From Anaerolineales bacterium (lineage in GTDB: Bacteria; Chloroflexota; Anaerolineae; Anaerolineales; E44-bin32), in contig JBFFQB010000001.1 of the NCBI GenBank assembly GCA_041573795.1, positions 82,876 through 146,875 of the forward strand: a stretch of DNA of 64,000 nucleotides, written 5' to 3'. Within the stretch, counting starts at the first letter, position 1. The number at the start of each line of letters is the position of its first letter. A program made the position numbers and the translations under genes. Below the pieces are notes generated by a model. That model searched no databases. It saw only the letters and a list, made by a program, of their open reading frames with translations, and was not told the origin of the DNA. Below, piece by piece: positions 1 to 64,000 of this stretch.

Positions 1-280
1 GTTTGGAGAGGCACATGCCCTTCCACAGGAACTAACGACCTGGTTGGCTTTCCTCTATCTGGTATTGCTGGGTTCGATCGCGGTGTTCGGGTTGGTGCTG
101 TTCACGATAAGGCGCTGGACCGCCTCGGGCGTATCCTATCAGCTGGTTCTGAGCCCGATTGTAGCGATTCTGCTCTCAGGATGGTTGCTTGGAGAAGCGT
201 TGGATCGTAGCATGGTGATGGGCGGCGCACTTGTATTTATCGGAGTTTATGTGGGAGCGCTGTCTTCCGCACAACGCTGA
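1..280 (+). CDS. EamA/DMT-family transporter, C-terminal fragment (5' end outside window)
   Basis: Frame is open from the window edge. Hydrophobic TM helices (LVLFTIRRW, LSPIVAILLSGWLLGE, GGALVFIGVYV) are typical of the EamA repeat C-terminus. Confidence 0.55.
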   Translation, partial: FGEAHALPQELTTWLAFLYLVLLGSIAVFGLVLFTIRRWTASGVSYQLVLSPIVAILLSGWLLGEALDRSMVMGGALVFIGVYVGALSSAQR

Positions 281-282
281 AA

Positions 283-1575
283 TCAAGTGCGCGCAATAAG
301 TTGATCGCGTTCCGGCCCAACCGAGATCATTCTGATGGGAAGACCGACCGAAGATTCAATCCGCCCGACATAGATCCTGGCTGCCTCCGGCAAGCCATTC
401 CAGGTGCTGATTTCAGAGAGATCGTCCTCCCATGCCTCGACTGCCTCGAGGATAGGTACCATCTCGTCCAGCGTGGAAGGCCCGCCAACCAGATCGATTG
501 ATGGAACTCCCCCCCGCTCATAGGCTGTGCAGAGCATCAGAGTTTCTAGTCCGGAGAGGATATCCAATTTGGTGAGGGCCAGCTCTGTGAAGCCATTGAT
601 ACGCGCCGCATAGCGCAGCAAGACCAGATCAAGCCAGCCGCAGCGTCGTGGGCGACCGGTGGTCGTGCCGAACTCATCCCATGGATGCTCCCCGCTGCCG
701 CGCAGGCGATCGGCCAGCTCGCCCTGAAGCTCGGTAGGGAAAGGTCCCTCCCCCACCCGTGTCTGGAAAGCTTTGGTTATCCCGATAATCCGGTCAATGT
801 ACTGGGGTCCTACACCCAGGCCAAGCAGCGCGCCGGCAGTGGTTGGATGCGAACTGGTGACGAAGGGATAGCTGCCGTGATCGAGGTCGAGCAGGGTTCC
901 CTGGGCGCCTTCTGCGAGCACGCGTTTACCCTGGCGGAGAGCGCTGTCGATAAGGTGGCCGGTGTCCGCCAGATAGGGTTTGATGCGTGAGGCATGCTCG
1001 TGAAAATGCAGCACAGCCGACTCGATATCAATCCCGGGCTGTCCGTAGACAGTTTCCAACAATCGATTGGCCTGATCGAGATGCTGCTGGTATTTTGCGA
1101 GGTGCTCCTCAGGGTCTAGAAAAGCTTCGAGGCGTATGCCGCGCCGGGCAGTTTTGTGGGTGTAGGCTGGCCCGATTCCCCGTCCAGTTGTTCCCAACTT
1201 GGATGACCCCCGGGCGTTCTCCTCAGCCCCATCGAGGGCAAGATGAGCCGGGGTGATCAGATGAGCGTTTGACGATATGGATAAACGCTCGGGTTCGATG
1301 TCGATGCCTGCGGAAGACAGGCTATCAAGCTCGGAAATCAGGCTGACAGGGTTAAGCACCATGCCCGATCCCAAAACGCAGTGGGTGTGGTCATGAAGTA
1401 TCCCTGAGGGGATGAGGTGAAGGCGGAAAAGCTGGTCTCCTACGGTAACGCTATGACCGGCATTATCCCCGCCGCTGAAGCGTGCGACAACATCAGCCTT
1501 TCTGGCCAACAGATCGGTAATCCGCCCTTTGCCCTCGTCGCCCCATTGGGCGCCAATCACGAGATCCAGCGGCAT
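283..1575 (-). CDS. purA: adenylosuccinate synthase
   Basis: GDEGKGRITDLL P-loop and GTTGRGIGPAY motifs. Start chosen at internal Met (MPLDLVIGAQWGDEGKG), preceded by GGAGG 5 nt upstream; gives 430 aa. Confidence 0.95.
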   Translation of the reverse strand: MPLDLVIGAQWGDEGKGRITDLLARKADVVARFSGGDNAGHSVTVGDQLFRLHLIPSGILHDHTHCVLGSGMVLNPVSLISELDSLSSAGIDIEPERLSISSNAHLITPAHLALDGAEENARGSSKLGTTGRGIGPAYTHKTARRGIRLEAFLDPEEHLAKYQQHLDQANRLLETVYGQPGIDIESAVLHFHEHASRIKPYLADTGHLIDSALRQGKRVLAEGAQGTLLDLDHGSYPFVTSSHPTTAGALLGLGVGPQYIDRIIGITKAFQTRVGEGPFPTELQGELADRLRGSGEHPWDEFGTTTGRPRRCGWLDLVLLRYAARINGFTELALTKLDILSGLETLMLCTAYERGGVPSIDLVGGPSTLDEMVPILEAVEAWEDDLSEISTWNGLPEAARIYVGRIESSVGLPIRMISVGPERDQLIART

Positions 1576-1700
1576 TTCAGCCTCCAGGGCGAGTATAGCA
1601 CAGGGAGGGACAGACGCACTTGAGCAGCGAGCAAGCGATGGTAAACAGGCTACCTTCGGGCCGTCGAAGGCGCTATAATCGAATGCACGAGAGGCGAGTG

Positions 1701-2543
1701 ATGACCCAAACCCGTTACCCCTTGGGAACAATTCTGATTGTTGGCTGGGTATTTATGATCTTCTTCGGCGCCATCGCAGCTGAGGCAGGTCCCTTTACCA
1801 CCGTACGCTTACAACCGACACCCTTCCCCACGCCCACGCCTGGCCCGGATGGTCGCATTATTTATCGGGTGCAGGAGGGGGATTCGCTCTGGCGCATCGC
1901 CGCCATTGCCGGATTGAGCCTCGAAGAACTCATGGCAATGAACGGAATTCAACCAGGCGATATTATCTCTCCCGGGATGGAGCTAGAACTCGGTATTGGC
2001 GGCCCTGCTCAACCGACCGCGGCGCAACCTGGCATCCAACCAACGGCTGCCGGACCGACAGCCTCTCCCACGCCTCTCGTTGGGACGGCCGAGATTTGTG
2101 TTCTTCTTTTTCAGGATGACAATGGCAACGGCCGACTTGAAGAAACAGAACTAGCATTAGAGGGTGGCGAAGTTAGTGTTGTCGACGTCAGCGGCACGGT
2201 TGCGGGAGAGTACACGACGGAAGCCTTGCTCGATCAAGAGGACTTAATTGGCTATTGTTTCACCGATCTGGAGAGTGGCGATTACAACGTAAGCGCCGCT
2301 GTCCCCCCTGGGCATAATGCAACGACAAGTCTAAATGCGCCTGTTGTCGTCCAGCCGGGTGACATTAAGTACCTTCAATTCGGCGCACAACCCAGTTCCG
2401 CCTTGTTGGGAGGTGATGGGCCGGATGGAAGTGGGCGCTCAAGCTTGCTGGGATTGCTAGGCGTTGTACTCTTAGTAGCTGCCGGAGGACTTGGGTTTTA
2501 CGCTTCTCGGCTGTCAAAATCACAGCCACGATCACTTCGCTAA
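1701..2543 (+). CDS. membrane-anchored LysM-domain protein with SdrD-B-like fold and C-terminal TM helix
   Basis: N-terminal TM, Pro-rich linker, LysM (YRVQEGDSLWRIAAIAGLSLEELMAMNGI), DDNGNGRLEE...GDYNV repeat-type domain, C-terminal hydrophobic anchor. ATG at 1701 has GAGAGG upstream. Confidence 0.75.
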   Translation: MTQTRYPLGTILIVGWVFMIFFGAIAAEAGPFTTVRLQPTPFPTPTPGPDGRIIYRVQEGDSLWRIAAIAGLSLEELMAMNGIQPGDIISPGMELELGIGGPAQPTAAQPGIQPTAAGPTASPTPLVGTAEICVLLFQDDNGNGRLEETELALEGGEVSVVDVSGTVAGEYTTEALLDQEDLIGYCFTDLESGDYNVSAAVPPGHNATTSLNAPVVVQPGDIKYLQFGAQPSSALLGGDGPDGSGRSSLLGLLGVVLLVAAGGLGFYASRLSKSQPRSLR

Positions 2544-2586
2544 GCTTGTAACGGTAAAAAGCCCCTGAGTTTGGAAGAGAATTTCA

Positions 2587-3393
2587 ATGTTCCAACGAAA
2601 AAGCCGGCGATCATTAAAACAAGCCATCGATCAAGCAGGTGATTCCGAGCTGCGTGAACTCCAACTCGATGTTCAAGAACGTCAAGAGCGAATCGCCCAG
2701 CTGGAATTTGAGATTTCGGATACGAACGCTGAGCTGGGGCGCTTTGAGCATGCATTCGAAGCTCGCGTCGGTGTCCTTGAGCAGCAGGTAGTGGAATTAG
2801 AGGCAGACCTCGAGCAAGCTCGTTTTCAGGCGGCACGGCGTGCGCAATGGGGGGATCGAGCCGACTCGCCAGATATGCATGTAGATGTGCTCGAGCAATT
2901 TCGTCGTGCGTGGACTCCGCGGGAAAAAGCACCGGAACCCCCGCCCGAAGAGCCAGTATCCGAGGATGTCAAGGCGGAGCTGAAAGCACTCTTTCGTGCG
3001 TTGGCCAAACGCTTTCATCCGGACCTTGTGACGGATCCTGAGGCCAAGCGGTGGCGTCAGAAGATCATGGCGAAGGTTAATGAAGCCTATGCTGCTCAAG
3101 ATCTTCAGGGATTAAATACGCTGGCTTCCAAGCAAGATCGACCCGAAACTCCGGTACAGAAAAGCCGTGAACAGCAAATGGCTGATTTGCGTGCTGAGGT
3201 GCGCCGCCTGGATGGCGTTATCCGTACCCTGCAGAGAAATTTGAACGACTTGATTAACTCGCATACAGTGAAACTCATGCTTGAGGTGACGATAGCTACA
3301 AGGCAAGGCCGAGACCTGCTCGAAGAAATGGCGATCGATCTGCGCAATAAAATCGCCCGCCTCCAAGCAGAACTCGCAAGTTTATCCTCCTGA
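2587..3393 (+). CDS. J-domain (DnaJ-like) coiled-coil protein
   Basis: Central J-domain with HPD motif (LAKRFHPDLVTDPEAKRWRQKIMAKVNEAY), flanked by heptad-rich coiled-coil segments. Confidence 0.8.
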   Translation: MFQRKSRRSLKQAIDQAGDSELRELQLDVQERQERIAQLEFEISDTNAELGRFEHAFEARVGVLEQQVVELEADLEQARFQAARRAQWGDRADSPDMHVDVLEQFRRAWTPREKAPEPPPEEPVSEDVKAELKALFRALAKRFHPDLVTDPEAKRWRQKIMAKVNEAYAAQDLQGLNTLASKQDRPETPVQKSREQQMADLRAEVRRLDGVIRTLQRNLNDLINSHTVKLMLEVTIATRQGRDLLEEMAIDLRNKIARLQAELASLSS

Positions 3394-3428
3394 CCAAAGA
3401 CCAATCCGCGCATAACGTGATCTAAAGC

Positions 3429-3454
3429 AACAGGGACGGCTCACCGTCCCCGTT
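3429..3454. terminator. hairpin between convergent J-domain gene and acnA
   Basis: GGGACGG-ctca-CCGTCCC stem extended by flanking pairs. Weak U-tract, better on the minus (acnA) side. Confidence 0.45.
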
Positions 3455-3478
3455 AACTTCTGGGCTCAAGTCGCTCGA

Positions 3479-6181
<2,703 letters not shown>

Positions 6182-6497
6182 TTTAATAAATTGCCCTCCG
6201 AAGCAGGAGAAATGAGAGTTAAACAATGTCAGTATAATCGAATCTCCACGGACCTAATGAGTTTTGACGATGATCCCCTAAAAGTGGGATCGAGGTTTTT
6301 CCTTTCTTACGCTAAGATGCATGGTTAAGTTGCCTTTATTAAAGACAGATCAGCGATGCGGGACTTTCGCATGGACATGGTCCGATTCTTGGAACCAATG
6401 GGGTGCCCGAGTGTAAACTTAGCAAGGATCCAACGATGACGATTTCATCCTGCTTCTCAGATGGAATGCGTGTAAATAAACAGCGTAAGATGAGGCC

Positions 6498-9400
6498 TTG
6501 ATGGCATTCGATCAAAGCCAAACCAAGTTTGTAGAAAAGCATGAACATTTGCTCTCGGATTTGCGAGGGGCAATGTTGCGCGAACGGAGTATGGCGGCAC
6601 TTGGTCAAAAGGCTTGTGACATCCTGGCATCGTCATTGGATTACTGTGCGGTGTGGTTGGCGCGCATCGAAGAGCCTGAACGACGTGCGCATATCATTGG
6701 ATTGGCGGGAGATCGGTCCGAGCTGCAGGAGACTATTCTGCCAAGCGATGTGAAGACCAAACCACCTGGAAGATCTGATGGTTCGTTTGTGGAAGCCTCG
6801 AGTGCGATCGCCCTTGATGGTCAAACCGAATTTGAATACGAGCACGCCTGTATCCCCCTTCATCATGAGGGTGAGGTGATCGGCGAACTGCATACTTGCC
6901 TTGATTCACAACGTCAATTCGATCAAGAAGAACTACGCCTCCTAGAAGTTGTTGCGGATGACATAGCAGCAGGCATTACTCGTCTTCAAGTAGATCAACA
7001 GCATAAACGTCTACTTAAGGAAGTAGAGTCTTTTCGTGAGCTGGGGGCAGAGATTATCTCCGGTCGCGACGATCAGGCGCTATTCCATATTTTGGTACAG
7101 CAAGTCACAGAGCTGTTGCAGGGTCAAGCAGGAGGCCTGTACGTATGCGAGCCCGAAAGGCGCCAGGTGCGATGTGTTGTTAGCCATCAGACAGATATTG
7201 ATTATGCGGGAACGGTGCTGCCTTACGGAGAAGGGGCAGCAGGGGTGGTTGCTGAGACGGGTGCTCCTTTAATCATCCCGGATTACAGCCAATGGGAAAA
7301 CCGCTCAAGCAAATTCTCGGCGGACGCCTTTTATGCAGTGATGAGCGTTCCCCTGCGCTGGCAAGGTCAAGTGACAGGGGTGATCCATGTTCTGCGAGAT
7401 CGCGAGATGCCACCGTTTACCCTTGTCGATCAAGAAATCCTACTTTTGTATGCCAATCAGGCTTCTGTTGTGTTGGAAAACGCCAGACTCTTGGATGGGA
7501 TTAGAGAACGCGTTCTTCAACTTGATCGATTATCAGAAATCAGCCGATCCGCAGTTATGGCTGTCACGATTGATGAACTCTTGTTGCGTTTTCTTCAACA
7601 GTTAAAGGTGATGATGGGGGCAGATGAATGCTCCATCCTCCAATGGGATCCTGTGCAGTCGTGGGCAATCTCCCCTCAGCATGATGCGGCCAGCATTAAT
7701 GTAGCGGAAAGGCAACCAATCCCTATCGATAGCCATTCCTTGATCGAAGAAGTGATTGAAGCGGGACATCCACTGGTTGTTGAACAAAGTGATCAATCTT
7801 CTCGGATCATCGATCAACTTGGCCAGGGTTGGAAAGTAAAGACGTTGCTTGCTGTACCCGTGGGTGACAGCCAATCCTGGCAAGGCGTAGCTTTGCTGGG
7901 CTATCAGGATAAATTTCAATTCCGGCCGGAGGAGATCGAGCTGGTAGAGCAGGCAACTGCCCAAGTGACATTAACGATTTCAAAAATACGCGCTTTGGAA
8001 ACCGAGCAAAAGCGAGCAAAAGCGCTGGAGGGGCTTCGCAAGGTAAGTCTGAGCCTCACATCGCAATTGGAGATCAGTGCAGTACTCGACTCAATTCTGT
8101 CCAATGCCCTTTCTATGATTGCAGCTGATGACGCCCATATCTTCCTCTATGAGAAGGGTGAAATCTACTTTGGTGCAGCAAAGTGGGGTGAGGGTATCCC
8201 CAAGCAATCATTCGTAACACCTCGAAAGGATGGCCTAACCTATGAGGTGGCAACCAGGGGCGAGATGATAGTTATTCCCAATGTTGATGACCACGAGTTG
8301 TTCGAGCAGGTGCGTTGGGGTGGCGCAATTGTTGGTCTTCCGCTTAAAGTTCGCGAAAAAGTGGTTGGGGTCATGAATGTCGCCTTTCTCTCACCGCACG
8401 CCTTTGACGAGGCTGAACTTGTGGCTTTGTCACTGCTCGCCGATCAAGCGGCGATCATGATCCAGAATGCCAAATTGTTTGAGAACGTAGATAAGGAACG
8501 CCGCTTTGTGCAGTTGATCTATGACGTTGCCCAGGAATTGGTCAACACGCTTAGTCAGGATGAAATCCTGCAGCGTGCGGTGTCCCTAACGGCAGCACAT
8601 TTAGACGCGCAATCATGCGAAGCCTTCATCCTTGATCCCGGGCCTCGCCAACTGATCCCCCATGCCTCAGCCCGAAAAGATGGACTCGCACTCGATGACC
8701 TGCGCGACAAGATTATGCTAGAGGTAGGGCAGGGATTAGTTGGCTGGGTTGCGCAGGCAGGTCAACCAGTGCTAATCAGTGATGTCAGAAAGGATAGTCG
8801 CTGGATCACGGTTGACGGGGTGGATGATCAAGTCCGAGCGGCGATCGCTGCGCCACTGATCGCGGGTGGTGAGATGTTAGGCGTGATGGGTGTATATCAT
8901 GTTGATGAAAGCGCTTATACACTCGAACATCTTGATCTATTGGTAGCAATTGCTCGGCAGGTTAGTGTGGCGGTATCAAATGCACAGCGATATGCCCAGA
9001 TTGATCGGCGCTTGATGGAGATGACGGTCGTGCGCCAGGTTGTTCAAGTGGTTAACCGTCGCCTGGAAATGCAGTCGCTATTAGATGAGGCCGTCCATCA
9101 AGTTGGTGCCGTGCTGGGATACCCGGTGGTTGAAGTCTACTTAGTGGAAGAACGCTATCTTAATCTGGGAGCAGCCTATGGAGGACCTTTTGATCCAGAG
9201 ACCCGCTATCATATGAGTGAGGGTATCCTGGGCAGGGTCGTGCGCACAAATCGGGCGGCCTTCGTACCCGACGTCTCGAAAGATCCTGATTACATCGTTG
9301 GCTATCCTGAAACTACTTGCGAAATCGCGGTCCCCTTACGAGTCGAAGGTGTGGTGATTGGCGTGCTTAATGTCGAGTCACCCCGCCCCGCTGATCTTTC

Positions 9401-10268
9401 CGAAGAGGATAGTCGTTTGTTGATGCTGCTAGCTGATCAGCTGGCTGTTGCGGTTGAAAATGCAGCGCTGTATGAGCGGGTACGCTCCCACGCCGAATCA
9501 CTCGAAAGCGTGGTTGCCAAGAGAACATCAGAACTCGCCGAGGCGCTCATTCGTGCCCAGGCCGCTGACCGATTAAAGACCCAGTTTGTATCCGACGTAT
9601 CGCATGAACTACGTACACCTTTAAGCAATATCCGGCTTTATCTGGATTTACTTAGAAAGGGCCAGCCGGATCGCTTCGAGGATTATATGCGCACCCTAAA
9701 CCGGGAGACCAATCGATTGGTGAACTTGATCGAAGATTTACTGGCAATTTCGCGGTTGGATGCGGGGACAGTCACCCCGTATCCGGTTTCCTTTAATTTG
9801 AACGTGCTTGCGCGTGGACTGGTAGAAGATCGCCGTCGGTTATTCGGCGACCGCGATCTCACACTTGGTTTGAGCCTGCAAAGTGACTTGCCCAATGTTG
9901 TAGCCGATGAGCAGATGATCTCCCAGGTCATCGCCAATCTAATGACCAATGCCTTGAACTATACGCCGGCGGGCGGTTCGGTTACGCTGATCACGCGCAA
10001 AGTATTCAAGGAAAACGCGGACTGGGTTACCGTGGCAGTGCGTGACACAGGTCTCGGGATTCCTGAGAAGGAACGTGAGCAGGTTTTTGAGCGCTTTTTC
10101 CGGGGGGAGACAAGCCGGAAGATGGGGACTCCGGGCACAGGTCTGGGTCTCTCAATTTGTAAAGAAATTCTCATGCGGCATCAGGGCTGGATCAACCTGG
10201 AGAGTGAAGTCCAGAAAGGCAGCACCTTTACAATCTGGCTGCCGTTATCACCCGCTCGGCCTGCGTGA
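6498..10268 (+). CDS. multi-GAF sensor histidine kinase (about 1250 aa)
   Basis: Repeated GAF-like modules (recurrent G..GV....... endings), then HisKA H-box (FVSDVSHELRTPLSNI) and HATPase_c N/G1/G2 boxes (NALNYTP, DTGLGI, GTGLGLSI). Confidence 0.9.
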   Translation: MMAFDQSQTKFVEKHEHLLSDLRGAMLRERSMAALGQKACDILASSLDYCAVWLARIEEPERRAHIIGLAGDRSELQETILPSDVKTKPPGRSDGSFVEASSAIALDGQTEFEYEHACIPLHHEGEVIGELHTCLDSQRQFDQEELRLLEVVADDIAAGITRLQVDQQHKRLLKEVESFRELGAEIISGRDDQALFHILVQQVTELLQGQAGGLYVCEPERRQVRCVVSHQTDIDYAGTVLPYGEGAAGVVAETGAPLIIPDYSQWENRSSKFSADAFYAVMSVPLRWQGQVTGVIHVLRDREMPPFTLVDQEILLLYANQASVVLENARLLDGIRERVLQLDRLSEISRSAVMAVTIDELLLRFLQQLKVMMGADECSILQWDPVQSWAISPQHDAASINVAERQPIPIDSHSLIEEVIEAGHPLVVEQSDQSSRIIDQLGQGWKVKTLLAVPVGDSQSWQGVALLGYQDKFQFRPEEIELVEQATAQVTLTISKIRALETEQKRAKALEGLRKVSLSLTSQLEISAVLDSILSNALSMIAADDAHIFLYEKGEIYFGAAKWGEGIPKQSFVTPRKDGLTYEVATRGEMIVIPNVDDHELFEQVRWGGAIVGLPLKVREKVVGVMNVAFLSPHAFDEAELVALSLLADQAAIMIQNAKLFENVDKERRFVQLIYDVAQELVNTLSQDEILQRAVSLTAAHLDAQSCEAFILDPGPRQLIPHASARKDGLALDDLRDKIMLEVGQGLVGWVAQAGQPVLISDVRKDSRWITVDGVDDQVRAAIAAPLIAGGEMLGVMGVYHVDESAYTLEHLDLLVAIARQVSVAVSNAQRYAQIDRRLMEMTVVRQVVQVVNRRLEMQSLLDEAVHQVGAVLGYPVVEVYLVEERYLNLGAAYGGPFDPETRYHMSEGILGRVVRTNRAAFVPDVSKDPDYIVGYPETTCEIAVPLRVEGVVIGVLNVESPRPADLSEEDSRLLMLLADQLAVAVENAALYERVRSHAESLESVVAKRTSELAEALIRAQAADRLKTQFVSDVSHELRTPLSNIRLYLDLLRKGQPDRFEDYMRTLNRETNRLVNLIEDLLAISRLDAGTVTPYPVSFNLNVLARGLVEDRRRLFGDRDLTLGLSLQSDLPNVVADEQMISQVIANLMTNALNYTPAGGSVTLITRKVFKENADWVTVAVRDTGLGIPEKEREQVFERFFRGETSRKMGTPGTGLGLSICKEILMRHQGWINLESEVQKGSTFTIWLPLSPARPA

Positions 10269-10282
10269 ACGGCAACGCCTGG

Positions 10283-11356
10283 CTAGCAAAGTCCCAATTC
10301 GCTGCATATTTCATCCAAGCGTACGTGATCCTTCATTAAGTTCAGAAAGGTCTCCATTTTTTCCGGTAGGCCCAGTCGCGTCCTTCCCATTGAGCCTTCC
10401 ACGATTTCGATTGTCTCCATCGTGTTCTGTTTTACAAGCAGGATAGGAACGTTCATCGTCTCAGCTTGTTCAATAATCAAGGGGCTGGGGTGGAGATTTC
10501 CCGTAAGGATCATCACCACAGTTGAGGTCTCGAGTGCGGCGAGTTGGATATCCGTTCGATCCCCACCAGTTATGACAGCTTTGTTCTGGTAGCGGCGGAA
10601 GCGAGATAGAGCGGCCTCTGCTGTCATGGCACCAATCGTTAGGGTTTCGGCCAGTGCCTCCGGATTTACGCTCTTGGTGAGCACTTGAGCATCCAGTAGT
10701 TCGATGAGTTCGCCTACGCTCAGGGCTGATAATCTAGGAACGCTGGGAATCGTTCCAAAACAACGAATCCCCTTCTTATCAAGAAAGGGGAGAGCGTACT
10801 CATTCGTGAAATCAACTCCGTCTTCGGGTACCCGATTGATGATGGTCCCAAACAATTGTTCGCCGAGGCGAAATCTGGCGGTAAGTACATCATCAACTAA
10901 CCGCATTTCGCCGCGATAGGGTACAAGAACCAGAGCAGGAGCACCAAGTACTTCGGCTACGCGTAAATTCGATAAGCCAATAGCGTAACCTTCACGCAGG
11001 CTGGCACCGCCTTCCAGCAAAAGGATGTCCTTCCCCGCGCCGGCTTGTTTTGCGGCGTCCTGGATCGTTTCAATCAGGTTATCACTTTGGAGATCTTGCA
11101 AATGCGCTCTCAAAGTAGTGGGGGTCACGATGATCGGGGAAGAATCGACCGGATCGCCTTCTAATCCCAGTGCACTGTGGACGAAGACTGCGTCCTCATC
11201 AGCCAGGGTTCCGTCCGGCATACGCCATGGTTGCGTGCTAACCGGTTTTAAGTAGCCCACCTTTAATTTACGTCCCTGGAGGTAGCGACCCAGAGATAGG
11301 CAGACGGCGGTCTTGCCGGAATAGGGTTCGACTGAGGTTATATATAAGGATTTCAT
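10283..11356 (-). CDS. Pta N-terminal-like protein (P-loop-like + DRTGG domains) lacking the PTA_PTB catalytic domain
   Basis: MKSLYITSVEPYSGKTAVCLSLG N-terminus and GGDRTD motif. Start overlaps the upstream gene stop by ATGA. Confidence 0.7.
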   Translation of the reverse strand: MKSLYITSVEPYSGKTAVCLSLGRYLQGRKLKVGYLKPVSTQPWRMPDGTLADEDAVFVHSALGLEGDPVDSSPIIVTPTTLRAHLQDLQSDNLIETIQDAAKQAGAGKDILLLEGGASLREGYAIGLSNLRVAEVLGAPALVLVPYRGEMRLVDDVLTARFRLGEQLFGTIINRVPEDGVDFTNEYALPFLDKKGIRCFGTIPSVPRLSALSVGELIELLDAQVLTKSVNPEALAETLTIGAMTAEAALSRFRRYQNKAVITGGDRTDIQLAALETSTVVMILTGNLHPSPLIIEQAETMNVPILLVKQNTMETIEIVEGSMGRTRLGLPEKMETFLNLMKDHVRLDEICSELGLC

Positions 11357-13500
11357 ATGGCACTCCCGCTATTAACTATCGAGTTTCGCCGCTCTTTCAC
11401 GTCAAGGATTAGACGCATATCGATGGCAATCCCACCTTGTCCATCGCGATACAACATAAACGGATTGATATCTAATTCCGCAATCTCGGGGAAATCCTGG
11501 ACCATTTGGCCGATTCTTAAAATGGCCTCGAGCAAAGCGTGCTTGTCAGCAGGAGATTCGCCCCGGACACCATCAAGCAGTGCATGGGCTTTGATCTCTT
11601 TGATCATATCTTCAGCTTCCTGTCGAGAGAACGGCGCAATCCGAAAGGCGACATCTTTTAGCGTTTCAACATAAATCCCCCCAAGGCCGAAGGTAACCAG
11701 GGGTCCGAATTGTGGATCACGGTTCATCCCAATAAGGATCTCCAAGCCTTGGGGGACCATTTTTTGCACCAGACATCCCCATAGTCGGGCTTCTGGCAAG
11801 TAGCGTTGAGAGCGATAGGTAATGAGATCGAAAGCATCACGGACTGCCTCTGCGTCTTGCAGCCCGACTTTCACGCCACCCACGTCGGTTTTATGCAGGA
11901 TGTCAGGAGAAGCAACTTTAAGAACCACAGGGTATCCAAGTTCGGTGGCAATCTGGACAGCTTGCTCGGCGTTGGAAGCAAGTTTTGAGGCTGGTATTTG
12001 CAAGCCGTAGGCCTGTAGGATCTCACGTGCCTCTGCATCGCCGATGCTAACCCTGCCATCATCTAAGACCTTATCGATTACCTGACGAGCAGCTTTGGTG
12101 TCGACGACAAAGGATTCGTACTCTGGTAGCGGTTCAGCCTGATAGACTCGGTATTGACTCATCGCCTTATAAGCCAATGCGGCGCGCTCAGGAAAAGCAA
12201 AATTGGGTATGTTTGTGCGGTCGAGCACTTTTGTTCCAACCTCGACACGTGCTTCGCCCATAAAGCAGGCCAGGATTGGGAGATCTACCTCTTCCTTGAT
12301 TTCAGCAATCACCTCGGCTGTGCCCTCAATTTCTGTCATCGCCTGGGGGGTTAGAATCACCATCACCCCATCTACACCCGGATCGGCGACCACCTGTTCC
12401 AACGCGAAGCGATAGCGGTCAGCACGAGCATCTCCAAGGACGTCAACCGGGTTAGCGGCACTGGCGGCATCAGGGAGGAACGTTTCCAGCGCCCGGATGC
12501 ACTCCGGTTTGAAACGAGCCAGGGTCAATCCGGCTCTCTCCAAGGCATCGGTAGCAAGGATGCCTGGACCCCCGGCGTTGGTTACAATGGCAATCCGATC
12601 TCCTTTCAAAGGAGGTAAATACCCAAACGCCAGTGCGTAATCAAATAGATCCTGGAGCGAGTTCGCACGGATCACACCAGCCTGTCGAAAGGCGGCATTA
12701 TAGGCTTGTTCTGATCCAGCCAATGAGCCTGTATGTGAGCTTACTGCACGTGATCCGGCTTGTGTGACGCCCGATTTCAGCGCGACGACAGGTTTTACTT
12801 TGGTCACCTGACGTGCGACGCGGATGAATTCGCCACCGTCTGGCAAACCTTCAATATAGGATAAAATCACGCGCGATCCGGGATCATTGGCCCAGGCACC
12901 CAGCAAGTCGATCTCGTTAACATCGGCTTTATTGCCTAAAGAGACGAATTTACTTAGGCCAAGACGACCAGCTTGAGCCCAATCAAGGATGGCCGTGCCA
13001 AGGGCGCCTGATTGGGACATGAAATCCATCGGTCCCTGCGGAGGCATACCAGCGGAGAAGGAAGCATTCATCGGTGTGATCGTGTCGATCACACCCAGGC
13101 AGTTGGGTCCGACGATACGGATGCCATATTCCTTGGCGATCTCGAGCAACTCCTGTTCGCGTTGCAACCCTTCCATACCGGCTTCACGAAAACCGGCGCT
13201 GATAATGATGACGCCAGGGATCCCCTTCTGGCCGCATGTGCGCAGGACATCCGGGACGAGCGGGTAAGGGATGACGATGATTGCCAGGTCAATCTCATCG
13301 GGAACGTCATTGACATCGGCGTAGGCTTTTAATCCAAGGATTTCATCAGAGCTGGGATTGATCGGGTGGACCCTCCGGCCATCCGTTAGAAAGCCCCCAT
13401 TCACGAGATTATCGAGCACGGCGAAGCCCAACTTGGAGGTGTTGGTCGAGGCGCCAATCACGGCAATAGAGTTTGGAGTGAAGAATGACTGCAGACTCAA
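11353..13500 (-). CDS. acetate--CoA ligase, ADP-forming (fused alpha/beta, ACD family)
   Basis: N-terminal CoA-binding motif (SIAVIGAS), succinyl-CoA-ligase-like flavodoxin domains, C-terminal ATP-grasp. TTG start with GGGAG 7 nt upstream. Confidence 0.9.
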   Translation of the reverse strand: MSLQSFFTPNSIAVIGASTNTSKLGFAVLDNLVNGGFLTDGRRVHPINPSSDEILGLKAYADVNDVPDEIDLAIIVIPYPLVPDVLRTCGQKGIPGVIIISAGFREAGMEGLQREQELLEIAKEYGIRIVGPNCLGVIDTITPMNASFSAGMPPQGPMDFMSQSGALGTAILDWAQAGRLGLSKFVSLGNKADVNEIDLLGAWANDPGSRVILSYIEGLPDGGEFIRVARQVTKVKPVVALKSGVTQAGSRAVSSHTGSLAGSEQAYNAAFRQAGVIRANSLQDLFDYALAFGYLPPLKGDRIAIVTNAGGPGILATDALERAGLTLARFKPECIRALETFLPDAASAANPVDVLGDARADRYRFALEQVVADPGVDGVMVILTPQAMTEIEGTAEVIAEIKEEVDLPILACFMGEARVEVGTKVLDRTNIPNFAFPERAALAYKAMSQYRVYQAEPLPEYESFVVDTKAARQVIDKVLDDGRVSIGDAEAREILQAYGLQIPASKLASNAEQAVQIATELGYPVVLKVASPDILHKTDVGGVKVGLQDAEAVRDAFDLITYRSQRYLPEARLWGCLVQKMVPQGLEILIGMNRDPQFGPLVTFGLGGIYVETLKDVAFRIAPFSRQEAEDMIKEIKAHALLDGVRGESPADKHALLEAILRIGQMVQDFPEIAELDINPFMLYRDGQGGIAIDMRLILDVKERRNSIVNSGSAI

Positions 13501-13629
13501 TTTGCTTCTCCCATGAAGGCTTGCCTTCCTAGTGTAAACCGTTGGGTAAAGTCTCTAAAAGGAAGAGGATCACACGGAGCCCTGTCGATTATCGTTGCCT
13601 TTTTAGGTTGCGCCATTTTGTGAGTGTGC

Positions 13630-14280
13630 TCAAGCATCCGCATATGCTCTGCGGATCGGTTCGAAGGAACGACGGTGAATCGGGGATGGCCCCAATTGAT
13701 GCAGGGCCGTCTGATGTTGACGGGTGCCATAACCCTTGTGTTGAGAGAATCCAAAATGCGGGTATTGCCGATCGAATGCAACCATTAATCGGTCGCGCGC
13801 GACTTTGGCAATCACCGAGGCCGCGGCAATTGATAAGACCGTACGGTCACCGCGCGGGATGGCGGTTTGGTCGATCCCGACATCGCCAATCAGGATGTAA
13901 TCGATTAAGAGATGTTTCACCTCGAGGGGCAAAGCCCGAACCGCGCGTTGCATCGCCAGTCGTGTTGCTGGGAGGATTCCGATTTGATCGATCTCACTTG
14001 AAGAAGCCTTGCCTATTGCCACGGAACAGGCGATCTGGCGAATGTGGTGATCCCAATGCTCTCGGCGTGCAGGGGTGAGCAGCTTTGAGTCTTGCAGTCC
14101 CTCTAATTGGTGCTGCAATGCAGATCCAGGATGTGGCAAGATAACGGCTGCGGCGATGACCGGGCCTGCCCAGGCTCCCCGACCGGCCTCGTCAATACCC
14201 GCGATCGTTTCTATACCGTGCTGATAAAACCCGGCCTCCAGATGGTTATCAGGAGATCGATCTGATTTAATCGCCATCAT
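13630..14280 (-). CDS. rnhB: ribonuclease HII
   Basis: IAGIDEAGRGAWAGPV catalytic motif. The long upstream extension of this ORF overlaps the GT2 gene and is discarded. Start at MMAIK overlaps the GT2 stop by 14 nt. Confidence 0.9.
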   Translation of the reverse strand: MMAIKSDRSPDNHLEAGFYQHGIETIAGIDEAGRGAWAGPVIAAAVILPHPGSALQHQLEGLQDSKLLTPARREHWDHHIRQIACSVAIGKASSSEIDQIGILPATRLAMQRAVRALPLEVKHLLIDYILIGDVGIDQTAIPRGDRTVLSIAAASVIAKVARDRLMVAFDRQYPHFGFSQHKGYGTRQHQTALHQLGPSPIHRRSFEPIRRAYADA

Positions 14281-14992
14281 ACAACCCTCGCAGCGCATTC
14301 CAGCGGATGCGAAAGAGATCGGCGAGCATGTAGATCGAATCGCGCAGAACTCGAACACGACTGCCCGGGTTGTAATACCACGGGATTGGGACTTCGATGA
14401 CACGATAGCCACGCCGCATCGCCAGGAAGAGGATTTCAACGTCAAAGGTCCATCCATGGATGGTTTGATATGAGAACAAATCCAGGGCGACCTCAGCCCG
14501 AAAACATTTGAAACCACACTGGGTATCCTGAAGACCAGGCAAGGTGATGACCCGGACGAGCCAGTTGAAAACGCGTCCGATCCAATGGCGATAGGCTGGC
14601 TCGCCGTAGCGAATCGCGCCCGGAATTTCACGTGAGGCAATCGCAACGTCATATTGAGGTGATGTGGGGGGCAGGAAACGCTTGACCTCTTCAATCGGCA
14701 TGGATAGATCTGCATCGCAAATAAAGCGGTATTCTCCCTGGGCCGCTAGCATGCCGCTGCGAACGGCCAGACCTTTTCCGGCGCGAGTCTCTTGGATCCA
14801 ATCGATCTGAGGGAATTTACGGGCAGCTTCGCGGGCGATCTCCGCTGTACGGTCGTTGCTTCCGTTTTCAACAATGATGACCTCAGTTTCAAAATCCTGT
14901 GAACGCAGAAAAGCCAGCACCTTATCGAGGCTTGCTGGCAATCGGGTTTCTTCGTTATGAGCCGGAATGATGATGGATAACAGCGGTGGCAA
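14267..14992 (-). CDS. family 2 glycosyltransferase (polyprenyl-phosphate sugar transferase-like)
   Basis: LSIIIPAHNEE N-terminus, DADLS (DXD) motif, about 240 aa GT-A fold. Confidence 0.85.
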   Translation of the reverse strand: MPPLLSIIIPAHNEETRLPASLDKVLAFLRSQDFETEVIIVENGSNDRTAEIAREAARKFPQIDWIQETRAGKGLAVRSGMLAAQGEYRFICDADLSMPIEEVKRFLPPTSPQYDVAIASREIPGAIRYGEPAYRHWIGRVFNWLVRVITLPGLQDTQCGFKCFRAEVALDLFSYQTIHGWTFDVEILFLAMRRGYRVIEVPIPWYYNPGSRVRVLRDSIYMLADLFRIRWNALRGLYDGD

Positions 14993-15017
14993 AGGTCGCT
15001 CCGCGAATCAAGTCCAC

Positions 15018-15905
15018 CTAGTATACCGAATCTGAGAGCACAAGAATGGCAAAGATGCCAATGACAAGAATATCAAGGAGAGCCATCACGCCCAGCAAGA
15101 TCCATTGACGGCGGGTGAAGGGGAATCGCTTGGGCTTAATCTGGCTGAGTGATCGCTGTTGGCGCGGCGAGAGTGCGCCAGCTTCTCCCTGTATTAGCGC
15201 TTGAGAATCGACGCGGGAGCGCTCCGGTAAGTCGATCGGACCAGCAGGCCTTGGGGCAGCTGGCTGAGGTTCTGGCTCTACAGTAGCATCATGCTCACCT
15301 TTGAATTCTTCCGGGTGAAGGAAGGCCTGGCTAAGATCACGGATGTCATCTCGGTCCATGATCGGCTGGAACTGAAGGATGCTGGCGGCGAAACGCTCGA
15401 TCGCGTCGGCAAGCACGATGCGCGCCGGTGTGTTGGAAGTCTCAACATGTGTGCGCGGGTTAGTGAAGATCAGGACGGCCTCAACTTCAGGGAGACCAAA
15501 ACCTATACCGCGCAGGTATGTCAGGGTGGACTGCGCCATTTCAAGGATCTTCCACTGCAGATTTGGCTTGGCCTGCGTGAATCGACGTGAAGTGCCACCA
15601 CCAAACTTCAACCATTCATCGCCTTTGGCCCGGAAGACCCCTTGCACGGAGGTGGTAAGAAAAGCACGTACACCTTGAGGGCTAAGAACGAGTAAAGGCA
15701 CTACGAGGGCGGTATCAGGAATCGGCACACTTGTCAGGGCAACATGTTCGTCACCCAGGGATTTACTCAGCTTCCGCACGGCGGTGTCGATTGCCTGCAT
15801 TTCAGCATACCAGGAGAGCCCGTTCTGCAGTGTGCCGCGCACGCGCTGCTCCAGGCTGATTCGACCTTCTTCATCTCGAAAGGGTGAGCATTCAATCCGT
15901 TTCAT
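15018..15905 (-). CDS. NERD-like domain protein with Pro-rich linker and C-terminal TM anchor
   Basis: The pattern LLVLSPQGVRAFLTTSVQGVFRAKGDEWL...AKPNLQW resembles the NERD core. C-terminal helix WILLGVMALLDILVIGIFAILVL. Confidence 0.5.
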   Translation of the reverse strand: MKRIECSPFRDEEGRISLEQRVRGTLQNGLSWYAEMQAIDTAVRKLSKSLGDEHVALTSVPIPDTALVVPLLVLSPQGVRAFLTTSVQGVFRAKGDEWLKFGGGTSRRFTQAKPNLQWKILEMAQSTLTYLRGIGFGLPEVEAVLIFTNPRTHVETSNTPARIVLADAIERFAASILQFQPIMDRDDIRDLSQAFLHPEEFKGEHDATVEPEPQPAAPRPAGPIDLPERSRVDSQALIQGEAGALSPRQQRSLSQIKPKRFPFTRRQWILLGVMALLDILVIGIFAILVLSDSVY

Positions 15906-16061
15906 GGAATTCCCCTTTCAGGGGGGTTAAAGCAGGGTATTCGTACGCCCACGCTGGGGCTTTTCCAGTTTGCATCAGCATACCCGCCTATCATCTGCAA
16001 GATTAATGCCAGCAGTAGTGGGTTGGCAGGCTTCACATTGATTATAAGTCAGGCCATCTCG

Positions 16062-16091
16062 CAGACAAGTTAACCTCAGAAGCGCTATAAT
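16062..16091 (+). promoter_or_regulatory. candidate promoter giving a leaderless nfeD transcript
   Basis: TATAAT at 16086-16091 lies 6 nt before the ATG at 16098 with no SD in between. Weak -35 CAGACA at 16062-16067 (18-nt spacer). Confidence 0.4.
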
Positions 16092-16097
16092 TTAGTT

Positions 16098-17420
16098 ATG
16101 TTGAAACGATCGCCGCTTCTGCTGCTCCTCGTAGCTTTGGTCTTCCTGGGGGCAATGTATCAGTCTGCCCAGGCACAGGAAGAGCGTCAGGTGTTTCTGC
16201 TCACCCTGAAGGGGCCGTTGACGCCCGCCATGGTTGGTTATTTGGAGCGTGGAATTTCGAACGCGTCTCGTGAAGCTGCCGAAGCGATTGTACTCCAACT
16301 GGATACACCTGGCGGATCAGTCGAGCTGATGAACCGCATGGTGCAAGCGATGCGCGCCAGCCGGGTACCGGTGATCGTGTATGTCAGTCCAAGCGGAGCA
16401 ATTGCGGGAAGCGCCGGCACCGTGATCACGCTAGCGGGTCACATTGCGGCCATGGCGCCCCAGACCGCTATCGGGGCGGCAAGCCCTGTCGGCGGCCAAG
16501 GCGAAGATTTGGGTGAGACAATCGCAGTGAAGGAGAAGGAAATCCTTAAAGCCACTGTTCGCAGCCTGGCCGAAGGGCGTGGAGAAGCCGCGATCGCACT
16601 GGCAGAGGCTGCGATTGAAGAGGCGAAGGCAGCCTCAGCTTCTGAGGCGCTGAATGTCAGCCTGGTCGATTTTATCGCTGAGGATCTTGAAGATCTCCTG
16701 GTTCAAGTGGATGGCTTCTTGGTCGATGCACAGGGCGAGAAGACTCTGGCGACGGCAGAGGCTGAAGTTGTCGAAATTCCCCAGCGTTTCATTGAACAAT
16801 TCCTTCAGGTGTTGACCAATCCCAACATTGTTTTCCTCTTAATTACAATTGGCGTTCAGGCGCTCCTAATTGAGATCTCAAGCCCAGGAGGCTGGATCGC
16901 TGGTTTCATCGGGGTTGTTTGCCTGGCGCTGGGCACCTATGGTCTTGGTATCTTGCCGGTTAACTGGTTTGGTTTGGCCTTTATCGCTACATCCTTTGTA
17001 TTATTCATCCTCGAGGTGAAAGCGCCCACGCATGGAGCTCTTACCGTGGCCGGTTTGGCATCGTTTATCATCGGTGCTCTGGTCTTGTTCAACTCTCCTG
17101 AGACTCCATCTTTCCTGCGTGTCTCTGTACCGCTGGTCATCGGCACAGGGCTAGCGACGGCAGCGTTTTTCATCGGGATACTAACCTTCGCCATCCGTGC
17201 ACAGTTACGCCCAGTTGAGGTTGGACGTGAAGCGCTTGTCGGCCGTATTGGCGAAAGCCGTACGAGTATGTCGCCGACTGGAATGGTACATGTTGCTGGT
17301 GAGCTCTGGACGGCAATCCTGGAAGATGATTCGGCGAAACTCGATCCAGGGGTACGCGTTGAGGTCGTTGGCATGGATGGGCTGCGATTACGGGTGAAAC
17401 CCATTTCGAAGAAGCAATAG
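16098..17420 (+). CDS. NfeD-family membrane-bound serine protease (ClpP-class, long form)
   Basis: Signal sequence, ClpP-like domain (TPGGSVELMNRMVQAM...GSAGTVITLAGHIAAMAP), four TM helices, C-terminal NfeD OB domain. Confidence 0.85.
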   Translation: MLKRSPLLLLLVALVFLGAMYQSAQAQEERQVFLLTLKGPLTPAMVGYLERGISNASREAAEAIVLQLDTPGGSVELMNRMVQAMRASRVPVIVYVSPSGAIAGSAGTVITLAGHIAAMAPQTAIGAASPVGGQGEDLGETIAVKEKEILKATVRSLAEGRGEAAIALAEAAIEEAKAASASEALNVSLVDFIAEDLEDLLVQVDGFLVDAQGEKTLATAEAEVVEIPQRFIEQFLQVLTNPNIVFLLITIGVQALLIEISSPGGWIAGFIGVVCLALGTYGLGILPVNWFGLAFIATSFVLFILEVKAPTHGALTVAGLASFIIGALVLFNSPETPSFLRVSVPLVIGTGLATAAFFIGILTFAIRAQLRPVEVGREALVGRIGESRTSMSPTGMVHVAGELWTAILEDDSAKLDPGVRVEVVGMDGLRLRVKPISKKQ

Positions 17421-17475
17421 TTGACTTGATACACATGAGCTTGTACACTGTCGCCAAGGTAATAAGGAGGGCACG

Positions 17476-18060
17476 ATGACGGCTTCATCCTTCCGCATGA
17501 TCGTGCGTACAGGCCCGAACCCGGGCACGACCTATGACCTGACGAAAGAGGTCTCCCTGCTTGGCCGGGATGTCAGCAATGAGATAATCCTGGGCGATGC
17601 TGAGATCTCACGTCAACACGCACGTCTCACACGTACTCCAGGAGGGTATGTTTTAGAGGATCTTGGTTCTACCAATGGAACCTTTGTAAATGGTGAGCGC
17701 CTGATGGCGCCCAGGGTCCTCAACCCCGGTGATCTGGTCGCGCTCGGCGAAAACGTAAGTCTGACTTTTGACGCGGCAACGCCAGAAGCAGCCGCCACGG
17801 TCGCCAGCGATGTTGCCCAGCCAGCTCAAGCTGTGGCTCAGCCCGCCCAAGCTGCCCCTGCAGCCGCGCCACCAGTCCAGGCTGCGCCTGCACATGTTCC
17901 CGCGCAAGCACCGGTTGAAAAGAAGCGTCGATCACCCTGGATATTCGCTGGTATCGGTTGTTTTGTGATGATCTTGGCGTGTGGTGGTGTGCTCTGGTTT
18001 ATGGATGCATTCTATCCTGAGACCTTATATGCCCCTCTGCGCTGGTTGGGTTTCTTCTAG
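17476..18060 (+). CDS. FHA-domain protein with Ala/Pro/Gln-rich linker and C-terminal TM helix
   Basis: LGRDVSNEIILGDAEISRQHARL...GSTNGTFVNGERL FHA signature. GGAGGG 5 nt upstream of the ATG. Confidence 0.85.
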   Translation: MTASSFRMIVRTGPNPGTTYDLTKEVSLLGRDVSNEIILGDAEISRQHARLTRTPGGYVLEDLGSTNGTFVNGERLMAPRVLNPGDLVALGENVSLTFDAATPEAAATVASDVAQPAQAVAQPAQAAPAAAPPVQAAPAHVPAQAPVEKKRRSPWIFAGIGCFVMILACGGVLWFMDAFYPETLYAPLRWLGFF

Positions 18061-18198
18061 TCGAACGCCAGCAGTTAATGCTTATTGATAGGGATGGCCA
18101 ACGGCCATCCCCTTTTGTTTCTCCAATGCCACGAAAGTCGTAATCGTGTAACTTTTCATCGTTGCGTGCATCGAAAGAGAGCGTTCAATAAAAGGAGT

Positions 18199-18621
18199 AT
18201 GACGACGATGGATATGGAGATCACCTTTCCCGGGGGCGCACGCGTTGATGCGAATTTTGGACAGTTCACGGTTCGTACGGATCAACCGCCCATAGCTGGG
18301 GGTGAAGGGACTGCCCCTACACCTTTCGCAGTGTTTCTATCTTCTATCGGAACTTGTGCCGGTATCTATGTCCTTGGATTTCTGCGGAAACGTGGCCTCT
18401 CCACAGACGGTGTGGGCCTGCATCAGCGCATGCAAGTTAATCCGGCCAGCGGCATGGTAAGTGAGATCGAGCTCAATATTCAAGTTCCACCGGATTTCCC
18501 TGAAAAATATCACGAGGCGCTTGTACGCACCGCAGAGCTCTGTGCAGTTAAAAAGCACTTCGAAAATCCTCCCCGCTTCAGCATTAAAACGCAGGTGAGC
18601 GATATGGTTGTAAACGTTTGA
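18199..18621 (+). CDS. OsmC-family protein
   Basis: OsmC-like core (GGEGTAPTPFAVFLSSIGTCAGIYV, LCAVKKH). Start uncertain between ATG 18199 and ATG 18208. Confidence 0.8.
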   Translation: MTTMDMEITFPGGARVDANFGQFTVRTDQPPIAGGEGTAPTPFAVFLSSIGTCAGIYVLGFLRKRGLSTDGVGLHQRMQVNPASGMVSEIELNIQVPPDFPEKYHEALVRTAELCAVKKHFENPPRFSIKTQVSDMVVNV

Positions 18622-18655
18622 GGTTTTTTGATTACAATCAAGGGTGGAGGTCGCT

Positions 18656-19447
18656 ATGTCACGCTACCCTTCCACCCTTTTTTCGTTTTTCTTAACCTTG
18701 CTCGTCGCCAGCTGTTCCGGAGTACAACCCGGGGACGACCAACGATCATCTACGCCTCTTTATACGCCTATATCTGACGAAGTCTTCCAACTGAACGACG
18801 AAGATTTCATTGAAGCACGTCAGCGCATGGTTGAGTTAGGCATCATTGCCTATGGCATTGAGGACGCCAGTGTCATTGATGTTATGCGCCGAGTCCCCCG
18901 ACATGAGTTTGTGCGGCCGGCCCAACTGGACCTTGCATATGCAAACCACCCTCTTCCGATTGGCTATGGCCAAACGATTTCGCAACCATTTATTGTGGCT
19001 TTAATGACCCAGGAACTTGATCTTGTCGCTGGCGAGAAAGTATTAGAGATTGGTACAGGATCGGGCTATCAAGCCGCAGTATTGGCTGAAATGGGAATTG
19101 ATGTCTATACGATTGAGATCATCACAGAATTGGCTCAAGAGGCGGAGGAGCGCTTGCAACGCCTGGGCTACTCTGACATTCAGCTGCGGAATGATGATGG
19201 CTACTATGGTTGGTCCGAGCAAGCCCCATTCGATGCAATCATCGTCACAGCAGCCCCGGATCATGTACCCCAACCACTAATCGAGCAACTTGCTGAGGGC
19301 GGTGTGATGGTTATCCCCGTAGGACCGATTGGCGGGATCCAGGAATTGTGGCGAATAACCAAGACGACATCGGGCGATATTGTCACAACAAGCTTGGGTG
19401 GCGTTCGTTTTGTTCCGTTTACCCGGACCGGGAAGCCAACGGATTAG
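18656..19447 (+). CDS. pcm: protein-L-isoaspartate O-methyltransferase with lipoprotein-type signal
   Basis: GYGQTISQPFIVALM and VLEIGTGSGYQAAVLA motifs. N-terminal LLVASC lipobox-like signal. GGAGG 5 nt upstream of ATG 18656. Confidence 0.9.
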   Translation: MSRYPSTLFSFFLTLLVASCSGVQPGDDQRSSTPLYTPISDEVFQLNDEDFIEARQRMVELGIIAYGIEDASVIDVMRRVPRHEFVRPAQLDLAYANHPLPIGYGQTISQPFIVALMTQELDLVAGEKVLEIGTGSGYQAAVLAEMGIDVYTIEIITELAQEAEERLQRLGYSDIQLRNDDGYYGWSEQAPFDAIIVTAAPDHVPQPLIEQLAEGGVMVIPVGPIGGIQELWRITKTTSGDIVTTSLGGVRFVPFTRTGKPTD

Positions 19448-19511
19448 AATAAGAGTGAATGATGAGCTTGCTAACATAGTCATGGCAGCGAATCTTGACC
19501 TGGCCCCCTGC

Positions 19512-21896
19512 CTAAACTCCGCGCCAATTGCTACTCGCGAAAAGCACGATAGCGTAGCATAGCGCTCCGATCCCCAGTGTTATTTGGAAGCCTAAATCCA
19601 TTAAGCCCAACGAGGCTAGAACTCCGGAAATGCCTGATGTAGCGCCATTGATCGCCCAAGCCCAGGGAATGATCCCTGGAGTTTGCGCCTCTATCACGCG
19701 CATGCCGGCTGCAAAGGGGATGCCCATCAAGAAACCCGTTGGAGCGAGCCAAAGTATCGTGACCACCATGCGCATATTGAGTGAAAGGGTCAACCCATGT
19801 CGAACGATGGTCGGCAAAAGGAAAATATTGAGAAGCAGGAAACCGAGCAACAGGGCCAATGCCTTTCTTAGAGGGATGCGCCTGGAGAGAAAGCTGCCCA
19901 TACCCGAGGCCAACAGCAGCGTGAAGAGCACAAGCCCGAAGGCGAGAATAGGATAATCGAGAAGCAGGTTCATGCGAAGGATGAGAGGGATCTCCACCAA
20001 CATAAATCCTGCTCCCAGACCACCAAAATACAGCCACACTCGGTACGATGGAAGCGTTCTTTCAGGATCCCTGCGGATGGACAACCAGGGGAACAGTACG
20101 AGCGGAGTTGATAGCAAAAGCATCAAGGCCAGCATGGCGACGATGACGAAGTATCCACTCCCTCCAAAGGGTTGCCAGAGCATTCCCATGGTTGCTAGGA
20201 CCTGGGAAGATTGTGACCAGCGGAAAAAATGGAAGAAGTAGGGGCGATCATCAGTTGTGGGCTCAAGCCGGAAATCATAACTTCGAATGGTGGATTGGGG
20301 CGCCTCTAACAGCGCTTTAAATAAGCGAGAGTAGACAGGTTCGGGTAAGCGATTGAATTGATTTGTTTCCGCTTCAACAAGATCTGGGAGGTAGATGGGG
20401 TCAAAGGCATTTTCTCTCAAGAAATCACGTATCGATGTTAACTCCGCCTTCGTAAAAGGTTGTTTGCTAATGAGGATTGAGGCTGTTCTCATACCGCGAT
20501 ATGCCACGAGATGCGGGGCAGATTCATTGACATCCAGCTGGCTCATCGCCTGAATTACAGTGGACCAGACACGGGTTGCTTCGCTAGGGGGTGTGCCAAC
20601 CCAGCGTGTGATGATAATCAAGCCATTAGTGGAAAGGCGCTCCCATGCTGCCATGAAAGCCTCACGCGTGAGGAGATAGTCTTCGGTCAGGCTGAAAGCG
20701 CCAGAAGTAATCGGTCGGTAAGGATCTTTAAGTGCCCATTCGATAATGGTGTAGTTCTGGTCTTTTAAGGCAAGTACGCCCCGACTGGACCTGGGAATGA
20801 TGTGGATGCGCTTATCGGAAAGATAATTTCCGCTTGCGACGCTGAACTTACTGGTCAATAGAGCAGGTATGAGTGGTTGATCCGTCGGTAAGGAGACCTT
20901 CTCTACTCCCAAAGCCAGCGCAGCTTGGACAGCGAGACCGGTACCCGGATCAACGATCAGTACCTCCGCGCCGGGACGTAGAAGGTAGGCAAGCGCAGCG
21001 GGCAAGTGTTGTGCGAAAAGGAAGTCTTCGCTTGATTTGAGATCACCTTTCGTGATGGGGTAAGGACCTTCACCGTCAATGAAAAGTCCCATTTGCTCAA
21101 GCTCTGGCGCAGCGGATGTCAAACTCAATCCAGGAAAGGAATGGATACCACGGCTCTCAAGCACATCGATGCGAGCAGAGGCGTTTCTCTCTGTTGCCAC
21201 GATCCGGGCTCCAGGAAATTGTCGGGAAACACTCAGAGGTTTATAGGGAGATAGGCGTAAGCGTAAAGGATTAAGTGGCCATAGAAACGCGACGCACAGC
21301 AACGACGCAATCGAGACAAAAAGTGCTCGGCGGATATTGTCCGTCTCTACCAAAGCGGTCGCCAAAAAACCAACTGCAATAGAGATCCCGAGCGCTCCTT
21401 CTTCGCTGGTTAACTGTAAACCTATGAGCGCAACCAGACATCCCGCGGAAGCTCCGATCAAATTAGCGGCGTAAGGACGAAAAGCGGCTTGACCCGCCGC
21501 GCGCAGCGCTTGCCCTATGAACCACCCGGCAAAAAGGAATGGAAGCCCGGCGGAGGCAAAGTAGAGCAGCAGGATCCACAGTTGAGTACGATCCCAGACA
21601 ATGCTGAAGGAATCGAAGGGCAAGTAATTAATGATCAAATATGCCAGCAAGGTGGAGAGCGCGAAACTGCTGGCCAGCCATGTGCGTCGCACTCGAATCC
21701 TGGACAGCGATAAGGCGACACCGCTAGCGGCGTAGCCCATTACCGCCAGGCTGATGACGATAAAGGCAAAATGATGAAACTGTTGAACGGAGAATATACG
21801 TGTGAGGCAGATCTCGTAGGCCAGGCTAGCGGCTGAGATCATGATCAAGCTAATTGTCTCATTTAAGCGCATAACAGGCTCTCCGATTTCGCTCAA
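19512..21896 (-). CDS. polytopic membrane protein with central spermidine-synthase/SAM-MTase-like domain
   Basis: Multiple TM helices at both ends, central Rossmann-like segment (VLIVDPGTGLAVQAALALG). True start may be the internal Met at 21872. Confidence 0.6.
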   Translation of the reverse strand: MSEIGEPVMRLNETISLIMISAASLAYEICLTRIFSVQQFHHFAFIVISLAVMGYAASGVALSLSRIRVRRTWLASSFALSTLLAYLIINYLPFDSFSIVWDRTQLWILLLYFASAGLPFLFAGWFIGQALRAAGQAAFRPYAANLIGASAGCLVALIGLQLTSEEGALGISIAVGFLATALVETDNIRRALFVSIASLLCVAFLWPLNPLRLRLSPYKPLSVSRQFPGARIVATERNASARIDVLESRGIHSFPGLSLTSAAPELEQMGLFIDGEGPYPITKGDLKSSEDFLFAQHLPAALAYLLRPGAEVLIVDPGTGLAVQAALALGVEKVSLPTDQPLIPALLTSKFSVASGNYLSDKRIHIIPRSSRGVLALKDQNYTIIEWALKDPYRPITSGAFSLTEDYLLTREAFMAAWERLSTNGLIIITRWVGTPPSEATRVWSTVIQAMSQLDVNESAPHLVAYRGMRTASILISKQPFTKAELTSIRDFLRENAFDPIYLPDLVEAETNQFNRLPEPVYSRLFKALLEAPQSTIRSYDFRLEPTTDDRPYFFHFFRWSQSSQVLATMGMLWQPFGGSGYFVIVAMLALMLLLSTPLVLFPWLSIRRDPERTLPSYRVWLYFGGLGAGFMLVEIPLILRMNLLLDYPILAFGLVLFTLLLASGMGSFLSRRIPLRKALALLLGFLLLNIFLLPTIVRHGLTLSLNMRMVVTILWLAPTGFLMGIPFAAGMRVIEAQTPGIIPWAWAINGATSGISGVLASLGLMDLGFQITLGIGALCYAIVLFASSNWRGV

Positions 21897-22246
21897 AGGA
21901 GAGATGCACCTGACAAATATGGCCCTAGAAGTCTCGCATTACCAAAATCCCAGGGGTATTCGATATGCTTTGGAGTATACATGCAGTGTTCGATATTGGC
22001 GTCAGTACGACGTCTTGTCTTGATCACCTTTGGTTTGATTTCCCCTGCAGATAGCCTTGAAACGGTGAACGATCGAAGCCTTCCTGGAGGCGATAAGGCC
22101 CAGGTTGCCTTCGCCCAAGATGAGCCTGCCCCTAAATGATCTGTGAAAAGGATTGCATGAGAGCTCTTACTAACATTTTCCGCCATAGCCTCAGATAACT
22201 ATAAGTGGACGTGTTAATACTTTTCCAACATGATCTTTGCATTTCT

Positions 22247-22272
22247 CTGACATTGAATCGATAGGATGTCAG
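22247..22272. promoter_or_regulatory. inverted repeat CTGACAT-N12-ATGTCAG upstream of hsp20
   Basis: Perfect 7-bp arms at 22247-22253 and 22266-22272, about 48 nt upstream of the hsp20 ATG. Confidence 0.4.
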
Positions 22273-22319
22273 TAGTTAAGGTCGATCCAATACATCAATA
22301 TATTTGAGGAGTGGTAAAG

Positions 22320-22715
22320 ATGACGTACTACATGGTTCCGCGACGTTCACGCAGATATAACGAATATCGTCCTGTTGGCTTCAATGGCGGCCGACGCATG
22401 TCCGTTGACGTGCATGCCAGCCCGGAGGAGTATCTGATCACCGCTGAGGTGCCCGGATTGACAGCTGATGATCTGAAGATCGAAATTCTCGATGATGTGG
22501 TGACGCTTGCGGGCGATCTGCACACGGAAGAAAACGGTGAGGGCGATGCCCTCCTGCAAGAACTGCCCCAGGGCAGCTTCAAGCGCAGCCTTCGTTTCTC
22601 CGAGCCGCTCGACGCTGAGAAAGCTGAAGCACAGCTGGAGAACGGATTATTGAAACTGCGCATTCCGAAGAGCGAGGAAGCCCGACCAAAGACCATTAAG
22701 GTCAAAGCTTCATAA
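22320..22715 (+). CDS. Hsp20/alpha-crystallin small heat-shock protein
   Basis: Alpha-crystallin domain (VDVHASPEEYLITAEVPGLTADDLKIEILDDVVTLAG...GLLKLRIPK). GAGGAG 9 nt upstream of ATG 22320. Confidence 0.9.
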   Translation: MTYYMVPRRSRRYNEYRPVGFNGGRRMSVDVHASPEEYLITAEVPGLTADDLKIEILDDVVTLAGDLHTEENGEGDALLQELPQGSFKRSLRFSEPLDAEKAEAQLENGLLKLRIPKSEEARPKTIKVKAS

Positions 22716-22792
22716 GCTACATAACTTTTGTGCGGTAAAATGGGCGGCGCAAGCCGCCCATTTGACTCAACAACCTCCACCGCAGGACTGAC

Positions 22793-23488
22793 ATGTTTCC
22801 AATCAGGGACACAATACGATCACGATCGGTGCCGTTGGCAAACTACGGGATTATCGTTGTCAACGTGGTGGTCTTCCTTTTTCAAACTTCTCTGAGCGAA
22901 CGCGGTTTTTATTTATTGCTGCAGTGGTTTGGTTTGACCCCGGCTGAATTTTCACTCTTCTTGCCGCTGCAATGGATCACCATTTTTACTTCCATGTTTA
23001 TGCATGGGGGCTGGTTCCACCTGATCAGCAACATGTGGATCCTCTTCATCTTCGGCGATAATGTAGAGGATCGCTTGGGGTCACTACGCTACCTGGTTTT
23101 CTACCTATTAGGAGGATCCATTGCGGCTTTGAGCCATGTCTTCTTTTCCCCAAGTTCAAATCTACCAACCGTTGGCGCAAGTGGCGCGGTAGCGGGTGTG
23201 CTGGGAGCATACTTCTTGCTTTACCCGCGGGCGCGTGTTTTGACACTCATCCCCATCCTTTTCCTGCCCTGGTTTGTAGATCTTCCAGCATTTTTCTTCT
23301 TAGGGATATGGTTCCTTTCACAGGTCGCAAACGGCCTCATGGTAGGGGTTGATATGATGACGGGGATTGCCTGGTGGGCGCATATCGGCGGATTTATCTT
23401 TGGGCTACTATTAGTTCGCATGTTTGCATCGCGCCAGCCAACAGTCGAGGTGACCTACCACCAAGGCCAGCGCTGGCCGCCACAATGA
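22793..23488 (+). CDS. rhomboid-family intramembrane serine protease
   Basis: HLISNMW, catalytic GASGAVAGVLGAY and HIGGFIFG motifs; six TM helices. Confidence 0.9.
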   Translation: MFPIRDTIRSRSVPLANYGIIVVNVVVFLFQTSLSERGFYLLLQWFGLTPAEFSLFLPLQWITIFTSMFMHGGWFHLISNMWILFIFGDNVEDRLGSLRYLVFYLLGGSIAALSHVFFSPSSNLPTVGASGAVAGVLGAYFLLYPRARVLTLIPILFLPWFVDLPAFFFLGIWFLSQVANGLMVGVDMMTGIAWWAHIGGFIFGLLLVRMFASRQPTVEVTYHQGQRWPPQ

Positions 23489-23611
23489 TGGCCTACATGT
23501 TGGTGTATTGTCAGGATTAATTAGATAACCATCATATGATCTACGCGCGATAATCGATAATGTCAGCGCAGTTATTTGAAGGCAAATAGGTTCATTTAAA
23601 GGATTCAGTCC

Positions 23612-24400
23612 ATGGAAAAATATGATATGACACCAATCGATCTTAACCAGGCAGATCTCAAGCAACTGACTTCTCTTCCCGGGATTGGTCAGAGTATGGC
23701 AAAACGGATCATTGCTGGGCGCCCATACCAAGCTGTTGACGACCTGTTGCAGATTAAGGGATTAGGACGGGCTACGCTTGCGCGCATTCGACCGTTTCTT
23801 GTGTTGAAGAGCGGAGAACAAGCAGAATCGGGGGAATTGGCCGGAGAAGGAGATTCAGGTAAAGCTGGGCAAAGTTCATCTGAACGGCTTTCCCTGAACG
23901 ATCGCCTCGATAAAATTGCTACAGATCTAATGGATAGATTTCAGGTTTCAAACCAGGTTCTGGGATTAGTGATCATAAGTGGAGCCGTTAGCATGATCTT
24001 TTCGGTGATCCTCTCGCTTGCTATCCTGATAGGCATTAACCGCACTCTTAATTTTGGCCGACATTCCTCCGTGCGGGAAATGCGCGTAGAACTGACACAG
24101 ATGGGTTCACAGCTCGCAGATTTAACGGCCGATTTATCCAGCGTAGATCAGAGGCTTCAGGCTGTTGAAGGTTTAAGTGGGCGCATGGCCACACTAGAAT
24201 CGGAATTTGACCAGATTCAGGAGGATGTAGATCGGGCTGTAAAGAGTGTCGACAAGCTATCGGAGGATGTCGAACGTATCTCGGAAGATGTGGGGGGCAT
24301 GCAAGAGCAAGTGACTCGTTTCAGCGGTTTTCTTGAAGGATTGCGCCAAATAATTATCGACCTGTTTGAGCCGGTTGATGTAACCCCCTCGGCACAATAA
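23612..24400 (+). CDS. ComEA-like helix-hairpin-helix protein fused to TM helix and coiled coil
   Basis: N-terminal HhH pair (LNQADLKQLTSLPGIGQSMAKRII...IKGLGRATLARI), one TM helix, then a heptad-rich acidic coiled coil. Confidence 0.7.
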   Translation: MEKYDMTPIDLNQADLKQLTSLPGIGQSMAKRIIAGRPYQAVDDLLQIKGLGRATLARIRPFLVLKSGEQAESGELAGEGDSGKAGQSSSERLSLNDRLDKIATDLMDRFQVSNQVLGLVIISGAVSMIFSVILSLAILIGINRTLNFGRHSSVREMRVELTQMGSQLADLTADLSSVDQRLQAVEGLSGRMATLESEFDQIQEDVDRAVKSVDKLSEDVERISEDVGGMQEQVTRFSGFLEGLRQIIIDLFEPVDVTPSAQ

Positions 24401-24413
24401 GGAGCTATGTCGA

Positions 24414-25256
24414 ATGACAGAAGAGATGAAATATGAAGCTGTACAAGGTGAAGAAGTTGAGCGCCGATCTGAGGTGCCCGGGGTGATGCGCAAACTTGGA
24501 CGTGTCCTGTTCCGAACCTTAGTGGCGATCATCGTAGGTCTCGCCATCGGGATTGGCCTTTACTACGGCGCGCTCCGATTATATCGAGAAGCGATCGAGC
24601 CCATTCAAGGTTACGGAGACCGCATCCTTGATCTTGAGCGCAGACTGGATCTACTCTCGAAGGATATGGAAGTTGAGAGCCAGGAGCTGAATGACAGACA
24701 GGCCAGCATTGAAGGCCGTCTTGCGATGCAAGCTGAGGCACTGGCATCCGTGGAAGCTTTGGTCGATGCGGCCCAAGAAGACTTGCGGGAACAGCGAGGT
24801 ATTTTGAACGCAGTAGGGGAGCTTGAGGGCCAAGTGGAGGACTTAACGCTTGCAGTGGACAATGTCTCCTCGCTTGTTGAGCAATTTGAGCTGGAGATTG
24901 TGGCCGGCGACCTGACTGCGCAGCGGGTGCATCGCACCGCAACTTACCTTCGAGCCATGAGTCTGCTCACACGAGCGCAGTTGGAGTTGGATCGGGATAA
25001 TTATGGTTTCGCCGCAGAGCAAATTGCGGCGGCGAGAGCGATCATGTCCGGGTTAATTGTTGTCGATGAGACGAGCGGGGAGAGCGTTGGTGATGAGGCC
25101 CTTGTGGGGCTGATCCTGGAACGATTGGATGCTGTCTTGTTGGATCTGCCTAGCCGGCCAGCAGTTGCCGGCGATGGACTCGAAGCGGTTTGGAAGCTAT
25201 TCATGGAAGCAGTACAACCAGTACAATTAGAACAACCCGAAACGGGAGGCGAATGA
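24414..25256 (+). CDS. single-pass membrane coiled-coil protein, function unknown
   Basis: N-terminal TM (LVAIIVGLAIGIGLYYGAL) followed by long Glu/Leu/Ala-rich coiled coil. GGAG 9 nt upstream. Confidence 0.6.
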   Translation: MTEEMKYEAVQGEEVERRSEVPGVMRKLGRVLFRTLVAIIVGLAIGIGLYYGALRLYREAIEPIQGYGDRILDLERRLDLLSKDMEVESQELNDRQASIEGRLAMQAEALASVEALVDAAQEDLREQRGILNAVGELEGQVEDLTLAVDNVSSLVEQFELEIVAGDLTAQRVHRTATYLRAMSLLTRAQLELDRDNYGFAAEQIAAARAIMSGLIVVDETSGESVGDEALVGLILERLDAVLLDLPSRPAVAGDGLEAVWKLFMEAVQPVQLEQPETGGE

Positions 25257-25900
25257 TGCAAGAACAGGATGATCAAGGTCTTCAGCCAGAAAGCCCTAAG
25301 CCTGATGTTGCAGGCGAACCCGAGCCATTTGTGGCCTCAACGGCGGAACCCGTCCTTGAGGAACCTAAGCTTCCGCCAAAGCGCTTGAGGCGAGCACTGC
25401 TCTGGGCACTTAGCCTGGTTGTCATCCTTGCTGCTGGTGTGATTCTGACATGGACTCTTCGTGTTCAACCACAGGCTGTAGCCCTTGCCGATGCGGAAGC
25501 CGAAATCCTCTCGGCACAGGATCAGATCAATGCACAAAGCGCTGAACTGGAGAAATTACGACCACTGGTTGATCAAAACGAACAACTAATAGAAGAACTG
25601 TCCCTTTCAAAAGCCCATCTAGATTTGTTAAATGTCTTGGTGGATGTGACAACAGCGCAACTGGCCTTGGCCCAAGAGGACGATATCGCCGCTCTGGCCG
25701 CCTTGACCGGTACCGATGCAAACCTCGCTATGCTGGAAGCCACACTTGATGGTTCAAATGCGGAAGAAGTGCGCGAAATGAGCAGTCGGTTGCAGCTTGT
25801 ACTCGAAGAAGTGGAGAGTGATGCCTTCGCGGCTCGGCGCGATCTAGAGATACTAGCCAATAACTTATTAGCACTGGAAAGAGTCTTATTCGGCGACTAG
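25253..25900 (+). CDS. single-pass membrane coiled-coil protein, function unknown
   Basis: ATG overlaps the previous stop (ATGA), GGGAGG upstream. TM (ALLWALSLVVILAAGVILTW) then coiled coil. Confidence 0.6.
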   Translation: MMQEQDDQGLQPESPKPDVAGEPEPFVASTAEPVLEEPKLPPKRLRRALLWALSLVVILAAGVILTWTLRVQPQAVALADAEAEILSAQDQINAQSAELEKLRPLVDQNEQLIEELSLSKAHLDLLNVLVDVTTAQLALAQEDDIAALAALTGTDANLAMLEATLDGSNAEEVREMSSRLQLVLEEVESDAFAARRDLEILANNLLALERVLFGD

Positions 25901-25914
25901 CAGTTGCCTCGATC

Positions 25915-25952
25915 AAAAAACTCCACAGCCATTAATCGCTGTGGAGTTTTTT
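25915..25952. terminator. bidirectional rho-independent terminator
   Basis: A-tract, CTCCACAGC-cattaatc-GCTGTGGAG stem-loop, T-tract; between convergent genes. Confidence 0.85.
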
Positions 25953-26002
25953 ATTTGCCACACCCAGCTGGCTGTGGCAGAAAGGAAAGGCTGACTATTT
26001 GA

Positions 26003-27232
26003 CTATGGTCGCGCCCCGGCGGTGAGCTCGAGCTCCAACTCCTCGTTATCGCGTACTATCGTTAATGTAACAACCTGGCCTACTTCGATATTCTTGAAAA
26101 GATAGGAGATTAGGTCGTCGTAACGCTGGACGGGATAACCATCAATGGCAGTGATCAAATCCCCTCCGACAAGCAAACCCGGGATATCACTCTCGCTCTG
26201 ACCGCCGCGCAATCCCGCCCTATCAGCGGGACCATTGCGTACGACTTCGGTGATATACGCACCAGAAGTGTTGCTTCCAAACCCAAGCGCTTCCAAGGTC
26301 TTTAAGTTCCAAAAAGTATCATTCAAACTCGAAATTCCTAGATAGGGATAATCGTATTTGCCATTTTCGATCAAGCTCGGGGCGACGCGGCGCAGGATAT
26401 TTACCGGAATGGCAAAACTGACACCAGAATTGACCGCACTGCCTTCCACCGAGAAAGCCTCTGTTTGGATCGCCCGGTTTATACCTACAACCTGGCCATT
26501 TAAATTCAGCAAGGGACCGCCAGAATTTCCGGGGTTGATGGCAGCATCAGTTTGGATCAGATCCCCAGCTGAAAAGCTGCCTCCGCCCGGCGCCCGGCGC
26601 TCAGAATCGAGTGTGCGCCCGATGGCCGATACAATTCCAACCGTCATTGTGCCTGAAAGGCCAAATGGGTTGCCGATGGCAACAACGAATTGTCCAACGG
26701 AAACGAGATCTGAATCTCCTAGAGGCAGCGGAACGAGAAACGGCTCAGGGACATTCACCTTGAGAACAGCGAGGTCCGAATCGGGATCGGTGCCGAGCAA
26801 GGTAGCCCACGATTTAATCCCGGTGGGGAGGTCTACCTCGATTTCAACGGCATTTTCGATTACATGCTGATTGGTTACGATGTGGCCTTGTTTGTCGATC
26901 ACGAACCCAGATCCTTGGCCGCTGGGGATCGCTTCATCGTGCGGTGGACCGACATCAGCGTAGGCCCATATCGTTACCACGCCCGGGCTGATATTGCTAT
27001 ATAGGCTGGTGAGATCACCCTCAATCAAGGGCCCTGCATTCTCGATAACTGGGGCGGGGAGGGTGAAATCCGGGGCAGGTTGTGCGGGGAGTGGTGTGGT
27101 GGGGGCATTGGTTGGTTGCAGCTGTATCGGGATCAAACCTGAAAGGCTACACGCCAGGCTTGTCACTAGCAGAGTGCTTATCACGACGAATGAAGCTCTT
27201 TTTCTAACCATATCCACCATGTCCTCGACCAA
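26003..27232 (-). CDS. HtrA/DegP-family serine protease with PDZ domain
   Basis: Catalytic triad context (TNQHVI, DLAVLKV, GNSGGPLLN) and C-terminal PDZ. Start may be the internal ATG at 27220 or 27211. Confidence 0.9.
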   Translation of the reverse strand: MVEDMVDMVRKRASFVVISTLLVTSLACSLSGLIPIQLQPTNAPTTPLPAQPAPDFTLPAPVIENAGPLIEGDLTSLYSNISPGVVTIWAYADVGPPHDEAIPSGQGSGFVIDKQGHIVTNQHVIENAVEIEVDLPTGIKSWATLLGTDPDSDLAVLKVNVPEPFLVPLPLGDSDLVSVGQFVVAIGNPFGLSGTMTVGIVSAIGRTLDSERRAPGGGSFSAGDLIQTDAAINPGNSGGPLLNLNGQVVGINRAIQTEAFSVEGSAVNSGVSFAIPVNILRRVAPSLIENGKYDYPYLGISSLNDTFWNLKTLEALGFGSNTSGAYITEVVRNGPADRAGLRGGQSESDIPGLLVGGDLITAIDGYPVQRYDDLISYLFKNIEVGQVVTLTIVRDNEELELELTAGARP

Positions 27233-27242
27233 CCCATCTCAC

Positions 27243-28163
27243 TTATGTTTTGCGTAGAGTTTTAAGTTCTTCGTACAGCTCACGTTCTCGCTTGGATAGC
27301 TTGCTCGGGATCTCTATCCTTAGTTCCGCAAATAGGTCTCCATGCCGGGATTTTGATTTCAAATGAGGCATCCCGCGTCCTTTCAATCGAAAAGTCTGTC
27401 CTGGTTGACTACCAGCAGGGATCGTGAGCATAACATCACCGACCGGTGTGGGCACGCGGACTTCACCGCCGAGAACGGCAGTCAATAATTCGACGCTTAC
27501 CGCTGTATACAGTTCATCACCCTTGCGCTTGAAGCGAGCATCTTTTGCGACCTGGACGAGCAGGTAGAGATCTCCTGATTGGCGTCCGCTCTCCTCACCC
27601 CTCCCACTAATCCGTACTCTCGTGCCGTTGCGAGCCCCCGGAGGGATCTTTACTTCAAGCCGTTTTCCATTGCGCTGGATCGTTCGAGAGGTCCCAGTAT
27701 AAGCCTCCTGCAATGAGATGGTGATTGGATGTTCGATGTCGCGACCTCGCATGCGACGGGAACTATCCATGCCAGGGCCGGAGGGATTGATTCCGCCAAA
27801 AATACTGGTGAAGAAATCGGAAAAACCACCCATCATATCGCCCAGGTCGCCGACCTCGACGCGTACGCCTCCGCCGGGGAATCCGGAGGTCCACTGGGAC
27901 CAATCAAATCCGCCTGGCTGGCCACCGGTGCGTTCCCAGGCACGATAGGATGAGCCCAGCTGGTCATACTTGGCGCGCTTCTCAGGATCACCGAGCACCT
28001 CATAGGCTTCGTTGATCTCTTTGAAGCGGGATTCCGCTTGATTGTCGCCCGGGTTCTTGTCAGGGTGAAGCTCTAAGGCGAGTTTGCGATATTTTCGCTT
28101 AATATCATCGGCGCTAGCTTTACGGTCGACGCCGAGGATTTTGTAATAATCTTTGTAATCCAT
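27243..28163 (-). CDS. DnaJ-class co-chaperone without zinc finger (CbpA-like)
   Basis: [12 protein letters not shown]...HPDKNPG J-domain, Gly-rich linker, DnaJ C-terminal domains, no CxxCxGxG repeats. Confidence 0.9.
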
Positions 28164-28181
28164 TTTTTTACACCTACTTCG

Positions 28182-28211
28182 ATTGTAAGCGGGCGTGGGA
28201 AAGCAAGTCAA
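28182..28211 (-). promoter_or_regulatory. candidate sigma70 promoter of the cbpA-like/htrA operon
   Basis: On the minus strand: TTGACT (28206-28211), 18 nt, TACAAT (28182-28187), then AGGTG and the ATG. Confidence 0.55.
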
Positions 28212-28309
28212 GAATATGGCCGGGATCTAATGGGAATCTAATATTCACTGCGGAAGCTGGCCAAAGTGGGTGATATTCAGGCGTAGGTGATCCGTGCTAT
28301 GATAGCTGC

Positions 28310-29479
28310 ATGGTGCCGGCAGCGAAGCTAGAACGAATCCTTGTTGTCGATGAAGATCCCGACGTTCTCCATCTTCTGGGACAGCAGATACTTGAACCGA
28401 TGGGATATAAGCTTGCCACCGCGAGTGATGGCGCTACGGCTATTCAGCATGCATTGCAGTTTGGGCCCGACATTATCATCGCCAGCCTCACCTTGCCGGG
28501 CTTGAGCGGCAAGGATCTGCTCGTGGCATTGCGTTCTCAGGGTACCAATGTTCCCATGTTGGTTACAGCACCAAAAGGGATGGAAAGCGATGCGATCCAA
28601 GCCTTTCGCCTGGGGGCTCATGATTACCTCAGCAAGCCATTACGAGAAGCTGAGGTTGTTTCAGCATTGGAGCGCGTGATTAAAGAAATCCGCTTGAGGC
28701 AGGAGCATCGCCAGCTTGCAGAACAGCTCGCCGAAAGCAATCGCCAGCTTGAGCGGCGAGTCCGGGAGCTGACAACCCTTTTTGGACTCGGCAAGACTGT
28801 GACCTCGACGACCAATCAGTCCCAACTCTTTTCAAAGCTGATTGAGGGTAGTTTGTATGTGACCGAAGCCGACATGGGTTGGGTTTTAGTCCGCAGCGAG
28901 GATTCTGATCAATTGATCCTGCGTGCTGAGCGTCAATTACCTGAGAGGATGGCGCCAAAACTACAGAAACCGTTTGATGATGGCGTAAGCTCGTTGGTGA
29001 TGCTGTCGGGCGAGACGCTTGCGATCCAGGGTGAGGGCTTGGCAAAATTCAAACTCGCCCAATTTTGCTCGACAGCGTTGATTGCGCCAGTGAAGGTGAA
29101 GGATCAACCCATTGGTGTAATCGGCGTGGCCAGGCAGCACGAGCGACCATTTACAGAGCGTCAACAGGTGATGTTGGAAGCCGTTGCTGATTATGCTTCC
29201 ATCTCGTTGGTGAATGCACGACTATTCCAGGCGCTGGAAGATCGAGCAAAACGCCTTGAACGTGAGATCCGAAAATCTAGCGCAGAAGTACAGAATGACC
29301 AATTGTGGCTGTCAGAAGTCCATCGAAGCCTTCGTGCGGCCTATGCAGAGATTGAAGCCTTGGCAGGAGCGCAGAAGAATGAAAAAAGTGCCGAGCAACT
29401 TAAACTGGTTCGCCGAGATATCGAATCGGTTTTAGAACGGATCGACGATATCCAAGAGGCGAAAGATAATCCCTCGTAA
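28310..29479 (+). CDS. atypical receiver (phospho-acceptor Asp replaced by Ser) - GAF - coiled-coil protein
   Basis: REC fold with acidic pocket VVDED, conserved T and K (DYLSKP). The acceptor position reads DIIIASLTLPG where canonical domains have D. GAF domain follows. Confidence 0.85.
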   Translation: MVPAAKLERILVVDEDPDVLHLLGQQILEPMGYKLATASDGATAIQHALQFGPDIIIASLTLPGLSGKDLLVALRSQGTNVPMLVTAPKGMESDAIQAFRLGAHDYLSKPLREAEVVSALERVIKEIRLRQEHRQLAEQLAESNRQLERRVRELTTLFGLGKTVTSTTNQSQLFSKLIEGSLYVTEADMGWVLVRSEDSDQLILRAERQLPERMAPKLQKPFDDGVSSLVMLSGETLAIQGEGLAKFKLAQFCSTALIAPVKVKDQPIGVIGVARQHERPFTERQQVMLEAVADYASISLVNARLFQALEDRAKRLEREIRKSSAEVQNDQLWLSEVHRSLRAAYAEIEALAGAQKNEKSAEQLKLVRRDIESVLERIDDIQEAKDNPS

Positions 29480-29556
29480 GAGATAGCGGGGATCATAAGC
29501 TTCGAGTTTCCCATGAGCGACTGGACAATTTTTAGCAATTCGATGGGGGTATATTC

Positions 29557-31473
29557 GTGACCGGCGAACTTGTTTTAGTTGCAGACGATAGCGGCGAGGT
29601 CCGTCGTTTTCTCGAGGAGCGGGTCCTCATCCCTGCGGGTTATCGTGTTCGCTCTGTTGGTGATGGAATGTCAGCGCTCGCGTTAGCGCAGGAACTCGAC
29701 CCGGATGTTGTTATCACCGACCATCAGATGCCAAACCTGACGGGTTTGCAGCTGATTGAGCGGCTACGGAAAAAATCACCCCAAACACCAGTCATCCTTA
29801 TCAGCAGCGAGGGATCAGAATTGATGGCGATTGAAGCCAATCGGGCTGGTGCTGCTGATTTCCTGGTCAAGCCCTTTCCAGCGGATACGATGCTCGATTC
29901 ACTCCAGCGGGTACTGGGACGTTCGCTTAAGGCCGTGACCCGTCCAACCGGTGCAACGCCTCCGCAGCTAGAAGCCGATTTGCAACGGCGATTGCATGAA
30001 TTGGAGACCTTGGCGCGCATCGGACGTACCGTTACTGCAATGCTCAACGTGGATGAGGTGCTTCGGACAGTCGTAGAAGAGGCAGTTCACCTTACAGGTG
30101 CAGAAGAGGGAAGCTTGCTGCTGCTGGATAAAGAGAATGGTGAGCTGTACATGCGGGCATCTAAGAATTTTGATGATGATTTTGCCAGTGCCTTCAGATT
30201 ACACGTTCGCGATTCGCTTGCCGGTCAAGTGATCAAGACCGGAAAACCGATCCTGCTCGATGAGCGCTCGCCACAGAAAATCAAGACTGCCTACCTGGTT
30301 CACTCCCTAATTTATGTCCCCATGCAAGTACGCGGAAAAACGATCGGAGTGTTAGGAGTTGACAACCGCAAAGCAGGAAGGGTGCTCAGCCAACAAGATG
30401 TAACCGTCATGATGGCTATGGCTGACTACGCGGCGATCGCGATTGAAAATGCACAACTCTATTACCGCACCGAAAGTGAACGACGCAAACTAGAAACAGT
30501 GATCCGGGATACCCGCAGCGGGGTTATTGTGGTTGATCCAGAGTATCGCGTGATGCTGCTGAATCAGACAGCCAAAGAGGCGTTCCGGGTAAGAGGTGAA
30601 TATTTCGGCCACTCCATTGCAGAGGTCTTTGACCACTCCCATTTGCTTGAGGTTATTCGATCTGGAACAGGGTCGCCCCGGCGGGAAGAAGTCGGCGTCG
30701 CGGATGGGAGAATCTTCAGCGTTCAGAAAAGCTCGATTAACGGGGTTGGCTATTCTATTGTGATGCATGACATCACGCATCTGAAAGATCTGGATCGGAT
30801 CAAATCGGAATTTGTGACCACGGTTTCGCATGATTTGCGCTCACCGCTCACGGCGATATTGGGTTACGTGGAATTGATTGAGCGGGCGGGGCCGCTGACA
30901 GCACAGCAGGAAGATTTTGTTGGACGTGTTCGTATCAGTGTTGAGCAGATCGCGGATCTGGTCAGCGATTTATTGGATCTTGGCCGGATCGAATCAGGAT
31001 TAGACACGACCAAAGAGCGGACACCGATGGCTGTGCTCATCCATTATGCTCTTGACAATTTTCGCAACCGAATTATGGATAAAGGGCTGCGTTTAGAGCC
31101 CAAAATACAGGATGGCCTGCCATTTATCCATGGGGATCCGATTCGATTACGACAACTGGTTGACAATTTGCTAGAGAACGCCATGAAGTACACGCCCTCT
31201 GAAGGGACGATTTTTGTTGAGGCCGAGTCAGAAGATAACCAAGTCATCCTGCGCGTTCGTGATACCGGACCCGGAATACCGTCTCAAGATCAGCCATTCC
31301 TTTTCGATAAATTCTTCCGAGCCAGCAATGCACCTGAGGATGCGCCCGGAACAGGTCTGGGTTTGTCGATTGTGAAATCAATTGTGGATCAGCATGAAGG
31401 TCGAATCTGGGTCGAATCTGAGCTGGGGAAGGGCGCCACGTTCATCGTTGTGCTGCCGGCACTTCCGGTATAA
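29557..31473 (+). CDS. hybrid REC-GAF-PAS histidine kinase
   Basis: Canonical REC (DVVITDHQMPNLTG), GAF, PAS, H-box (FVTTVSHDLRSPLTAI) and HATPase_c (DTGPGI, GTGLGLSI). Confidence 0.9.
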   Translation: MTGELVLVADDSGEVRRFLEERVLIPAGYRVRSVGDGMSALALAQELDPDVVITDHQMPNLTGLQLIERLRKKSPQTPVILISSEGSELMAIEANRAGAADFLVKPFPADTMLDSLQRVLGRSLKAVTRPTGATPPQLEADLQRRLHELETLARIGRTVTAMLNVDEVLRTVVEEAVHLTGAEEGSLLLLDKENGELYMRASKNFDDDFASAFRLHVRDSLAGQVIKTGKPILLDERSPQKIKTAYLVHSLIYVPMQVRGKTIGVLGVDNRKAGRVLSQQDVTVMMAMADYAAIAIENAQLYYRTESERRKLETVIRDTRSGVIVVDPEYRVMLLNQTAKEAFRVRGEYFGHSIAEVFDHSHLLEVIRSGTGSPRREEVGVADGRIFSVQKSSINGVGYSIVMHDITHLKDLDRIKSEFVTTVSHDLRSPLTAILGYVELIERAGPLTAQQEDFVGRVRISVEQIADLVSDLLDLGRIESGLDTTKERTPMAVLIHYALDNFRNRIMDKGLRLEPKIQDGLPFIHGDPIRLRQLVDNLLENAMKYTPSEGTIFVEAESEDNQVILRVRDTGPGIPSQDQPFLFDKFFRASNAPEDAPGTGLGLSIVKSIVDQHEGRIWVESELGKGATFIVVLPALPV

Positions 31474-31497
31474 GGAGTGAGGAACGGAATTAAAGTT

Positions 31498-31524
31498 GAA
31501 ACGCTGCCAAGCCGGCAGCGTTTC
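31498..31524 (+). terminator. stem-loop after the kinase gene
   Basis: GAAACGCTGCC-aagcc-GGCAGCGTTTC, an 11-bp perfect stem. The downstream T-tract is weak. Confidence 0.6.
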
Positions 31525-31805
31525 AGTTCTTTAAAAAGCGCCTCCGCCGGGGCGGTGAGGGGGGTAACCCGACGGAGGCCTTCGCCAAAGGAGGAGACAG
31601 CGATGAGCATAGGGGTGCTCCGTCTCTCGTCTCCGGCGTTATAATACTCGCTTGAAATTCAAGGCACTATTGTTGAAGATCATTGGGGCTGCGTGACTTT
31701 CATCCATGCCAGTAACGATCAGAGACAACCGGGAAGTTGATCGTTCTCCTCTACATGTTTGTGATGCGAGCAGCTGGGCGCATCGCCTAGTTTCCTGGGC
31801 TTGAT

Positions 31806-33050
31806 ATGAGTAAAGAATCGGGAGAAGATCGGACAAAACTGCGCCGCCGCTTAAGCCGGCTTGGTGGTGATTCGTCCGCGCGCAATAAGCAACCGAAGCG
31901 GGGCAGCCCCGCTCCGGATGACCGCCTGGGCTTAGCGATCGATACCCCGCATGGCCTGGCTTATGTAATCGAAGAACGTTTTCCTCTGCAGTACAGCCAC
32001 GGAAGGCGAAGGTTGGATGAATATTTTGGCTATGCTCCTGATCTAGCCGCGCGGGTAGCACGGGATGCCAGCCTGACGGAAGTAGATCTGCGGCGCCTTC
32101 TCTTTGTTGATACAGAGACCACCGGGTTGGTTGGGGGCGCTGGCACCATCGCCTTCTTGATTGGTGTGGGGGCCTTCGATGACGATGAATTTATCCTGCG
32201 CCAGTTTTTCCTGCATGAGCCCGGGGAGGAAGCGGCCATGCTGCATGTGCTCCAGGCACAGCTGGACGCAGCCAGTGGTTTTGTCAGTTTTAATGGTCGT
32301 GTGTTCGATCTGCCGCTGATGGAAATGCGATACAGGATGGGTCTGCGGACACGCCTGCCCATTACCTCTTGGCCTCATTTTGATCTGCTCTTTCCAGCTC
32401 GACGTCTGTGGCGACGGACGTTGCCCGACTGTAGCCTGGGAACCCTTGAGAAACATATCCTCGGCGTTCAACGTAGTGATCAGGATGTTCCCGGGGAGTG
32501 GATTCCAGGCATCTACCTAGACTATTTGCGTACGGGCAATTTATCTGAAATTCGCAGGGTGGTCTATCACAACCTGATCGATATCCTCAGTCTGGTAGGG
32601 TTGTCAGTGGAGATCTTGAATCGTCACGACAGTGAATCTGATGCTGCGCTAAGCGGGGCGGAAGCGCTGGGTGTGGCACGCTGGCATGAAAGTGCTGGTC
32701 GAGACGACTCGGCTGTCAGTGCATTTCAGGCCGCGGTAGCCAGTCAAGACGAGGCCGTTCGGTTGGAAGCCTTGCGCTATTGGACGGCTCATTTAAAGCG
32801 CAGCGGGCAGCGGCAGCAAGCCGTGCCCTACTGGGAGCAGTGGCATGAATTGGCGCAGGATGATCCCCGCCCTTGTGTCGAACTAGCGAAATATTATGAG
32901 TGGCATGTCAAAGATTTAAAGAAAGCCGCCAGGTGGGCGCAAACAGCGCTGGTATGTTTGAGCCATTGGCCAAAGGATTGGCGCCATGATCAAGCCTGGG
33001 ATGAAATCAAGCACCGCATCAGCCGTCTTGAGAAGAAGAAAGCTTCCTAG
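31806..33050 (+). CDS. YprB-like RNase H-fold (DEDD-type) exonuclease domain protein with TPR-like C-terminus
   Basis: LLFVDTETTGL motif and downstream FNGRVFDLPLM and YHNLIDILSL segments; helical repeat C-terminal region. Confidence 0.7.
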   Translation: MSKESGEDRTKLRRRLSRLGGDSSARNKQPKRGSPAPDDRLGLAIDTPHGLAYVIEERFPLQYSHGRRRLDEYFGYAPDLAARVARDASLTEVDLRRLLFVDTETTGLVGGAGTIAFLIGVGAFDDDEFILRQFFLHEPGEEAAMLHVLQAQLDAASGFVSFNGRVFDLPLMEMRYRMGLRTRLPITSWPHFDLLFPARRLWRRTLPDCSLGTLEKHILGVQRSDQDVPGEWIPGIYLDYLRTGNLSEIRRVVYHNLIDILSLVGLSVEILNRHDSESDAALSGAEALGVARWHESAGRDDSAVSAFQAAVASQDEAVRLEALRYWTAHLKRSGQRQQAVPYWEQWHELAQDDPRPCVELAKYYEWHVKDLKKAARWAQTALVCLSHWPKDWRHDQAWDEIKHRISRLEKKKAS

Positions 33051-33105
33051 ATGGGTCTGAGTATTAGATGGCGTGATCTTTTGGGTTGGACCTGGTTAGG
33101 AAAGA

Positions 33106-33513
33106 TCATGTTTGCTGCAACTGTGCTGCTACCTGTTTTATCCGAGCGTTTGCTTCCCGGGCGACCGCTCGCATTTCTGGATTTTCTCCCAATGAGCCAA
33201 CGGTCAGCATCCCTTCGGGATTTGCGAGCGAAACCAGGATCTCTCCCTCCACTTCTTCGACGGTCACATTGCAGGGCAGCAAAACGCCAACCGAAGAATC
33301 GGCGGTAAGTGCTCGATATGCAAGCGGTGGGTTGCAGGCTCCCAGGATTGTATACGGTCTGAAATCTTCATTAAGCTTTTGCTTCAGTGTGCTCTTCAAA
33401 TCAATCTGTGTTAGCACTCCAAAACCCTCTCTTTTCAGAGCAGCAGTTACTGTCTCAATCGCAGCTTTATGGGTGCCCTGAATTCGAACATGATAGGCGA
33501 GGGGTTGTTCCAT
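33106..33513 (-). CDS. DUF302-family protein
   Basis: GFGVLTQIDLKSTLKQKL...YTILGACNP...LLPCNVTV pattern. AAGGAG 7 nt upstream of ATG 33513. Confidence 0.75.
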   Translation of the reverse strand: MEQPLAYHVRIQGTHKAAIETVTAALKREGFGVLTQIDLKSTLKQKLNEDFRPYTILGACNPPLAYRALTADSSVGVLLPCNVTVEEVEGEILVSLANPEGMLTVGSLGENPEMRAVAREANARIKQVAAQLQQT

Positions 33514-33588
33514 TGCATTACTCCTTGCATATAAAATCGCTTTGAGCACGATGCTAATCACATTGTTTGTATGGTTGTGTTGTGAAGC

Positions 33589-35667
33589 TTAGCCCTGGAT
33601 AGAGGCCGCACTTTCGTTCAGCTCATGGCGCACGGCCTGGTATAGATGCTCTGCTTTAAGCTCGTGCAAGGTGTAGCAAACCCCCCCGAGTTCATCGGCC
33701 AATTTCTGGGCTAATCCCTGATCGAAGGCGGCGTGTTCCATGTTGATCACGACCGAGTTTATGTTTTCATTTTGGATACGATTGGCCATCTGATGGGCCT
33801 CATCCTGGGGAGCCATATCGCTCATGGAAACATTGCCAGCGCCGTCTGTGAGGACGATCATAAGGGGTAAGACATCCGGATGAAGAACTTTTTCCTTCCG
33901 AATCACCTCAAGTGCAAGGCTCAAACCAGCAGATAAGGGGGTTTTACCACCCACGGGAATATCTGCCAGGGCGCGCTGGGCAAGCTGGACAGAATTGGTC
34001 GGTGGCAAGATGCTGATGGCGCGATCTTTCTGGAAGACAATCATGCCGACTCGATCACGGCGCTGGTAGGCATCGGTGAGGAGAGAAAGGATCGCCCCTT
34101 TCGTCGCCGACATGCGTTCAGCTACGGCCATGGACCAGGAAGCGTCCACTACGAACAGGATCAAGTTGGGTGCCTTGCGCGCACGCACCTTACGGTGCAG
34201 GTCGGATGGCAGGATGGCGAAGGAGACATGCTGGCGTTGTCCAACCCGCTTGATTTGGTAGGGTGCTGCGGCACGTATAGTGGCATCAAAGGCAATATCG
34301 CTGGTCTTCTTGCGCATAGGCCGAGCCTGGTAATAGCGACCGCGTTTTAGCTCGGTGCGCGAGCGCGTCCTGCGCCCACTTTGACGACGTGACATCCGAT
34401 CGAAGTTTCCTTCGATTTTCCGGGGTACAAACGAACTTCCAACCTTTACCTTATCGCCGCCTTCCCACCAGCGCGCAGAGAGGTTGTCAGGCGTGGGCTG
34501 ACGTTGAGGCTCGGCCATCTCGCGCTCTTCTGAAGCTTCAGCTTCTTCGTCCGCTAAGACGGGCTTAGGTCTTTTTTTTTTGGACTCTGCGTTTTCTTCT
34601 TCGGAGGGGAGATCGAGGCTATCGCTGCTTTGATTCGCATCGGCCTGGATTTGTTCAATCCTTGATTGTAACTCCTCGATGTTAATTTCGACTTGCTGGA
34701 AAGGACCGCGTCGCAGGCGATGGGGCAAAGCTAGTTCGGCGGCGAGAGCGATATCGCGTTGATTGATCTGTTTCCGGCCTTCATAGGCTGCATGTGCCCG
34801 GGCGGCTTTTAGTATAACCAGGTCCGCTCGATGGCCATCTACCTGCATCGATGCGGTAAGTGCAGCGATGGCAAGCAAGTCGCGTTTTGAGTAGGTTACG
34901 GAATCTACCATATGGCGGGCAGCATCAATTTCCTTGGAAAGCTGCTGCTCGCGATCTAACCAGACCGCACGGAAAGCCTCAGGGTTACTCTCAAACTCGA
35001 GGTTTCGCTCCATAATCGCGACTCGATCCTGCGGGTCGTATAAACCGCGAATTTGAACGGACAGTGCGAAGCGATCGAGCAATTGTGGCCTAAGATCCCC
35101 TTCTTCCGGGTTCATCGTGCCCACGAGGATATAGCGGGCGGGGTGGCTGAAGGAGATCCCCTCGCGCTCGACAATATTCATCCCCAGCGCAGCTGAATCC
35201 AGCAAGACATCGACGACATGGTCATCAAGCAGGTTTACTTCGTCGATATAGAGCAGCCCCCGATTGGCAGAAGCGAGGATCCCGGGTTCAAAATGGCGCT
35301 CACCCTCTTTGATGGCTCGCTCGATATCGAGAGTGCCTACGACGCGATCCTCGGTAGCGGAGACGGGAAGATCAACGAATGACGTGGGTTGTGTCACGAC
35401 GGGCAGTTCTCCCCCCAACTCCAAGCGCTCGCGACACTCCGTACACAAACTCATGGGTAGCCTGGGATCACAGCGGAAACGACAATCAACGACGACGTCT
35501 ACATCTGGTAGCAGGGCTGAAAGTGCGCGTGCGGCTGTGGATTTTGCCGTGCCGCGCTCGCCGCGGATCAACACTCCCCCAATGCGAGGGTTGATTGCGT
35601 TCAAAATGAGCGCACGACGCATGCGTTCCTGGCCAACAATAGCCGTGAAAGGATAGACAATTGCCAT
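33589..35667 (-). CDS. Mg-chelatase-type AAA+ (ChlI/BchI-like) fused via acidic/Pro linker to a vWA domain (ChlD/BchD architecture)
   Basis: YPFTAIVGQERMRRALIL, Walker A variant GERGTAKST, Walker B LYIDEVNLL, acidic linker, C-terminal vWA with MIDAS-like DASWSM. Confidence 0.85.
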   Translation of the reverse strand: MAIVYPFTAIVGQERMRRALILNAINPRIGGVLIRGERGTAKSTAARALSALLPDVDVVVDCRFRCDPRLPMSLCTECRERLELGGELPVVTQPTSFVDLPVSATEDRVVGTLDIERAIKEGERHFEPGILASANRGLLYIDEVNLLDDHVVDVLLDSAALGMNIVEREGISFSHPARYILVGTMNPEEGDLRPQLLDRFALSVQIRGLYDPQDRVAIMERNLEFESNPEAFRAVWLDREQQLSKEIDAARHMVDSVTYSKRDLLAIAALTASMQVDGHRADLVILKAARAHAAYEGRKQINQRDIALAAELALPHRLRRGPFQQVEINIEELQSRIEQIQADANQSSDSLDLPSEEENAESKKKRPKPVLADEEAEASEEREMAEPQRQPTPDNLSARWWEGGDKVKVGSSFVPRKIEGNFDRMSRRQSGRRTRSRTELKRGRYYQARPMRKKTSDIAFDATIRAAAPYQIKRVGQRQHVSFAILPSDLHRKVRARKAPNLILFVVDASWSMAVAERMSATKGAILSLLTDAYQRRDRVGMIVFQKDRAISILPPTNSVQLAQRALADIPVGGKTPLSAGLSLALEVIRKEKVLHPDVLPLMIVLTDGAGNVSMSDMAPQDEAHQMANRIQNENINSVVINMEHAAFDQGLAQKLADELGGVCYTLHELKAEHLYQAVRHELNESAASIQG

Positions 35668-35724
35668 TAAAAATGGTCTCCGGCGGGATTATACCCCATA
35701 GGACTACCCCAAAACCATGCACGG

Positions 35725-35753
35725 TTTACAATCAGGGTCATCCCCTTTATAAT
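35725..35753 (+). promoter_or_regulatory. sigma70 promoter of rpsA
   Basis: TTTACA (35725-35730), 17 nt, TATAAT (35748-35753), about 36 nt upstream of the ATG; GGAG RBS follows. Confidence 0.7.
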
Positions 35754-35789
35754 GCTCCTCTATCATTTTAACTGGAGACCGATACCTAT

Positions 35790-37541
35790 ATGAATGCTAA
35801 TGAAAACGCCATTGGGGAAGATGTCCTCTCGCCCCAGGAGGAAAATCAACGAGAGGAACACCCGATGGATGCTCTGCTAGAAGCAGAAGCATATGACCTC
35901 GAAACCCCTCGTCGTGGTGAAATCCGGACAGGCACGATCGCACGGATCAGCGAGAACGATGTTCTTGTTGATGTTGGGGCGAAATCCGAGGGCGTGATTC
36001 CCCACAGGGAATTGGAACAAATGTCCGAGGAGCAGCGAGCCAATCTCGATGTCGGCCAGGAAGTGGATGTCTACGTCATCCGCTCGGCTGATCGCGATGG
36101 CACTATGCTGCTTTCTCTATCGCGGGCAGAAGAAGAGCAAGATTGGCGCGATGTCGAGGCATACATGGAGAGTCGCGATACGGTCGATAGCATCGTGGCT
36201 GGGTATAACAAGGGTGGTCTCATCGTTAAATATGGCCAATTGCGCGGGTTCATCCCCGCCTCACAGGTCAGCCTTTCCCGCAGACGTCGCTCAGAAGGAG
36301 AGACACCTGATCAGCGCTGGGGGAAGATGGTGGGTGAACCGATCGTAACGCGCGTAATCGAGGTTGATCGTCGTCGCAACCGCTTAATTCTCTCGGAGAA
36401 AGCAGCCGCACGCGAGGCACGCGATGCACTAAAAGAGCGCCTGATCGCCGAGTTGACACCGGGAGAGGTGCGCGAGGGGACCGTAATCAGCCTGGCTGAT
36501 TTTGGAGCTTTCGTGGACATTGGTGGCGCAGATGGTTTGATCCACATCTCAGAGGTCTCTTGGAAACGCGTTGATCACCCCAAAGATGTCCTTAAAGTAG
36601 GGCAGGACGTTAAGGTGAAGGTTCTCAATATTGATGAGGACCGCAATCGCATCAGCCTTTCGTTGCGCGAGCTGGAGGACAATCCCTGGGACGAAATCAT
36701 GGCAGGTTTCGTGGAGGGACAACTGGTCGAAGGCACCATCACAAAGTTGACTAAATTTGGAGCGTTTGCAGCAATAAAGGGATTAGAAGATTTTGAGATT
36801 GAGGGTTTGATACATATCTCAGAATTAGCGGAACGACGTATTGAGCATCCCAAGGAAATTGTGGAAGAAGAACAGACAGTTACCTTGCGCTTGATCAAAA
36901 TTGATCGAGAGAAACGCCGGATTGGGCTCAGCCTGAAGCGAGTCGACTCGGCTGAATATGCAGAGATCGATTGGAAGACGGCCATGCAAGAAATGGAGAG
37001 CCCTGACGATTCCACCGAGGGTGAAACTGAAGCGGAAGTTGAAGATTTTGACGCCGCCCTCGAGACAGACATCAGCGATGTCGCCCCGGATGAGTTGGAG
37101 GCGCTAAGCGAGGAGATCGAGGCGGATATTCCAGTGGAAGAAATGGAATCCACCGAACCGGAAGCAGAAGCTGTCACTGAAACGGTCGAGGCGGACGTTG
37201 AGGCTGTCGAGCCTGAAGCCACAGCGGAAGTGCTCGAGGCTGAGGATGAGCCCACGCCAAGATCAGAAGATGATCCCGTAGAATCTCCTGAAGCCGAGCA
37301 AGAGACGGCGGAAGAGCTTGAAGCGGACCAGGATCTCGATAAAGCAGAACCCGAGGTTGGATCGGCGGAGCTGGACACGGAAGAAACCGCAGAAGCCGAG
37401 AATGCTGCGGAGCATGAACTTGAAGAGCCCGATGAGGGCGATAGGCAGGATCCTGCCCAAAGCGAAATGGAAGATCCAGAAGCTGTTGAGGGCATGGCGC
37501 CCCAGGATGAGGACGAAGATACGAAGGAAGCCGAAGAATAG
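35790..37541 (+). CDS. rpsA: 30S ribosomal protein S1 (four S1 domains) with about 170-aa acidic C-terminal tail
   Basis: Four S1 OB repeats (GTIARISENDVLVDVG, GYNKGGLIVKYG, GTVISLADFGAFVDIG, GTITKLTKFGAFAAI), then a Glu/Asp/Ala/Thr-rich low-complexity tail. Confidence 0.9.
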   Translation: MNANENAIGEDVLSPQEENQREEHPMDALLEAEAYDLETPRRGEIRTGTIARISENDVLVDVGAKSEGVIPHRELEQMSEEQRANLDVGQEVDVYVIRSADRDGTMLLSLSRAEEEQDWRDVEAYMESRDTVDSIVAGYNKGGLIVKYGQLRGFIPASQVSLSRRRRSEGETPDQRWGKMVGEPIVTRVIEVDRRRNRLILSEKAAAREARDALKERLIAELTPGEVREGTVISLADFGAFVDIGGADGLIHISEVSWKRVDHPKDVLKVGQDVKVKVLNIDEDRNRISLSLRELEDNPWDEIMAGFVEGQLVEGTITKLTKFGAFAAIKGLEDFEIEGLIHISELAERRIEHPKEIVEEEQTVTLRLIKIDREKRRIGLSLKRVDSAEYAEIDWKTAMQEMESPDDSTEGETEAEVEDFDAALETDISDVAPDELEALSEEIEADIPVEEMESTEPEAEAVTETVEADVEAVEPEATAEVLEAEDEPTPRSEDDPVESPEAEQETAEELEADQDLDKAEPEVGSAELDTEETAEAENAAEHELEEPDEGDRQDPAQSEMEDPEAVEGMAPQDEDEDTKEAEE

Positions 37542-37559
37542 CCAGCCATCCTGAAAGAC

Positions 37560-37592
37560 GGGCGGGCGCACAATTGTGCGCCTGCTTTTTGT
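37560..37592 (+). terminator. rho-independent terminator after rpsA
   Basis: Perfect palindrome GGCGCACAATTGTGCGCC (37565-37582) followed by TGCTTTTTGTTT. Confidence 0.85.
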
Positions 37593-37642
37593 TTGCTATG
37601 GGGGAAAATCCTCCTAATCTTGAAGGGTGCGATCATAATCTT

Positions 37643-37679
37643 TGGTAGAATGAGATAAGTCAAGTGGAAAATAAGTCAA
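37643..37679 (+). promoter_or_regulatory. extended -10 (TGGTAGAAT) plus tandem ATAAGTCAA direct repeat upstream of clpC
   Basis: TGGTAGAAT at 37643-37651. ATAAGTCAA at 37655-37663 and 37671-37679 (16-bp period), between the -10 and GGAGG (37687-37691). Confidence 0.5.
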
Positions 37680-37698
37680 TATAGCTGGAGGGTAAATT

Positions 37699-40191
37699 GT
37701 GGCCGATAAGATGGAGCGCTTCACGCAGAGGGCAAGGCGGGTACTAAGCCTGGCGCATGAGGAAGCTGAAAGGCTACACCACAATTACATAGGCACCGAG
37801 CATCTCCTTCTTGGTTTGATTCGCGAGGAAGGTGGCGTGGCTGGTCGCGTCTTACGAGAACTGGGATTGGATCCAGCCCGTGTGAAAGAGATGGTCGAGC
37901 GTCTTACAGGTCGTGGCCGGCACACAGGAGGGCGGATTGAGCTGGCGCCTGCGACCGAGGCTGTCTTGCAAGACGCGATAGACCAGGCGCGTGGGATGGG
38001 ACACCACTATATCGGCACAGAGCATATTCTGCTGGGGTTGGTGAGCCAATCTGAGGGTGTCGGGCTTGACGTTCTCAAGCACCTTGGGATCACCCCGGAA
38101 CAAGTGCGCCGGCAGACCAAAAGAATCCTTCAGGAAAGTCCGACCCGACGAGTATCTCAAAAAGGTGCTTCACGGAAACGCGAAGCCTCTGCAAAGACTC
38201 CTTTAGTCGATCAGCTCGCGACGGATCTCACAACCCTGGCTGAAGAAGATAAGCTGGATCCTGTTATCGGTCGAGAGATGGAGATCGAACGCGTGATCCA
38301 GATCCTGGCCCGAAGGACCAAGAACAATCCCGCGCTCATCGGCGAGCCGGGCGTTGGCAAGACAGCTATCGTTGAAGGACTGGCACAACGAATCGTTGCC
38401 GGGGAGACACCGGGACCCTTGATCGGAAAACGCGTGCTTCAGCTTGATGTTGGCTCCCTGGTGGCGGGGACGATGTATCGTGGTCAGTTCGAGGAACGTT
38501 TGAAGCGTGTGATCGATGAGCTCAAAGCTTCTGACGCAATCCTCTTCATCGATGAGGTCCACATGTTGGTTGGAGCGGGTTCGGCTGGTTCTTCTGTCGA
38601 TGCTGCCAATATCCTCAAACCTGCGCTTTCGCGGGGGGAATTACAAGTCATCGGTGCCACCACGCTTGATGAGTATCGCAAACATATCGAGAGCGATGCT
38701 GCGCTTGAGCGTCGTTTCCAACCGGTTATGGTTGAAGAACCCTCGATCGAAGAAACCATCGATATCCTGCGAGGGGTACGTCGACCCTATGAGGAGCACC
38801 ACAAACTTCTGATCACAGATGAAGCTCTCGAATCGGCTGCGCACCTGTCTGCCCGCTACGTAAGCGATCGTTTCCTTCCGGACAAGGCCATTGATTTGAT
38901 CGATGAATCCGCCTCGCGCGTACGAATGTATAAGAGCGAGGAAGCAATCTCACTGAGAGAGATCATCAAACAACTTCGTCAGGTTCGTGAAAATTACAAT
39001 CAGGCGGTTGACCAGAATCGCACGGATGAGGCGCAGACCTTTGCTGACCAGGAATCGGAGCTAGAGAATCGGCTGGAGCAACTTCAGTCATCTTGGGACC
39101 GAGCGGAGAGTGACACACGTGTCACTGAAGATGATATTGCCGAGGTTGTCTCGATGTGGACCGGCGTGCCGGTTATGCAACTGGCCGAGGCGGAATCCGA
39201 ACGCTTGCTCAGCATGGAGGATGTACTTCACGAGAGGATCATCGGACAGGATGAGGCCATTACTGCCATAGCTAAAGCGGTGCGGCGATCACGCGCAGGC
39301 CTAAAAGACCCCAGACGACCGATTGGATCCTTCATCTTCCTGGGGCCAACAGGAGTTGGCAAAACGGAACTTACCAAGGCCTTGGCCGAATTTATGTTTG
39401 GCTCAGAGGATGCGCTGGTGCAGATCGACATGTCCGAGCTCATGGAGCGACACGCAGTTAGCCGTCTTGTCGGCGCACCTCCTGGATATGTTGGCTACGA
39501 AGACGCCGGTCAGCTCACCGAAGCCATCCGCAGACGGCCATATTCTATCGTCGTCTTTGATGAGGTAGAGAAGGCTCACCCCGAGGCGCACAACATGCTA
39601 CTCCAGATTATGGAGGAAGGTCAGTTGTCAGATGCGCGCGGGCGTAAAGTCGATTTTCGCAATGCAATTATTGTGATGACCTCAAATGTGGGCGCGGATA
39701 TGATCCAGCGTCAGACAAACCTGGGATTTGATCTTCCAGCGGATGAGGAGGCCGAGGAGCGCCTGGCATACGATGAGATGCACAAGAAGCTCACCGAAGC
39801 TCTCAAGAAAGTTTTCCGGCCGGAGTTTCTCAACCGGGTGGATTCAATCATGGTCTTCCACGCGCTGACCAAGGATCAAATTACGCTGATTGTTGATCTG
39901 GAAATAGAAAAAGTTTCCGAGCGCTTGAAGGAACATGAGATCCAATTGGTGACCTCCGAAGAGGCCCGTCTCAAGTTGGCCGATCTAGGTTACGATCCAG
40001 AGATGGGCGCGCGACCGTTGCGCCGTGAAATTCAGAATCGGGTCGAGGATCAACTTTCCGATGCCCTCTTAGCTGGCACATTTAAGTCGGGGGATTTGAT
40101 ATTGATCGATGTTGAGGATGATGAAATTGTTCTGAAAACCGGAAAAGCTGAAACCGAAGATGAAGCCCAAGAAGCGGTAGCCACAGTCTAA
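37699..40191 (+). CDS. clpC: ATP-dependent Clp protease ATP-binding subunit ClpC
   Basis: Double Clp_N repeat, two Walker A motifs ([30 protein letters not shown]), middle coiled coil. GTG start with GGAGGG 6 nt upstream. Confidence 0.95.
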
Positions 40192-40217
40192 GGTATAGAA
40201 AAAGAGCGAAGGGTAAT

Positions 40218-40251
40218 AAGGTCCGGCGGAGACGTCGGGCCTTAATTTTTT
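40218..40251 (+). terminator. terminator-like hairpin after clpC
   Basis: AAGGTCCGGCG-gaga-CGTCGGGCCTT (includes G-U pairs), followed by AATTTTTT. Confidence 0.6.
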
Positions 40252-40288
40252 AAAACGCACGCATCGTATAATCTCATCTGGAGGATCC

Positions 40289-41656
40289 GTGGCCAAGATA
40301 AGAACACACTATATCTGTCAACAATGTGGACGCGTTGCAGCAAAGCCCTTGGGTCGTTGTCCACAATGTGGATCATGGAACAGCATGACGGCTGAAGTGA
40401 CCACAGGGACGCGAAAAGGTGTGCCTACGCTGAAGGGGACCAGAGCCCGTGCGGTGAGGCTATCTGAAGTCGAGGGAGATCCCGAAGAGCGCTTGATGCT
40501 ATCAATTGACGAATTTGCCCGGGTGTTGGGTGGTGGAATTGTGCCTGGTTCGGTTGTGCTGATTGGGGGCGATCCAGGCATTGGTAAATCGACGCTCTTA
40601 CTTCAAACCGCTACTCAGGTGGCGCTAGAGGCACCGGTTTTATATGTCTCCGGGGAAGAATCGGAACGCCAAATCAAACTGCGCTCACGCCGCCTTGGGG
40701 TTGATGAGAGTTTGCTGAAGGATATGTATTTACTCTCGGAGACTGATATTGAAGCAGTCCTATCACAAGTGGAACAGCTGGGCCCGCAGTTGCTTATTAT
40801 TGATTCAATCCAGACCATGCATAGCGCGGAGCTTGAATCGGGCGCGGGCTCCATCACCCAGGTGCGCCAATGCGCTAGTCGGTTGCAGGGATTGGCCAAG
40901 CAATCAGGGATCGCTGTGTTCCTGGTGGGGCATGTTACCAAGGAGGGCTCAATCGCTGGCCCGCGTGTCTTAGAGCATATCGTAGACACGGTGTTGTACT
41001 TAGAGGGTGATCCTTACCATGCCTACCGGCTCTTGCGTTCAGTCAAGAATCGCTTTGGGCCCACATCTGAAGTGGGCGTCTTTGAGATGCAAACGCAAGG
41101 GTTGGTGGAAGTCCCGAACCCCTCTGAAGCCATGTTGGCTGAACGTGTGGTAAATGCACCTGGCTCAGCAGTGGCGGTGACGATGGAAGGGACACGGCCA
41201 CTGCTGGTGGAGATCCAGGGGTTAACAAGTAAGAGTTCCTTCACCAATCCGCGTCGGACAGCGAACGGTGTCGATCTAAGTCGACTCCTTCTGACCGCAG
41301 CTGTGTTATCACGCCGTGCAGGTGTTCGGGTTCTAGATGAGGACATCTTCATTAATGTCGTTGGAGGGTTGCGGATTGGAGAACCAGCTGCAGACCTCGC
41401 CATGGCTATCGCCCTGGCATCCTCGCATCGGGACAAGGTGATCCCGGCGGATATGCTGTTTGTTGGTGAGCTCGGCCTGTCGGGTGAGCTCCGGGCCGTG
41501 TCACAAATTGGTGCGCGATTGAGCGAGGCCATGAAATTAGGATTTCAACGAGCTCTAGTCCCCAAGCAGGCTCGAATTCAAACCAAGGACATTAAAGAAC
41601 TTGAAATAATCCGTGTTCGTTCGCTTAAAGAAGCCTTGCGAATAGCTCTGGATTGA
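40289..41656 (+). CDS. radA: DNA repair protein RadA/Sms
   Basis: N-terminal zinc ribbon (CQQCG...CPQCGSWNS), Walker A GDPGIGKSTLLLQ, KNRFG motif, Lon-like C-terminal domain. Confidence 0.95.
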   Translation: MAKIRTHYICQQCGRVAAKPLGRCPQCGSWNSMTAEVTTGTRKGVPTLKGTRARAVRLSEVEGDPEERLMLSIDEFARVLGGGIVPGSVVLIGGDPGIGKSTLLLQTATQVALEAPVLYVSGEESERQIKLRSRRLGVDESLLKDMYLLSETDIEAVLSQVEQLGPQLLIIDSIQTMHSAELESGAGSITQVRQCASRLQGLAKQSGIAVFLVGHVTKEGSIAGPRVLEHIVDTVLYLEGDPYHAYRLLRSVKNRFGPTSEVGVFEMQTQGLVEVPNPSEAMLAERVVNAPGSAVAVTMEGTRPLLVEIQGLTSKSSFTNPRRTANGVDLSRLLLTAAVLSRRAGVRVLDEDIFINVVGGLRIGEPAADLAMAIALASSHRDKVIPADMLFVGELGLSGELRAVSQIGARLSEAMKLGFQRALVPKQARIQTKDIKELEIIRVRSLKEALRIALD

Positions 41657-41803
41657 CCCGAGCGAGTGCGATTTGTCAGCTCGTCGGCGCGCCTGCTCCA
41701 ATTTAGTCTCACAATTAGCGCCAAGCACGTATTAGCTGGCGGGGAAGCCTCAATAATGGACCTTCGAGTGCAGCGCTCGAAGGTGGCAATGCCGCAAAAT
41801 TAA

Positions 41804-41819
41804 TTTAAGGTAACGTGAG
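41804..41819 (+). repeat. 16-nt direct repeat copy 1 (TTTAAGGTAACGTGAG)
   Basis: Matches 41961-41976 at 15 of 16 positions; both copies abut AT-rich tracts. Confidence 0.7.
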
Positions 41820-41960
41820 GCTTACTGAGCTTGGTTGATTTCTTCTACGCGGAGGCCCATATCTGGGGGTGATCTAACGGGTTGACTGAGATATGGCCCC
41901 AGCACATTGGTTGAATCGTCAAGATAGGCTGACCCGTTCAATGCATTTCAGCGGAGCTCC

Positions 41961-41976
41961 TTTAAGGTTACGTGAG
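41961..41976 (+). repeat. 16-nt direct repeat copy 2 (TTTAAGGTTACGTGAG)
   Basis: Lies 157 bp downstream of copy 1 in the non-coding region upstream of dnaA. Confidence 0.7.
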
Positions 41977-42019
41977 CTTAAAATTTTACATTCTTTTAGG
42001 TTATCGGCGGCTTAGCGTA

Positions 42020-42048
42020 TTGAAGCGAGGGCCCCCTTTTGTTAGAAT
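42020..42048 (+). promoter_or_regulatory. candidate dnaA promoter
   Basis: TTGAAG (42020-42025), 17 nt, TAGAAT (42043-42048) with extended TG at 42040-42041. Implies a 5' UTR of about 180 nt that begins with a 9-bp hairpin (42056-42091). Confidence 0.55.
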
Positions 42049-42233
42049 GGCTCCACCGTGGGTGAAGTGGCAAGAGGAGGAGCACCCACGGCTTCCATTA
42101 GCCCGAGCGGAACTTCTGTCGTCTCCTCGGCGACCTGGGCTTAGCGGCGTCAAGGAAGTTGTTTTTCACTCCGAGCAATAACAACCAAGAACCCGTCATG
42201 CGGAAAAGAGCAGGCGGAGCCTCAGAGGTGTGG

Positions 42234-43574
42234 ATGAACGCGGAGCGACACTGGCAAGCAGCGCTAGGACAACTGCAAATGGAACTGCCACGCGCGGCTT
42301 ATAATACCTGGGTCCGCGACGCTGAATACTTAGCTTACGAGGACAGCACCTTCATTATCGGAGCCCGGAACGCCTATGCGCGTGATTGGCTCGAGGATCG
42401 CCTGCTGGCTACGGTGAAGCACGTGCTGACAGGCATCCTGGGAAGAACGGTGGATGTCCGCTTTGTGGTTTGGCAGGGTGATCCACATGAGCAAAGCTCG
42501 AAGCCTGTCCATCCCATCCATTACCAAGAAACCAATACGCCGAGCACTTCATCGCTCAATCGGCGCTACACTTTTGAAACATTCGTTGTTGGCACCGGTA
42601 ATCGTTTGGCTCACGCCGCTGCACAGGCGGTGGCTGAAAGCCCGGCAAGAGCCTACAACCCACTCTTCCTCCATGGCGGTGTCGGACTCGGTAAAACGCA
42701 TCTCTTGCATGCCGTAGGTCATGTCTGTATTCAGGCGGGTTTGAATGTTCTCTACGTATCATCGGAGGAGTTTACTAACGATCTGGTTAACGCCATTAGG
42801 ATGCAGAACACAGCCATCTTCAGGGAGCGTTACCGAAGGATTGACGTTCTGCTGATTGACGATATCCAATTTATTGCTGGTAAGGAATCGACACAGGAAG
42901 AGTTTTTTCATACATTCAATACACTCCATGGCCAGGATAAACAGCTGGTGATCTCTTCGGATCGGCCGCCGCGCTCGCTGGTCACACTGGAAGAACGTCT
43001 TCGCTCGCGCTTCGAATGGGGAATGACGGCTGATATTCAAACGCCAGATTTTGAAACCCGCCTGGCGATTCTCCGATCCAAAGCCGATCGAGCAGGTCGA
43101 TCTGTCGATGATGAAGTCCTCGAGCTAATCGCAAATCGGGTGCAAAGTAATATCCGAGAACTTGAAGGGGCGCTGACGCGCGTCATAGCTTATGCGGATC
43201 TGAGCGGACAATCATTGACTCTTGCGTTGGTTGAAATGGCACTGGGTGAACTTGTAGCGCAGCGTGGCTCAGTGACACCGGACGATATCATCGCTGCGGT
43301 CGCACAGCGCTATGAGCTGGATAACGAGCAATTAATTGGACGCAATCGCTCAAAGCTCGTTGCACAGGCCCGACAGGTGGCGATGTACCTCATGCGCGAG
43401 GAGACCTCGAACTCGCTTCCCAAAATCGGGGATGTCCTCGGAGGCCGCGATCACTCTACAATTTTGCACGGATATGAAAAAATTTCAGGACAACTGGAAA
43501 CGAACGATACTTTGCGCCGAGATATCAAGGCAATTCGCGAGCGGCTCTTCCAAGGCGTAAAAGCAGGCCTTTAA
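42234..43574 (+). CDS. dnaA: chromosomal replication initiator protein DnaA
   Basis: Walker A GGVGLGKTHLLHA, box VII, C-terminal DNA-binding motif DHSTILHGYEKI. Start at MNAERHW preferred (ORF opens at 42159; ATG 42198 also possible). Confidence 0.95.
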   Translation: MNAERHWQAALGQLQMELPRAAYNTWVRDAEYLAYEDSTFIIGARNAYARDWLEDRLLATVKHVLTGILGRTVDVRFVVWQGDPHEQSSKPVHPIHYQETNTPSTSSLNRRYTFETFVVGTGNRLAHAAAQAVAESPARAYNPLFLHGGVGLGKTHLLHAVGHVCIQAGLNVLYVSSEEFTNDLVNAIRMQNTAIFRERYRRIDVLLIDDIQFIAGKESTQEEFFHTFNTLHGQDKQLVISSDRPPRSLVTLEERLRSRFEWGMTADIQTPDFETRLAILRSKADRAGRSVDDEVLELIANRVQSNIRELEGALTRVIAYADLSGQSLTLALVEMALGELVAQRGSVTPDDIIAAVAQRYELDNEQLIGRNRSKLVAQARQVAMYLMREETSNSLPKIGDVLGGRDHSTILHGYEKISGQLETNDTLRRDIKAIRERLFQGVKAGL

Positions 43575-43602
43575 TTGCCAATTTCGCTGGATTATGCATC
43601 AT

Positions 43603-43630
43603 AAAACCGCCGTCAAACGGCGGTTTTTTT
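43603..43630. terminator. bidirectional rho-independent terminator between dnaA and degV-like gene
   Basis: AAAA-CCGCCG-tcaaa-CGGCGG-TTTTTTT. Confidence 0.85.
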
Positions 43631-43655
43631 GTGGATGGTTCGGTAAGAATTTGAT

Positions 43656-44492
43656 CTATTCGACCGGGTAACCAAACATGCCGATTACGCCCGGTCCACC
43701 ATGTACAGCCAAAGACGGAACGATGTCGTTAAGCATGAGTTCATTGACGTTAAATAGCGCATGAGCTTCTCGGACAAGCCAGTCCGCATCCGCTGGGGCG
43801 CGGGCATGCATAATGGCTAGATTAACAGGTTGTCTGCGTCCAAGGTGTTGTTCGAGAAGCTCAAGTAAGCGAGCTAGTGCCTTAGACCGGGTGCGAACAT
43901 TCTCTCCTGCTTCCAACGTTCCGTCTTCGAGATATATGATCGGTTTAACTTTTAGCATAGACGCAATCGCGCTTTGTAGTCGACCGACACGCCCGCTCAT
44001 TTGCAGGTACTTAAGCGTGAGGGGCGTCAGAAACAACCTTGATGTGGATCGAATTACTTCCAGGCGCCTTAAAATTTCCGGAAGCGATGCGCCAGCCTGA
44101 GCCAAACGCGCGGCCTCAAGCACCATCCAGCCTGTTCCGAGCGAAATACTGCCCGAATCAAAGACCTCGACCTCGGCCTCCGGCAGCATTGATTTCGCCA
44201 TGATAGCTGACTCAAAGGTGCCACTGTGCTTGCGCGTAATGGTGATGACGAGAATGGTGTCATCCTGTAACTCTTCATAATATTTAGCGAACCAGGCAGG
44301 TGTGGGCTGGGAGCTGGTCGGGATGATTCCGAGCTCTTCAACTTTCTTGTAAAATTGTTCTCGGTTTATATCGAGCCCTTCCTCATAGGTTTCCTGACCA
44401 AACTGGATTGCGATCGGGGCAATGTGCAAGTCATATTGCTGTAGCACTTCTTCCGTTAAGTTGCAGGTGCTATCTGCGACAATTTTGATCAT
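43656..44492 (-). CDS. DegV-family fatty-acid-binding protein
   Basis: MIKIVADSTCNL...TSSQPTP... DegV signature; about 280 aa. Confidence 0.9.
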   Translation of the reverse strand: MIKIVADSTCNLTEEVLQQYDLHIAPIAIQFGQETYEEGLDINREQFYKKVEELGIIPTSSQPTPAWFAKYYEELQDDTILVITITRKHSGTFESAIMAKSMLPEAEVEVFDSGSISLGTGWMVLEAARLAQAGASLPEILRRLEVIRSTSRLFLTPLTLKYLQMSGRVGRLQSAIASMLKVKPIIYLEDGTLEAGENVRTRSKALARLLELLEQHLGRRQPVNLAIMHARAPADADWLVREAHALFNVNELMLNDIVPSLAVHGGPGVIGMFGYPVE

Positions 44493-44529
44493 GTCTCTTC
44501 AGCCTATTCTCCGGCGTGAGCCTTGACAA

Positions 44530-44979
44530 CTAGGGGGCCTGGAATGGAGCCTTCCAGTCCGGTGATTTATGGACATGAACGATCTTCCAGCCGTCCTCGT
44601 GCTGGATAAGCACACGCGACTCGTTATAGCTTATCACTCGAACACCGCTAGCAGAACCCCTTGAAATGAGCATCGTGTAGGAACAGATTGCGGTTGCGTC
44701 GTAAACTTGTTCGCGATAATTTGCCAATTCGAAATGGACCCTGGTTTCAGCCCCGGAGCCACCCTCTTCAGGGAGTGGGTCCAGCGCCAGACCAGCGGTA
44801 TCCTCGCGCGAGGTCTCCGACATAATGAAATCATGAAAAGGCCAACCATCGATGCGGTGAGGGGTAACATGCCATTCGTACACACTTAATTCCTGGACAG
44901 ACGAGGCGCGGTACGCTTCAATATCGTTGGCGAAGATAGCAGCAAGGTGTTGTTCTAAAAATGGGCGGACTTTACTCAT
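44530..44979 (-). CDS. SnoaL/NTF2-like fold protein (function unknown)
   Basis: About 150 aa with a DUF4440/SnoaL-like pattern. GGAGG 5 nt upstream of ATG 44979. Confidence 0.55.
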   Translation of the reverse strand: MSKVRPFLEQHLAAIFANDIEAYRASSVQELSVYEWHVTPHRIDGWPFHDFIMSETSREDTAGLALDPLPEEGGSGAETRVHFELANYREQVYDATAICSYTMLISRGSASGVRVISYNESRVLIQHEDGWKIVHVHKSPDWKAPFQAP

Positions 44980-45004
44980 GTGTTCCTCCAAGGGTTGGGA
45001 CGGA

Positions 45005-47503
45005 CTAAAGCAAGCTTACTGGATCGATATCGACACCCCACCCCTCCGGTATATCTGCAGGCAAGATCTCTGATGGATTCGATCCGCGCAAAATAATATG
45101 CCAGCGGTATAACCCTCGAACGCGCTCGAAGAAGCAAGGTGCTGGCCCGATCATTTCGACCTTGTGATCCAAATCTTTGGTGACTTCACCTAAGAGCGTC
45201 GCCATTCGTTCGGTCTCTGCCTTAGCCCGGTGATTGGTGGGATGGCGATAAACCATTCGGACAAGCCGGGCATAAGGCGGATACCCTAGCTGTTGGCGCA
45301 ATTTCAGCTCGCGTTGATAGAAGCCGTGATAGTTATGCTGGGCTGCAGATTGGATCGCATAGTGATCGGGCTGAAAGCTCTGCAGCACTACACTACCTCC
45401 AAGCAGCCCACGACCGGCTCTTCCAGCAACCTGGGTTAGCACCTGAAAGGTACGCTCAGGGGCGCGATAGTCAGGGAGGTTGAGGCCGACGTCAGCGCTA
45501 ATTACACCTACCAGCGTTACCAACGGTAAATCCAATCCTTTTGCAAGCATTTGCGTTCCGATGAGCACATCGGCTCGATGTGCAGCAAAATGCGCCAGGA
45601 TGATTTCGTGCGCCCCTTTGGCCCGGGTGGAGTCTCTATCCCAGCGCAGCGTCCGAGCCCCCGGGAAAAGTTGCTCCACTTCGCTCTGAACTTTCTGCGT
45701 TCCTATGCCAAAACGGCGCACTCGCGGGCTGCTGCAATCTGGGCATACCTCTAGGCTGTCGGAAACTGCCCCACAATGGTGGCAGTGCCAGCGATCATCG
45801 TTTTCGTGATGGGTCAGGCTTGAGTCACAGCGTCGGCAACGCGCAACCCAGCCGCAATCCCGACAAAAAATGTAAGTGGAGGAGCCCCGCCGGTTTAGGA
45901 ACAGGATGGCCTGTTGACCGGCATCCAGCGTCTCCGCGAGCGCGCGTGTTAGAGCGCGGCTGAAAATGGATCGATTCCCGGCCTGTAACTCTTGACGCAT
46001 GTCGATAATGCGAACAGGTGGCAGCTCGATCGATAGGCTATCACCTTGCTGCTCTTGGTAGCGGATATCTAGGCCGAGGCGTTGTGCTTGTGCAGAGATC
46101 CGGCGACGGTGTCCCATGATGCGTTTGGGTAAGGCCAAACGTTGCAGGTGCTTTTGATCTGCGGCGTAGCTGCTGGTGATATCGGGTGTGGCGGAACCCA
46201 GAATGCACACTGCATTGGTCATGTGACTGTAGCGTATGGCCACGTCACGCGTTTGGTAGCGCGGCGAACGAGCTTGTTCCTTGTAGGATTCGTCATGCGA
46301 TTCATCCACAACAATCAGCCCGAGGTGGTGGAGGGGCATGAATAGTGCGCTGCGTGGCCCGATCATCAAATTGATGTCGCCCGAACGACAACGACGCCAA
46401 GTATCGAATCTTTCACCGTCGGACAACTGGGAATGGTTCAACCCGACCCGACCCGGAAAGCGTGCAAGAAATCGACGCACAGTCTGTGGTGTAAGTGCGA
46501 TCTCGGGGACAAGTACGACAGCGGAGAGACCTTGCTCAAGGGTTTGTTCAACTGACCGCAGATAGATTTCGGTTTTACCGGCTCCGGTTACGCCATGCAA
46601 GAGAAAAGGTTTGCGCGTCTTGGGATCAGATTGAATTTCTGCACGAATCTGATCCCATACATGATCTTGATCCGGAGTGAGTGCTGGTGCCTCCGTGGGG
46701 ACAAATTCCAACTCCTCTAACGGGTCGCGCCATACTTCCGCAGCACTTAACGCGATCAGGTCGTGCTCTTCAAGAACCCGAAGATCACTCAAGCTTCCGC
46801 CGCATTCGGCGTAAAGCCATTGCGCCTCAAGGGGTTCACCCTCGGCGATGAGAATCTCAATCATGCAGACCCGTCGTTGATGAGCCAGGCTACCGAGGCG
46901 GCCAATTTTAGCGACCCGCTCGAGAGCGGTTTGTGGCGCAAGCGCCAATCGGGCGGTGCGAACGAACTTTGGCTGAATCCGAGGAGCATCAAGGATGGAT
47001 TTGCGTTCGATGATCCCGCGTCGCACTAACGAATCCATGGCCGGGCGCCAGTTTCGATGGGGAAGTGCCCGGTTGAGTTGCCGACCGCGCAGGTTGCCGC
47101 GCCGCTTAAGCAGGTTGAGGATACGGTCCTGGATTGCTGAGTCACCGGTAGACTCCGCATCGCTGAGATGATAGATTGCATCGGTTTTTTGACTCAAGCC
47201 AGGGGGCAGCATCAAAGTAAGGCAATCGATAAGACTGGCGTGATAGGTGGAGGCTATCCACTCGGCGAGCGCTAGCTGTGCAGTGTTGATGACCGGTGTC
47301 GGGTCAAGCAGATCCTCGACCGGCCGGGTATCTCTTATTTCTGAATGAGCTCGCTGTGCAACGATGATCGCTTGCGCTTGACGCGATCCAAAAGGGACCG
47401 TGATCAATTGGCCGATGGTAATGCGTGATTGGAGTTCCTCCGGCACATGGTAGTCGAAGGTCCCGTGCACATGGGGTAGATTGACCGCGACCTCGACAAA
47501 CAT
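45005..47503 (-). CDS. priA: primosomal protein N' (replication restart helicase PriA)
   Basis: Walker A GVTGAGKTEIY, DExH-type VVDESHDESYK, Cys-rich zinc insertion (CRDCG...CRRCDSSLTHH...CHHCG...CPDC). Confidence 0.95.
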   Translation of the reverse strand: MFVEVAVNLPHVHGTFDYHVPEELQSRITIGQLITVPFGSRQAQAIIVAQRAHSEIRDTRPVEDLLDPTPVINTAQLALAEWIASTYHASLIDCLTLMLPPGLSQKTDAIYHLSDAESTGDSAIQDRILNLLKRRGNLRGRQLNRALPHRNWRPAMDSLVRRGIIERKSILDAPRIQPKFVRTARLALAPQTALERVAKIGRLGSLAHQRRVCMIEILIAEGEPLEAQWLYAECGGSLSDLRVLEEHDLIALSAAEVWRDPLEELEFVPTEAPALTPDQDHVWDQIRAEIQSDPKTRKPFLLHGVTGAGKTEIYLRSVEQTLEQGLSAVVLVPEIALTPQTVRRFLARFPGRVGLNHSQLSDGERFDTWRRCRSGDINLMIGPRSALFMPLHHLGLIVVDESHDESYKEQARSPRYQTRDVAIRYSHMTNAVCILGSATPDITSSYAADQKHLQRLALPKRIMGHRRRISAQAQRLGLDIRYQEQQGDSLSIELPPVRIIDMRQELQAGNRSIFSRALTRALAETLDAGQQAILFLNRRGSSTYIFCRDCGWVARCRRCDSSLTHHENDDRWHCHHCGAVSDSLEVCPDCSSPRVRRFGIGTQKVQSEVEQLFPGARTLRWDRDSTRAKGAHEIILAHFAAHRADVLIGTQMLAKGLDLPLVTLVGVISADVGLNLPDYRAPERTFQVLTQVAGRAGRGLLGGSVVLQSFQPDHYAIQSAAQHNYHGFYQRELKLRQQLGYPPYARLVRMVYRHPTNHRAKAETERMATLLGEVTKDLDHKVEMIGPAPCFFERVRGLYRWHIILRGSNPSEILPADIPEGWGVDIDPVSLL

Positions 47504-47507
47504 GAGC

Positions 47508-48863
47508 CTAGGGTTGGTCGGCGGCAGGGGATTGCTGTTCGGGATCCGACGGTTTCAAGCGGGTGATGGATACATGCGCGATGCGAAAACCATCCATGGC
47601 TTCCACTCGCAAGAGAATGCCATCGACCTTAATTGAGTCGCCGACTTTTGCCAGGCGTTCGAGGTGACCAAGGACGTAACCGGCGATGGTGTCGTAATTC
47701 GGGTCGGCGAGTTTTAGATCAAAATGCTCGTTGACTTCTTCGATTAGTGTAAGGCCATCAACTAAAGTTGATCCGTCGGGGAGCGGTTGGATATCACGTT
47801 CATTATCAAAGGCATCGCTAACCTCTCCCACGATCTCCTCCAACAAGTCTGCCAAAGTCACAACACCTGCTGTTCCGCCGTACTCGTCAAGCACAATGGC
47901 CATATGTCGCTGGCGTACCCTGAAGAGCTGCAAAAGGGTGCTTACGCGGGCGGTCTCGGGGATGAAGATCGCTTCGCGCATCAGATCGCGAGCGGTTTGG
48001 AGACCAGACCCGTTTCCATTAACGGCGAAGAGAAGGTCTTTAATGTTGACCACACCCAGGATCTGGTCCTGGTTTTCGGCATAGACGGGAAATTTCGTAA
48101 ATGTACTCTTGGCTGCGACCTCAATGATTTCGTCAATGCTGGCATCCTCTCGCACGGCAATCATCTCGGTGCGCGGGATCATCACCTGACGAACCAGTAA
48201 CCCCCCAAAGTCAAATACAGCGGTGAGCATCTCTTCGGCTTCCCCGCCAACTACCCCGCTTTGGGCGCTCGCTCGAACGAGCATCTTTAATTCTTCCACC
48301 GAGTGCACCAATTCATGCCCGGCGGCTGGCTCCACCCCGACCCAGCGTAGCAGGGCGTTGCCAGTGCCGTTAAGCGCCCAGATGAAGGGCTTAAAGATCG
48401 TCTCGGTCCATACAGTGGGCTGGGCGACATAGAGTGAAGTTCGTTCCGGATTTTGTAGCGCGATCGATTTTGGCGCGAGCTCGCCAATGACCACATGCAG
48501 GAAGGTGATGATTGCAAAGGAGAGCCCCGCCGAGAGGCTGTGGGCAATCTCGTCTTCGATTTGTGTAGGAAAGAGTCTAATCAAAGGCTCCAGGATATTT
48601 CCCAAGGCCGGCTCGGCGATCCAGCCCAGACCAAGGCTTGCCAGCGTGATCCCTAATTGGGTAGCGGCGATAAAGCGGTCAGGATCGTCGATCGCCTTCT
48701 TAACCCAGCGGGCACGCGCATTGCCTTGTGCTACGAGTTCTGCGACGCGTGTGCGCCGGACGCTCACCAGGGCGAACTCCGCCGCTACGAAGAATCCGTT
48801 CGCCAGGACAAGCAGGACGAGAGCGATTAAACGAAGAATATTAAGGAGAATTTCTGATTCCAT
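47508..48863 (-). CDS. CNNM/TlyC-family protein (DUF21 + CBS pair + CorC_HlyC)
   Basis: Four N-terminal TM helices, CBS pair, C-terminal transporter-associated domain. Stop lies 4 nt before the priA start. Confidence 0.9.
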   Translation of the reverse strand: MESEILLNILRLIALVLLVLANGFFVAAEFALVSVRRTRVAELVAQGNARARWVKKAIDDPDRFIAATQLGITLASLGLGWIAEPALGNILEPLIRLFPTQIEDEIAHSLSAGLSFAIITFLHVVIGELAPKSIALQNPERTSLYVAQPTVWTETIFKPFIWALNGTGNALLRWVGVEPAAGHELVHSVEELKMLVRASAQSGVVGGEAEEMLTAVFDFGGLLVRQVMIPRTEMIAVREDASIDEIIEVAAKSTFTKFPVYAENQDQILGVVNIKDLLFAVNGNGSGLQTARDLMREAIFIPETARVSTLLQLFRVRQRHMAIVLDEYGGTAGVVTLADLLEEIVGEVSDAFDNERDIQPLPDGSTLVDGLTLIEEVNEHFDLKLADPNYDTIAGYVLGHLERLAKVGDSIKVDGILLRVEAMDGFRIAHVSITRLKPSDPEQQSPAADQP

Positions 48864-48917
48864 AGCACCTTACCATATGTCTTTATTCATGGGTGCTCGA
48901 GTACGAGCATTCAGCCT

Positions 48918-49769
48918 TCATGCGATGGGTGACCGATCCTGTTGATAGATCACTGCGGATCCATAGCCGACCACGGAATCAAAATCACCAGTAATGTCTC
49001 CAGAGGTTGCGTGTTTTAGGACTTCTACCCGATCGGCACCCAGCCCCCGAGCAGCCCAGAGTGCGGCGGCTATTGCGCCCCGACCACAAGCAAATCCGAG
49101 ACCCTGTTCTTCTGCTGCGATCAACCCCTCGGGATTGAAGTGCTCGAGTTGTTCCAATATCTTCCGATCAAATTGCTTGGCCACGTCGTGCGGGTAGAAG
49201 TGGGATAGATCAGAGCTGGCGACAATGAGACAACGCCGACCTTGTAGCAAATGTGCCAGCGTTTCCCCTACGGATTTTCCTGCTCGTGCGCTCTGCTCGC
49301 GCAGCATGATCGGCACCAAGGTGTACGAGCTTTCTATACAGCGCTGTATGAATGGCAGTTCGATCTCGAGCGAATGCTCGCGGTCGTTTCGTAAGCGTCC
49401 AAGTTCTAGCCCCTGATCTTGTTCTAGTGTCGATTCAAACTTGTTTACCAGTTCCTGATCAATCGGGACGATTCCCAATGGGGTTGCATACGCTTCATGT
49501 GCGCTGATCAAGATGGGTTCATCAGTATACGTATGTAGCGGGGACAGAATCACGACAACTTCAAGTTGATGACCAAGGATCAATCGAAAAGCTTGCGCCG
49601 CTACGTTTCCGGAATAGCGATGCCCTGCGTGAGGAACGATTAACCCAATGATCTTCCCTTTGATATCTCGTGGTTCAACATCATGCAGGTATTGGTCAAT
49701 TGAGATCGCAAGGCTCTCTGCATCACCGGGGTACCAGGTTCCGGCGATGGGGGAGGGTCGAATATCCAT
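48918..49769 (-). CDS. MEMO1-family protein (AmmeMemoRadiSam system protein B type)
   Basis: MDIRPSPIAGTWYPGD N-terminus and VPHAGHRYSG metal-site motif. Start moved to the internal Met at 49769. Confidence 0.8.
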   Translation of the reverse strand: MDIRPSPIAGTWYPGDAESLAISIDQYLHDVEPRDIKGKIIGLIVPHAGHRYSGNVAAQAFRLILGHQLEVVVILSPLHTYTDEPILISAHEAYATPLGIVPIDQELVNKFESTLEQDQGLELGRLRNDREHSLEIELPFIQRCIESSYTLVPIMLREQSARAGKSVGETLAHLLQGRRCLIVASSDLSHFYPHDVAKQFDRKILEQLEHFNPEGLIAAEEQGLGFACGRGAIAAALWAARGLGADRVEVLKHATSGDITGDFDSVVGYGSAVIYQQDRSPIA

Positions 49770-49847
49770 TTTTTCTGCCACAGCAATGTGGATTTTAGCA
49801 TAAACGCCCTGCACCGAAGGCCTCCAGAAGGTTCTTTCGGGACAAGC

Positions 49848-49877
49848 TTGACAAACGAACAAATGTTCTGCTAGAAT
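49848..49877 (+). promoter_or_regulatory. near-consensus sigma70 promoter (TTGACA-18-TGcTAGAAT)
   Basis: TTGACA at 49848-49853; extended -10 TGCTAGAAT at 49869-49877; GGAGG at 49916-49920; ATG at 49927. Confidence 0.8.
49856..49869. promoter_or_regulatory. LexA/Cheo-type SOS box 1 (CGAACAAATGTTCT)
   Basis: Perfect GAAC-N4-GTTC palindrome, 13 of 14 match to CGAACRNRYGTTYC. Lies inside the promoter spacer. Confidence 0.75.
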
Positions 49878-49891
49878 AGAACACCCGTTCT
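49878..49891. promoter_or_regulatory. LexA/Cheo-type SOS box 2 (AGAACACCCGTTCT)
   Basis: Perfect GAAC-N4-GTTC palindrome immediately downstream of the -10, covering the predicted start site. Its centre is 22 bp from the centre of box 1. Confidence 0.7.
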
Positions 49892-49926
49892 ATCGTGGCG
49901 CGGGTCGAATTTTTTGGAGGTGTGAG

Positions 49927-50931
49927 ATGCAAAGGGCGTTCTCTCCTTCTGGTTACCTTGATCGGCAGGCGGATCAAATCGAGGCACTGCTTCTAGATTA
50001 TGAAGCCCCTGCGCGCGTTGAAGGCGGAATCATCCGTGAGGATCGCGTACGCTACCACCTCACCCCGAACGTCGGTACCGGGGTGCAGAATCTGATCGTA
50101 GCCGCAGATCGACTTGCCGAGTCGCTTGGCGTTGAAGGTTTGCACATTCAGGCTGAAGCGGATGGCATCACCATGGATATGCCGTTTCGTCCAGCTACGG
50201 GTCTGCGGATGTTGCCGCTGCTACATTCAATCCGGCGCATTCAGCCGTGCACCTCGCTGGCTGGCATGCAGGCCGGTCAGAGGCCTTTGCTGATCGATTG
50301 GTCGCGATCATCTACGTGGCATGCGTGGATTGACGCTCCCGGCGGGTCAGGTAAATCTGAACTTCTGCGATCGCTCCTGGTCTCCCTGGCGCTCACCAGC
50401 CGCAGCAGTGAGGTTCAATTTCTCGGTATTGATCTTGGTGGCCGTGAACTGGCAGTGCTGGAGGCATTACCTCAATCGACATATATGCTAGCCAGCGAGG
50501 CGGGCTATGCCGATGAATTACTGCATTGGTTAGTGGAAGAGATTGATCACCGCAGGCGCATCGGCTTTTCGAACCCTCACCTTTTTCTCTTCATCGATGA
50601 GGCTGAGGGGTTGCTAGACACTATGGGGTTGGAGCTCGATTCGCTGCTGCAAGAGATTGCGTTGAAGGGAAGACATGCGGGCGTGCACATGATTGGTGCG
50701 TGTCGGTCAACGGTTTTTAACCGATTGCCGTCCTTACAGGCACTACCCGGTATGGTGCGTGCCTTTCCTGAGCAGGGATCTGGGGCTGATCAACCTTCAA
50801 TTGTTGGCAGGTTTGTGTTCCACGAACATCATCATGAAGCTACAGTGGATATCGCCTGGTTGACCGCGCGCGATCTGGATACTGCGGTTGATCTGGCACG
50901 TTCAGGATGGCGAGCGTGTGAGCGCAGATAG
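49927..50931 (+). CDS. truncated soluble FtsK/SpoIIIE-like P-loop ATPase (alpha+beta motor core only)
   Basis: FtsK-alpha-like segment (RVRYHLTPNVGTGVQNLIVAADRLAESLGVEGLHIQAEADGITMDMP), Walker A APGGSGKSELL, Walker B LFLFIDEAEGLL. No TM segments and no gamma/KOPS-binding domain. Confidence 0.7.
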   Translation: MQRAFSPSGYLDRQADQIEALLLDYEAPARVEGGIIREDRVRYHLTPNVGTGVQNLIVAADRLAESLGVEGLHIQAEADGITMDMPFRPATGLRMLPLLHSIRRIQPCTSLAGMQAGQRPLLIDWSRSSTWHAWIDAPGGSGKSELLRSLLVSLALTSRSSEVQFLGIDLGGRELAVLEALPQSTYMLASEAGYADELLHWLVEEIDHRRRIGFSNPHLFLFIDEAEGLLDTMGLELDSLLQEIALKGRHAGVHMIGACRSTVFNRLPSLQALPGMVRAFPEQGSGADQPSIVGRFVFHEHHHEATVDIAWLTARDLDTAVDLARSGWRACERR

Positions 50932-50956
50932 CCCGCAAAGGTGACAAAAGTAGACC

Positions 50957-51238
50957 GTGAGGTGGTTCATGAGATTGGTCAAAGTACAAGAGCCTATTCG
51001 TGTTGTTCATTCTGCACGATCGCGAATGCCAAAATCCTTCACGTGGCGGACGAGGCAGCATCAGGTGTGGAAAATTGATGGTTTCAAACAGGAGAGCATT
51101 GACCGCGCCCAGGGAATGGCGAAGCGAAGGGTGTATCGAGTACAGACCTATTCAGGTTTGCGTTGTTCCCTATCCTATGATGAGGCGAGAAATCGCTGGC
51201 GCATCGAAACGATCAGTCCGAAGGGAGTAGGAGGATGA
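50957..51238 (+). CDS. small basic Trp/Arg-rich protein, function unknown
   Basis: 93-aa ORF (alternative ATG at 50969 after GAGGTGG), 25 nt after the ATPase stop. I did not recognise a family. Confidence 0.5.
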   Translation: MRWFMRLVKVQEPIRVVHSARSRMPKSFTWRTRQHQVWKIDGFKQESIDRAQGMAKRRVYRVQTYSGLRCSLSYDEARNRWRIETISPKGVGG

Positions 51239-51486
51239 ATATCGGGATGTTGTGGTTCGATGAAGATCCATCAAGCAGCTTACCGTCACGAGTTGAACGT
51301 GCAGCTAGCTACTACCAGTCGAAATATGGACGTCAACCCAATACTTGCGTTCTCCACCCGAATACGCTGGGCGAAGTTGATCCTGCATCAATCCCGGTTG
51401 TCAAAGTTGAGACCAGTATGAGGGTATTACCCGAACACTTCTGGGTAGGCGTTGAGGACAAGAAGTTGATTTTGGATCCGGCGTAA
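51235..51486 (+). CDS. small protein, function unknown
   Basis: 83-aa ORF whose ATG overlaps the previous stop (ATGA), GGGAG 7 nt upstream. I did not recognise a family. Confidence 0.5.
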   Translation: MNIGMLWFDEDPSSSLPSRVERAASYYQSKYGRQPNTCVLHPNTLGEVDPASIPVVKVETSMRVLPEHFWVGVEDKKLILDPA

Positions 51487-51541
51487 GCTCAACAAACGGG
51501 GCCAAGTTTAACTAGAAATATCCTTGGCTAAATTTAAGAGG

Positions 51542-52525
51542 CTACGCGGTAACTGCTGAGATGAAGCGATCAAGCGCGACATCAAGATCCATTTGCCCAT
51601 TCTTTGAGCGCCGGTCGATTTCTAATAGTTCATGGTAGATACGATCAAGGTCATCCATTGAGAAATTGCGCGCTTGGTTGGCAGCTTTCTTTACGACAAA
51701 ATCGCTTCGATGAATACTCTGATCAGGAACTCTAGCCGAATCGATCATTGCTCTGGCTAGCAGAATTAATCGGAATTGGCGAATAATCATTGCGAAGATC
51801 TTTTTGACATCTACTTCTTGAAGAATCTCATGAAGTTTCTTTTGCGCGTCTTCCCCGCGTCGCTGTCCGATGGCATCTACGAGGGCGAAGATATTCGATT
51901 GTCCTCGATAAGGTGTGCACTGCTCGACATCTTCGACCTGGATAGCACGTTGTAGGTCTACGTAATCCAGCAATTTGCGCAGCTCTTGAGATGCTAGGCG
52001 GGGGTCTTCCTGGGTCCACTCCGCTAACAATATTGCTGCGTCGTGCTCAATAGAACCGTCTTGAGAGCTGGCGCGATCCTTGAGCCACTGAATAAAACCT
52101 GAACCTTGCTTTGTTACACATGGGTGGATCAAGCTGAGATCTGGGTTATCTTCGGCCCACTTTTGAAGAGCTGTCTTTATCCTGGGCTTTGTTGAGCGCT
52201 GGGGGGCTGAATGCTCCAGGAGAAGAAGAGCAGTACTTTCGGGAATATTTTCAAGCAGAGACATCAGGCGCTGACGGCTTGATTCGTCTTTTTGCAAGCG
52301 CTCAGCTTGGTCAAGAACGACTAACCTGCGGGGGGATAGAAAGGGCAGTGAGCTAGCAGCCGCTTCGAACCCCGGCCAGTCAAGATCCGCTGCTTGAAAT
52401 TGCTGAAAATTCATCTCTGCTGTTGTTGAATCACCAAGCCTGCTTTTTAGACCCTGAATAAATTCGGTCATGGCAAATTCATCATCGCCATGCAGCAGAT
52501 ACACTCTTGGCGGAATGTCAGGCAT
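51542..52525 (-). CDS. holA: DNA polymerase III subunit delta
   Basis: About 330 aa. N-terminal VYLLHGDDEF clamp-loader delta pattern and helical C-terminal domains. Start at MPDIPP overlaps the upstream gene by 8 nt. Confidence 0.75.
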   Translation of the reverse strand: MPDIPPRVYLLHGDDEFAMTEFIQGLKSRLGDSTTAEMNFQQFQAADLDWPGFEAAASSLPFLSPRRLVVLDQAERLQKDESSRQRLMSLLENIPESTALLLLEHSAPQRSTKPRIKTALQKWAEDNPDLSLIHPCVTKQGSGFIQWLKDRASSQDGSIEHDAAILLAEWTQEDPRLASQELRKLLDYVDLQRAIQVEDVEQCTPYRGQSNIFALVDAIGQRRGEDAQKKLHEILQEVDVKKIFAMIIRQFRLILLARAMIDSARVPDQSIHRSDFVVKKAANQARNFSMDDLDRIYHELLEIDRRSKNGQMDLDVALDRFISAVTA

Positions 52526-53051
52526 GTAGTATCGAGGTGACGATGCGATGGAAGGGACGAGGTTCTTCTCCGACTCGATGAACGCCAAGAATCTCAAGAT
52601 CTCCTGGCGTTGCATCAACAGTCAGATGCCTTTGTGCTGCTCTACCCAATGGTTGCGCCAGCAGCAGAGCTCCCATAGATAGCAATATCGCATTCGGCAA
52701 GCGATCCAGGCGACGCCGCCAACCATCTTTATCACTTCCAAGCAACGCGATAAAGGAAGCACCACCTGCAAGAATGCCTGAGGTAACCAGGTTAGTACCA
52801 CAATTGGGATGTATCGCTAACTGACGTTCACCCTGGCGTAATCTCTGCAGTGCTTCATGAGCGATATTTTCTAGGTCGGAGGTTTCAATATGTCCATAAA
52901 TATAAAAGCCCCCAGGATCAGAACGGCCAATGAAGGATCGCCGGGGGTAATCCCGTGTGAGCAGGTGGATTGTTGCGTGCTCAAGACCATGATTGCGACG
53001 AACGTGTGAGAGTGTCGGTTGGTTGAGAAGTGATTGCAACAGATTAGGCAT
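52518..53051 (-). CDS. conserved hypothetical protein with HGLEHATIH and HPNCGTN motifs
   Basis: 177-aa ORF with His/Cys-containing motifs and a hydrophobic C-terminal half; translationally coupled to holA. Confidence 0.6.
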   Translation of the reverse strand: MPNLLQSLLNQPTLSHVRRNHGLEHATIHLLTRDYPRRSFIGRSDPGGFYIYGHIETSDLENIAHEALQRLRQGERQLAIHPNCGTNLVTSGILAGGASFIALLGSDKDGWRRRLDRLPNAILLSMGALLLAQPLGRAAQRHLTVDATPGDLEILGVHRVGEEPRPFHRIVTSILHA

Positions 53052-53137
53052 ATACCCTCAATTCTTCCTGAAGCGATTATACCCCGCATCGGTTTCCAGG
53101 CTTGTGGTCAAGCGCTGTGTCTGGTAAAAATCAGAGT

Positions 53138-54148
53138 ATGACATGGGACATGGTCGGGCATTCGTGGGCTGAAACTCTGCTGCAAAAGCATATCAAGACT
53201 CAGCGCGTGCGCCATGCTTATCTAATAAGTGGGGATGAAGGGGTAGGAAAACGCACGCTAGCGCTCAAGTTTGCAATGGCATTGAATTGTTCAAAGGATG
53301 GGGAAGAAGGAAAACACTGCCAGCAATGTCGGGCATGCACGTTAATCCCGGCAGGATTGTATCCAGATATGCACGAAATCACCCCCGAGCAGGGCACAAC
53401 ATCGATAAAAGTAGACCAGGTACGGGAACTCATGCAGCAACTGGCTTTATCCCCGTATGAGAGTCGATGGCGAATTGCGCTAATCGCTGATTTTGAACGC
53501 GCCACAGAAGAAGCCGCAAACGCCCTCTTAAAAACCCTTGAGGAGCCTCCGGAAAAAGTGGTTGTGATCTTGACAGCCAGGGATCCAGCATCGCTGTTGC
53601 CAACGATCGTTTCCCGTTGTGAAGAGTTACCGCTAAGAGCTGTCGTGAAGGAAGAAATCATTGAAGAGCTCAAGAAGAGAGAGGTGTCTGAGGATCGTGC
53701 AGCCTTAATCGCAGGAATTGCGCAGGGTCGTCCTGGTTGGGCAATACGCTATGCGGATGAACCTGAGAAGCTAGAAGCTCGGGAGGAAATTATTGGCCAA
53801 CTGTCACAGACGCTGCAAGCCTCGATAAGTGAGCGCTTTGATTATGTTGGGGGGTTGCTATCGCCAAAGGAAGATCTCGATATTCAGCGTCAGAAAGTTC
53901 TCGATTTACTCCGAATCTGGATGGGGGTATGGCGGGATGCCTTGCAAAGAAGCTTCAATCCAGAAATGGGTATCGTGAATCGTGACCAGTCGAAGCTCGT
54001 AGAGATAATGAACATGGCGCTTGATTCGGAGGCGCTTCACGGAAGTGTGAAAGCAGTGCAACGGACACAAGAGGCGATTGAGCATTTTGTGAACATACGA
54101 TTAGCCTTAGAGGTTTTGATGCTTGATCTTCCCTTCATTCGGGAATAA
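53138..54148 (+). CDS. holB: DNA polymerase III subunit delta prime
   Basis: HAYLISGDEGVGKRTLA, zinc-module CQQCRAC, sensor region ANALLKTLEEPP. Confidence 0.88.
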   Translation: MTWDMVGHSWAETLLQKHIKTQRVRHAYLISGDEGVGKRTLALKFAMALNCSKDGEEGKHCQQCRACTLIPAGLYPDMHEITPEQGTTSIKVDQVRELMQQLALSPYESRWRIALIADFERATEEAANALLKTLEEPPEKVVVILTARDPASLLPTIVSRCEELPLRAVVKEEIIEELKKREVSEDRAALIAGIAQGRPGWAIRYADEPEKLEAREEIIGQLSQTLQASISERFDYVGGLLSPKEDLDIQRQKVLDLLRIWMGVWRDALQRSFNPEMGIVNRDQSKLVEIMNMALDSEALHGSVKAVQRTQEAIEHFVNIRLALEVLMLDLPFIRE

Positions 54149-54198
54149 AAAAAACGCCTGCATTGATTTTGCACGCGGATAATCTTCAAACATTGCGA

Positions 54199-54459
54199 TC
54201 AGCGAGGTTCTACAACAAAGCGTAGTGCCGTTCGCTCCTTGCCATTAATCTCGACTGATGTGAACTCCGGGATGCAGATGACATCAAGGCCATCTTCATG
54301 CAGGTATCCGCGAGCGATAGCAACGGCTTTTATTGCTTGGTTGACAGCGCCGGCACCTATCGCCTGTACTTCGGCTCGTCGATGCTCGCGCACCACCCCC
54401 GCGATTGCTCCCGCAACTGCCGATGTGCGAGACTCGGACGAGACCTTTATGATATTCAT
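54199..54459 (-). CDS. spoVS: stage V sporulation protein S homolog
   Basis: 86 aa. MNIIKVSSESRTSAVAGAIAGVVRE...AIGAGAVNQAIKAVAIARGY matches the SpoVS pattern I recall. GGAG 8 nt upstream. Confidence 0.9.
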   Translation of the reverse strand: MNIIKVSSESRTSAVAGAIAGVVREHRRAEVQAIGAGAVNQAIKAVAIARGYLHEDGLDVICIPEFTSVEINGKERTALRFVVEPR

Positions 54460-54697
54460 CGGGCTTTCTCCATTGGCGGCTGAAACGACTACGCCCGATC
54501 ACCTGTATCGGTTTTTGAATTGTACAGGATTCAAGGAGACTCATCAAGCAGGAGCTGAAACAAGTCATATCTAAAAGGGCAAAAAGGGGTTAATTCAAGT
54601 GACAAGTATGCTCTCAATTTATTTTTTTTAACGCCATCAATAGGCCTGACTGTATCAGCACGAAGCAAACATATATTTCACGGAGGAAAGATAAGTC

Positions 54698-55024
54698 ATG
54701 GATGAACAACCTCAGGTAAGTAGCGACGATAAGCTTTGGGCAGCTTTAGGGTATCCCATCCCTATCATTGCCATCATTGTCCTCTTAATGGAAGAAAAGA
54801 AGAATGTACCCTTCTTGCGCTTTCACGCCGTACAATCGATCGCGCTTAACATCGCGATCTGGGTCTTGATCATATTGCTGATCACGGTGACCTTGGGACT
54901 GGGCGGTATCTGTGCCCCCTTGCTTTGGCTTGTAACGCTTTGGCCGGCATACGATTCGTTCCAAGGCAATTTCACCGAAATCCCCGTCATCACCAAGTTC
55001 ATTAAAGGTCAAGGCTGGGGTTAA
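54698..55024 (+). CDS. DUF4870-family small membrane protein
   Basis: DKLWAALGYPIPIIAIIVLL...FHAVQSIALNI pattern with three TM helices. Confidence 0.7.
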   Translation: MDEQPQVSSDDKLWAALGYPIPIIAIIVLLMEEKKNVPFLRFHAVQSIALNIAIWVLIILLITVTLGLGGICAPLLWLVTLWPAYDSFQGNFTEIPVITKFIKGQGWG

Positions 55025-55043
55025 ACCTGCACTTGAAAACAAT

Positions 55044-55070
55044 AAAAGGCCCGCCTCAGGTGGGCCTTTT
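55044..55070. terminator. bidirectional rho-independent terminator
   Basis: AAAA-GGCCCGC-ctcag-GTGGGCC-TTTT between convergent genes. Confidence 0.8.
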
Positions 55071-55141
55071 GATCTTAAGGGGAGGATTGAGCCGGTAGGA
55101 GTTAAGGATACCGATGGGCAAAGCAAGCTTGAAGCGCCACC

Positions 55142-55840
55142 TCACTCCGTGAAGCCGTTAACACGTGCAACTTCGTCCTCTGCAAATACGACTTCTTCCT
55201 TCCCGGCGATCTTTTCGATGATCTTCTCAACGATCAGCTTCAGATGCGAATCGTGGGCCACATAATCAAGATCATCAGAAGGCACTGTCAAGATAGGGCA
55301 GAGCGTAAATGTTTGAACCCAAATTTCATAGAGGTCATTTAGCCGCTGAAGATATTCTGGTTCAATTTGACGCTCGTAGTCTCTTCCTCTCAATGCAATC
55401 CGCTCAATAAGAGTAGGAACAGATGCCCGCAGGTACACGACTAGATCGGGTGGAGGCAGGAATTGCGCCAAGACATGATACAGTTCGCGGTACGAAGTGT
55501 AATCGCGCTCGGTCATATTTCCCTGAAGGAAGAGATTGTAGGCGAACACTTCAGCATCCTCGTACACGCTGCGATCCTGGATGGCTGAGTTGGGATGATC
55601 CAGCAATGCGCGGTGAGTAGAGAGACGCCGGGTAAGAAAAAATATCTGCGATTGAAATGCCCATGCGGTCATATCAGCGTAGAAATCCGCAAGATAGGGA
55701 TTTTCCCCCACAGGTTCGAAGAAGGGCGACCATCCAAGTTGAGCAGAGAGGAGTTCAACAAGTGTAGATTTTCCTACGCCAATGTTTCCTGCCACAGCCA
55801 CGAATCTCTTGGGTTTGGTAGGTTCCACTTGAGGGCTCAT
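55142..55840 (-). CDS. deoxynucleoside kinase
   Basis: P-loop GNIGVGKSTL, FEPV..NPYL, DRS and arginine-rich lid (RIALRGRDYER). ATG overlaps the upstream stop (ATGA). Confidence 0.9.
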   Translation of the reverse strand: MSPQVEPTKPKRFVAVAGNIGVGKSTLVELLSAQLGWSPFFEPVGENPYLADFYADMTAWAFQSQIFFLTRRLSTHRALLDHPNSAIQDRSVYEDAEVFAYNLFLQGNMTERDYTSYRELYHVLAQFLPPPDLVVYLRASVPTLIERIALRGRDYERQIEPEYLQRLNDLYEIWVQTFTLCPILTVPSDDLDYVAHDSHLKLIVEKIIEKIAGKEEVVFAEDEVARVNGFTE

Positions 55841-56829
55841 GCTCCCGTCCTGGTAGCCCAATCATCGATCCATGTTGCATTTTGATCAATGTAGGCCTGA
55901 AGCATTTGCATACGCCGTTGCTTGTGTTTTTTGCCCAATCTTACTTGAGCAAGGAAAGCATGCCACATCTTGTAATGGGCTTCGTTATCCTCGTTATCGG
56001 GCAGGGTTGCCATTATGCGTTCCCAGCTCTGAAGCAATGGCCAAAGGATCGCTTCAGTATGGCCCTCCTCCATCAGGGCTTGAAATCCATGCAAGTAATA
56101 ATCACGTCGACACTGGGCTACGCCATGCTGAGAAGATCCTTGAGAAGCCGCATCATAAGCTCGAGCCCAGCCAGCGACTGTAACCGGAACATCCCATGAA
56201 GATAAGTGCTCGCCCCCGAGTAAGGAGAGAAAGCCATTGTAGAGCTCGGGAAAATTAAAATGATTTGCTTGCTCAGCCAAATAAAGTGCCAGTTGACGTC
56301 CGCTAACAGGAAATCCATCTAATAGCACCACTGCGTTTGCTGCTTCTAGCGTAGCGCGAAGATAAATCTTTAACCAGCGTTGGGAAATTGCCAACAGCGA
56401 TTGACCCTGGCGCGCTCGCTTAATAAAGGCCTTCGCCCGAGCGTGGACATGATCGGATCGATAAAACTGTCCCCTTGCCCCTGCTTGTGCCCACTCGAAA
56501 AAGTGTTCGGGATCGTGTAAAAAAATGGGCTCGCACAGGGCTGGTCCTAGCCATGGATCCACACGAAGGTCACTGGGCTTCATGTAGAGTTCTTTCGAAT
56601 GGTGGGTTATATCAAGATGAACTTGATGAGATAGACGAACGACCTCGCGTTGATGCACAGGATCGGATTGATGGATGAGGACCAGATCGATATCAGCAGT
56701 TTCACCGAGCAGTGGGTCGCCTCCCGCTACACTGCCAATCAGGTAGCCAGATAGAATATCTCCATTGCTCGCTCGAAGGAGAGTCTCTTTTTTAGCGAGA
56801 TCGATCAATTGTTGGCGGCTGATTTTCAC
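55837..56829 (-). CDS. Pol-beta-superfamily nucleotidyltransferase-fold protein with helical C-terminal domain, function unknown
   Basis: hG[GS]-x9-13-DhD signature (IGSVAGGDPLLGETADIDLV). GTG start overlaps the upstream stop (GTGA). Confidence 0.6.
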   Translation of the reverse strand: MKISRQQLIDLAKKETLLRASNGDILSGYLIGSVAGGDPLLGETADIDLVLIHQSDPVHQREVVRLSHQVHLDITHHSKELYMKPSDLRVDPWLGPALCEPIFLHDPEHFFEWAQAGARGQFYRSDHVHARAKAFIKRARQGQSLLAISQRWLKIYLRATLEAANAVVLLDGFPVSGRQLALYLAEQANHFNFPELYNGFLSLLGGEHLSSWDVPVTVAGWARAYDAASQGSSQHGVAQCRRDYYLHGFQALMEEGHTEAILWPLLQSWERIMATLPDNEDNEAHYKMWHAFLAQVRLGKKHKQRRMQMLQAYIDQNATWIDDWATRTGA

Positions 56830-57470
56830 AAGCGGAGCTCATCCTGTAGCGGTAATTCTTGCTGATAAGGTGGGATTCCAAGGGCAGCTTTTATTCGATT
56901 GATGACAAAATTGAGATGTTCCTTGCTGGCGACGAAGTCAAGCGGTGTTGTGTCGAGGATAAGTACGTTGGTTGCGCGGTAGTTACTGAAAAAATCTTCA
57001 TAGGCTTGATTAAGTTCGTTGATATATTCACGCTCCATATTTCTCTCATAGGAGCGATCACGCATAGCGATGCGCTGCATCGCAGTATCGGTCTCTGCGC
57101 GTAGATAGACGATCAGGTCGGGTTTTTTGATTCTTTCCGCAAGTGCCTCATGAAGCAGAGTATAGGTATCAAGCTCATCCCCCGAGAGATTAAGATGTGC
57201 AAAGATGGAATCTTTTTCGAAAGTGTAATCTGAAAGAAGATTCCCTTTGGCCAATAAATCGGGGATGGCTTCACGTTGCTGTCGGTAGCGACTCAGCAAA
57301 AAAAATATCTGTGTCTGGAAAGCATAGCGCCTGCGATCACCATAGAAATTGCTGAGAAACGGGTTCTCTTCGAAGATCTCGAGAACGATCTCAGCGTTAA
57401 ACACAGGTTGCAGCAAGCGAGTCAGGGATGTTTTCCCGACTCCGATAACACCTTCAATCGCAATGTACAT
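56826..57470 (-). CDS. deoxynucleoside kinase (second paralog)
   Basis: P-loop GVIGVGKTSL, FEENPFL, lid RIAMRDRSYER. Confidence 0.9.
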   Translation of the reverse strand: MYIAIEGVIGVGKTSLTRLLQPVFNAEIVLEIFEENPFLSNFYGDRRRYAFQTQIFFLLSRYRQQREAIPDLLAKGNLLSDYTFEKDSIFAHLNLSGDELDTYTLLHEALAERIKKPDLIVYLRAETDTAMQRIAMRDRSYERNMEREYINELNQAYEDFFSNYRATNVLILDTTPLDFVASKEHLNFVINRIKAALGIPPYQQELPLQDELRL

Positions 57471-57606
57471 AGGATGGATTAATCCTGATCGTGGGATATG
57501 CTACAGTCGCCAAGGATACATGGCTCTTCGTAGCGACGCAAGCCCTGTGTTTTAAGGGAGTAGGTTCAGATGAACGCAGGATCAGACAAATGGGCAGCTA
57601 AAGTGC

Positions 57607-58470
57607 CTAATCTGGCAAAGACGAAGAAGGTGAAGCCGGTTCGTAGCGAAACTGGAGGCAGTAGTGATGGTGGATGTTACTCACCCAGGCATTGCCCATA
57701 CCATAAGGCGCAAGAGGTACATTGTCCTGAAGCCAGACCCTCTCATCCTTAAGTGAAAGGAAGGAACTCAGGCGCTGGGCTAAGTCCCAAGCCAGGGGAT
57801 AGATGCGCCCTCCTTTCTTTAGGTTTTTAACAATGATTGTGATATAGGCTCGTGGTTTAAGGTTGGTTACCACGCCCTTATAGATTCGGGTCAGTTGATC
57901 CAGAAAATCATCATAGTCATCGATATTCCCCAGATCAGCTGGATGATCGGAGTAGACAACATCCAGCGTTGGGGAGTCACGACGCTTTTGTTGCGTTTCT
58001 GCGCCGCGCGCATGGAGCATGTTCCAGTATGGTGGCGAGGTGAGGATGTAATCGATTGGGGGTAACTCCAACCTATCTACTTCAGCGGCGTCAGCCGTAA
58101 TTATTTTCGCATGCAGGTCCGCAGCGGCCGCCCCTATCTTCTCACGCTCTTGATCGATCAATTCGCGCGCAATATCGGCATACTGGGGATTGAGTTCTAT
58201 GCCAATACTATGTCGACCGCTTCGAAGGCTGGCAATTAGCGTTGAACCGGTCCCGGCCATCGGATCAAGAATGGTCGCGCCTGATTTTGAAAAAAACTCG
58301 ATGAAAGACTGGGCGAGTGTTTCGGGAAATTTTGCCGGATGTCGTTTGACATCTTTCTTTCGTGGTGGAGGGTTGTGAATGAACCAGGATTTTTGGAACT
58401 TGATCCATTGCTTGGGATTGAGATCGTTCAGTTGATTTCTAAAAGGGCGTTTTGTTGGCATAGGAATCAA
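57607..58470 (-). CDS. DNA methyltransferase (N6-A/N4-C type), orphan
   Basis: HPAKFPETL + ILDPMAGTGST (AdoMet motif I) lies N-terminal to ILTSPPYWN (motif IV). TTG start overlaps the upstream stop; alternative ATG at 58461. Confidence 0.85.
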   Translation of the reverse strand: MIPMPTKRPFRNQLNDLNPKQWIKFQKSWFIHNPPPRKKDVKRHPAKFPETLAQSFIEFFSKSGATILDPMAGTGSTLIASLRSGRHSIGIELNPQYADIARELIDQEREKIGAAAADLHAKIITADAAEVDRLELPPIDYILTSPPYWNMLHARGAETQQKRRDSPTLDVVYSDHPADLGNIDDYDDFLDQLTRIYKGVVTNLKPRAYITIIVKNLKKGGRIYPLAWDLAQRLSSFLSLKDERVWLQDNVPLAPYGMGNAWVSNIHHHYCLQFRYEPASPSSSLPD

Positions 58471-59282
58471 TCTGTAGCTGTGGTCGTAGCTGTGGGCTGC
58501 AGCAATTGTACGGTGAAATTATCGAAGGATGCCGTTGTCTGGCCACTCAGACGCGCGCGTACAAGTAGCCCAACCCTGCCGGCAGATAGGGCGAGATCGC
58601 GATCGCTAAATAGTTCCTCCCCGTTTACGAAAAAGCTGAATTGATCATTCTGCATTAAGACCCCCAAACGATTGGATAGGAATAATCCAGGGAAGATGGT
58701 TGTGGAACGAGAATTTGGAACAATTATTCGCTCGGCACCTTCCACAACGCCAACAACACGGGCTTCTCCCTCACAAGTGAGCACGAAACGATAGTGCTCA
58801 AACGAATCGTTGATCCGGAAACCAATACCAAACTCATCATTGTCGGAACACAATTCGGGACGGACATCAACTTCGATATATGCGTTATACAGTGGGTCAA
58901 CCGGGCTGATGGCCATATAAAGACCATTGGTTTGCCGTACGGAGACAATTAGACGTCCCTCGCTGAAACTTATTCCACCCGGTGCGAGTTCTGCGGCATC
59001 CCAATTCATACTACTAGAAAAATCATCGTGAAAGATTATTGTTCCCAATTCGGAAACAAGATCCGGGGTAGGAGATCCAGTCGGAAGAGGTGTGAAGGTT
59101 GAAGTAGGAATCAAAGTTGGGAACGCTACTGTAGCGGTTGGCGGCTGAGGGGTGGCCGTCGGTAACGCTTGTACTGGGAGCTCAAACGGTACACATCCTG
59201 ACATGGTGAAAGCAAGGCTGTATAGGAGCAGCGCCTTTATATGGGCTAAAGTCATAGTCTTCTCATCAGCGGATATGGTCAA
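58467..59282 (-). CDS. secreted/lipoprotein paralog 3 (PT-rich linker + ConA/LamG-like beta-sandwich, inferred)
   Basis: Lipobox-like FTMSGC, Pro/Thr linker, domain with Cys pair (ELCSDNDEFGIGFRI...VLTCEG), ending in FDNFTV. Confidence 0.65.
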   Translation of the reverse strand: MTISADEKTMTLAHIKALLLYSLAFTMSGCVPFELPVQALPTATPQPPTATVAFPTLIPTSTFTPLPTGSPTPDLVSELGTIIFHDDFSSSMNWDAAELAPGGISFSEGRLIVSVRQTNGLYMAISPVDPLYNAYIEVDVRPELCSDNDEFGIGFRINDSFEHYRFVLTCEGEARVVGVVEGAERIIVPNSRSTTIFPGLFLSNRLGVLMQNDQFSFFVNGEELFSDRDLALSAGRVGLLVRARLSGQTTASFDNFTVQLLQPTATTTATD

Positions 59283-59405
59283 TAGATTTGCTCAAGCTTG
59301 ACCAACATGTGCATGTGACGCTAGAACGTGCTGAAGCTGAGGATACATCCTTTTACAGAATCCGAAAATAGATGGGCAAGGTATTGCAGGTATTGCTGAT
59401 GAGGG

Positions 59406-60242
59406 CTAAGGTGTTACATACCAGAGTTTAAAATCATCAAACGTCACTGTCAGTCCCGCCGTAATTTGTGCATTGGCGTAAAGTCCATAATTACCAGAAA
59501 AGAAGGTTGCATCTTCCGCTTGGGCAAGTACTTCTCCGTTGGCAACAGGGTAGAGCTGGTTTCCGACAGCAAGTAACCCCATGGTGTTGCTGCTACCATC
59601 GGTGCTGATGAATTGGCTGGGGGTCCAATCCAAGAGAGTTTGGATAGTGCCTGAAAAGAGTTTTCTTAGGCGGTAACTACCATCGCATGAAAATTCAAGC
59701 ATATATCCACTATCTCGATTCTCGGGTTCAACACGAACCGCAAGGCCGTAGGCATCCTTACCACTGCACTCACCAATCTCTGCACTAACTTCAACGTAGA
59801 TGTTTCCGGCATCGATGTCGGGAACAGTTGTGCTCCACCAGAGGAAGGAGTCGGCAAGGTAATCCGTAGCACGATGAGTGCCTTCAAGAGTGATGTTTGA
59901 TGCACCCTCAAAACTTGGTCCTACCCAGGTAACGTTGGAACTGAAATCATCCCAATAGTCTGGGGCTGATAGGTTCAATCCGAAGCGCGGATCATCTTCA
60001 TCGAGGGGGATGGGGGTGGGGACGTCCGTAGGGGCTTCGGTTGGCGTTGGGCTCGCTGTCGGCGTGGACGTGATCAAGGGAGTGGCGCTGGGAGGAGGCG
60101 TATTCGTGGGAAAGGATGGTTGCGGAGGAACCACTGAACCTTGAAGGTCTTCTTGTGGTTCTCCCACGGGTGCTGGTCGGGTGCAGGCAACGATAAGCAG
60201 CAGAAGAGAGAGTGTGATTAGGAATCGATGGTTATGCCTCAT
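59406..60242 (-). CDS. secreted/lipoprotein paralog 2
   Basis: MRHNHRFLITLSLLLLIVAC lipobox, PT linker, GECSGKDAYGLAVRV...EFSCDGSYRL, ending in FDDFKLW. ATGA overlap with the upstream gene. Confidence 0.65.
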   Translation of the reverse strand: MRHNHRFLITLSLLLLIVACTRPAPVGEPQEDLQGSVVPPQPSFPTNTPPPSATPLITSTPTASPTPTEAPTDVPTPIPLDEDDPRFGLNLSAPDYWDDFSSNVTWVGPSFEGASNITLEGTHRATDYLADSFLWWSTTVPDIDAGNIYVEVSAEIGECSGKDAYGLAVRVEPENRDSGYMLEFSCDGSYRLRKLFSGTIQTLLDWTPSQFISTDGSSNTMGLLAVGNQLYPVANGEVLAQAEDATFFSGNYGLYANAQITAGLTVTFDDFKLWYVTP

Positions 60243-61168
60243 GGAATAAATGGTATATTCCAAAAGGCAAAATCGTCAAATGTCGCCGTAAGGTCATATG
60301 TGACAGCGGAACGGACATAAGCTGCGAAATAGCCAAAGCTGTATGGCATGATCGCATCCCAATACTCCCCAACCTCGAAGCCATTTACAAACAGGTAAAA
60401 CTTGCCGTCATAGCCCCAGATCCCTAATCGGTTCGTGGCGCCCAGGCCAGAGTTGATTGTATCGGAGGTCGTCCAGTCGATCAGAATCGCGGTTGGCCCT
60501 GTTTCTCGGTAGCGCAGCAAGCGCCAGGCACCATCACAGGATACTTCAAACGCATAGCCAGTGGGCGTCTTTTCCTGGTCGATGCGGATCGTAAGGCCAA
60601 CGGCGTCTTTACCAGCACAATCCCCGTTCGTGGTACTTATTTCCGCGTACACACGCCCTGATTGCATATAGGTGTAAGACCAGTAAACATTCTTGTTCAA
60701 CGGGTCGTAATCAACGCCAAAAAGGTGTCCGTCCTCCACCCGGTAGGCGGCAAAGTTCTCCGTGTCGTAGTCATACCAGGTATCGGGGTTATTGAAGTAA
60801 TCGACATGATCCGGATTAGCCAAATCGAGAAGATTGCGAGGATCTTCGGGATCGCTTAGCGCGAAAGGTGTCGGAGTTGGTTCCAGCTCAAGTCGCCGGG
60901 CGCTCGAAGTGGGGCTCACCTCTGGGGGAGGTGCTGCAGGTTCCTCTTCGGAGGGGGCTTCTACGGCTTGCTCCCCGCTTTCGGCTTCAATAGCAGAGGT
61001 TGGCTCCAAAGCAATTGGATCCTGGACGACAGATTCTTCACCAGCGGCAGGAACACTACTTCTGCCCATCGAATAGGCAATATAAAGCAGCGCAAGAAGA
61101 AGCAACACCGCAAGGACAATTATGATTACGCGCTCGAGACTGAGACCCTTGCTTTCCGACGTACTCAT
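60239..61168 (-). CDS. membrane-anchored paralog 1
   Basis: N-terminal TM, acidic/Pro linker, GDCAGKDAVGLTIRI...EVSCDGAWRL, ending in FDDFAFW. Confidence 0.65.
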   Translation of the reverse strand: MSTSESKGLSLERVIIIVLAVLLLLALLYIAYSMGRSSVPAAGEESVVQDPIALEPTSAIEAESGEQAVEAPSEEEPAAPPPEVSPTSSARRLELEPTPTPFALSDPEDPRNLLDLANPDHVDYFNNPDTWYDYDTENFAAYRVEDGHLFGVDYDPLNKNVYWSYTYMQSGRVYAEISTTNGDCAGKDAVGLTIRIDQEKTPTGYAFEVSCDGAWRLLRYRETGPTAILIDWTTSDTINSGLGATNRLGIWGYDGKFYLFVNGFEVGEYWDAIMPYSFGYFAAYVRSAVTYDLTATFDDFAFWNIPFIP

Positions 61169-61329
61169 GGCAACCTCCTGATTAAGGCGCAGTGATTGGA
61201 GAGTGTGTTATCTAAGTTGTGCATAAATGGTGCGGAGGAACCTTATCCCTCGAGATAATCACCCTAAGCTTAGGTCGGGTTATAATCCCGGCGGCATAGA
61301 ACGTAGGTCCTAAATTACAGGAGGGGCAT

Positions 61330-62298
61330 GTGGAATACCGCAAAATGGGAAGTTGCGGGCTAAAACTGAGCGCGATCTCACTCGGAGCGTGGGTTACCTT
61401 CGGTGATCAGATCGATGCCAGGACAGCCAAGGATCTTACCCATCGAGCCTATGAGGCGGGGGTTAATTTCTTCGATAATGCAGACATTTATGCCAATGGC
61501 AAGGCTGAAGAGGTAATGGGAGGGGCAATCAAAGAACTGCAGCGCGAGAGTCTAATTATTTCAAGCAAGGTGTACTGGCGGACTATGCCGGGGCCCAACG
61601 GCAAGGGCCTTTCACGTAAGCACATCATGGAGTCATGTGAAGCTTCCCTCCGCCGGTTGGGACTCGATTATCTCGACATTTATTTTTGCCATCGCTATGA
61701 TCATGAAACGCCCTTGGATGAGGTCGTGAGAGCCATGGATGACCTCGTACGGCAAGGCAAAGTCCTCTACTGGGGGACTTCAGAATGGAGGGCGGCACAA
61801 ATCGCCCATGCTTATGGTATCGCCGAGACTTGGGGTTGTTATGCGCCAGCTGTTGAGCAACCCCAATACAGTATGCTTGTCCGAAGCAAGGTTGAGCGTG
61901 AATTGGTGCCAGCGGTGGATGATTATGGCTTTGGGATGGTTACCTGGAGTCCATTGAAATTTGGATTATTAAGCGGCAAGTACAACCAGGGGGATCCAGC
62001 TGAGAAGACTCGCCTCACGCGAGAACCGGAGTGGGGAAAGGAAGTCATAACAAACGAACATCTTGAAAAGGTGCGGCAGTTGACGGATCTGGCGGGCGAG
62101 TTGGGAGCCACGACTGCGCAGCTGGCGATTGCATGGCTGTTACGGTTCCCCCAGGTGAGCAGTGTTATCACAGGAGCAACGAAAGTTGAACATCTTGAGG
62201 ATAACCTTGGTGCGTTGAGTGTCGCTGAGAAATTAACCCCTGAGGTTCTCGAGCGAATTGAAATGATCCTCGCTAACAAACCAGAAGATGAAGAGTAA
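61330..62298 (+). CDS. aldo/keto reductase (Kv-beta-like subgroup)
   Basis: MEYRKMGSCGLKLSAISLGAW, FDNADIYANGKAEE, catalytic Y/K context. GTG start after AGGAGG. Confidence 0.9.
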   Translation: MEYRKMGSCGLKLSAISLGAWVTFGDQIDARTAKDLTHRAYEAGVNFFDNADIYANGKAEEVMGGAIKELQRESLIISSKVYWRTMPGPNGKGLSRKHIMESCEASLRRLGLDYLDIYFCHRYDHETPLDEVVRAMDDLVRQGKVLYWGTSEWRAAQIAHAYGIAETWGCYAPAVEQPQYSMLVRSKVERELVPAVDDYGFGMVTWSPLKFGLLSGKYNQGDPAEKTRLTREPEWGKEVITNEHLEKVRQLTDLAGELGATTAQLAIAWLLRFPQVSSVITGATKVEHLEDNLGALSVAEKLTPEVLERIEMILANKPEDEE

Positions 62299-62360
62299 AG
62301 TTTTCCTGCAGATCCCGTTTGCGGAGGTGGGGATCACTACGCGGGTGAAGGGATTCCGTA

Positions 62361-63353
62361 CTAGCTAAATTGGGGAAGTTCGGATTTAAGGACGAAGCCA
62401 CCTTCCTGATCGAAATCGATCCGATCGGCGAAAGATCGGCCAATATCCTCGAGAAAATCAACAGCCCAGACAGCGTCCATATCAAGATCATCTAACTTGC
62501 GATTTGGTGGGAGCGTAATCCCGAGCTCCTGGATAACATCTTCAGCAAGGTCGAGTTGATATCTGCGAAGATCGATGCGGCCGGTTTCATCGTACTCCTT
62601 GCGGGTTACGAAGGTCTGCCACTCCGTCGCGTCTTCGAGAGCCTCGGCTAGTGCCCAAAGGCCCCATTGCAGCACATTGGCCTTGAAGGCATTGATGCGG
62701 TGGGGTCGTGCGCCTGTCCCAAATGACAAGAGGCGTGTATCACCTGGCAAGTAGCGGCCAGCGCTGTAATGCAGCGCTTCGACGGCAGTATGGTAAGAAG
62801 GGTTTCCGGCAACCCCTACTCCACCATCTACCCATGTGTGCTCCACACCACGCACCTCCGCTTGATGAGCAGGAAAGTAGGTTGGCGCAGCAATGCTGGC
62901 CAGAACAGCATCCTTTAGCGTGATCGTCCCCCATAAGCTGGCATTTCCCGGACCATCGCGAACGAAAAAGTCAGTGCGACTGGACTCTACATTCTTCGCG
63001 GTGATTAACACGTCTTTGGTTAATTGATTCAATTGCCGATTTGCGCCGATGTCATCAAGCTGCCGCTCGATGAAATCATTGCTGTAGCGATGGTTGCCAA
63101 GGTTGAGCAAGATCTGCCACCAGGGCAGACGCTGAAAAGCCTTCCGGGCTAGATCTCGGTACAGGGCAAGAATACCGCGAGCGCTCAACCCGAGCGCAAT
63201 CCCTCCAGCGATAATGGCACCTGTCGATGTACCTGCCACCATGTCAAAGAGTTCGGGAGCTGATTTTCCCTCTTTCTTCTCGAGTTCAACCAAACAGGCC
63301 AGAGGGATAATGCCGCGAATGCCGCCACCATCCACGCTAAGGATGGTTTTCAT
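62361..63353 (-). CDS. patatin-like phospholipase
   Basis: GGGIRG oxyanion hole, GTSTG nucleophile elbow, VDGGV catalytic Asp. GGAGGGAG upstream of ATG 63353. Confidence 0.9.
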   Translation of the reverse strand: MKTILSVDGGGIRGIIPLACLVELEKKEGKSAPELFDMVAGTSTGAIIAGGIALGLSARGILALYRDLARKAFQRLPWWQILLNLGNHRYSNDFIERQLDDIGANRQLNQLTKDVLITAKNVESSRTDFFVRDGPGNASLWGTITLKDAVLASIAAPTYFPAHQAEVRGVEHTWVDGGVGVAGNPSYHTAVEALHYSAGRYLPGDTRLLSFGTGARPHRINAFKANVLQWGLWALAEALEDATEWQTFVTRKEYDETGRIDLRRYQLDLAEDVIQELGITLPPNRKLDDLDMDAVWAVDFLEDIGRSFADRIDFDQEGGFVLKSELPQFS

Positions 63354-63397
63354 AATGTTCTCCCTCCAAACCACTCAGACTTGCTATCGTCATTTTC

Positions 63398-64000
63398 TCA
63401 GACCCTATCATGCCTCTCAGCCTTTTCGATGGGCACAATGTTGACTGTATCAAAATGAAATTCACGCTGGAAGGCAGCGATAATTGCGGAATGAACAGTA
63501 GACATCGATGGAGGTTTTTCAAAGAGATCGGCTAACGAGATCGCTGGATAGTCAGCCAGCCCACAGGCGATAATCCCCTCCCAATAAGTCATATCAGGAT
63601 TGACGTTAAGTGCGAACCCGTGCCGGCTGATCCCCCGGGAATCAACTTTGACGCCTATGGAGGCGATCTTAGAAGGTTGGATTCTTGCAGCCGGAGGGCA
63701 ATGTCGACAGCGCGAGGCCACATCGGGTTGGACCCAGACACCGGTCAGATCCGGTATCTGACCACTGACCAGCCCGAGTTGTGCCAGTGCTCGAATGATG
63801 ACCTTCTCCAGCTTGCGAATATAGCCTACGTAATCAGCCTTAGGAAGATGACCGTTATGGTCGACTTGCCCGAGTGCGAGAAGGGGGTAGCCTACCAGCT
63901 GACCCGGTCCATGGTAGGTCACATCGCCTCCGCGATCGATCCAGTGAACTTCTACCCCGCGCGTATCGAGCTCGATCTGATTCCAAAGTAGATTTTGAGC
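63398..64000 (-). CDS. lipB: lipoyl(octanoyl) transferase, 5' end outside window
   Basis: RGGDVTYHGPGQLVGYP and KIASIGVKV motifs. Frame is open to the window edge. Confidence 0.9.
   Translation of the reverse strand, partial: AQNLLWNQIELDTRGVEVHWIDRGGDVTYHGPGQLVGYPLLALGQVDHNGHLPKADYVGYIRKLEKVIIRALAQLGLVSGQIPDLTGVWVQPDVASRCRHCPPAARIQPSKIASIGVKVDSRGISRHGFALNVNPDMTYWEGIIACGLADYPAISLADLFEKPPSMSTVHSAIIAAFQREFHFDTVNIVPIEKAERHDRV

Follow-up and report, generated by a model that had tools for sequence, protein, structure and literature searches.

The palindrome GAAC-N4-GTTC is the LexA motif of Bacillus subtilis and Mycobacterium tuberculosis (PMC3323433). The Cheo/LexA (DinR) boxes of B. subtilis and other Gram-positives share with the two sites described here their palindromic core and a 14-bp site that overlaps the core promoter. 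Multiple boxes at some promoters are also shared, as is lexA autoregulation, which in our case is predicted from the lexA promoters of relatives. The locus differs from the Gram-positive Cheo systems in its host, a member of the Chloroflexota, and in having an operator built into the promoter spacer, where it supplies the TG of an extended -10 element. The genes of the cassette that it would control were not found in the described Gram-positive SOS regulons when we searched the literature. Within the same phylum, the LexA protein of Dehalococcoides ethenogenes reportedly uses the Gram-positive box, and the same type of box is said to be present at its lexA promoter, but this organism belongs to the class Dehalococcoidia and ours to the Anaerolineae. 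To our knowledge, no FtsK-like cassette has been reported in the Dehalococcoides SOS response.

A precedent for the gene content of the cassette comes from Escherichia coli, where the SOS response induces ftsK through the dinH promoter (PMC4080785). An FtsK-family motor is thus part of that LexA regulon. However, E. coli FtsK is a 147-kDa, membrane-anchored and essential division protein with a gamma domain, whereas the first gene of our cassette encodes a soluble alpha-beta motor of 334 aa that is accompanied by small partners. The LexA motifs differ as well, CTGT-N8-ACAG in E. coli versus GAAC-N4-GTTC here. B. subtilis SftA is a soluble FtsK relative, and both SftA and the Streptomyces SmeA-SffA pair resemble our gene 1 in that the motor is without a full membrane domain of its own. 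In SmeA-SffA, as cited in PMC9380542, a small membrane protein targets the FtsK-like ATPase. A small membrane protein is likewise encoded beside the motor in many Anaerolineae cassettes, but not in the one studied here, and neither SftA nor SmeA-SffA has a counterpart of the other two cassette proteins, P83 and DUF6504. We know of no LexA control of SftA or of SmeA-SffA.

A third likeness is to the lexA-linked imuA-imuB-dnaE2 cassettes, some of which are reportedly under the control of a second LexA. In some Proteobacteria, a second LexA protein controls just one cassette linked to lexA. As in those systems, we appear to be dealing with an effector module of several genes that moves together with lexA, either within its operon or relocated with its LexA operators retained. 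In contrast to them, our cassette has no Y-family or DnaE2 polymerase, but an FtsK-type motor together with P83 and DUF6504.

The locus lies in a replication-origin neighbourhood within the window, by which we mean the whole 64-kb stretch of Anaerolineales DNA that was analysed. The features that matter for the argument are collected in Table 1.

Table 1. Positions of the cassette, its predicted promoter elements and selected neighbouring genes in the window.
Feature	Position	Strand	Description and basis
clpC	37699-40191		
radA	40289-41656		
dnaA	42159-43574		
Memo-family gene	48918-49769	-	PF01875; first gene of Memo-CNNM/CorC-priA, divergent to the cassette
-35 hexamer TTGACA	49848-49853	+	Sequence and promoter scan
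Candidate SOS box 1, CGAACAAATGTTCT	49856-49869		14-bp palindrome in the -35/-10 spacer; predicted operator
Extended -10, TGCTAGAAT	49869-49877	+	TAGAAT preceded by TG
Candidate SOS box 2, AGAACACCCGTTCT	49878-49891		Abuts the -10; predicted operator
RBS GGAGG	49916-49920	+	6 nt 5' of the ATG at 49927; sequence
Gene 1	49927-50931	+	334-aa soluble FtsK/SpoIIIE-type alpha-beta motor ATPase; PF01580, E = 1.3e-16
Gene 2	50969-51238	+	89-aa DUF6504 protein; PF20114, E = 2e-6; gene call
Gene 3 (P83)	51235-51486	+	83 aa; begins MNIGMLWFD, contains KYGRQPN
holA, then DUF6391 gene, then holB			3' of the cassette; holA convergent

From 49848 to 49891 the DNA reads TTGACA-aa-CGAACAAATGTTCT-gc-TAGAAT-AGAACACCCGTTCT, with perfect GAAC-N4-GTTC cores at 49857-49868 and 49879-49890. 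The last T of box 1 and the G that follows it form the TG of the extended -10. In a promoter scan, TTGACA-18-TGcTAGAAT matched the consensus for the primary sigma factor at 11 of 12 positions and was the sole strong site between 49000 and 52000; we infer a transcription start at about 49884-49886, underneath box 2. The first-pass annotation of this DNA had described the same arrangement, and its coordinates for the -35, the two boxes and the extended -10 were all correct, as was its description of a near-consensus promoter with a TG and an 18-nt spacer.

The same two-box layout is common to 21 cassette promoters, namely that of the window and 20 others from Anaerolineae genomes and metagenomes (L005-L007, L085, L087, L088, L206, L259, L153, L262, L183, L221, L174, L223, L236, L219, L160, L243, L271 and L272). 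L005-L007 are from GTDB genomes and were the orthologous loci among the matches listed in a motor-alignment scan, in which the others were generic actinobacterial FtsK genes. Those numbered L085-L088 came from contig look-ups, L206 and others from a metagenome scan, and L271 and L272 from look-ups of the LexA family of L259. The layout can be written as TTGAC-N1-4-AGAAC-N4-GTTCT-(TG)-TAnAAT-N0-9-AGAAC-N4-GTTCT. All 21 promoters have the TTGAC and hold box 1 in the spacer between the -35 and the -10, and the second box is found 0-9 nt 3' of the -10 in every homologous promoter. The local consensus of a box is tAGAAC-N4-GTTCTa, and it is the 3' end of the spacer operator that gives the TG of the extended -10. 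The cassette proteins are only 28-46% identical to those of the window, yet the promoter layout has been kept. When eight orthologous upstream regions were aligned, the invariant columns fell in the -35 (TTGAC), the four half-sites and the -10 (TA..AT), plus one G near the RBS, while the remaining intergenic DNA around these elements did not align.

One feature of the window's promoter is not general. The centres of its two boxes are 22 bp apart, which had been read as two helical turns that put both sites on one face of the DNA. The distance is correct for this promoter. Among the homologous promoters, however, the centres lie either 20-22 bp or 27-31 bp apart. Strict helical phasing is thus not a shared feature, and the two sites need not be bound cooperatively on one face.

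The promoters of lexA itself bear directly on which protein would read these boxes. The first-pass annotation had named a different operator at the organism's own lexA/recA promoters as evidence against its LexA (Cheo-type) reading. In related Anaerolineae, the lexA promoters instead carry the same motif in the same spacer position. Six of them (L272, L274, L259, L153, L262 and L183) have a single AGAAC-N4-GTTCG box in the spacer and follow the pattern TTGAC(A)-N1-3-AGAAC-N4-GTTCG-(c/t)G-(g)TAnAAT. The genes are also physically linked. In at least six lineages, and at seven or more separate loci, the cassette either follows lexA directly or shares an operon with a second lexA. The order in L259, L153 and L262 is lexA, doubled box, FtsK-like gene, with one adjacent lexA each. 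In L221, lexA is followed by the doubled box, a Cys-rich gene, a membrane-protein gene and P83; we detected no FtsK-like gene in that cassette. At another locus, L219, the cassette and a divergent uvrB share the doubled box that separates them. The named members of the family to which the L259 LexA belongs are from Anaerolineae or Anaerolineaceae, and the catalytic Ser and Lys are kept in all of the LexA proteins that we aligned. Neither lexA nor recA is present in the 64-kb window or in the 6.6 kb beyond its left end, and the link between cassette and LexA is supported by relatives in the same class, the Anaerolineae.

Taken at the level of sequence, the conserved promoter layout, the lexA promoters and the lexA linkage in relatives support a LexA operator, as the first-pass annotation had proposed. 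We consider it likely that the promoter, which serves a chromosomal operon of three genes in an Anaerolineales bacterium, is repressed by LexA and belongs to the SOS response.

Some relatives have two lexA genes, and a dedicated LexA2 paralogue, rather than the housekeeping LexA, might bind the boxes and control the cassette only. A second lexA is indeed the first gene of the cassette operon, behind the double-box promoter and directly 3' of lexA1, in three loci. L183 has lexA1, the doubled box, lexA2, a Cys-rich gene and the FtsK-like gene, in that order. L271, in the complete 4.87-Mb Anaerolineae genome CP070818.1, has lexA1-lexA2-FtsK-like-membrane protein-(DUF6504)-P83, and L272, on a 105-kb contig, has the same gene order plus a Cys-rich gene. 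The LexA2 of L272 also has an altered AAS-A where the A-G cleavage site is expected. On the other hand, the lexA1 promoters carry the cassette motif, which suggests that both paralogues probably read the same box, and only a single lexA accompanies the cassette in L259, L153 and L262. A regulator of this dedicated kind is unlikely in our assessment.

The genes on the other side of the promoter provide a second alternative. The boxes span 87-122 bp upstream of the Memo ATG, with box 1 about 87 bp from it. Memo, CNNM and priA follow one another closely on the minus strand, and the origin-proximal lineages keep the same divergent arrangement. The palindromes could then mainly or also repress Memo-CNNM-priA, which, if true, would make the replication-restart helicase PriA damage-inducible. 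Several observations speak against it. The promoter scan found no sigma-70-like promoter on the minus strand across the boxes, and the -35 and -10 point to the cassette. Where the cassette adjoins lexA, Memo and priA are not adjacent but the promoter layout is identical, and the Memo gene of L005 is some 330 bp distant. We regard repression of the Memo side as quite improbable. Gene order around the cassette is kept in distant relatives. We also considered an origin in a mobile element or prophage, for which PHROGs gave generic FtsK matches only; such an origin is unlikely, since several lineages have the locus in the same genomic setting beside dnaA, priA and holA.

A broader question is whether a box of this kind must belong to LexA at all. 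We scanned viral and metagenome contigs for AGAAC-N4-GTTCT-N5-30-AGAAC-N4-GTTCT without regard to the genes nearby. On the viral contigs, 5 of 62 doubled-box sites were directly upstream of lexA homologues. The metagenome contigs gave 113 doubled-box loci with a flanking ORF, and the neighbours included lexA (12 loci), the FtsK-like cassette (9), YneA-like LysM genes (3) and, on contigs without a taxon label, Y-family polymerases (3, one of them Pfam-confirmed) and radical-SAM DNA-repair genes (3). At another 20 loci, the neighbours were actinobacterial gene pairs of the TetR/hydrolase or TetR/SnoaL-like type. Many high-GC actinobacterial contigs have doubled AGAACG-N2-CGTTCT sites between a TetR gene and a divergent hydrolase gene, so the motif cannot by itself identify its regulator, and a non-LexA protein such as a TetR-family repressor could in principle bind the palindromes and place the operon outside the DNA-damage response. 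Such a regulator is very unlikely here, given that no TetR-type or other regulator gene apart from lexA adjoins any of the 21 cassette loci. The lexA gene, in contrast, adjoins at least seven of them, the box is present in lexA's own promoter, and in one case the cassette shares its promoter with uvrB.

There remains chance. GAAC-N4-GTTC has exactly two matches in the 64-kb window, both in the cassette promoter; a full scan thus bore out an earlier by-eye impression that the window holds no other perfect copy. About one match per window is expected by chance, and two or more were seen in 27 of 100 shuffles, so a count of two is not significant by itself. The first-pass statement that the pair was very unlikely to be accidental holds once clustering and conserved position are considered. 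A pair no more than 60 bp apart occurred in 1 of 2000 mononucleotide shuffles (the analytic expectation is about 0.001 per window), and both boxes hold their positions in 21 promoters in front of divergent proteins, which leaves two accidental matches in an ordinary promoter with a negligible probability.

An 18-bp weight matrix built from 48 Anaerolineae sites gave 24.5 bits for box 2 and 19.1 bits for box 1. The next best site in the window scored 12.5 bits, within the range of the shuffle maxima (mean 10.7, largest 17.3). Nothing else in the window was above chance by this matrix, including at radA, priA, dnaA, holA and holB. A third candidate site at 61296 was dropped, since its matrix score was indistinguishable from chance. 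In 220 kb of Anaerolineae DNA, all matrix sites of at least 14 bits were at cassette or lexA promoters.

The first-pass annotation had described the downstream genes as being of unknown function. This holds for P83 and DUF6504, which are without known function, but gene 1 can be recognized as an FtsK alpha-beta motor ATPase. Its Walker A motif is G140-x-G142-K143-S and its Walker B motif includes D224; G140, G142, K143 and D224 are invariant. We collected 98 homologues, and the named ones are from Anaerolineales/Anaerolineaceae (Chloroflexota) metagenome-assembled genomes. A family profile compared with the PDB matched the FtsK motor (2iuu, 2ius) and EccC. The AlphaFold2 model (pLDDT 85.5) had as its best Foldseek matches the dsDNA-bound FtsK alpha-beta motors 2iut, 6t8g and 6t8b (E of about 1e-22), followed by the conjugative coupling protein TcpA and then EccC. 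Neither Pfam nor the model shows a gamma domain, the C-terminal winged-helix part with which FtsK proteins read KOPS/SRS sequences, and the protein ends about 60 residues past the beta domain. The N-terminal membrane domain and linker, which direct FtsK to the division septum, are missing as well: the protein starts directly with the alpha domain, and its model has no transmembrane-like helices. Because the gamma and membrane domains are both missing, we call gene 1 FtsK-like and not FtsK.

Some FtsK-type ATPases, EccC among them, are protein translocases, and we considered whether gene 1 could be a type VII secretion ATPase (EccC/EssC). We rejected this assignment: those enzymes have several FtsK-like ATPase domains in tandem together with transmembrane segments and are encoded alongside WXG100 substrates, whereas the product of gene 1 has a single ATPase domain, and its scores against the NCBIfam EccC/EssC models are far below the cut-offs. 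No type VII secretion genes were found near the cassette, either in the window or at the related loci.

The ATG of gene 2 at 50969 is preceded by an RBS-like GAGGTGG, and an alternative GTG start is at 50957. A DUF6504 gene is present in seven other distinct cassette loci and missing from some. Pfam, NCBIfam and PHROGs give the protein only its DUF6504 label, and our literature search found no paper on it. The ATG of gene 3 overlaps the stop codon of gene 2 (ATGA), which implies translational coupling of the two. Its product, P83, is encoded in all cassette loci whose sequence extends that far. P83 had no match in Pfam, NCBIfam or PHROGs, and its AlphaFold2 model (pLDDT 79) had no significant fold match in the PDB (best Foldseek E = 0.09). 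A word-based search for homologues returned close relatives only, and with a family profile we obtained 1946 clusters (50% identity) from a set of 1.84 billion representatives. In one examined cluster that carries taxon names, the members are from Chloroflexota.

The composition of the cassette varies among loci. Many Anaerolineae cassettes have a Cys-rich gene upstream of the motor in addition to the gene for a small membrane protein next to it; the latter is absent from the window's cassette.

Under the LexA reading, LexA dimers on both boxes would block RNA polymerase binding or open-complex formation in undamaged cells. After DNA damage, RecA-ssDNA filaments would trigger self-cleavage and release of LexA, and the strong promoter would then fire. 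Two operators combined with a strong promoter would keep the operon tightly repressed and then allow expression to rise in a large burst, and the mRNA from the derepressed promoter would encode the FtsK-like motor, DUF6504 and P83.

Any specific function that we propose for these products comes from the predicted fold and is offered with low confidence. The motor would probably act as an FtsK-type hexamer that translocates dsDNA, a suggestion from the structural model that we make with low confidence. With the same low confidence, the small partners (always P83, often DUF6504) may target or regulate the motor in place of its missing domains, and in other lineages the small membrane protein and the Cys-rich protein might be further partners of the motor. 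Possible roles after damage, also proposed with low confidence, include clearing or re-segregating chromosomes and coupling division to repair. We read the cassette as a long-standing component of the SOS response in Anaerolineae that has come to lie near the origin in this lineage, a direction of movement that we infer.

More tentatively, the motor and P83, joined in many lineages by DUF6504 and by the small membrane and Cys-rich proteins, may form an undescribed SOS effector module across the sampled Anaerolineae. It would have belonged ancestrally to the lexA operon and would work as a damage-induced DNA-translocation or division-checkpoint system with new adaptors. We hold this wider reading possible, at slightly less than an even chance. 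Within it, ancestral membership of the lexA operon would make the cassette a core SOS output of the class.

LexA boxes of this type are textbook knowledge, so the operator itself adds little. What appears to be new, judging from the comparison of loci, is the SOS regulon module that this classical operator would control, which seems to extend across the lineage. Our literature search found no paper that describes a LexA regulon in Chloroflexota or an FtsK-like cassette under SOS control. The Anaerolineae, which abound in sludge and sediments, form a large class of mostly uncultured bacteria, and the site matrix can be used for mapping the SOS regulon of the Chloroflexota. The finding also gives three families, a soluble FtsK motor subfamily, DUF6504 and P83, a testable role in the DNA-damage response. 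Should the motor act on DNA, E. coli ftsK/dinH would be joined by a second FtsK-family motor under SOS control, in this case a dedicated, stand-alone enzyme.

At one comparison locus, L219, the double-box promoter of the cassette (two GAAC-N4-GTTC palindromes within one promoter) is common to the cassette and a divergent uvrB gene. Three further loci (L271, L272 and L183) carry tandem lexA paralogues. There the first copy, lexA1, has a promoter with a single box, and lexA2 heads the cassette operon, behind the double-box promoter. Because LexA2 of L272 reads IAASAEP at the expected position of the Ala-Gly cleavage site, this protein may be cleaved differently or not at all.

The gene content of the cassette varies among loci. 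L087 encodes a TfoX_C-domain protein at the usual position of DUF6504. In L160 and L196, a very diverged FtsK-like protein of 277 aa (Pfam E=0.027) is encoded between the boxes and the gene for P83, the 83-aa cassette protein.

The same motif also occurs outside the Anaerolineae cassette. On high-GC metagenome contigs that are apparently actinobacterial, a doubled AGAACG-N2-CGTTCT palindrome lies between divergent TetR-like and alpha/beta-hydrolase or SnoaL-like genes (L172, L179, L189, L195, L224, L238 and some 14 other metagenome loci). This placement suggests that the palindrome also serves as the operator for a TetR-type family. A distinct LexA-like clade with the N-terminus MNERDPEYLAALQRHYA was found on contigs classed as viral (L089, L116, L137 and L147) and in metagenomes (L210, L225 and L267). 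Its promoter, TTGAC-box-TACAAT-box, has the same layout as that of the cassette.

Within the window, a weak LexA-like site, ATAGAACGTAGGTCCTAA, directly follows a TATAAT-like hexamer, and an aldo/keto reductase gene lies 17 nt downstream of it. Its score against the site matrix falls inside the range of the shuffle maxima, so this site is probably due to chance. The replication-origin neighborhood of the window holds clpC, radA, dnaA and priA, with holA and holB farther along, and the matrix scan of the window found no LexA-type box at any of these six genes. A DUF6391 gene is located between holA and holB, and the same placement was seen without exception in L005, L006, L085 and L088, which suggests a link between DUF6391 and the clamp loader. 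Elsewhere in the window, an ORF of 794 aa matched no Pfam family at E<=1e-5.

Positions of features in the window and in the comparison loci
Feature	Locus and positions
Shared double-box promoter	L219 2022-2059
Divergent uvrB	L219 2192-4198
Tandem lexA paralogues	L271 8001-9379; L272 8001-9376; L183 895-2270
TfoX_C-domain protein	L087 11387-11641
Diverged FtsK-like protein	L160 2680-3513
Cys-rich protein gene	L183 459-887; L174 329-781; L221 3080-3691; L272 9384-9812; L243 about 7690 onward
Small-protein gene	L259 2928-3356; L219 475-855; L223 582-935; L236 1977-2447; L221 2721-3083; L085 11032-11448; L271 10988-11377; L272 11035-11382
Weak LexA-like site (12.5 bits)	window 61296-61313
Aldo/keto reductase gene	window 61330-62298
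Replication-origin neighborhood	window 37699-47503
DUF6391 gene	window 52518-53051
794-aa ORF	window 19512-21896

Two proteins of the cassette at other loci are not encoded in that of the window, and the first of them is absent from the whole window. Several of the lexA-linked cassettes include, upstream of the FtsK-like gene, a gene for a conserved Cys-rich protein without a Pfam family, which carries the motifs DGRI[IV]C[SR]K and NLCRxCPA. In most of the other lineages, the gene immediately 3' of the FtsK-like gene codes for a small protein (about 115-155 aa), apparently a membrane protein on the basis of hydrophobic stretches identified by eye and weak, sub-threshold Pfam matches to membrane families. 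This arrangement of an FtsK-like gene with a small putative membrane protein is reminiscent of the small SOS division inhibitors and of the SmeA adaptor.

What the first reader, a model, noticed from the sequence alone, without database searches (positions are those of the whole stretch)
49927..51486. Candidate SOS-inducible three-gene cassette: truncated FtsK-like ATPase plus two small unrecognised proteins
The first gene (334 aa) keeps an FtsK alpha-like segment plus Walker A (GGSGKS) and Walker B (LFLFIDEAEG). It lacks membrane anchors and the gamma (KOPS-reading) domain, so it is not a canonical division or segregation translocase. It is followed 25 nt later by a 93-aa basic Trp/Arg-rich ORF and then an 83-aa ORF joined by an ATGA overlap. 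The three therefore look co-translated. I recognise neither small protein. The unit sits among replication genes: priA operon divergent, holA convergent, holB nearby. Together with the dual LexA boxes this suggests a DNA-damage-responsive module, for example DNA pumping or remodelling, division arrest or recombination-intermediate handling. I do not know of a described equivalent.
Basis: inference. Interest (0 to 1): 0.8.

Follow-up and report, generated by a model that had tools for sequence, protein, structure and literature searches.

The report
Conserved SOS-controlled operon in Anaerolineae
This is a real three-gene operon under tight DNA-damage (LexA) control in Anaerolineae bacteria, whose conserved heart is an uncharacterised 83-residue protein rather than the FtsK-like ATPase; what it does is still unknown.

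Summary
Three co-oriented ORFs sit behind a near-consensus sigma-70 promoter (TTGACA-18-TAGAAT). That promoter carries the only two GAAC-N4-GTTC LexA-type palindromes in the 64-kb window.

- **ORF1** is a soluble, single-domain FtsK/EccC-type P-loop ATPase with no membrane anchor and no gamma domain.
- **ORF2** is a very basic protein (pI 11.3) that belongs to Pfam DUF6504. It most likely starts at ATG 50969, giving 89 aa rather than 93.
- **ORF3** belongs to a large unclassified family of about 1,900 representative clusters, with no relative in Pfam, PDB or the viral structure library.

Comparison with about 90 related loci shifts the emphasis:

- ORF3 is the constant element.
- A perfect LexA box lies just upstream in 23 of 26 ATPase+ORF3 operons and in 30 of 39 loci where ORF3 stands alone.
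- The ATPase partner varies. It can be full-length, reduced to its P-loop core, carry decayed Walker motifs, or be absent.
- DUF6504 is optional.
- ORF3 lies convergent to holA in 52 of 78 loci, so the gene is inherited vertically and is not mobile.

LexA control is therefore strongly supported by comparative evidence. Function is inferred only: a damage-induced DNA-acting ATPase module, or a checkpoint effector. I found no published description. Interest is moderate to high.

The parts
49848..49853 (+). -35 hexamer TTGACA of the operon promoter
   Evidence: Promoter scan: TTGACA-18 nt-TAGAAT, 11 of 12 matches, TG before the -10. The same TTGACA sits 2-3 nt upstream of box 1 in most related loci.
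49856..49869 (.). LexA operator 1 (CGAACAAATGTTCT; core GAAC-N4-GTTC at 49857-49868), inside the -35/-10 spacer
   Evidence: One of only two perfect sites in the 64-kb window. The same position is conserved in relatives.
49872..49877 (+). -10 hexamer TAGAAT
   Evidence: A TAnnAT hexamer follows box 1 in 42 of 87 box contexts surveyed.
49878..49891 (.). LexA operator 2 (AGAACACCCGTTCT; core at 49879-49890), directly after the -10 and over the expected transcription start
   Evidence: The identical GAACACCCGTTC second box is present in L001, L085, L170 and L171.
49917..49923 (+). Shine-Dalgarno-like GGAGGTG upstream of ORF1
   Evidence: Read directly from the sequence. The same GGAGGTGTGAGATG is seen in L170 and L171.
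49927..50931 (+). ORF1: 334-aa soluble FtsK/EccC-type P-loop ATPase. It has an alpha-like N-terminal part and a RecA-like core, with Walker A at residues 139-144 and Walker B ending at D224-E225. It has no TM segment and no gamma domain.
   Evidence: Pfam PF01580 1.3e-16. PDB profile hits: EccC 4nh0 3e-38, FtsK 2iuu 1.1e-35. 98 homologues of 320-360 aa, the named ones from Anaerolineales MAGs. Alignment A1. Hydropathy.
50969..51238 (+). ORF2: 89-aa basic (pI 11.3) all-beta protein of Pfam DUF6504. An alternative GTG start at 50957 would give 93 aa.
   Evidence: Pfam 28.4 bits against a 24.2 cut-off. Homologues in L001, L002, L081, L085, L087, L095, L102, L158, L164, L170 and L171. The 89-aa form is P0099. 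AF2 model pLDDT 72 with no fold match.
51235..51486 (+). ORF3: 83-aa acidic alpha/beta protein, the conserved core of the module. Signature MxIGMLWFDND...KYG..P..C.VHP...VLPNHFW.G.
   Evidence: 1,946 representative clusters at E<=1e-3. Alignments A2 and A3. Present in every related locus except L086. AF2 pLDDT 79. No relative in Pfam, PDB or BFVD.

Best explanation
This is a LexA-repressed (SOS) operon native to Anaerolineae-type Chloroflexota. Before DNA damage, LexA dimers occupy two Cheo-type operators. One lies in the -35/-10 spacer and the other over the transcription start of a near-consensus promoter, so transcription is shut tightly. After damage, RecA-stimulated LexA self-cleavage frees the promoter and the three genes are transcribed and translated together (short gaps, ATGA overlap). 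The conserved effector is the 83-aa ORF3-family protein. It acts on a target common to all these organisms, because it keeps the same conserved residues with or without the ATPase. In this genome it works with a soluble FtsK/EccC-type P-loop ATPase whose Walker A and DE Walker B motifs are intact, and which probably forms a ring. A strongly basic DUF6504 protein probably supplies nucleic-acid binding in place of the missing gamma domain. The most likely activity is an ATP-driven action on damaged or unsegregated DNA. Shown here: the gene structure, the family memberships, the operator and promoter architecture and its conservation, and the pattern of which genes co-occur. Inferred: LexA binding, damage induction, formation of a complex, and action on DNA. 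My sub-confidences are about 0.9 that this is a genuine LexA-regulon operon, about 0.7 that ORF3 is the core with the ATPase as its partner, and about 0.35 that the activity is DNA translocation or remodelling.
For: Operators and promoter:
- The only two GAAC-N4-GTTC sites in the window overlap an 11-of-12 promoter.
- The same arrangement (TTGACA, box, TAnnAT, then often a second box) recurs across the related loci. Of 87 boxes found, 82 sit in a promoter context.
- A perfect box lies within 250 nt upstream in 23 of 26 ATPase+ORF3 operons and in 30 of 39 solo ORF3 genes. That is 74 boxes in 396 kb, against about 1 per 64 kb expected.
- GAAC-N4-GTTC is the established LexA motif of Bacillus, Mycobacterium and Gram-positive bacteria generally (PMC3323433).

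ORF3 as the core:
- ORF3 is present in all family loci but one.
- It keeps identical core residues whether the ATPase is full-length, short or absent.
- Its family is large.

The ATPase as a coupled partner:
- Gaps between the short-form ATPase and ORF3 run from -26 to +53 nt, including 4-nt overlaps.

Hints of action on DNA:
- The ATPase aligns with the FtsK alpha and beta domains.
- ORF2 has pI 11.3.
- A TfoX_C ORF takes DUF6504's place in L083.
- ORF3 is fused to a histone-H1-like basic tail in P0149 and to a GIY-YIG-like segment in P0191.
- E. coli ftsK is itself SOS-induced through the dinH promoter (PMC4080785).

Native rather than mobile:
- Synteny with priA and holA is conserved, composition is unremarkable, and there are no plasmid or phage matches.
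Against: - There is no expression, LexA-binding or biochemical data, and no lexA or recA promoter from these genomes could be examined for the same operator.
- The partner ATPase has a 'DD' Walker B almost everywhere, has lost its P-loop in about five lineages, and is missing from many loci. That pattern suits a regulatory scaffold better than an essential motor.
- ORF3 is acidic, with no recognisable DNA-binding fold.
- The fusion hints each rest on a single cluster and could be gene-calling read-through.
- The structure models are only moderate (pLDDT 79 and 72), and no complex could be modelled.
Confidence: 0.5

Rival explanations
1. SOS checkpoint module. ORF3 is a cytosolic inhibitor that binds a conserved cell-cycle or replication protein (for example FtsZ, a clamp-loader or replisome part, or RecA) to hold division or replication while damage is repaired. 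The FtsK-like P-loop protein is a nucleotide switch, a scaffold or an FtsK mimic that tunes or localises ORF3, and it does not translocate DNA.
For: - The promoter is strong and carries two operators, which fits a product that is harmful when expressed without damage.
- ORF3 stands alone in many lineages and keeps the same conserved surface.
- The partner's catalytic motifs decay while the gene stays translationally coupled.
- Several relatives insert small, mutually unrelated membrane proteins right after the ATPase. From memory, this recalls the YneA/SidA-type SOS division inhibitors and the SmeA-SffA pairing in Streptomyces.
Against: - ORF3 shows no similarity to SulA, DinI or any known inhibitor.
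- The window's own operon has no membrane protein.
- The window's ATPase keeps intact Walker A and DE Walker B motifs, which suggests real catalysis.
- No interaction data exist.
Confidence: 0.27
2. EccC-like protein-handling ATPase. ORF1 acts like a type VII secretion ATPase domain and recognises the small proteins ORF2 or ORF3 as substrates or cofactors for export or unfolding.
For: - The best NCBIfam and PDB matches include EccC and EssC.
- The P-loop 'GSGKSELLRTL' of family members matches the EccC chain 4nh0 exactly.
- Small proteins are encoded next to the ATPase, as in type VII loci.
Against: - ORF1 has one ATPase domain rather than three, and no TM or FHA region.
- NCBIfam scores fall far below the cut-offs, for example 49 against 346 bits.
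- No EccB/D/E or WXG100 genes appear in any neighbourhood.
- ORF3 is predicted to be alpha/beta rather than a helical hairpin.
Confidence: 0.03
3. Remnant of a mobile element or an anti-phage defence system that happens to be wired to the SOS response.
For: Weak PADLOC matches to mad8 (6e-8) and SspH (1e-6), and a PHROG FtsK-like 'moron' family match. Many prophage and defence genes are controlled by LexA.
Against: - Those matches cover only the generic P-loop domain.
- The locus keeps a fixed chromosomal position next to holA and priA across a broad clade.
- GC content is unremarkable.
- There are no integrase, repeat or tRNA hallmarks nearby, and no plasmid or phage homologues of ORF2 or ORF3.
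Confidence: 0.05
4. The palindromes are bound by a regulator other than LexA, or are only promoter-associated sequence, so the operon is not part of the SOS response.
For: LexA binding was not tested, and no lexA or recA promoter from these organisms was available for comparison.
Against: - The motif (consensus AGAACAnATGTTCT) matches the Gram-positive LexA box (PMC3323433). From memory and unverified here, a Dehalococcoides LexA was shown to bind this motif (Fernandez de Henestrosa et al., J Bacteriol 2002).
- The placement over the -35/-10 spacer and the transcription start is classic repressor geometry.
- The sequence is conserved much more strongly than promoter function alone would require.
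Confidence: 0.05

Closest known systems
FtsK/SpoIIIE DNA translocases, including SOS-inducible E. coli ftsK (dinH promoter)
   Same: The P-loop motor core is homologous and there is an alpha-like N-terminal part (Pfam PF01580; PDB 2iuu and 2ius at 1e-35 and 1e-33). E. coli ftsK is also induced by the SOS response (PMC4080785).
   Different: ORF1 has no membrane anchor, no linker and no gamma (KOPS-reading) domain, and is only 334 aa. Most of its family has a 'DD' Walker B. It is encoded with two small partner proteins, and in sister lineages it shrinks to the P-loop core or disappears.
Type VII secretion ATPases EccC/EssC
   Same: These give the closest P-loop sequence match (GSGKSELLRTL) and the best PDB and NCBIfam scores. 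Small proteins are encoded alongside.
   Different: ORF1 is a single soluble domain rather than three tandem domains behind TM helices. No other type VII genes are present, and scores are far below the family cut-offs.
Lineage-specific SOS effectors such as SulA, DinI, YneA/ChiZ/SidA, and the imuA-imuB-dnaE2 cassette
   Same: All are small or RecA-fold proteins under direct LexA control, often behind multiple operators, and are limited to certain lineages. Like imuA, the RecA-fold partner here tends to lose its catalytic motifs (comparison made from memory).
   Different: There is no sequence or fold similarity to any of them. No imuB or dnaE2 lies nearby. ORF3 is cytosolic and acidic, unlike the membrane-bound Gram-positive inhibitors.
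Pfam DUF6504 (PF20114)
   Same: ORF2 scores above the family's gathering threshold.
   Different: The family has no known function and I found no literature on it. What is new here is its setting in a LexA-controlled operon, between an FtsK-like ATPase and the ORF3 family.

Membership tests
FtsK/SpoIIIE superfamily (P-loop motor domain) | Match to Pfam FtsK_SpoIIIE (PF01580) above the gathering score | tested here: met
   61.2 bits against a cut-off of 24, E 1.3e-16, though only residues 137-211 align. The PDB profile search supports the wider core.
FtsK/SpoIIIE superfamily (P-loop motor domain) | Intact Walker A (GxxGxGK[ST]) and Walker B (hhhhDE) | tested here: met
   The window has GGSGKS and LFLFIDE. 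Most family members have DD instead, and some have lost the P-loop.
Canonical FtsK division/segregation translocase | N-terminal membrane domain and linker | tested here: not met
   The protein is 334 aa and begins at the alpha-like region. Its highest 19-residue hydropathy average is 1.09.
Canonical FtsK division/segregation translocase | C-terminal gamma (KOPS/XerD-interacting winged-helix) domain | tested here: not met
   No gamma-domain family is among the five Pfam hits listed at E<=1. The C-terminus aligns to the end of the motor domain only.
Canonical FtsK division/segregation translocase | Alpha domain | tested here: inconclusive
   PF17854 gives E 0.034 and 14.8 bits, below the 22.9 cut-off, in the window protein. 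Many homologues do carry precomputed PF17854 hits, and the profile aligns to E. coli FtsK residues 43-248.
Canonical FtsK division/segregation translocase | Hexameric ring that translocates dsDNA | not testable with these tools
   This needs biochemistry or multimer modelling.
Type VII secretion EccC/EssC | Three tandem FtsK-like ATPase domains behind TM helices, scoring above the NCBIfam cut-offs | tested here: not met
   ORF1 has a single domain. TIGR03925 scores 49.4 against 346.6 bits, and TIGR03928 scores 31.2 against 778. There is no TM segment.
Type VII secretion EccC/EssC | Neighbouring type VII components (EccB/D/E, WXG100 substrates) | tested here: not met
   None appears in the window or in the related loci.
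LexA (SOS) regulon member | LexA-type operator (GAAC-N4-GTTC) overlapping the core promoter | tested here: met
   Two perfect sites, one in the -35/-10 spacer and one over the transcription start. They are the only ones in 64 kb.
LexA (SOS) regulon member | Operator conserved upstream of orthologues in other genomes | tested here: met
   23 of 26 operons and 30 of 39 solo genes carry one, and the architecture is uniform.
LexA (SOS) regulon member | LexA binding and induction by DNA damage | not testable with these tools
   This needs EMSA or ChIP, and RNA-seq after mitomycin C or UV.
LexA (SOS) regulon member | The same operator upstream of lexA, recA and uvr genes in the same organisms | not tested
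Pfam DUF6504 (ORF2) | Score above the gathering threshold | tested here: met
   28.4 bits against 24.2. The FTWRG...W..E signature is conserved in 11 sequences.
imuA-imuB-dnaE2 mutagenesis cassette | Adjacent imuB (Y-family-like) and/or dnaE2 genes, and an ImuA model match | tested here: not met
   No ImuA appears among the NCBIfam hits. The neighbours are Memo and HolA.
Known SOS small effectors (SulA, DinI) | Sequence or profile similarity | tested here: not met
   ORF3 family members have no Pfam hits.

The most novel reading that the evidence does not exclude
The ORF3 family is a previously unrecognised class of SOS effector for Anaerolineae and related Chloroflexota. Under this reading it is a small cytosolic protein that, together with an FtsK-derived P-loop partner, halts or remodels chromosome handling (division, segregation or replication restart) after DNA damage. 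It would fill the role that SulA, YneA or DinI-type proteins play in other phyla, by a mechanism with no known counterpart.
Probability: 0.25. Interest if true: 0.8.

Novelty: new variant of a known kind. Interest (0 to 1): 0.62.

Why it matters
SOS regulons have been mapped in most major phyla, but hardly at all in Chloroflexota. This operon gives a clean, testable entry point. It has a uniformly built, doubly operated promoter driving a widespread protein family of about 1,900 clusters with no annotation, fold match or literature. That family is often paired with a cut-down FtsK-type ATPase. The series from full-length ATPase to P-loop core to complete loss also serves as a natural experiment on how a motor protein becomes a regulatory partner or is discarded. 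If ORF3 proves to be a checkpoint or DNA-handling effector, it would add a new kind of SOS function and explain how these filamentous bacteria couple DNA damage to chromosome management.

Tried and rejected
- **Genome-collection scan with the ATPase alignment.** The tool chose the generic Walker-A peptide as its pattern. As a result, 78 of the 80 loci are unrelated actinobacterial FtsK/EccC-like genes with no ORF2 or ORF3 homologues and no promoter boxes. Only L001 and L002 were useful.
- **Word-index homology search for ORF2.** It found only two close relatives. Wider ORF2 homologues had to be recovered from the loci with local HMMs.
- **Metagenome scan with the 38-sequence alignment A3.** It was rerun with the 14-sequence alignment A4.
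- **Fold searches.** ORF3 against PDB and BFVD, and ORF2 against PDB, gave nothing better than E 0.05.
- **Profile searches of ORF2 and ORF3 against PDB sequences.** Nothing found.
- **tblastn of ORF2 against plasmids and of ORF3 against plasmids and phages.** No match.
- **PADLOC and PHROGs.** Only generic P-loop hits.
- **Rfam on the whole window.** Nothing found.
- **Other SOS promoters in the window, allowing one mismatch.** None found.
- **DinI comparison.** Negative.
- **Literature searches.** Searches for DUF6504, for the SOS response in Chloroflexi or Anaerolineae, and for the Dehalococcoides LexA paper found no description of this operon. The Dehalococcoides reference could not be retrieved, so it is cited from memory only.
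- **Cluster look-ups for names and taxonomy of ORF3 relatives.** They returned only 'hypothetical protein' and one 'Chloroflexi bacterium'.
Full report
**1. The observation**

The three ORFs are present as described: ORF1 at 49927-50931 (334 aa), ORF2 at 50957-51238 (93 aa from a GTG start) and ORF3 at 51235-51486 (83 aa). ORF2 and ORF3 overlap by ATGA.

ORF1 matches Pfam FtsK_SpoIIIE at E 1.3e-16 and FtsK_alpha only weakly, at E 0.034. No gamma-domain family is among its listed Pfam hits. It has no membrane-type hydrophobic segment.

GAAC-N4-GTTC occurs exactly twice in the 64-kb window, at 49857 and 49879. About one site would be expected by chance anywhere in the window. Both sites lie within a promoter-like element, TTGACA-18-TAGAAT, that matches 11 of 12 consensus positions and has a TG before the -10. 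Allowing one mismatch reveals no other promoter-embedded box in the window.

Pfam confirms the neighbours: PriA, CNNM/CorC and Memo lie divergent, HolA and DUF6391 lie convergent, and HolB and SpoVS follow.

Two corrections:
- ORF2 most likely starts at ATG 50969, giving 89 aa. This is the length of its 99%-identical database homologue, and it is where the N-termini of more distant homologues align.
- ORF2 is a member of Pfam DUF6504, scoring 28.4 bits against a 24.2 cut-off.

**2. The ATPase**

A database search returned 98 homologues, nearly all 320-360 aa. They are named only as FtsK/SpoIIIE-like, and those with organism names come from Anaerolineales metagenome-assembled genomes.

A profile of 17 of them matches solved structures of EccC (4nh0, 3e-38) and of the FtsK alpha-beta motor (2iuu at 1.1e-35; 2ius aligning query residues 10-211 to chain residues 43-248). 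NCBIfam scores for EccC, EssC and FtsK all fall far below the family cut-offs.

ORF1 is therefore a genuine but stripped-down FtsK/EccC-type motor domain, and not a member of either characterised family. Across the family the Walker A lysine and the Walker B aspartate are invariant. The catalytic glutamate after the Walker B aspartate is an aspartate in most members, and the window's clade is an exception with DE.

**3. Conservation of the operators**

Seven related loci were examined first (ATPase identity 28-48%). The gene is preceded by TTGACA, a GAAC-N4-GTTC box, a TAnnAT hexamer and, in all but L084, a second perfect box. L084 has an imperfect second box.

Two further distant members (L086, L087) and two close ones (L170 at 75%, L171 at 72%) also carry perfect boxes in the promoter. 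L170 and L171 have the window's dual-box arrangement, while L086 and L087 each have one perfect box.

Over all loci, 82 of 87 boxes sit in such a promoter context. The consensus is TTGACA-TA-GAACAAATGTTC-TG-TTATAAT.

GAAC-N4-GTTC is the documented LexA motif of Bacillus, Mycobacterium and Gram-positive bacteria generally (PMC3323433). I also recall, but could not retrieve, a report that a Dehalococcoides LexA binds it.

**4. The small proteins, and what the conserved unit really is**

Local HMM searches found ORF3 homologues downstream of the ATPase in every family locus except the most distant one, L086. ORF2 (DUF6504) was missing from several.

An exhaustive profile search shows that ORF3 belongs to a large family: 1,946 representative clusters at E<=1e-3 and 835 at E<=1e-10. 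Nearly all members are 72-100 aa, and the family is conserved from the very first residue (MxIGMLWFDND). The members looked up are annotated only as hypothetical proteins, one of them from a Chloroflexi bacterium. Family members scanned against Pfam gave no meaningful hit.

A metagenome scan seeded with ORF3 returned 80 loci at 44-55% identity. They fall into three configurations:
- A full-length ATPase followed by ORF3, often with DUF6504 and/or an unrelated small membrane protein of about 135 aa inserted between them.
- A short ATPase form of about 260-310 aa that keeps only the P-loop core (profile positions about 90-270), placed directly against ORF3 with gaps of -26 to +53 nt.
- ORF3 alone.

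A perfect box lies within 250 nt upstream of the first gene in 23 of 26 evaluable ATPase+ORF3 operons and in 30 of 39 solo ORF3 loci.

In about five lineages the P-loop of the short form has decayed, for example to LGIT, IEKT or DDLLRQ.

In an ORF3 distance tree, the full-ATPase clades are diverse, while the short-form and solo loci are interleaved. That pattern implies repeated reduction and loss of the partner while ORF3 is kept.

ORF3 keeps the same core residues in all three configurations: M1, G4, M5, L6, W7, D9, A23, Y27, K30, Y31, G32, P35, C38, P42, F69, W70 and G72. Its conserved surface therefore cannot exist only to bind the ATPase.

**5. Native or mobile?**

ORF3 is convergent with holA in 52 of 78 loci, with DUF6391 beyond holA in 36. 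The priA-CNNM-Memo block lies upstream in the full-length clades.

GC content is unremarkable. ORF2 has no plasmid homologue, and ORF3 has neither plasmid nor phage homologues. PADLOC and PHROG hits reflect only the generic P-loop.

This is a vertically inherited chromosomal locus. Its position among replication genes is old synteny of separately transcribed genes, and gives no evidence of a shared operon.

**6. Structure and remote homology**

- ORF3 is predicted as a small alpha/beta protein (strand, helix, strand, then a short helix and two more strands) with pLDDT 79.
- ORF2 is predicted as all-beta, with pLDDT 72 from a shallow alignment.
- Neither has a significant neighbour in the libraries searched: ORF3 against PDB and the viral structure library, ORF2 against PDB. 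The best E-values were 0.05-0.16. Profile searches against PDB sequences also found nothing.
- A comparison with DinI was negative.
- ORF2 is strongly basic, with pI 11.3 and 20 K+R against 7 D+E in 89 aa. ORF3 is mildly acidic.

**7. Hints about function**

Four observations point towards DNA:
- The ATPase is homologous to the FtsK alpha-beta motor.
- DUF6504 is strongly basic.
- A TfoX_C ORF occupies DUF6504's slot in L083.
- Single-cluster variants fuse ORF3 to a Lys/Ala-rich histone-H1-like tail (P0149) or to a GIY-YIG-like segment (P0191; Pfam E 0.006).

E. coli ftsK is itself induced by the SOS response through the dinH promoter (PMC4080785), which sets a precedent.

Four observations point towards a checkpoint or regulatory role instead:
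- The strong promoter is repressed at two operators.
- Many lineages carry ORF3 alone.
- The partner's catalytic motifs decay.
- Some operons contain small, unrelated membrane proteins.

**8. Conclusion**

The finding is real, and its regulatory reading is strongly supported by comparative evidence: this is a conserved member of the LexA regulon in Anaerolineae-type Chloroflexota. Its centre, however, is the ORF3 family and not the ATPase, and the three-gene form in this window is one lineage's version of a variable module.

My best mechanistic reading is a damage-induced module that acts on DNA. In it, the intact FtsK-type ATPase of this clade works with a basic DUF6504 adaptor and the ORF3 effector. 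A checkpoint role for ORF3 is a serious rival. Readings as a type VII-like secretion ATPase, as a defence or mobile element, or as a non-LexA-controlled operon are unlikely.

I found no publication describing the operon, DUF6504 or the ORF3 family. I rate it a new variant of a known kind, namely a LexA-regulon module with a new composition, and give it an interest of about 0.6.

Noticed in passing
window 48918-49862 (- strand): The mechanical ORF for the divergent Memo-like gene starts at a TTG at 49862, which runs into the SOS promoter and box 1. Homologues are 262-337 aa as called, mostly 262-296, and the Pfam Memo match begins at residue 8 when the protein is read from ATG 49769. The real start is therefore probably 49769, leaving a 157-bp intergenic region. 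No minus-strand promoter was detected there, so whether LexA also affects the Memo-CNNM-priA operon is open.
   Followed up: partly
window 45005-54459; L081, L083-L085, L087, L170, L171: A long synteny block is conserved across Anaerolineales: priA, CNNM/CorC and Memo on one side of the SOS operon, and holA, DUF6391, holB and SpoVS on the other. DUF6391 is always paired with holA on the same strand and may be co-transcribed with it.
   Followed up: partly
L081 5032-5448; L085 4989-5312; L087 5032-5358; L086 1502-1843; L094 4009-4416; L117 3959-4363: In several relatives a small protein (about 107-138 aa) with one or two hydrophobic helices is encoded directly after the ATPase. The four that were compared with one another (L081, L085, L086, L087) show no detectable sequence similarity to each other. 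The window has no such gene. They may anchor the ATPase to the membrane or act as division inhibitors.
   Followed up: partly
L083 5387-5641: An 84-aa TfoX_C-domain ORF lies between the ATPase and ORF3, where DUF6504 sits in other genomes. This suggests interchangeable accessory subunits that bind nucleic acid.
   Followed up: no
Proteins P0149, P0191, P0247 (ORF3-family representatives): Longer family members exist. In P0149 the ORF3 domain is followed by a Lys/Ala-rich histone-H1-like tail. In P0191 it is followed by a GIY-YIG-like segment (Pfam E 0.006, below the cut-off). P0247 has a second, degenerate ORF3-like segment at its C-terminus. Each is a single cluster and might be a gene-calling read-through.
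   Followed up: partly
L136, L137, L139, L149, L166 (short-form ATPase genes): The Walker A motif has degenerated (LGIT, IEKT, EISNT, DDLLRQ, VEKT), yet the gene stays tightly coupled to ORF3. L149 also has an N-terminal extension of about 220 residues that is rich in proline.
   Followed up: partly
L168 2762-4027 and 4090-5261: An IS66-like transposase gene lies just upstream of a short-form ATPase+ORF3 pair that has no perfect LexA box. This may be a case where an insertion displaced the SOS promoter. A radA/sms-like gene lies a few kb downstream.
   Followed up: no
L170 about 4040-4325: A clear DUF6504 (ORF2) homologue is present but was not called as a gene in the public record. DUF6504 and similar small genes may be under-annotated in these MAGs.
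   Followed up: yes
window 51501-51528: A 6-bp inverted repeat (GCCAAG...CTTGGC) with a 16-nt loop lies in the 55-bp gap between the converging ORF3 and holA genes. It is not followed by a T-run and was not picked up by the terminator scan, so how transcription of the operon ends is unclear.
   Followed up: partly
window 51542-52618 and 52518-53051 (- strand): The mechanical holA ORF (358 aa from a TTG start) overlaps the end of the DUF6391 ORF by about 100 nt. holA homologues are 327-332 aa, so the true start is probably an internal ATG and the overlap is an artefact.
   Followed up: no
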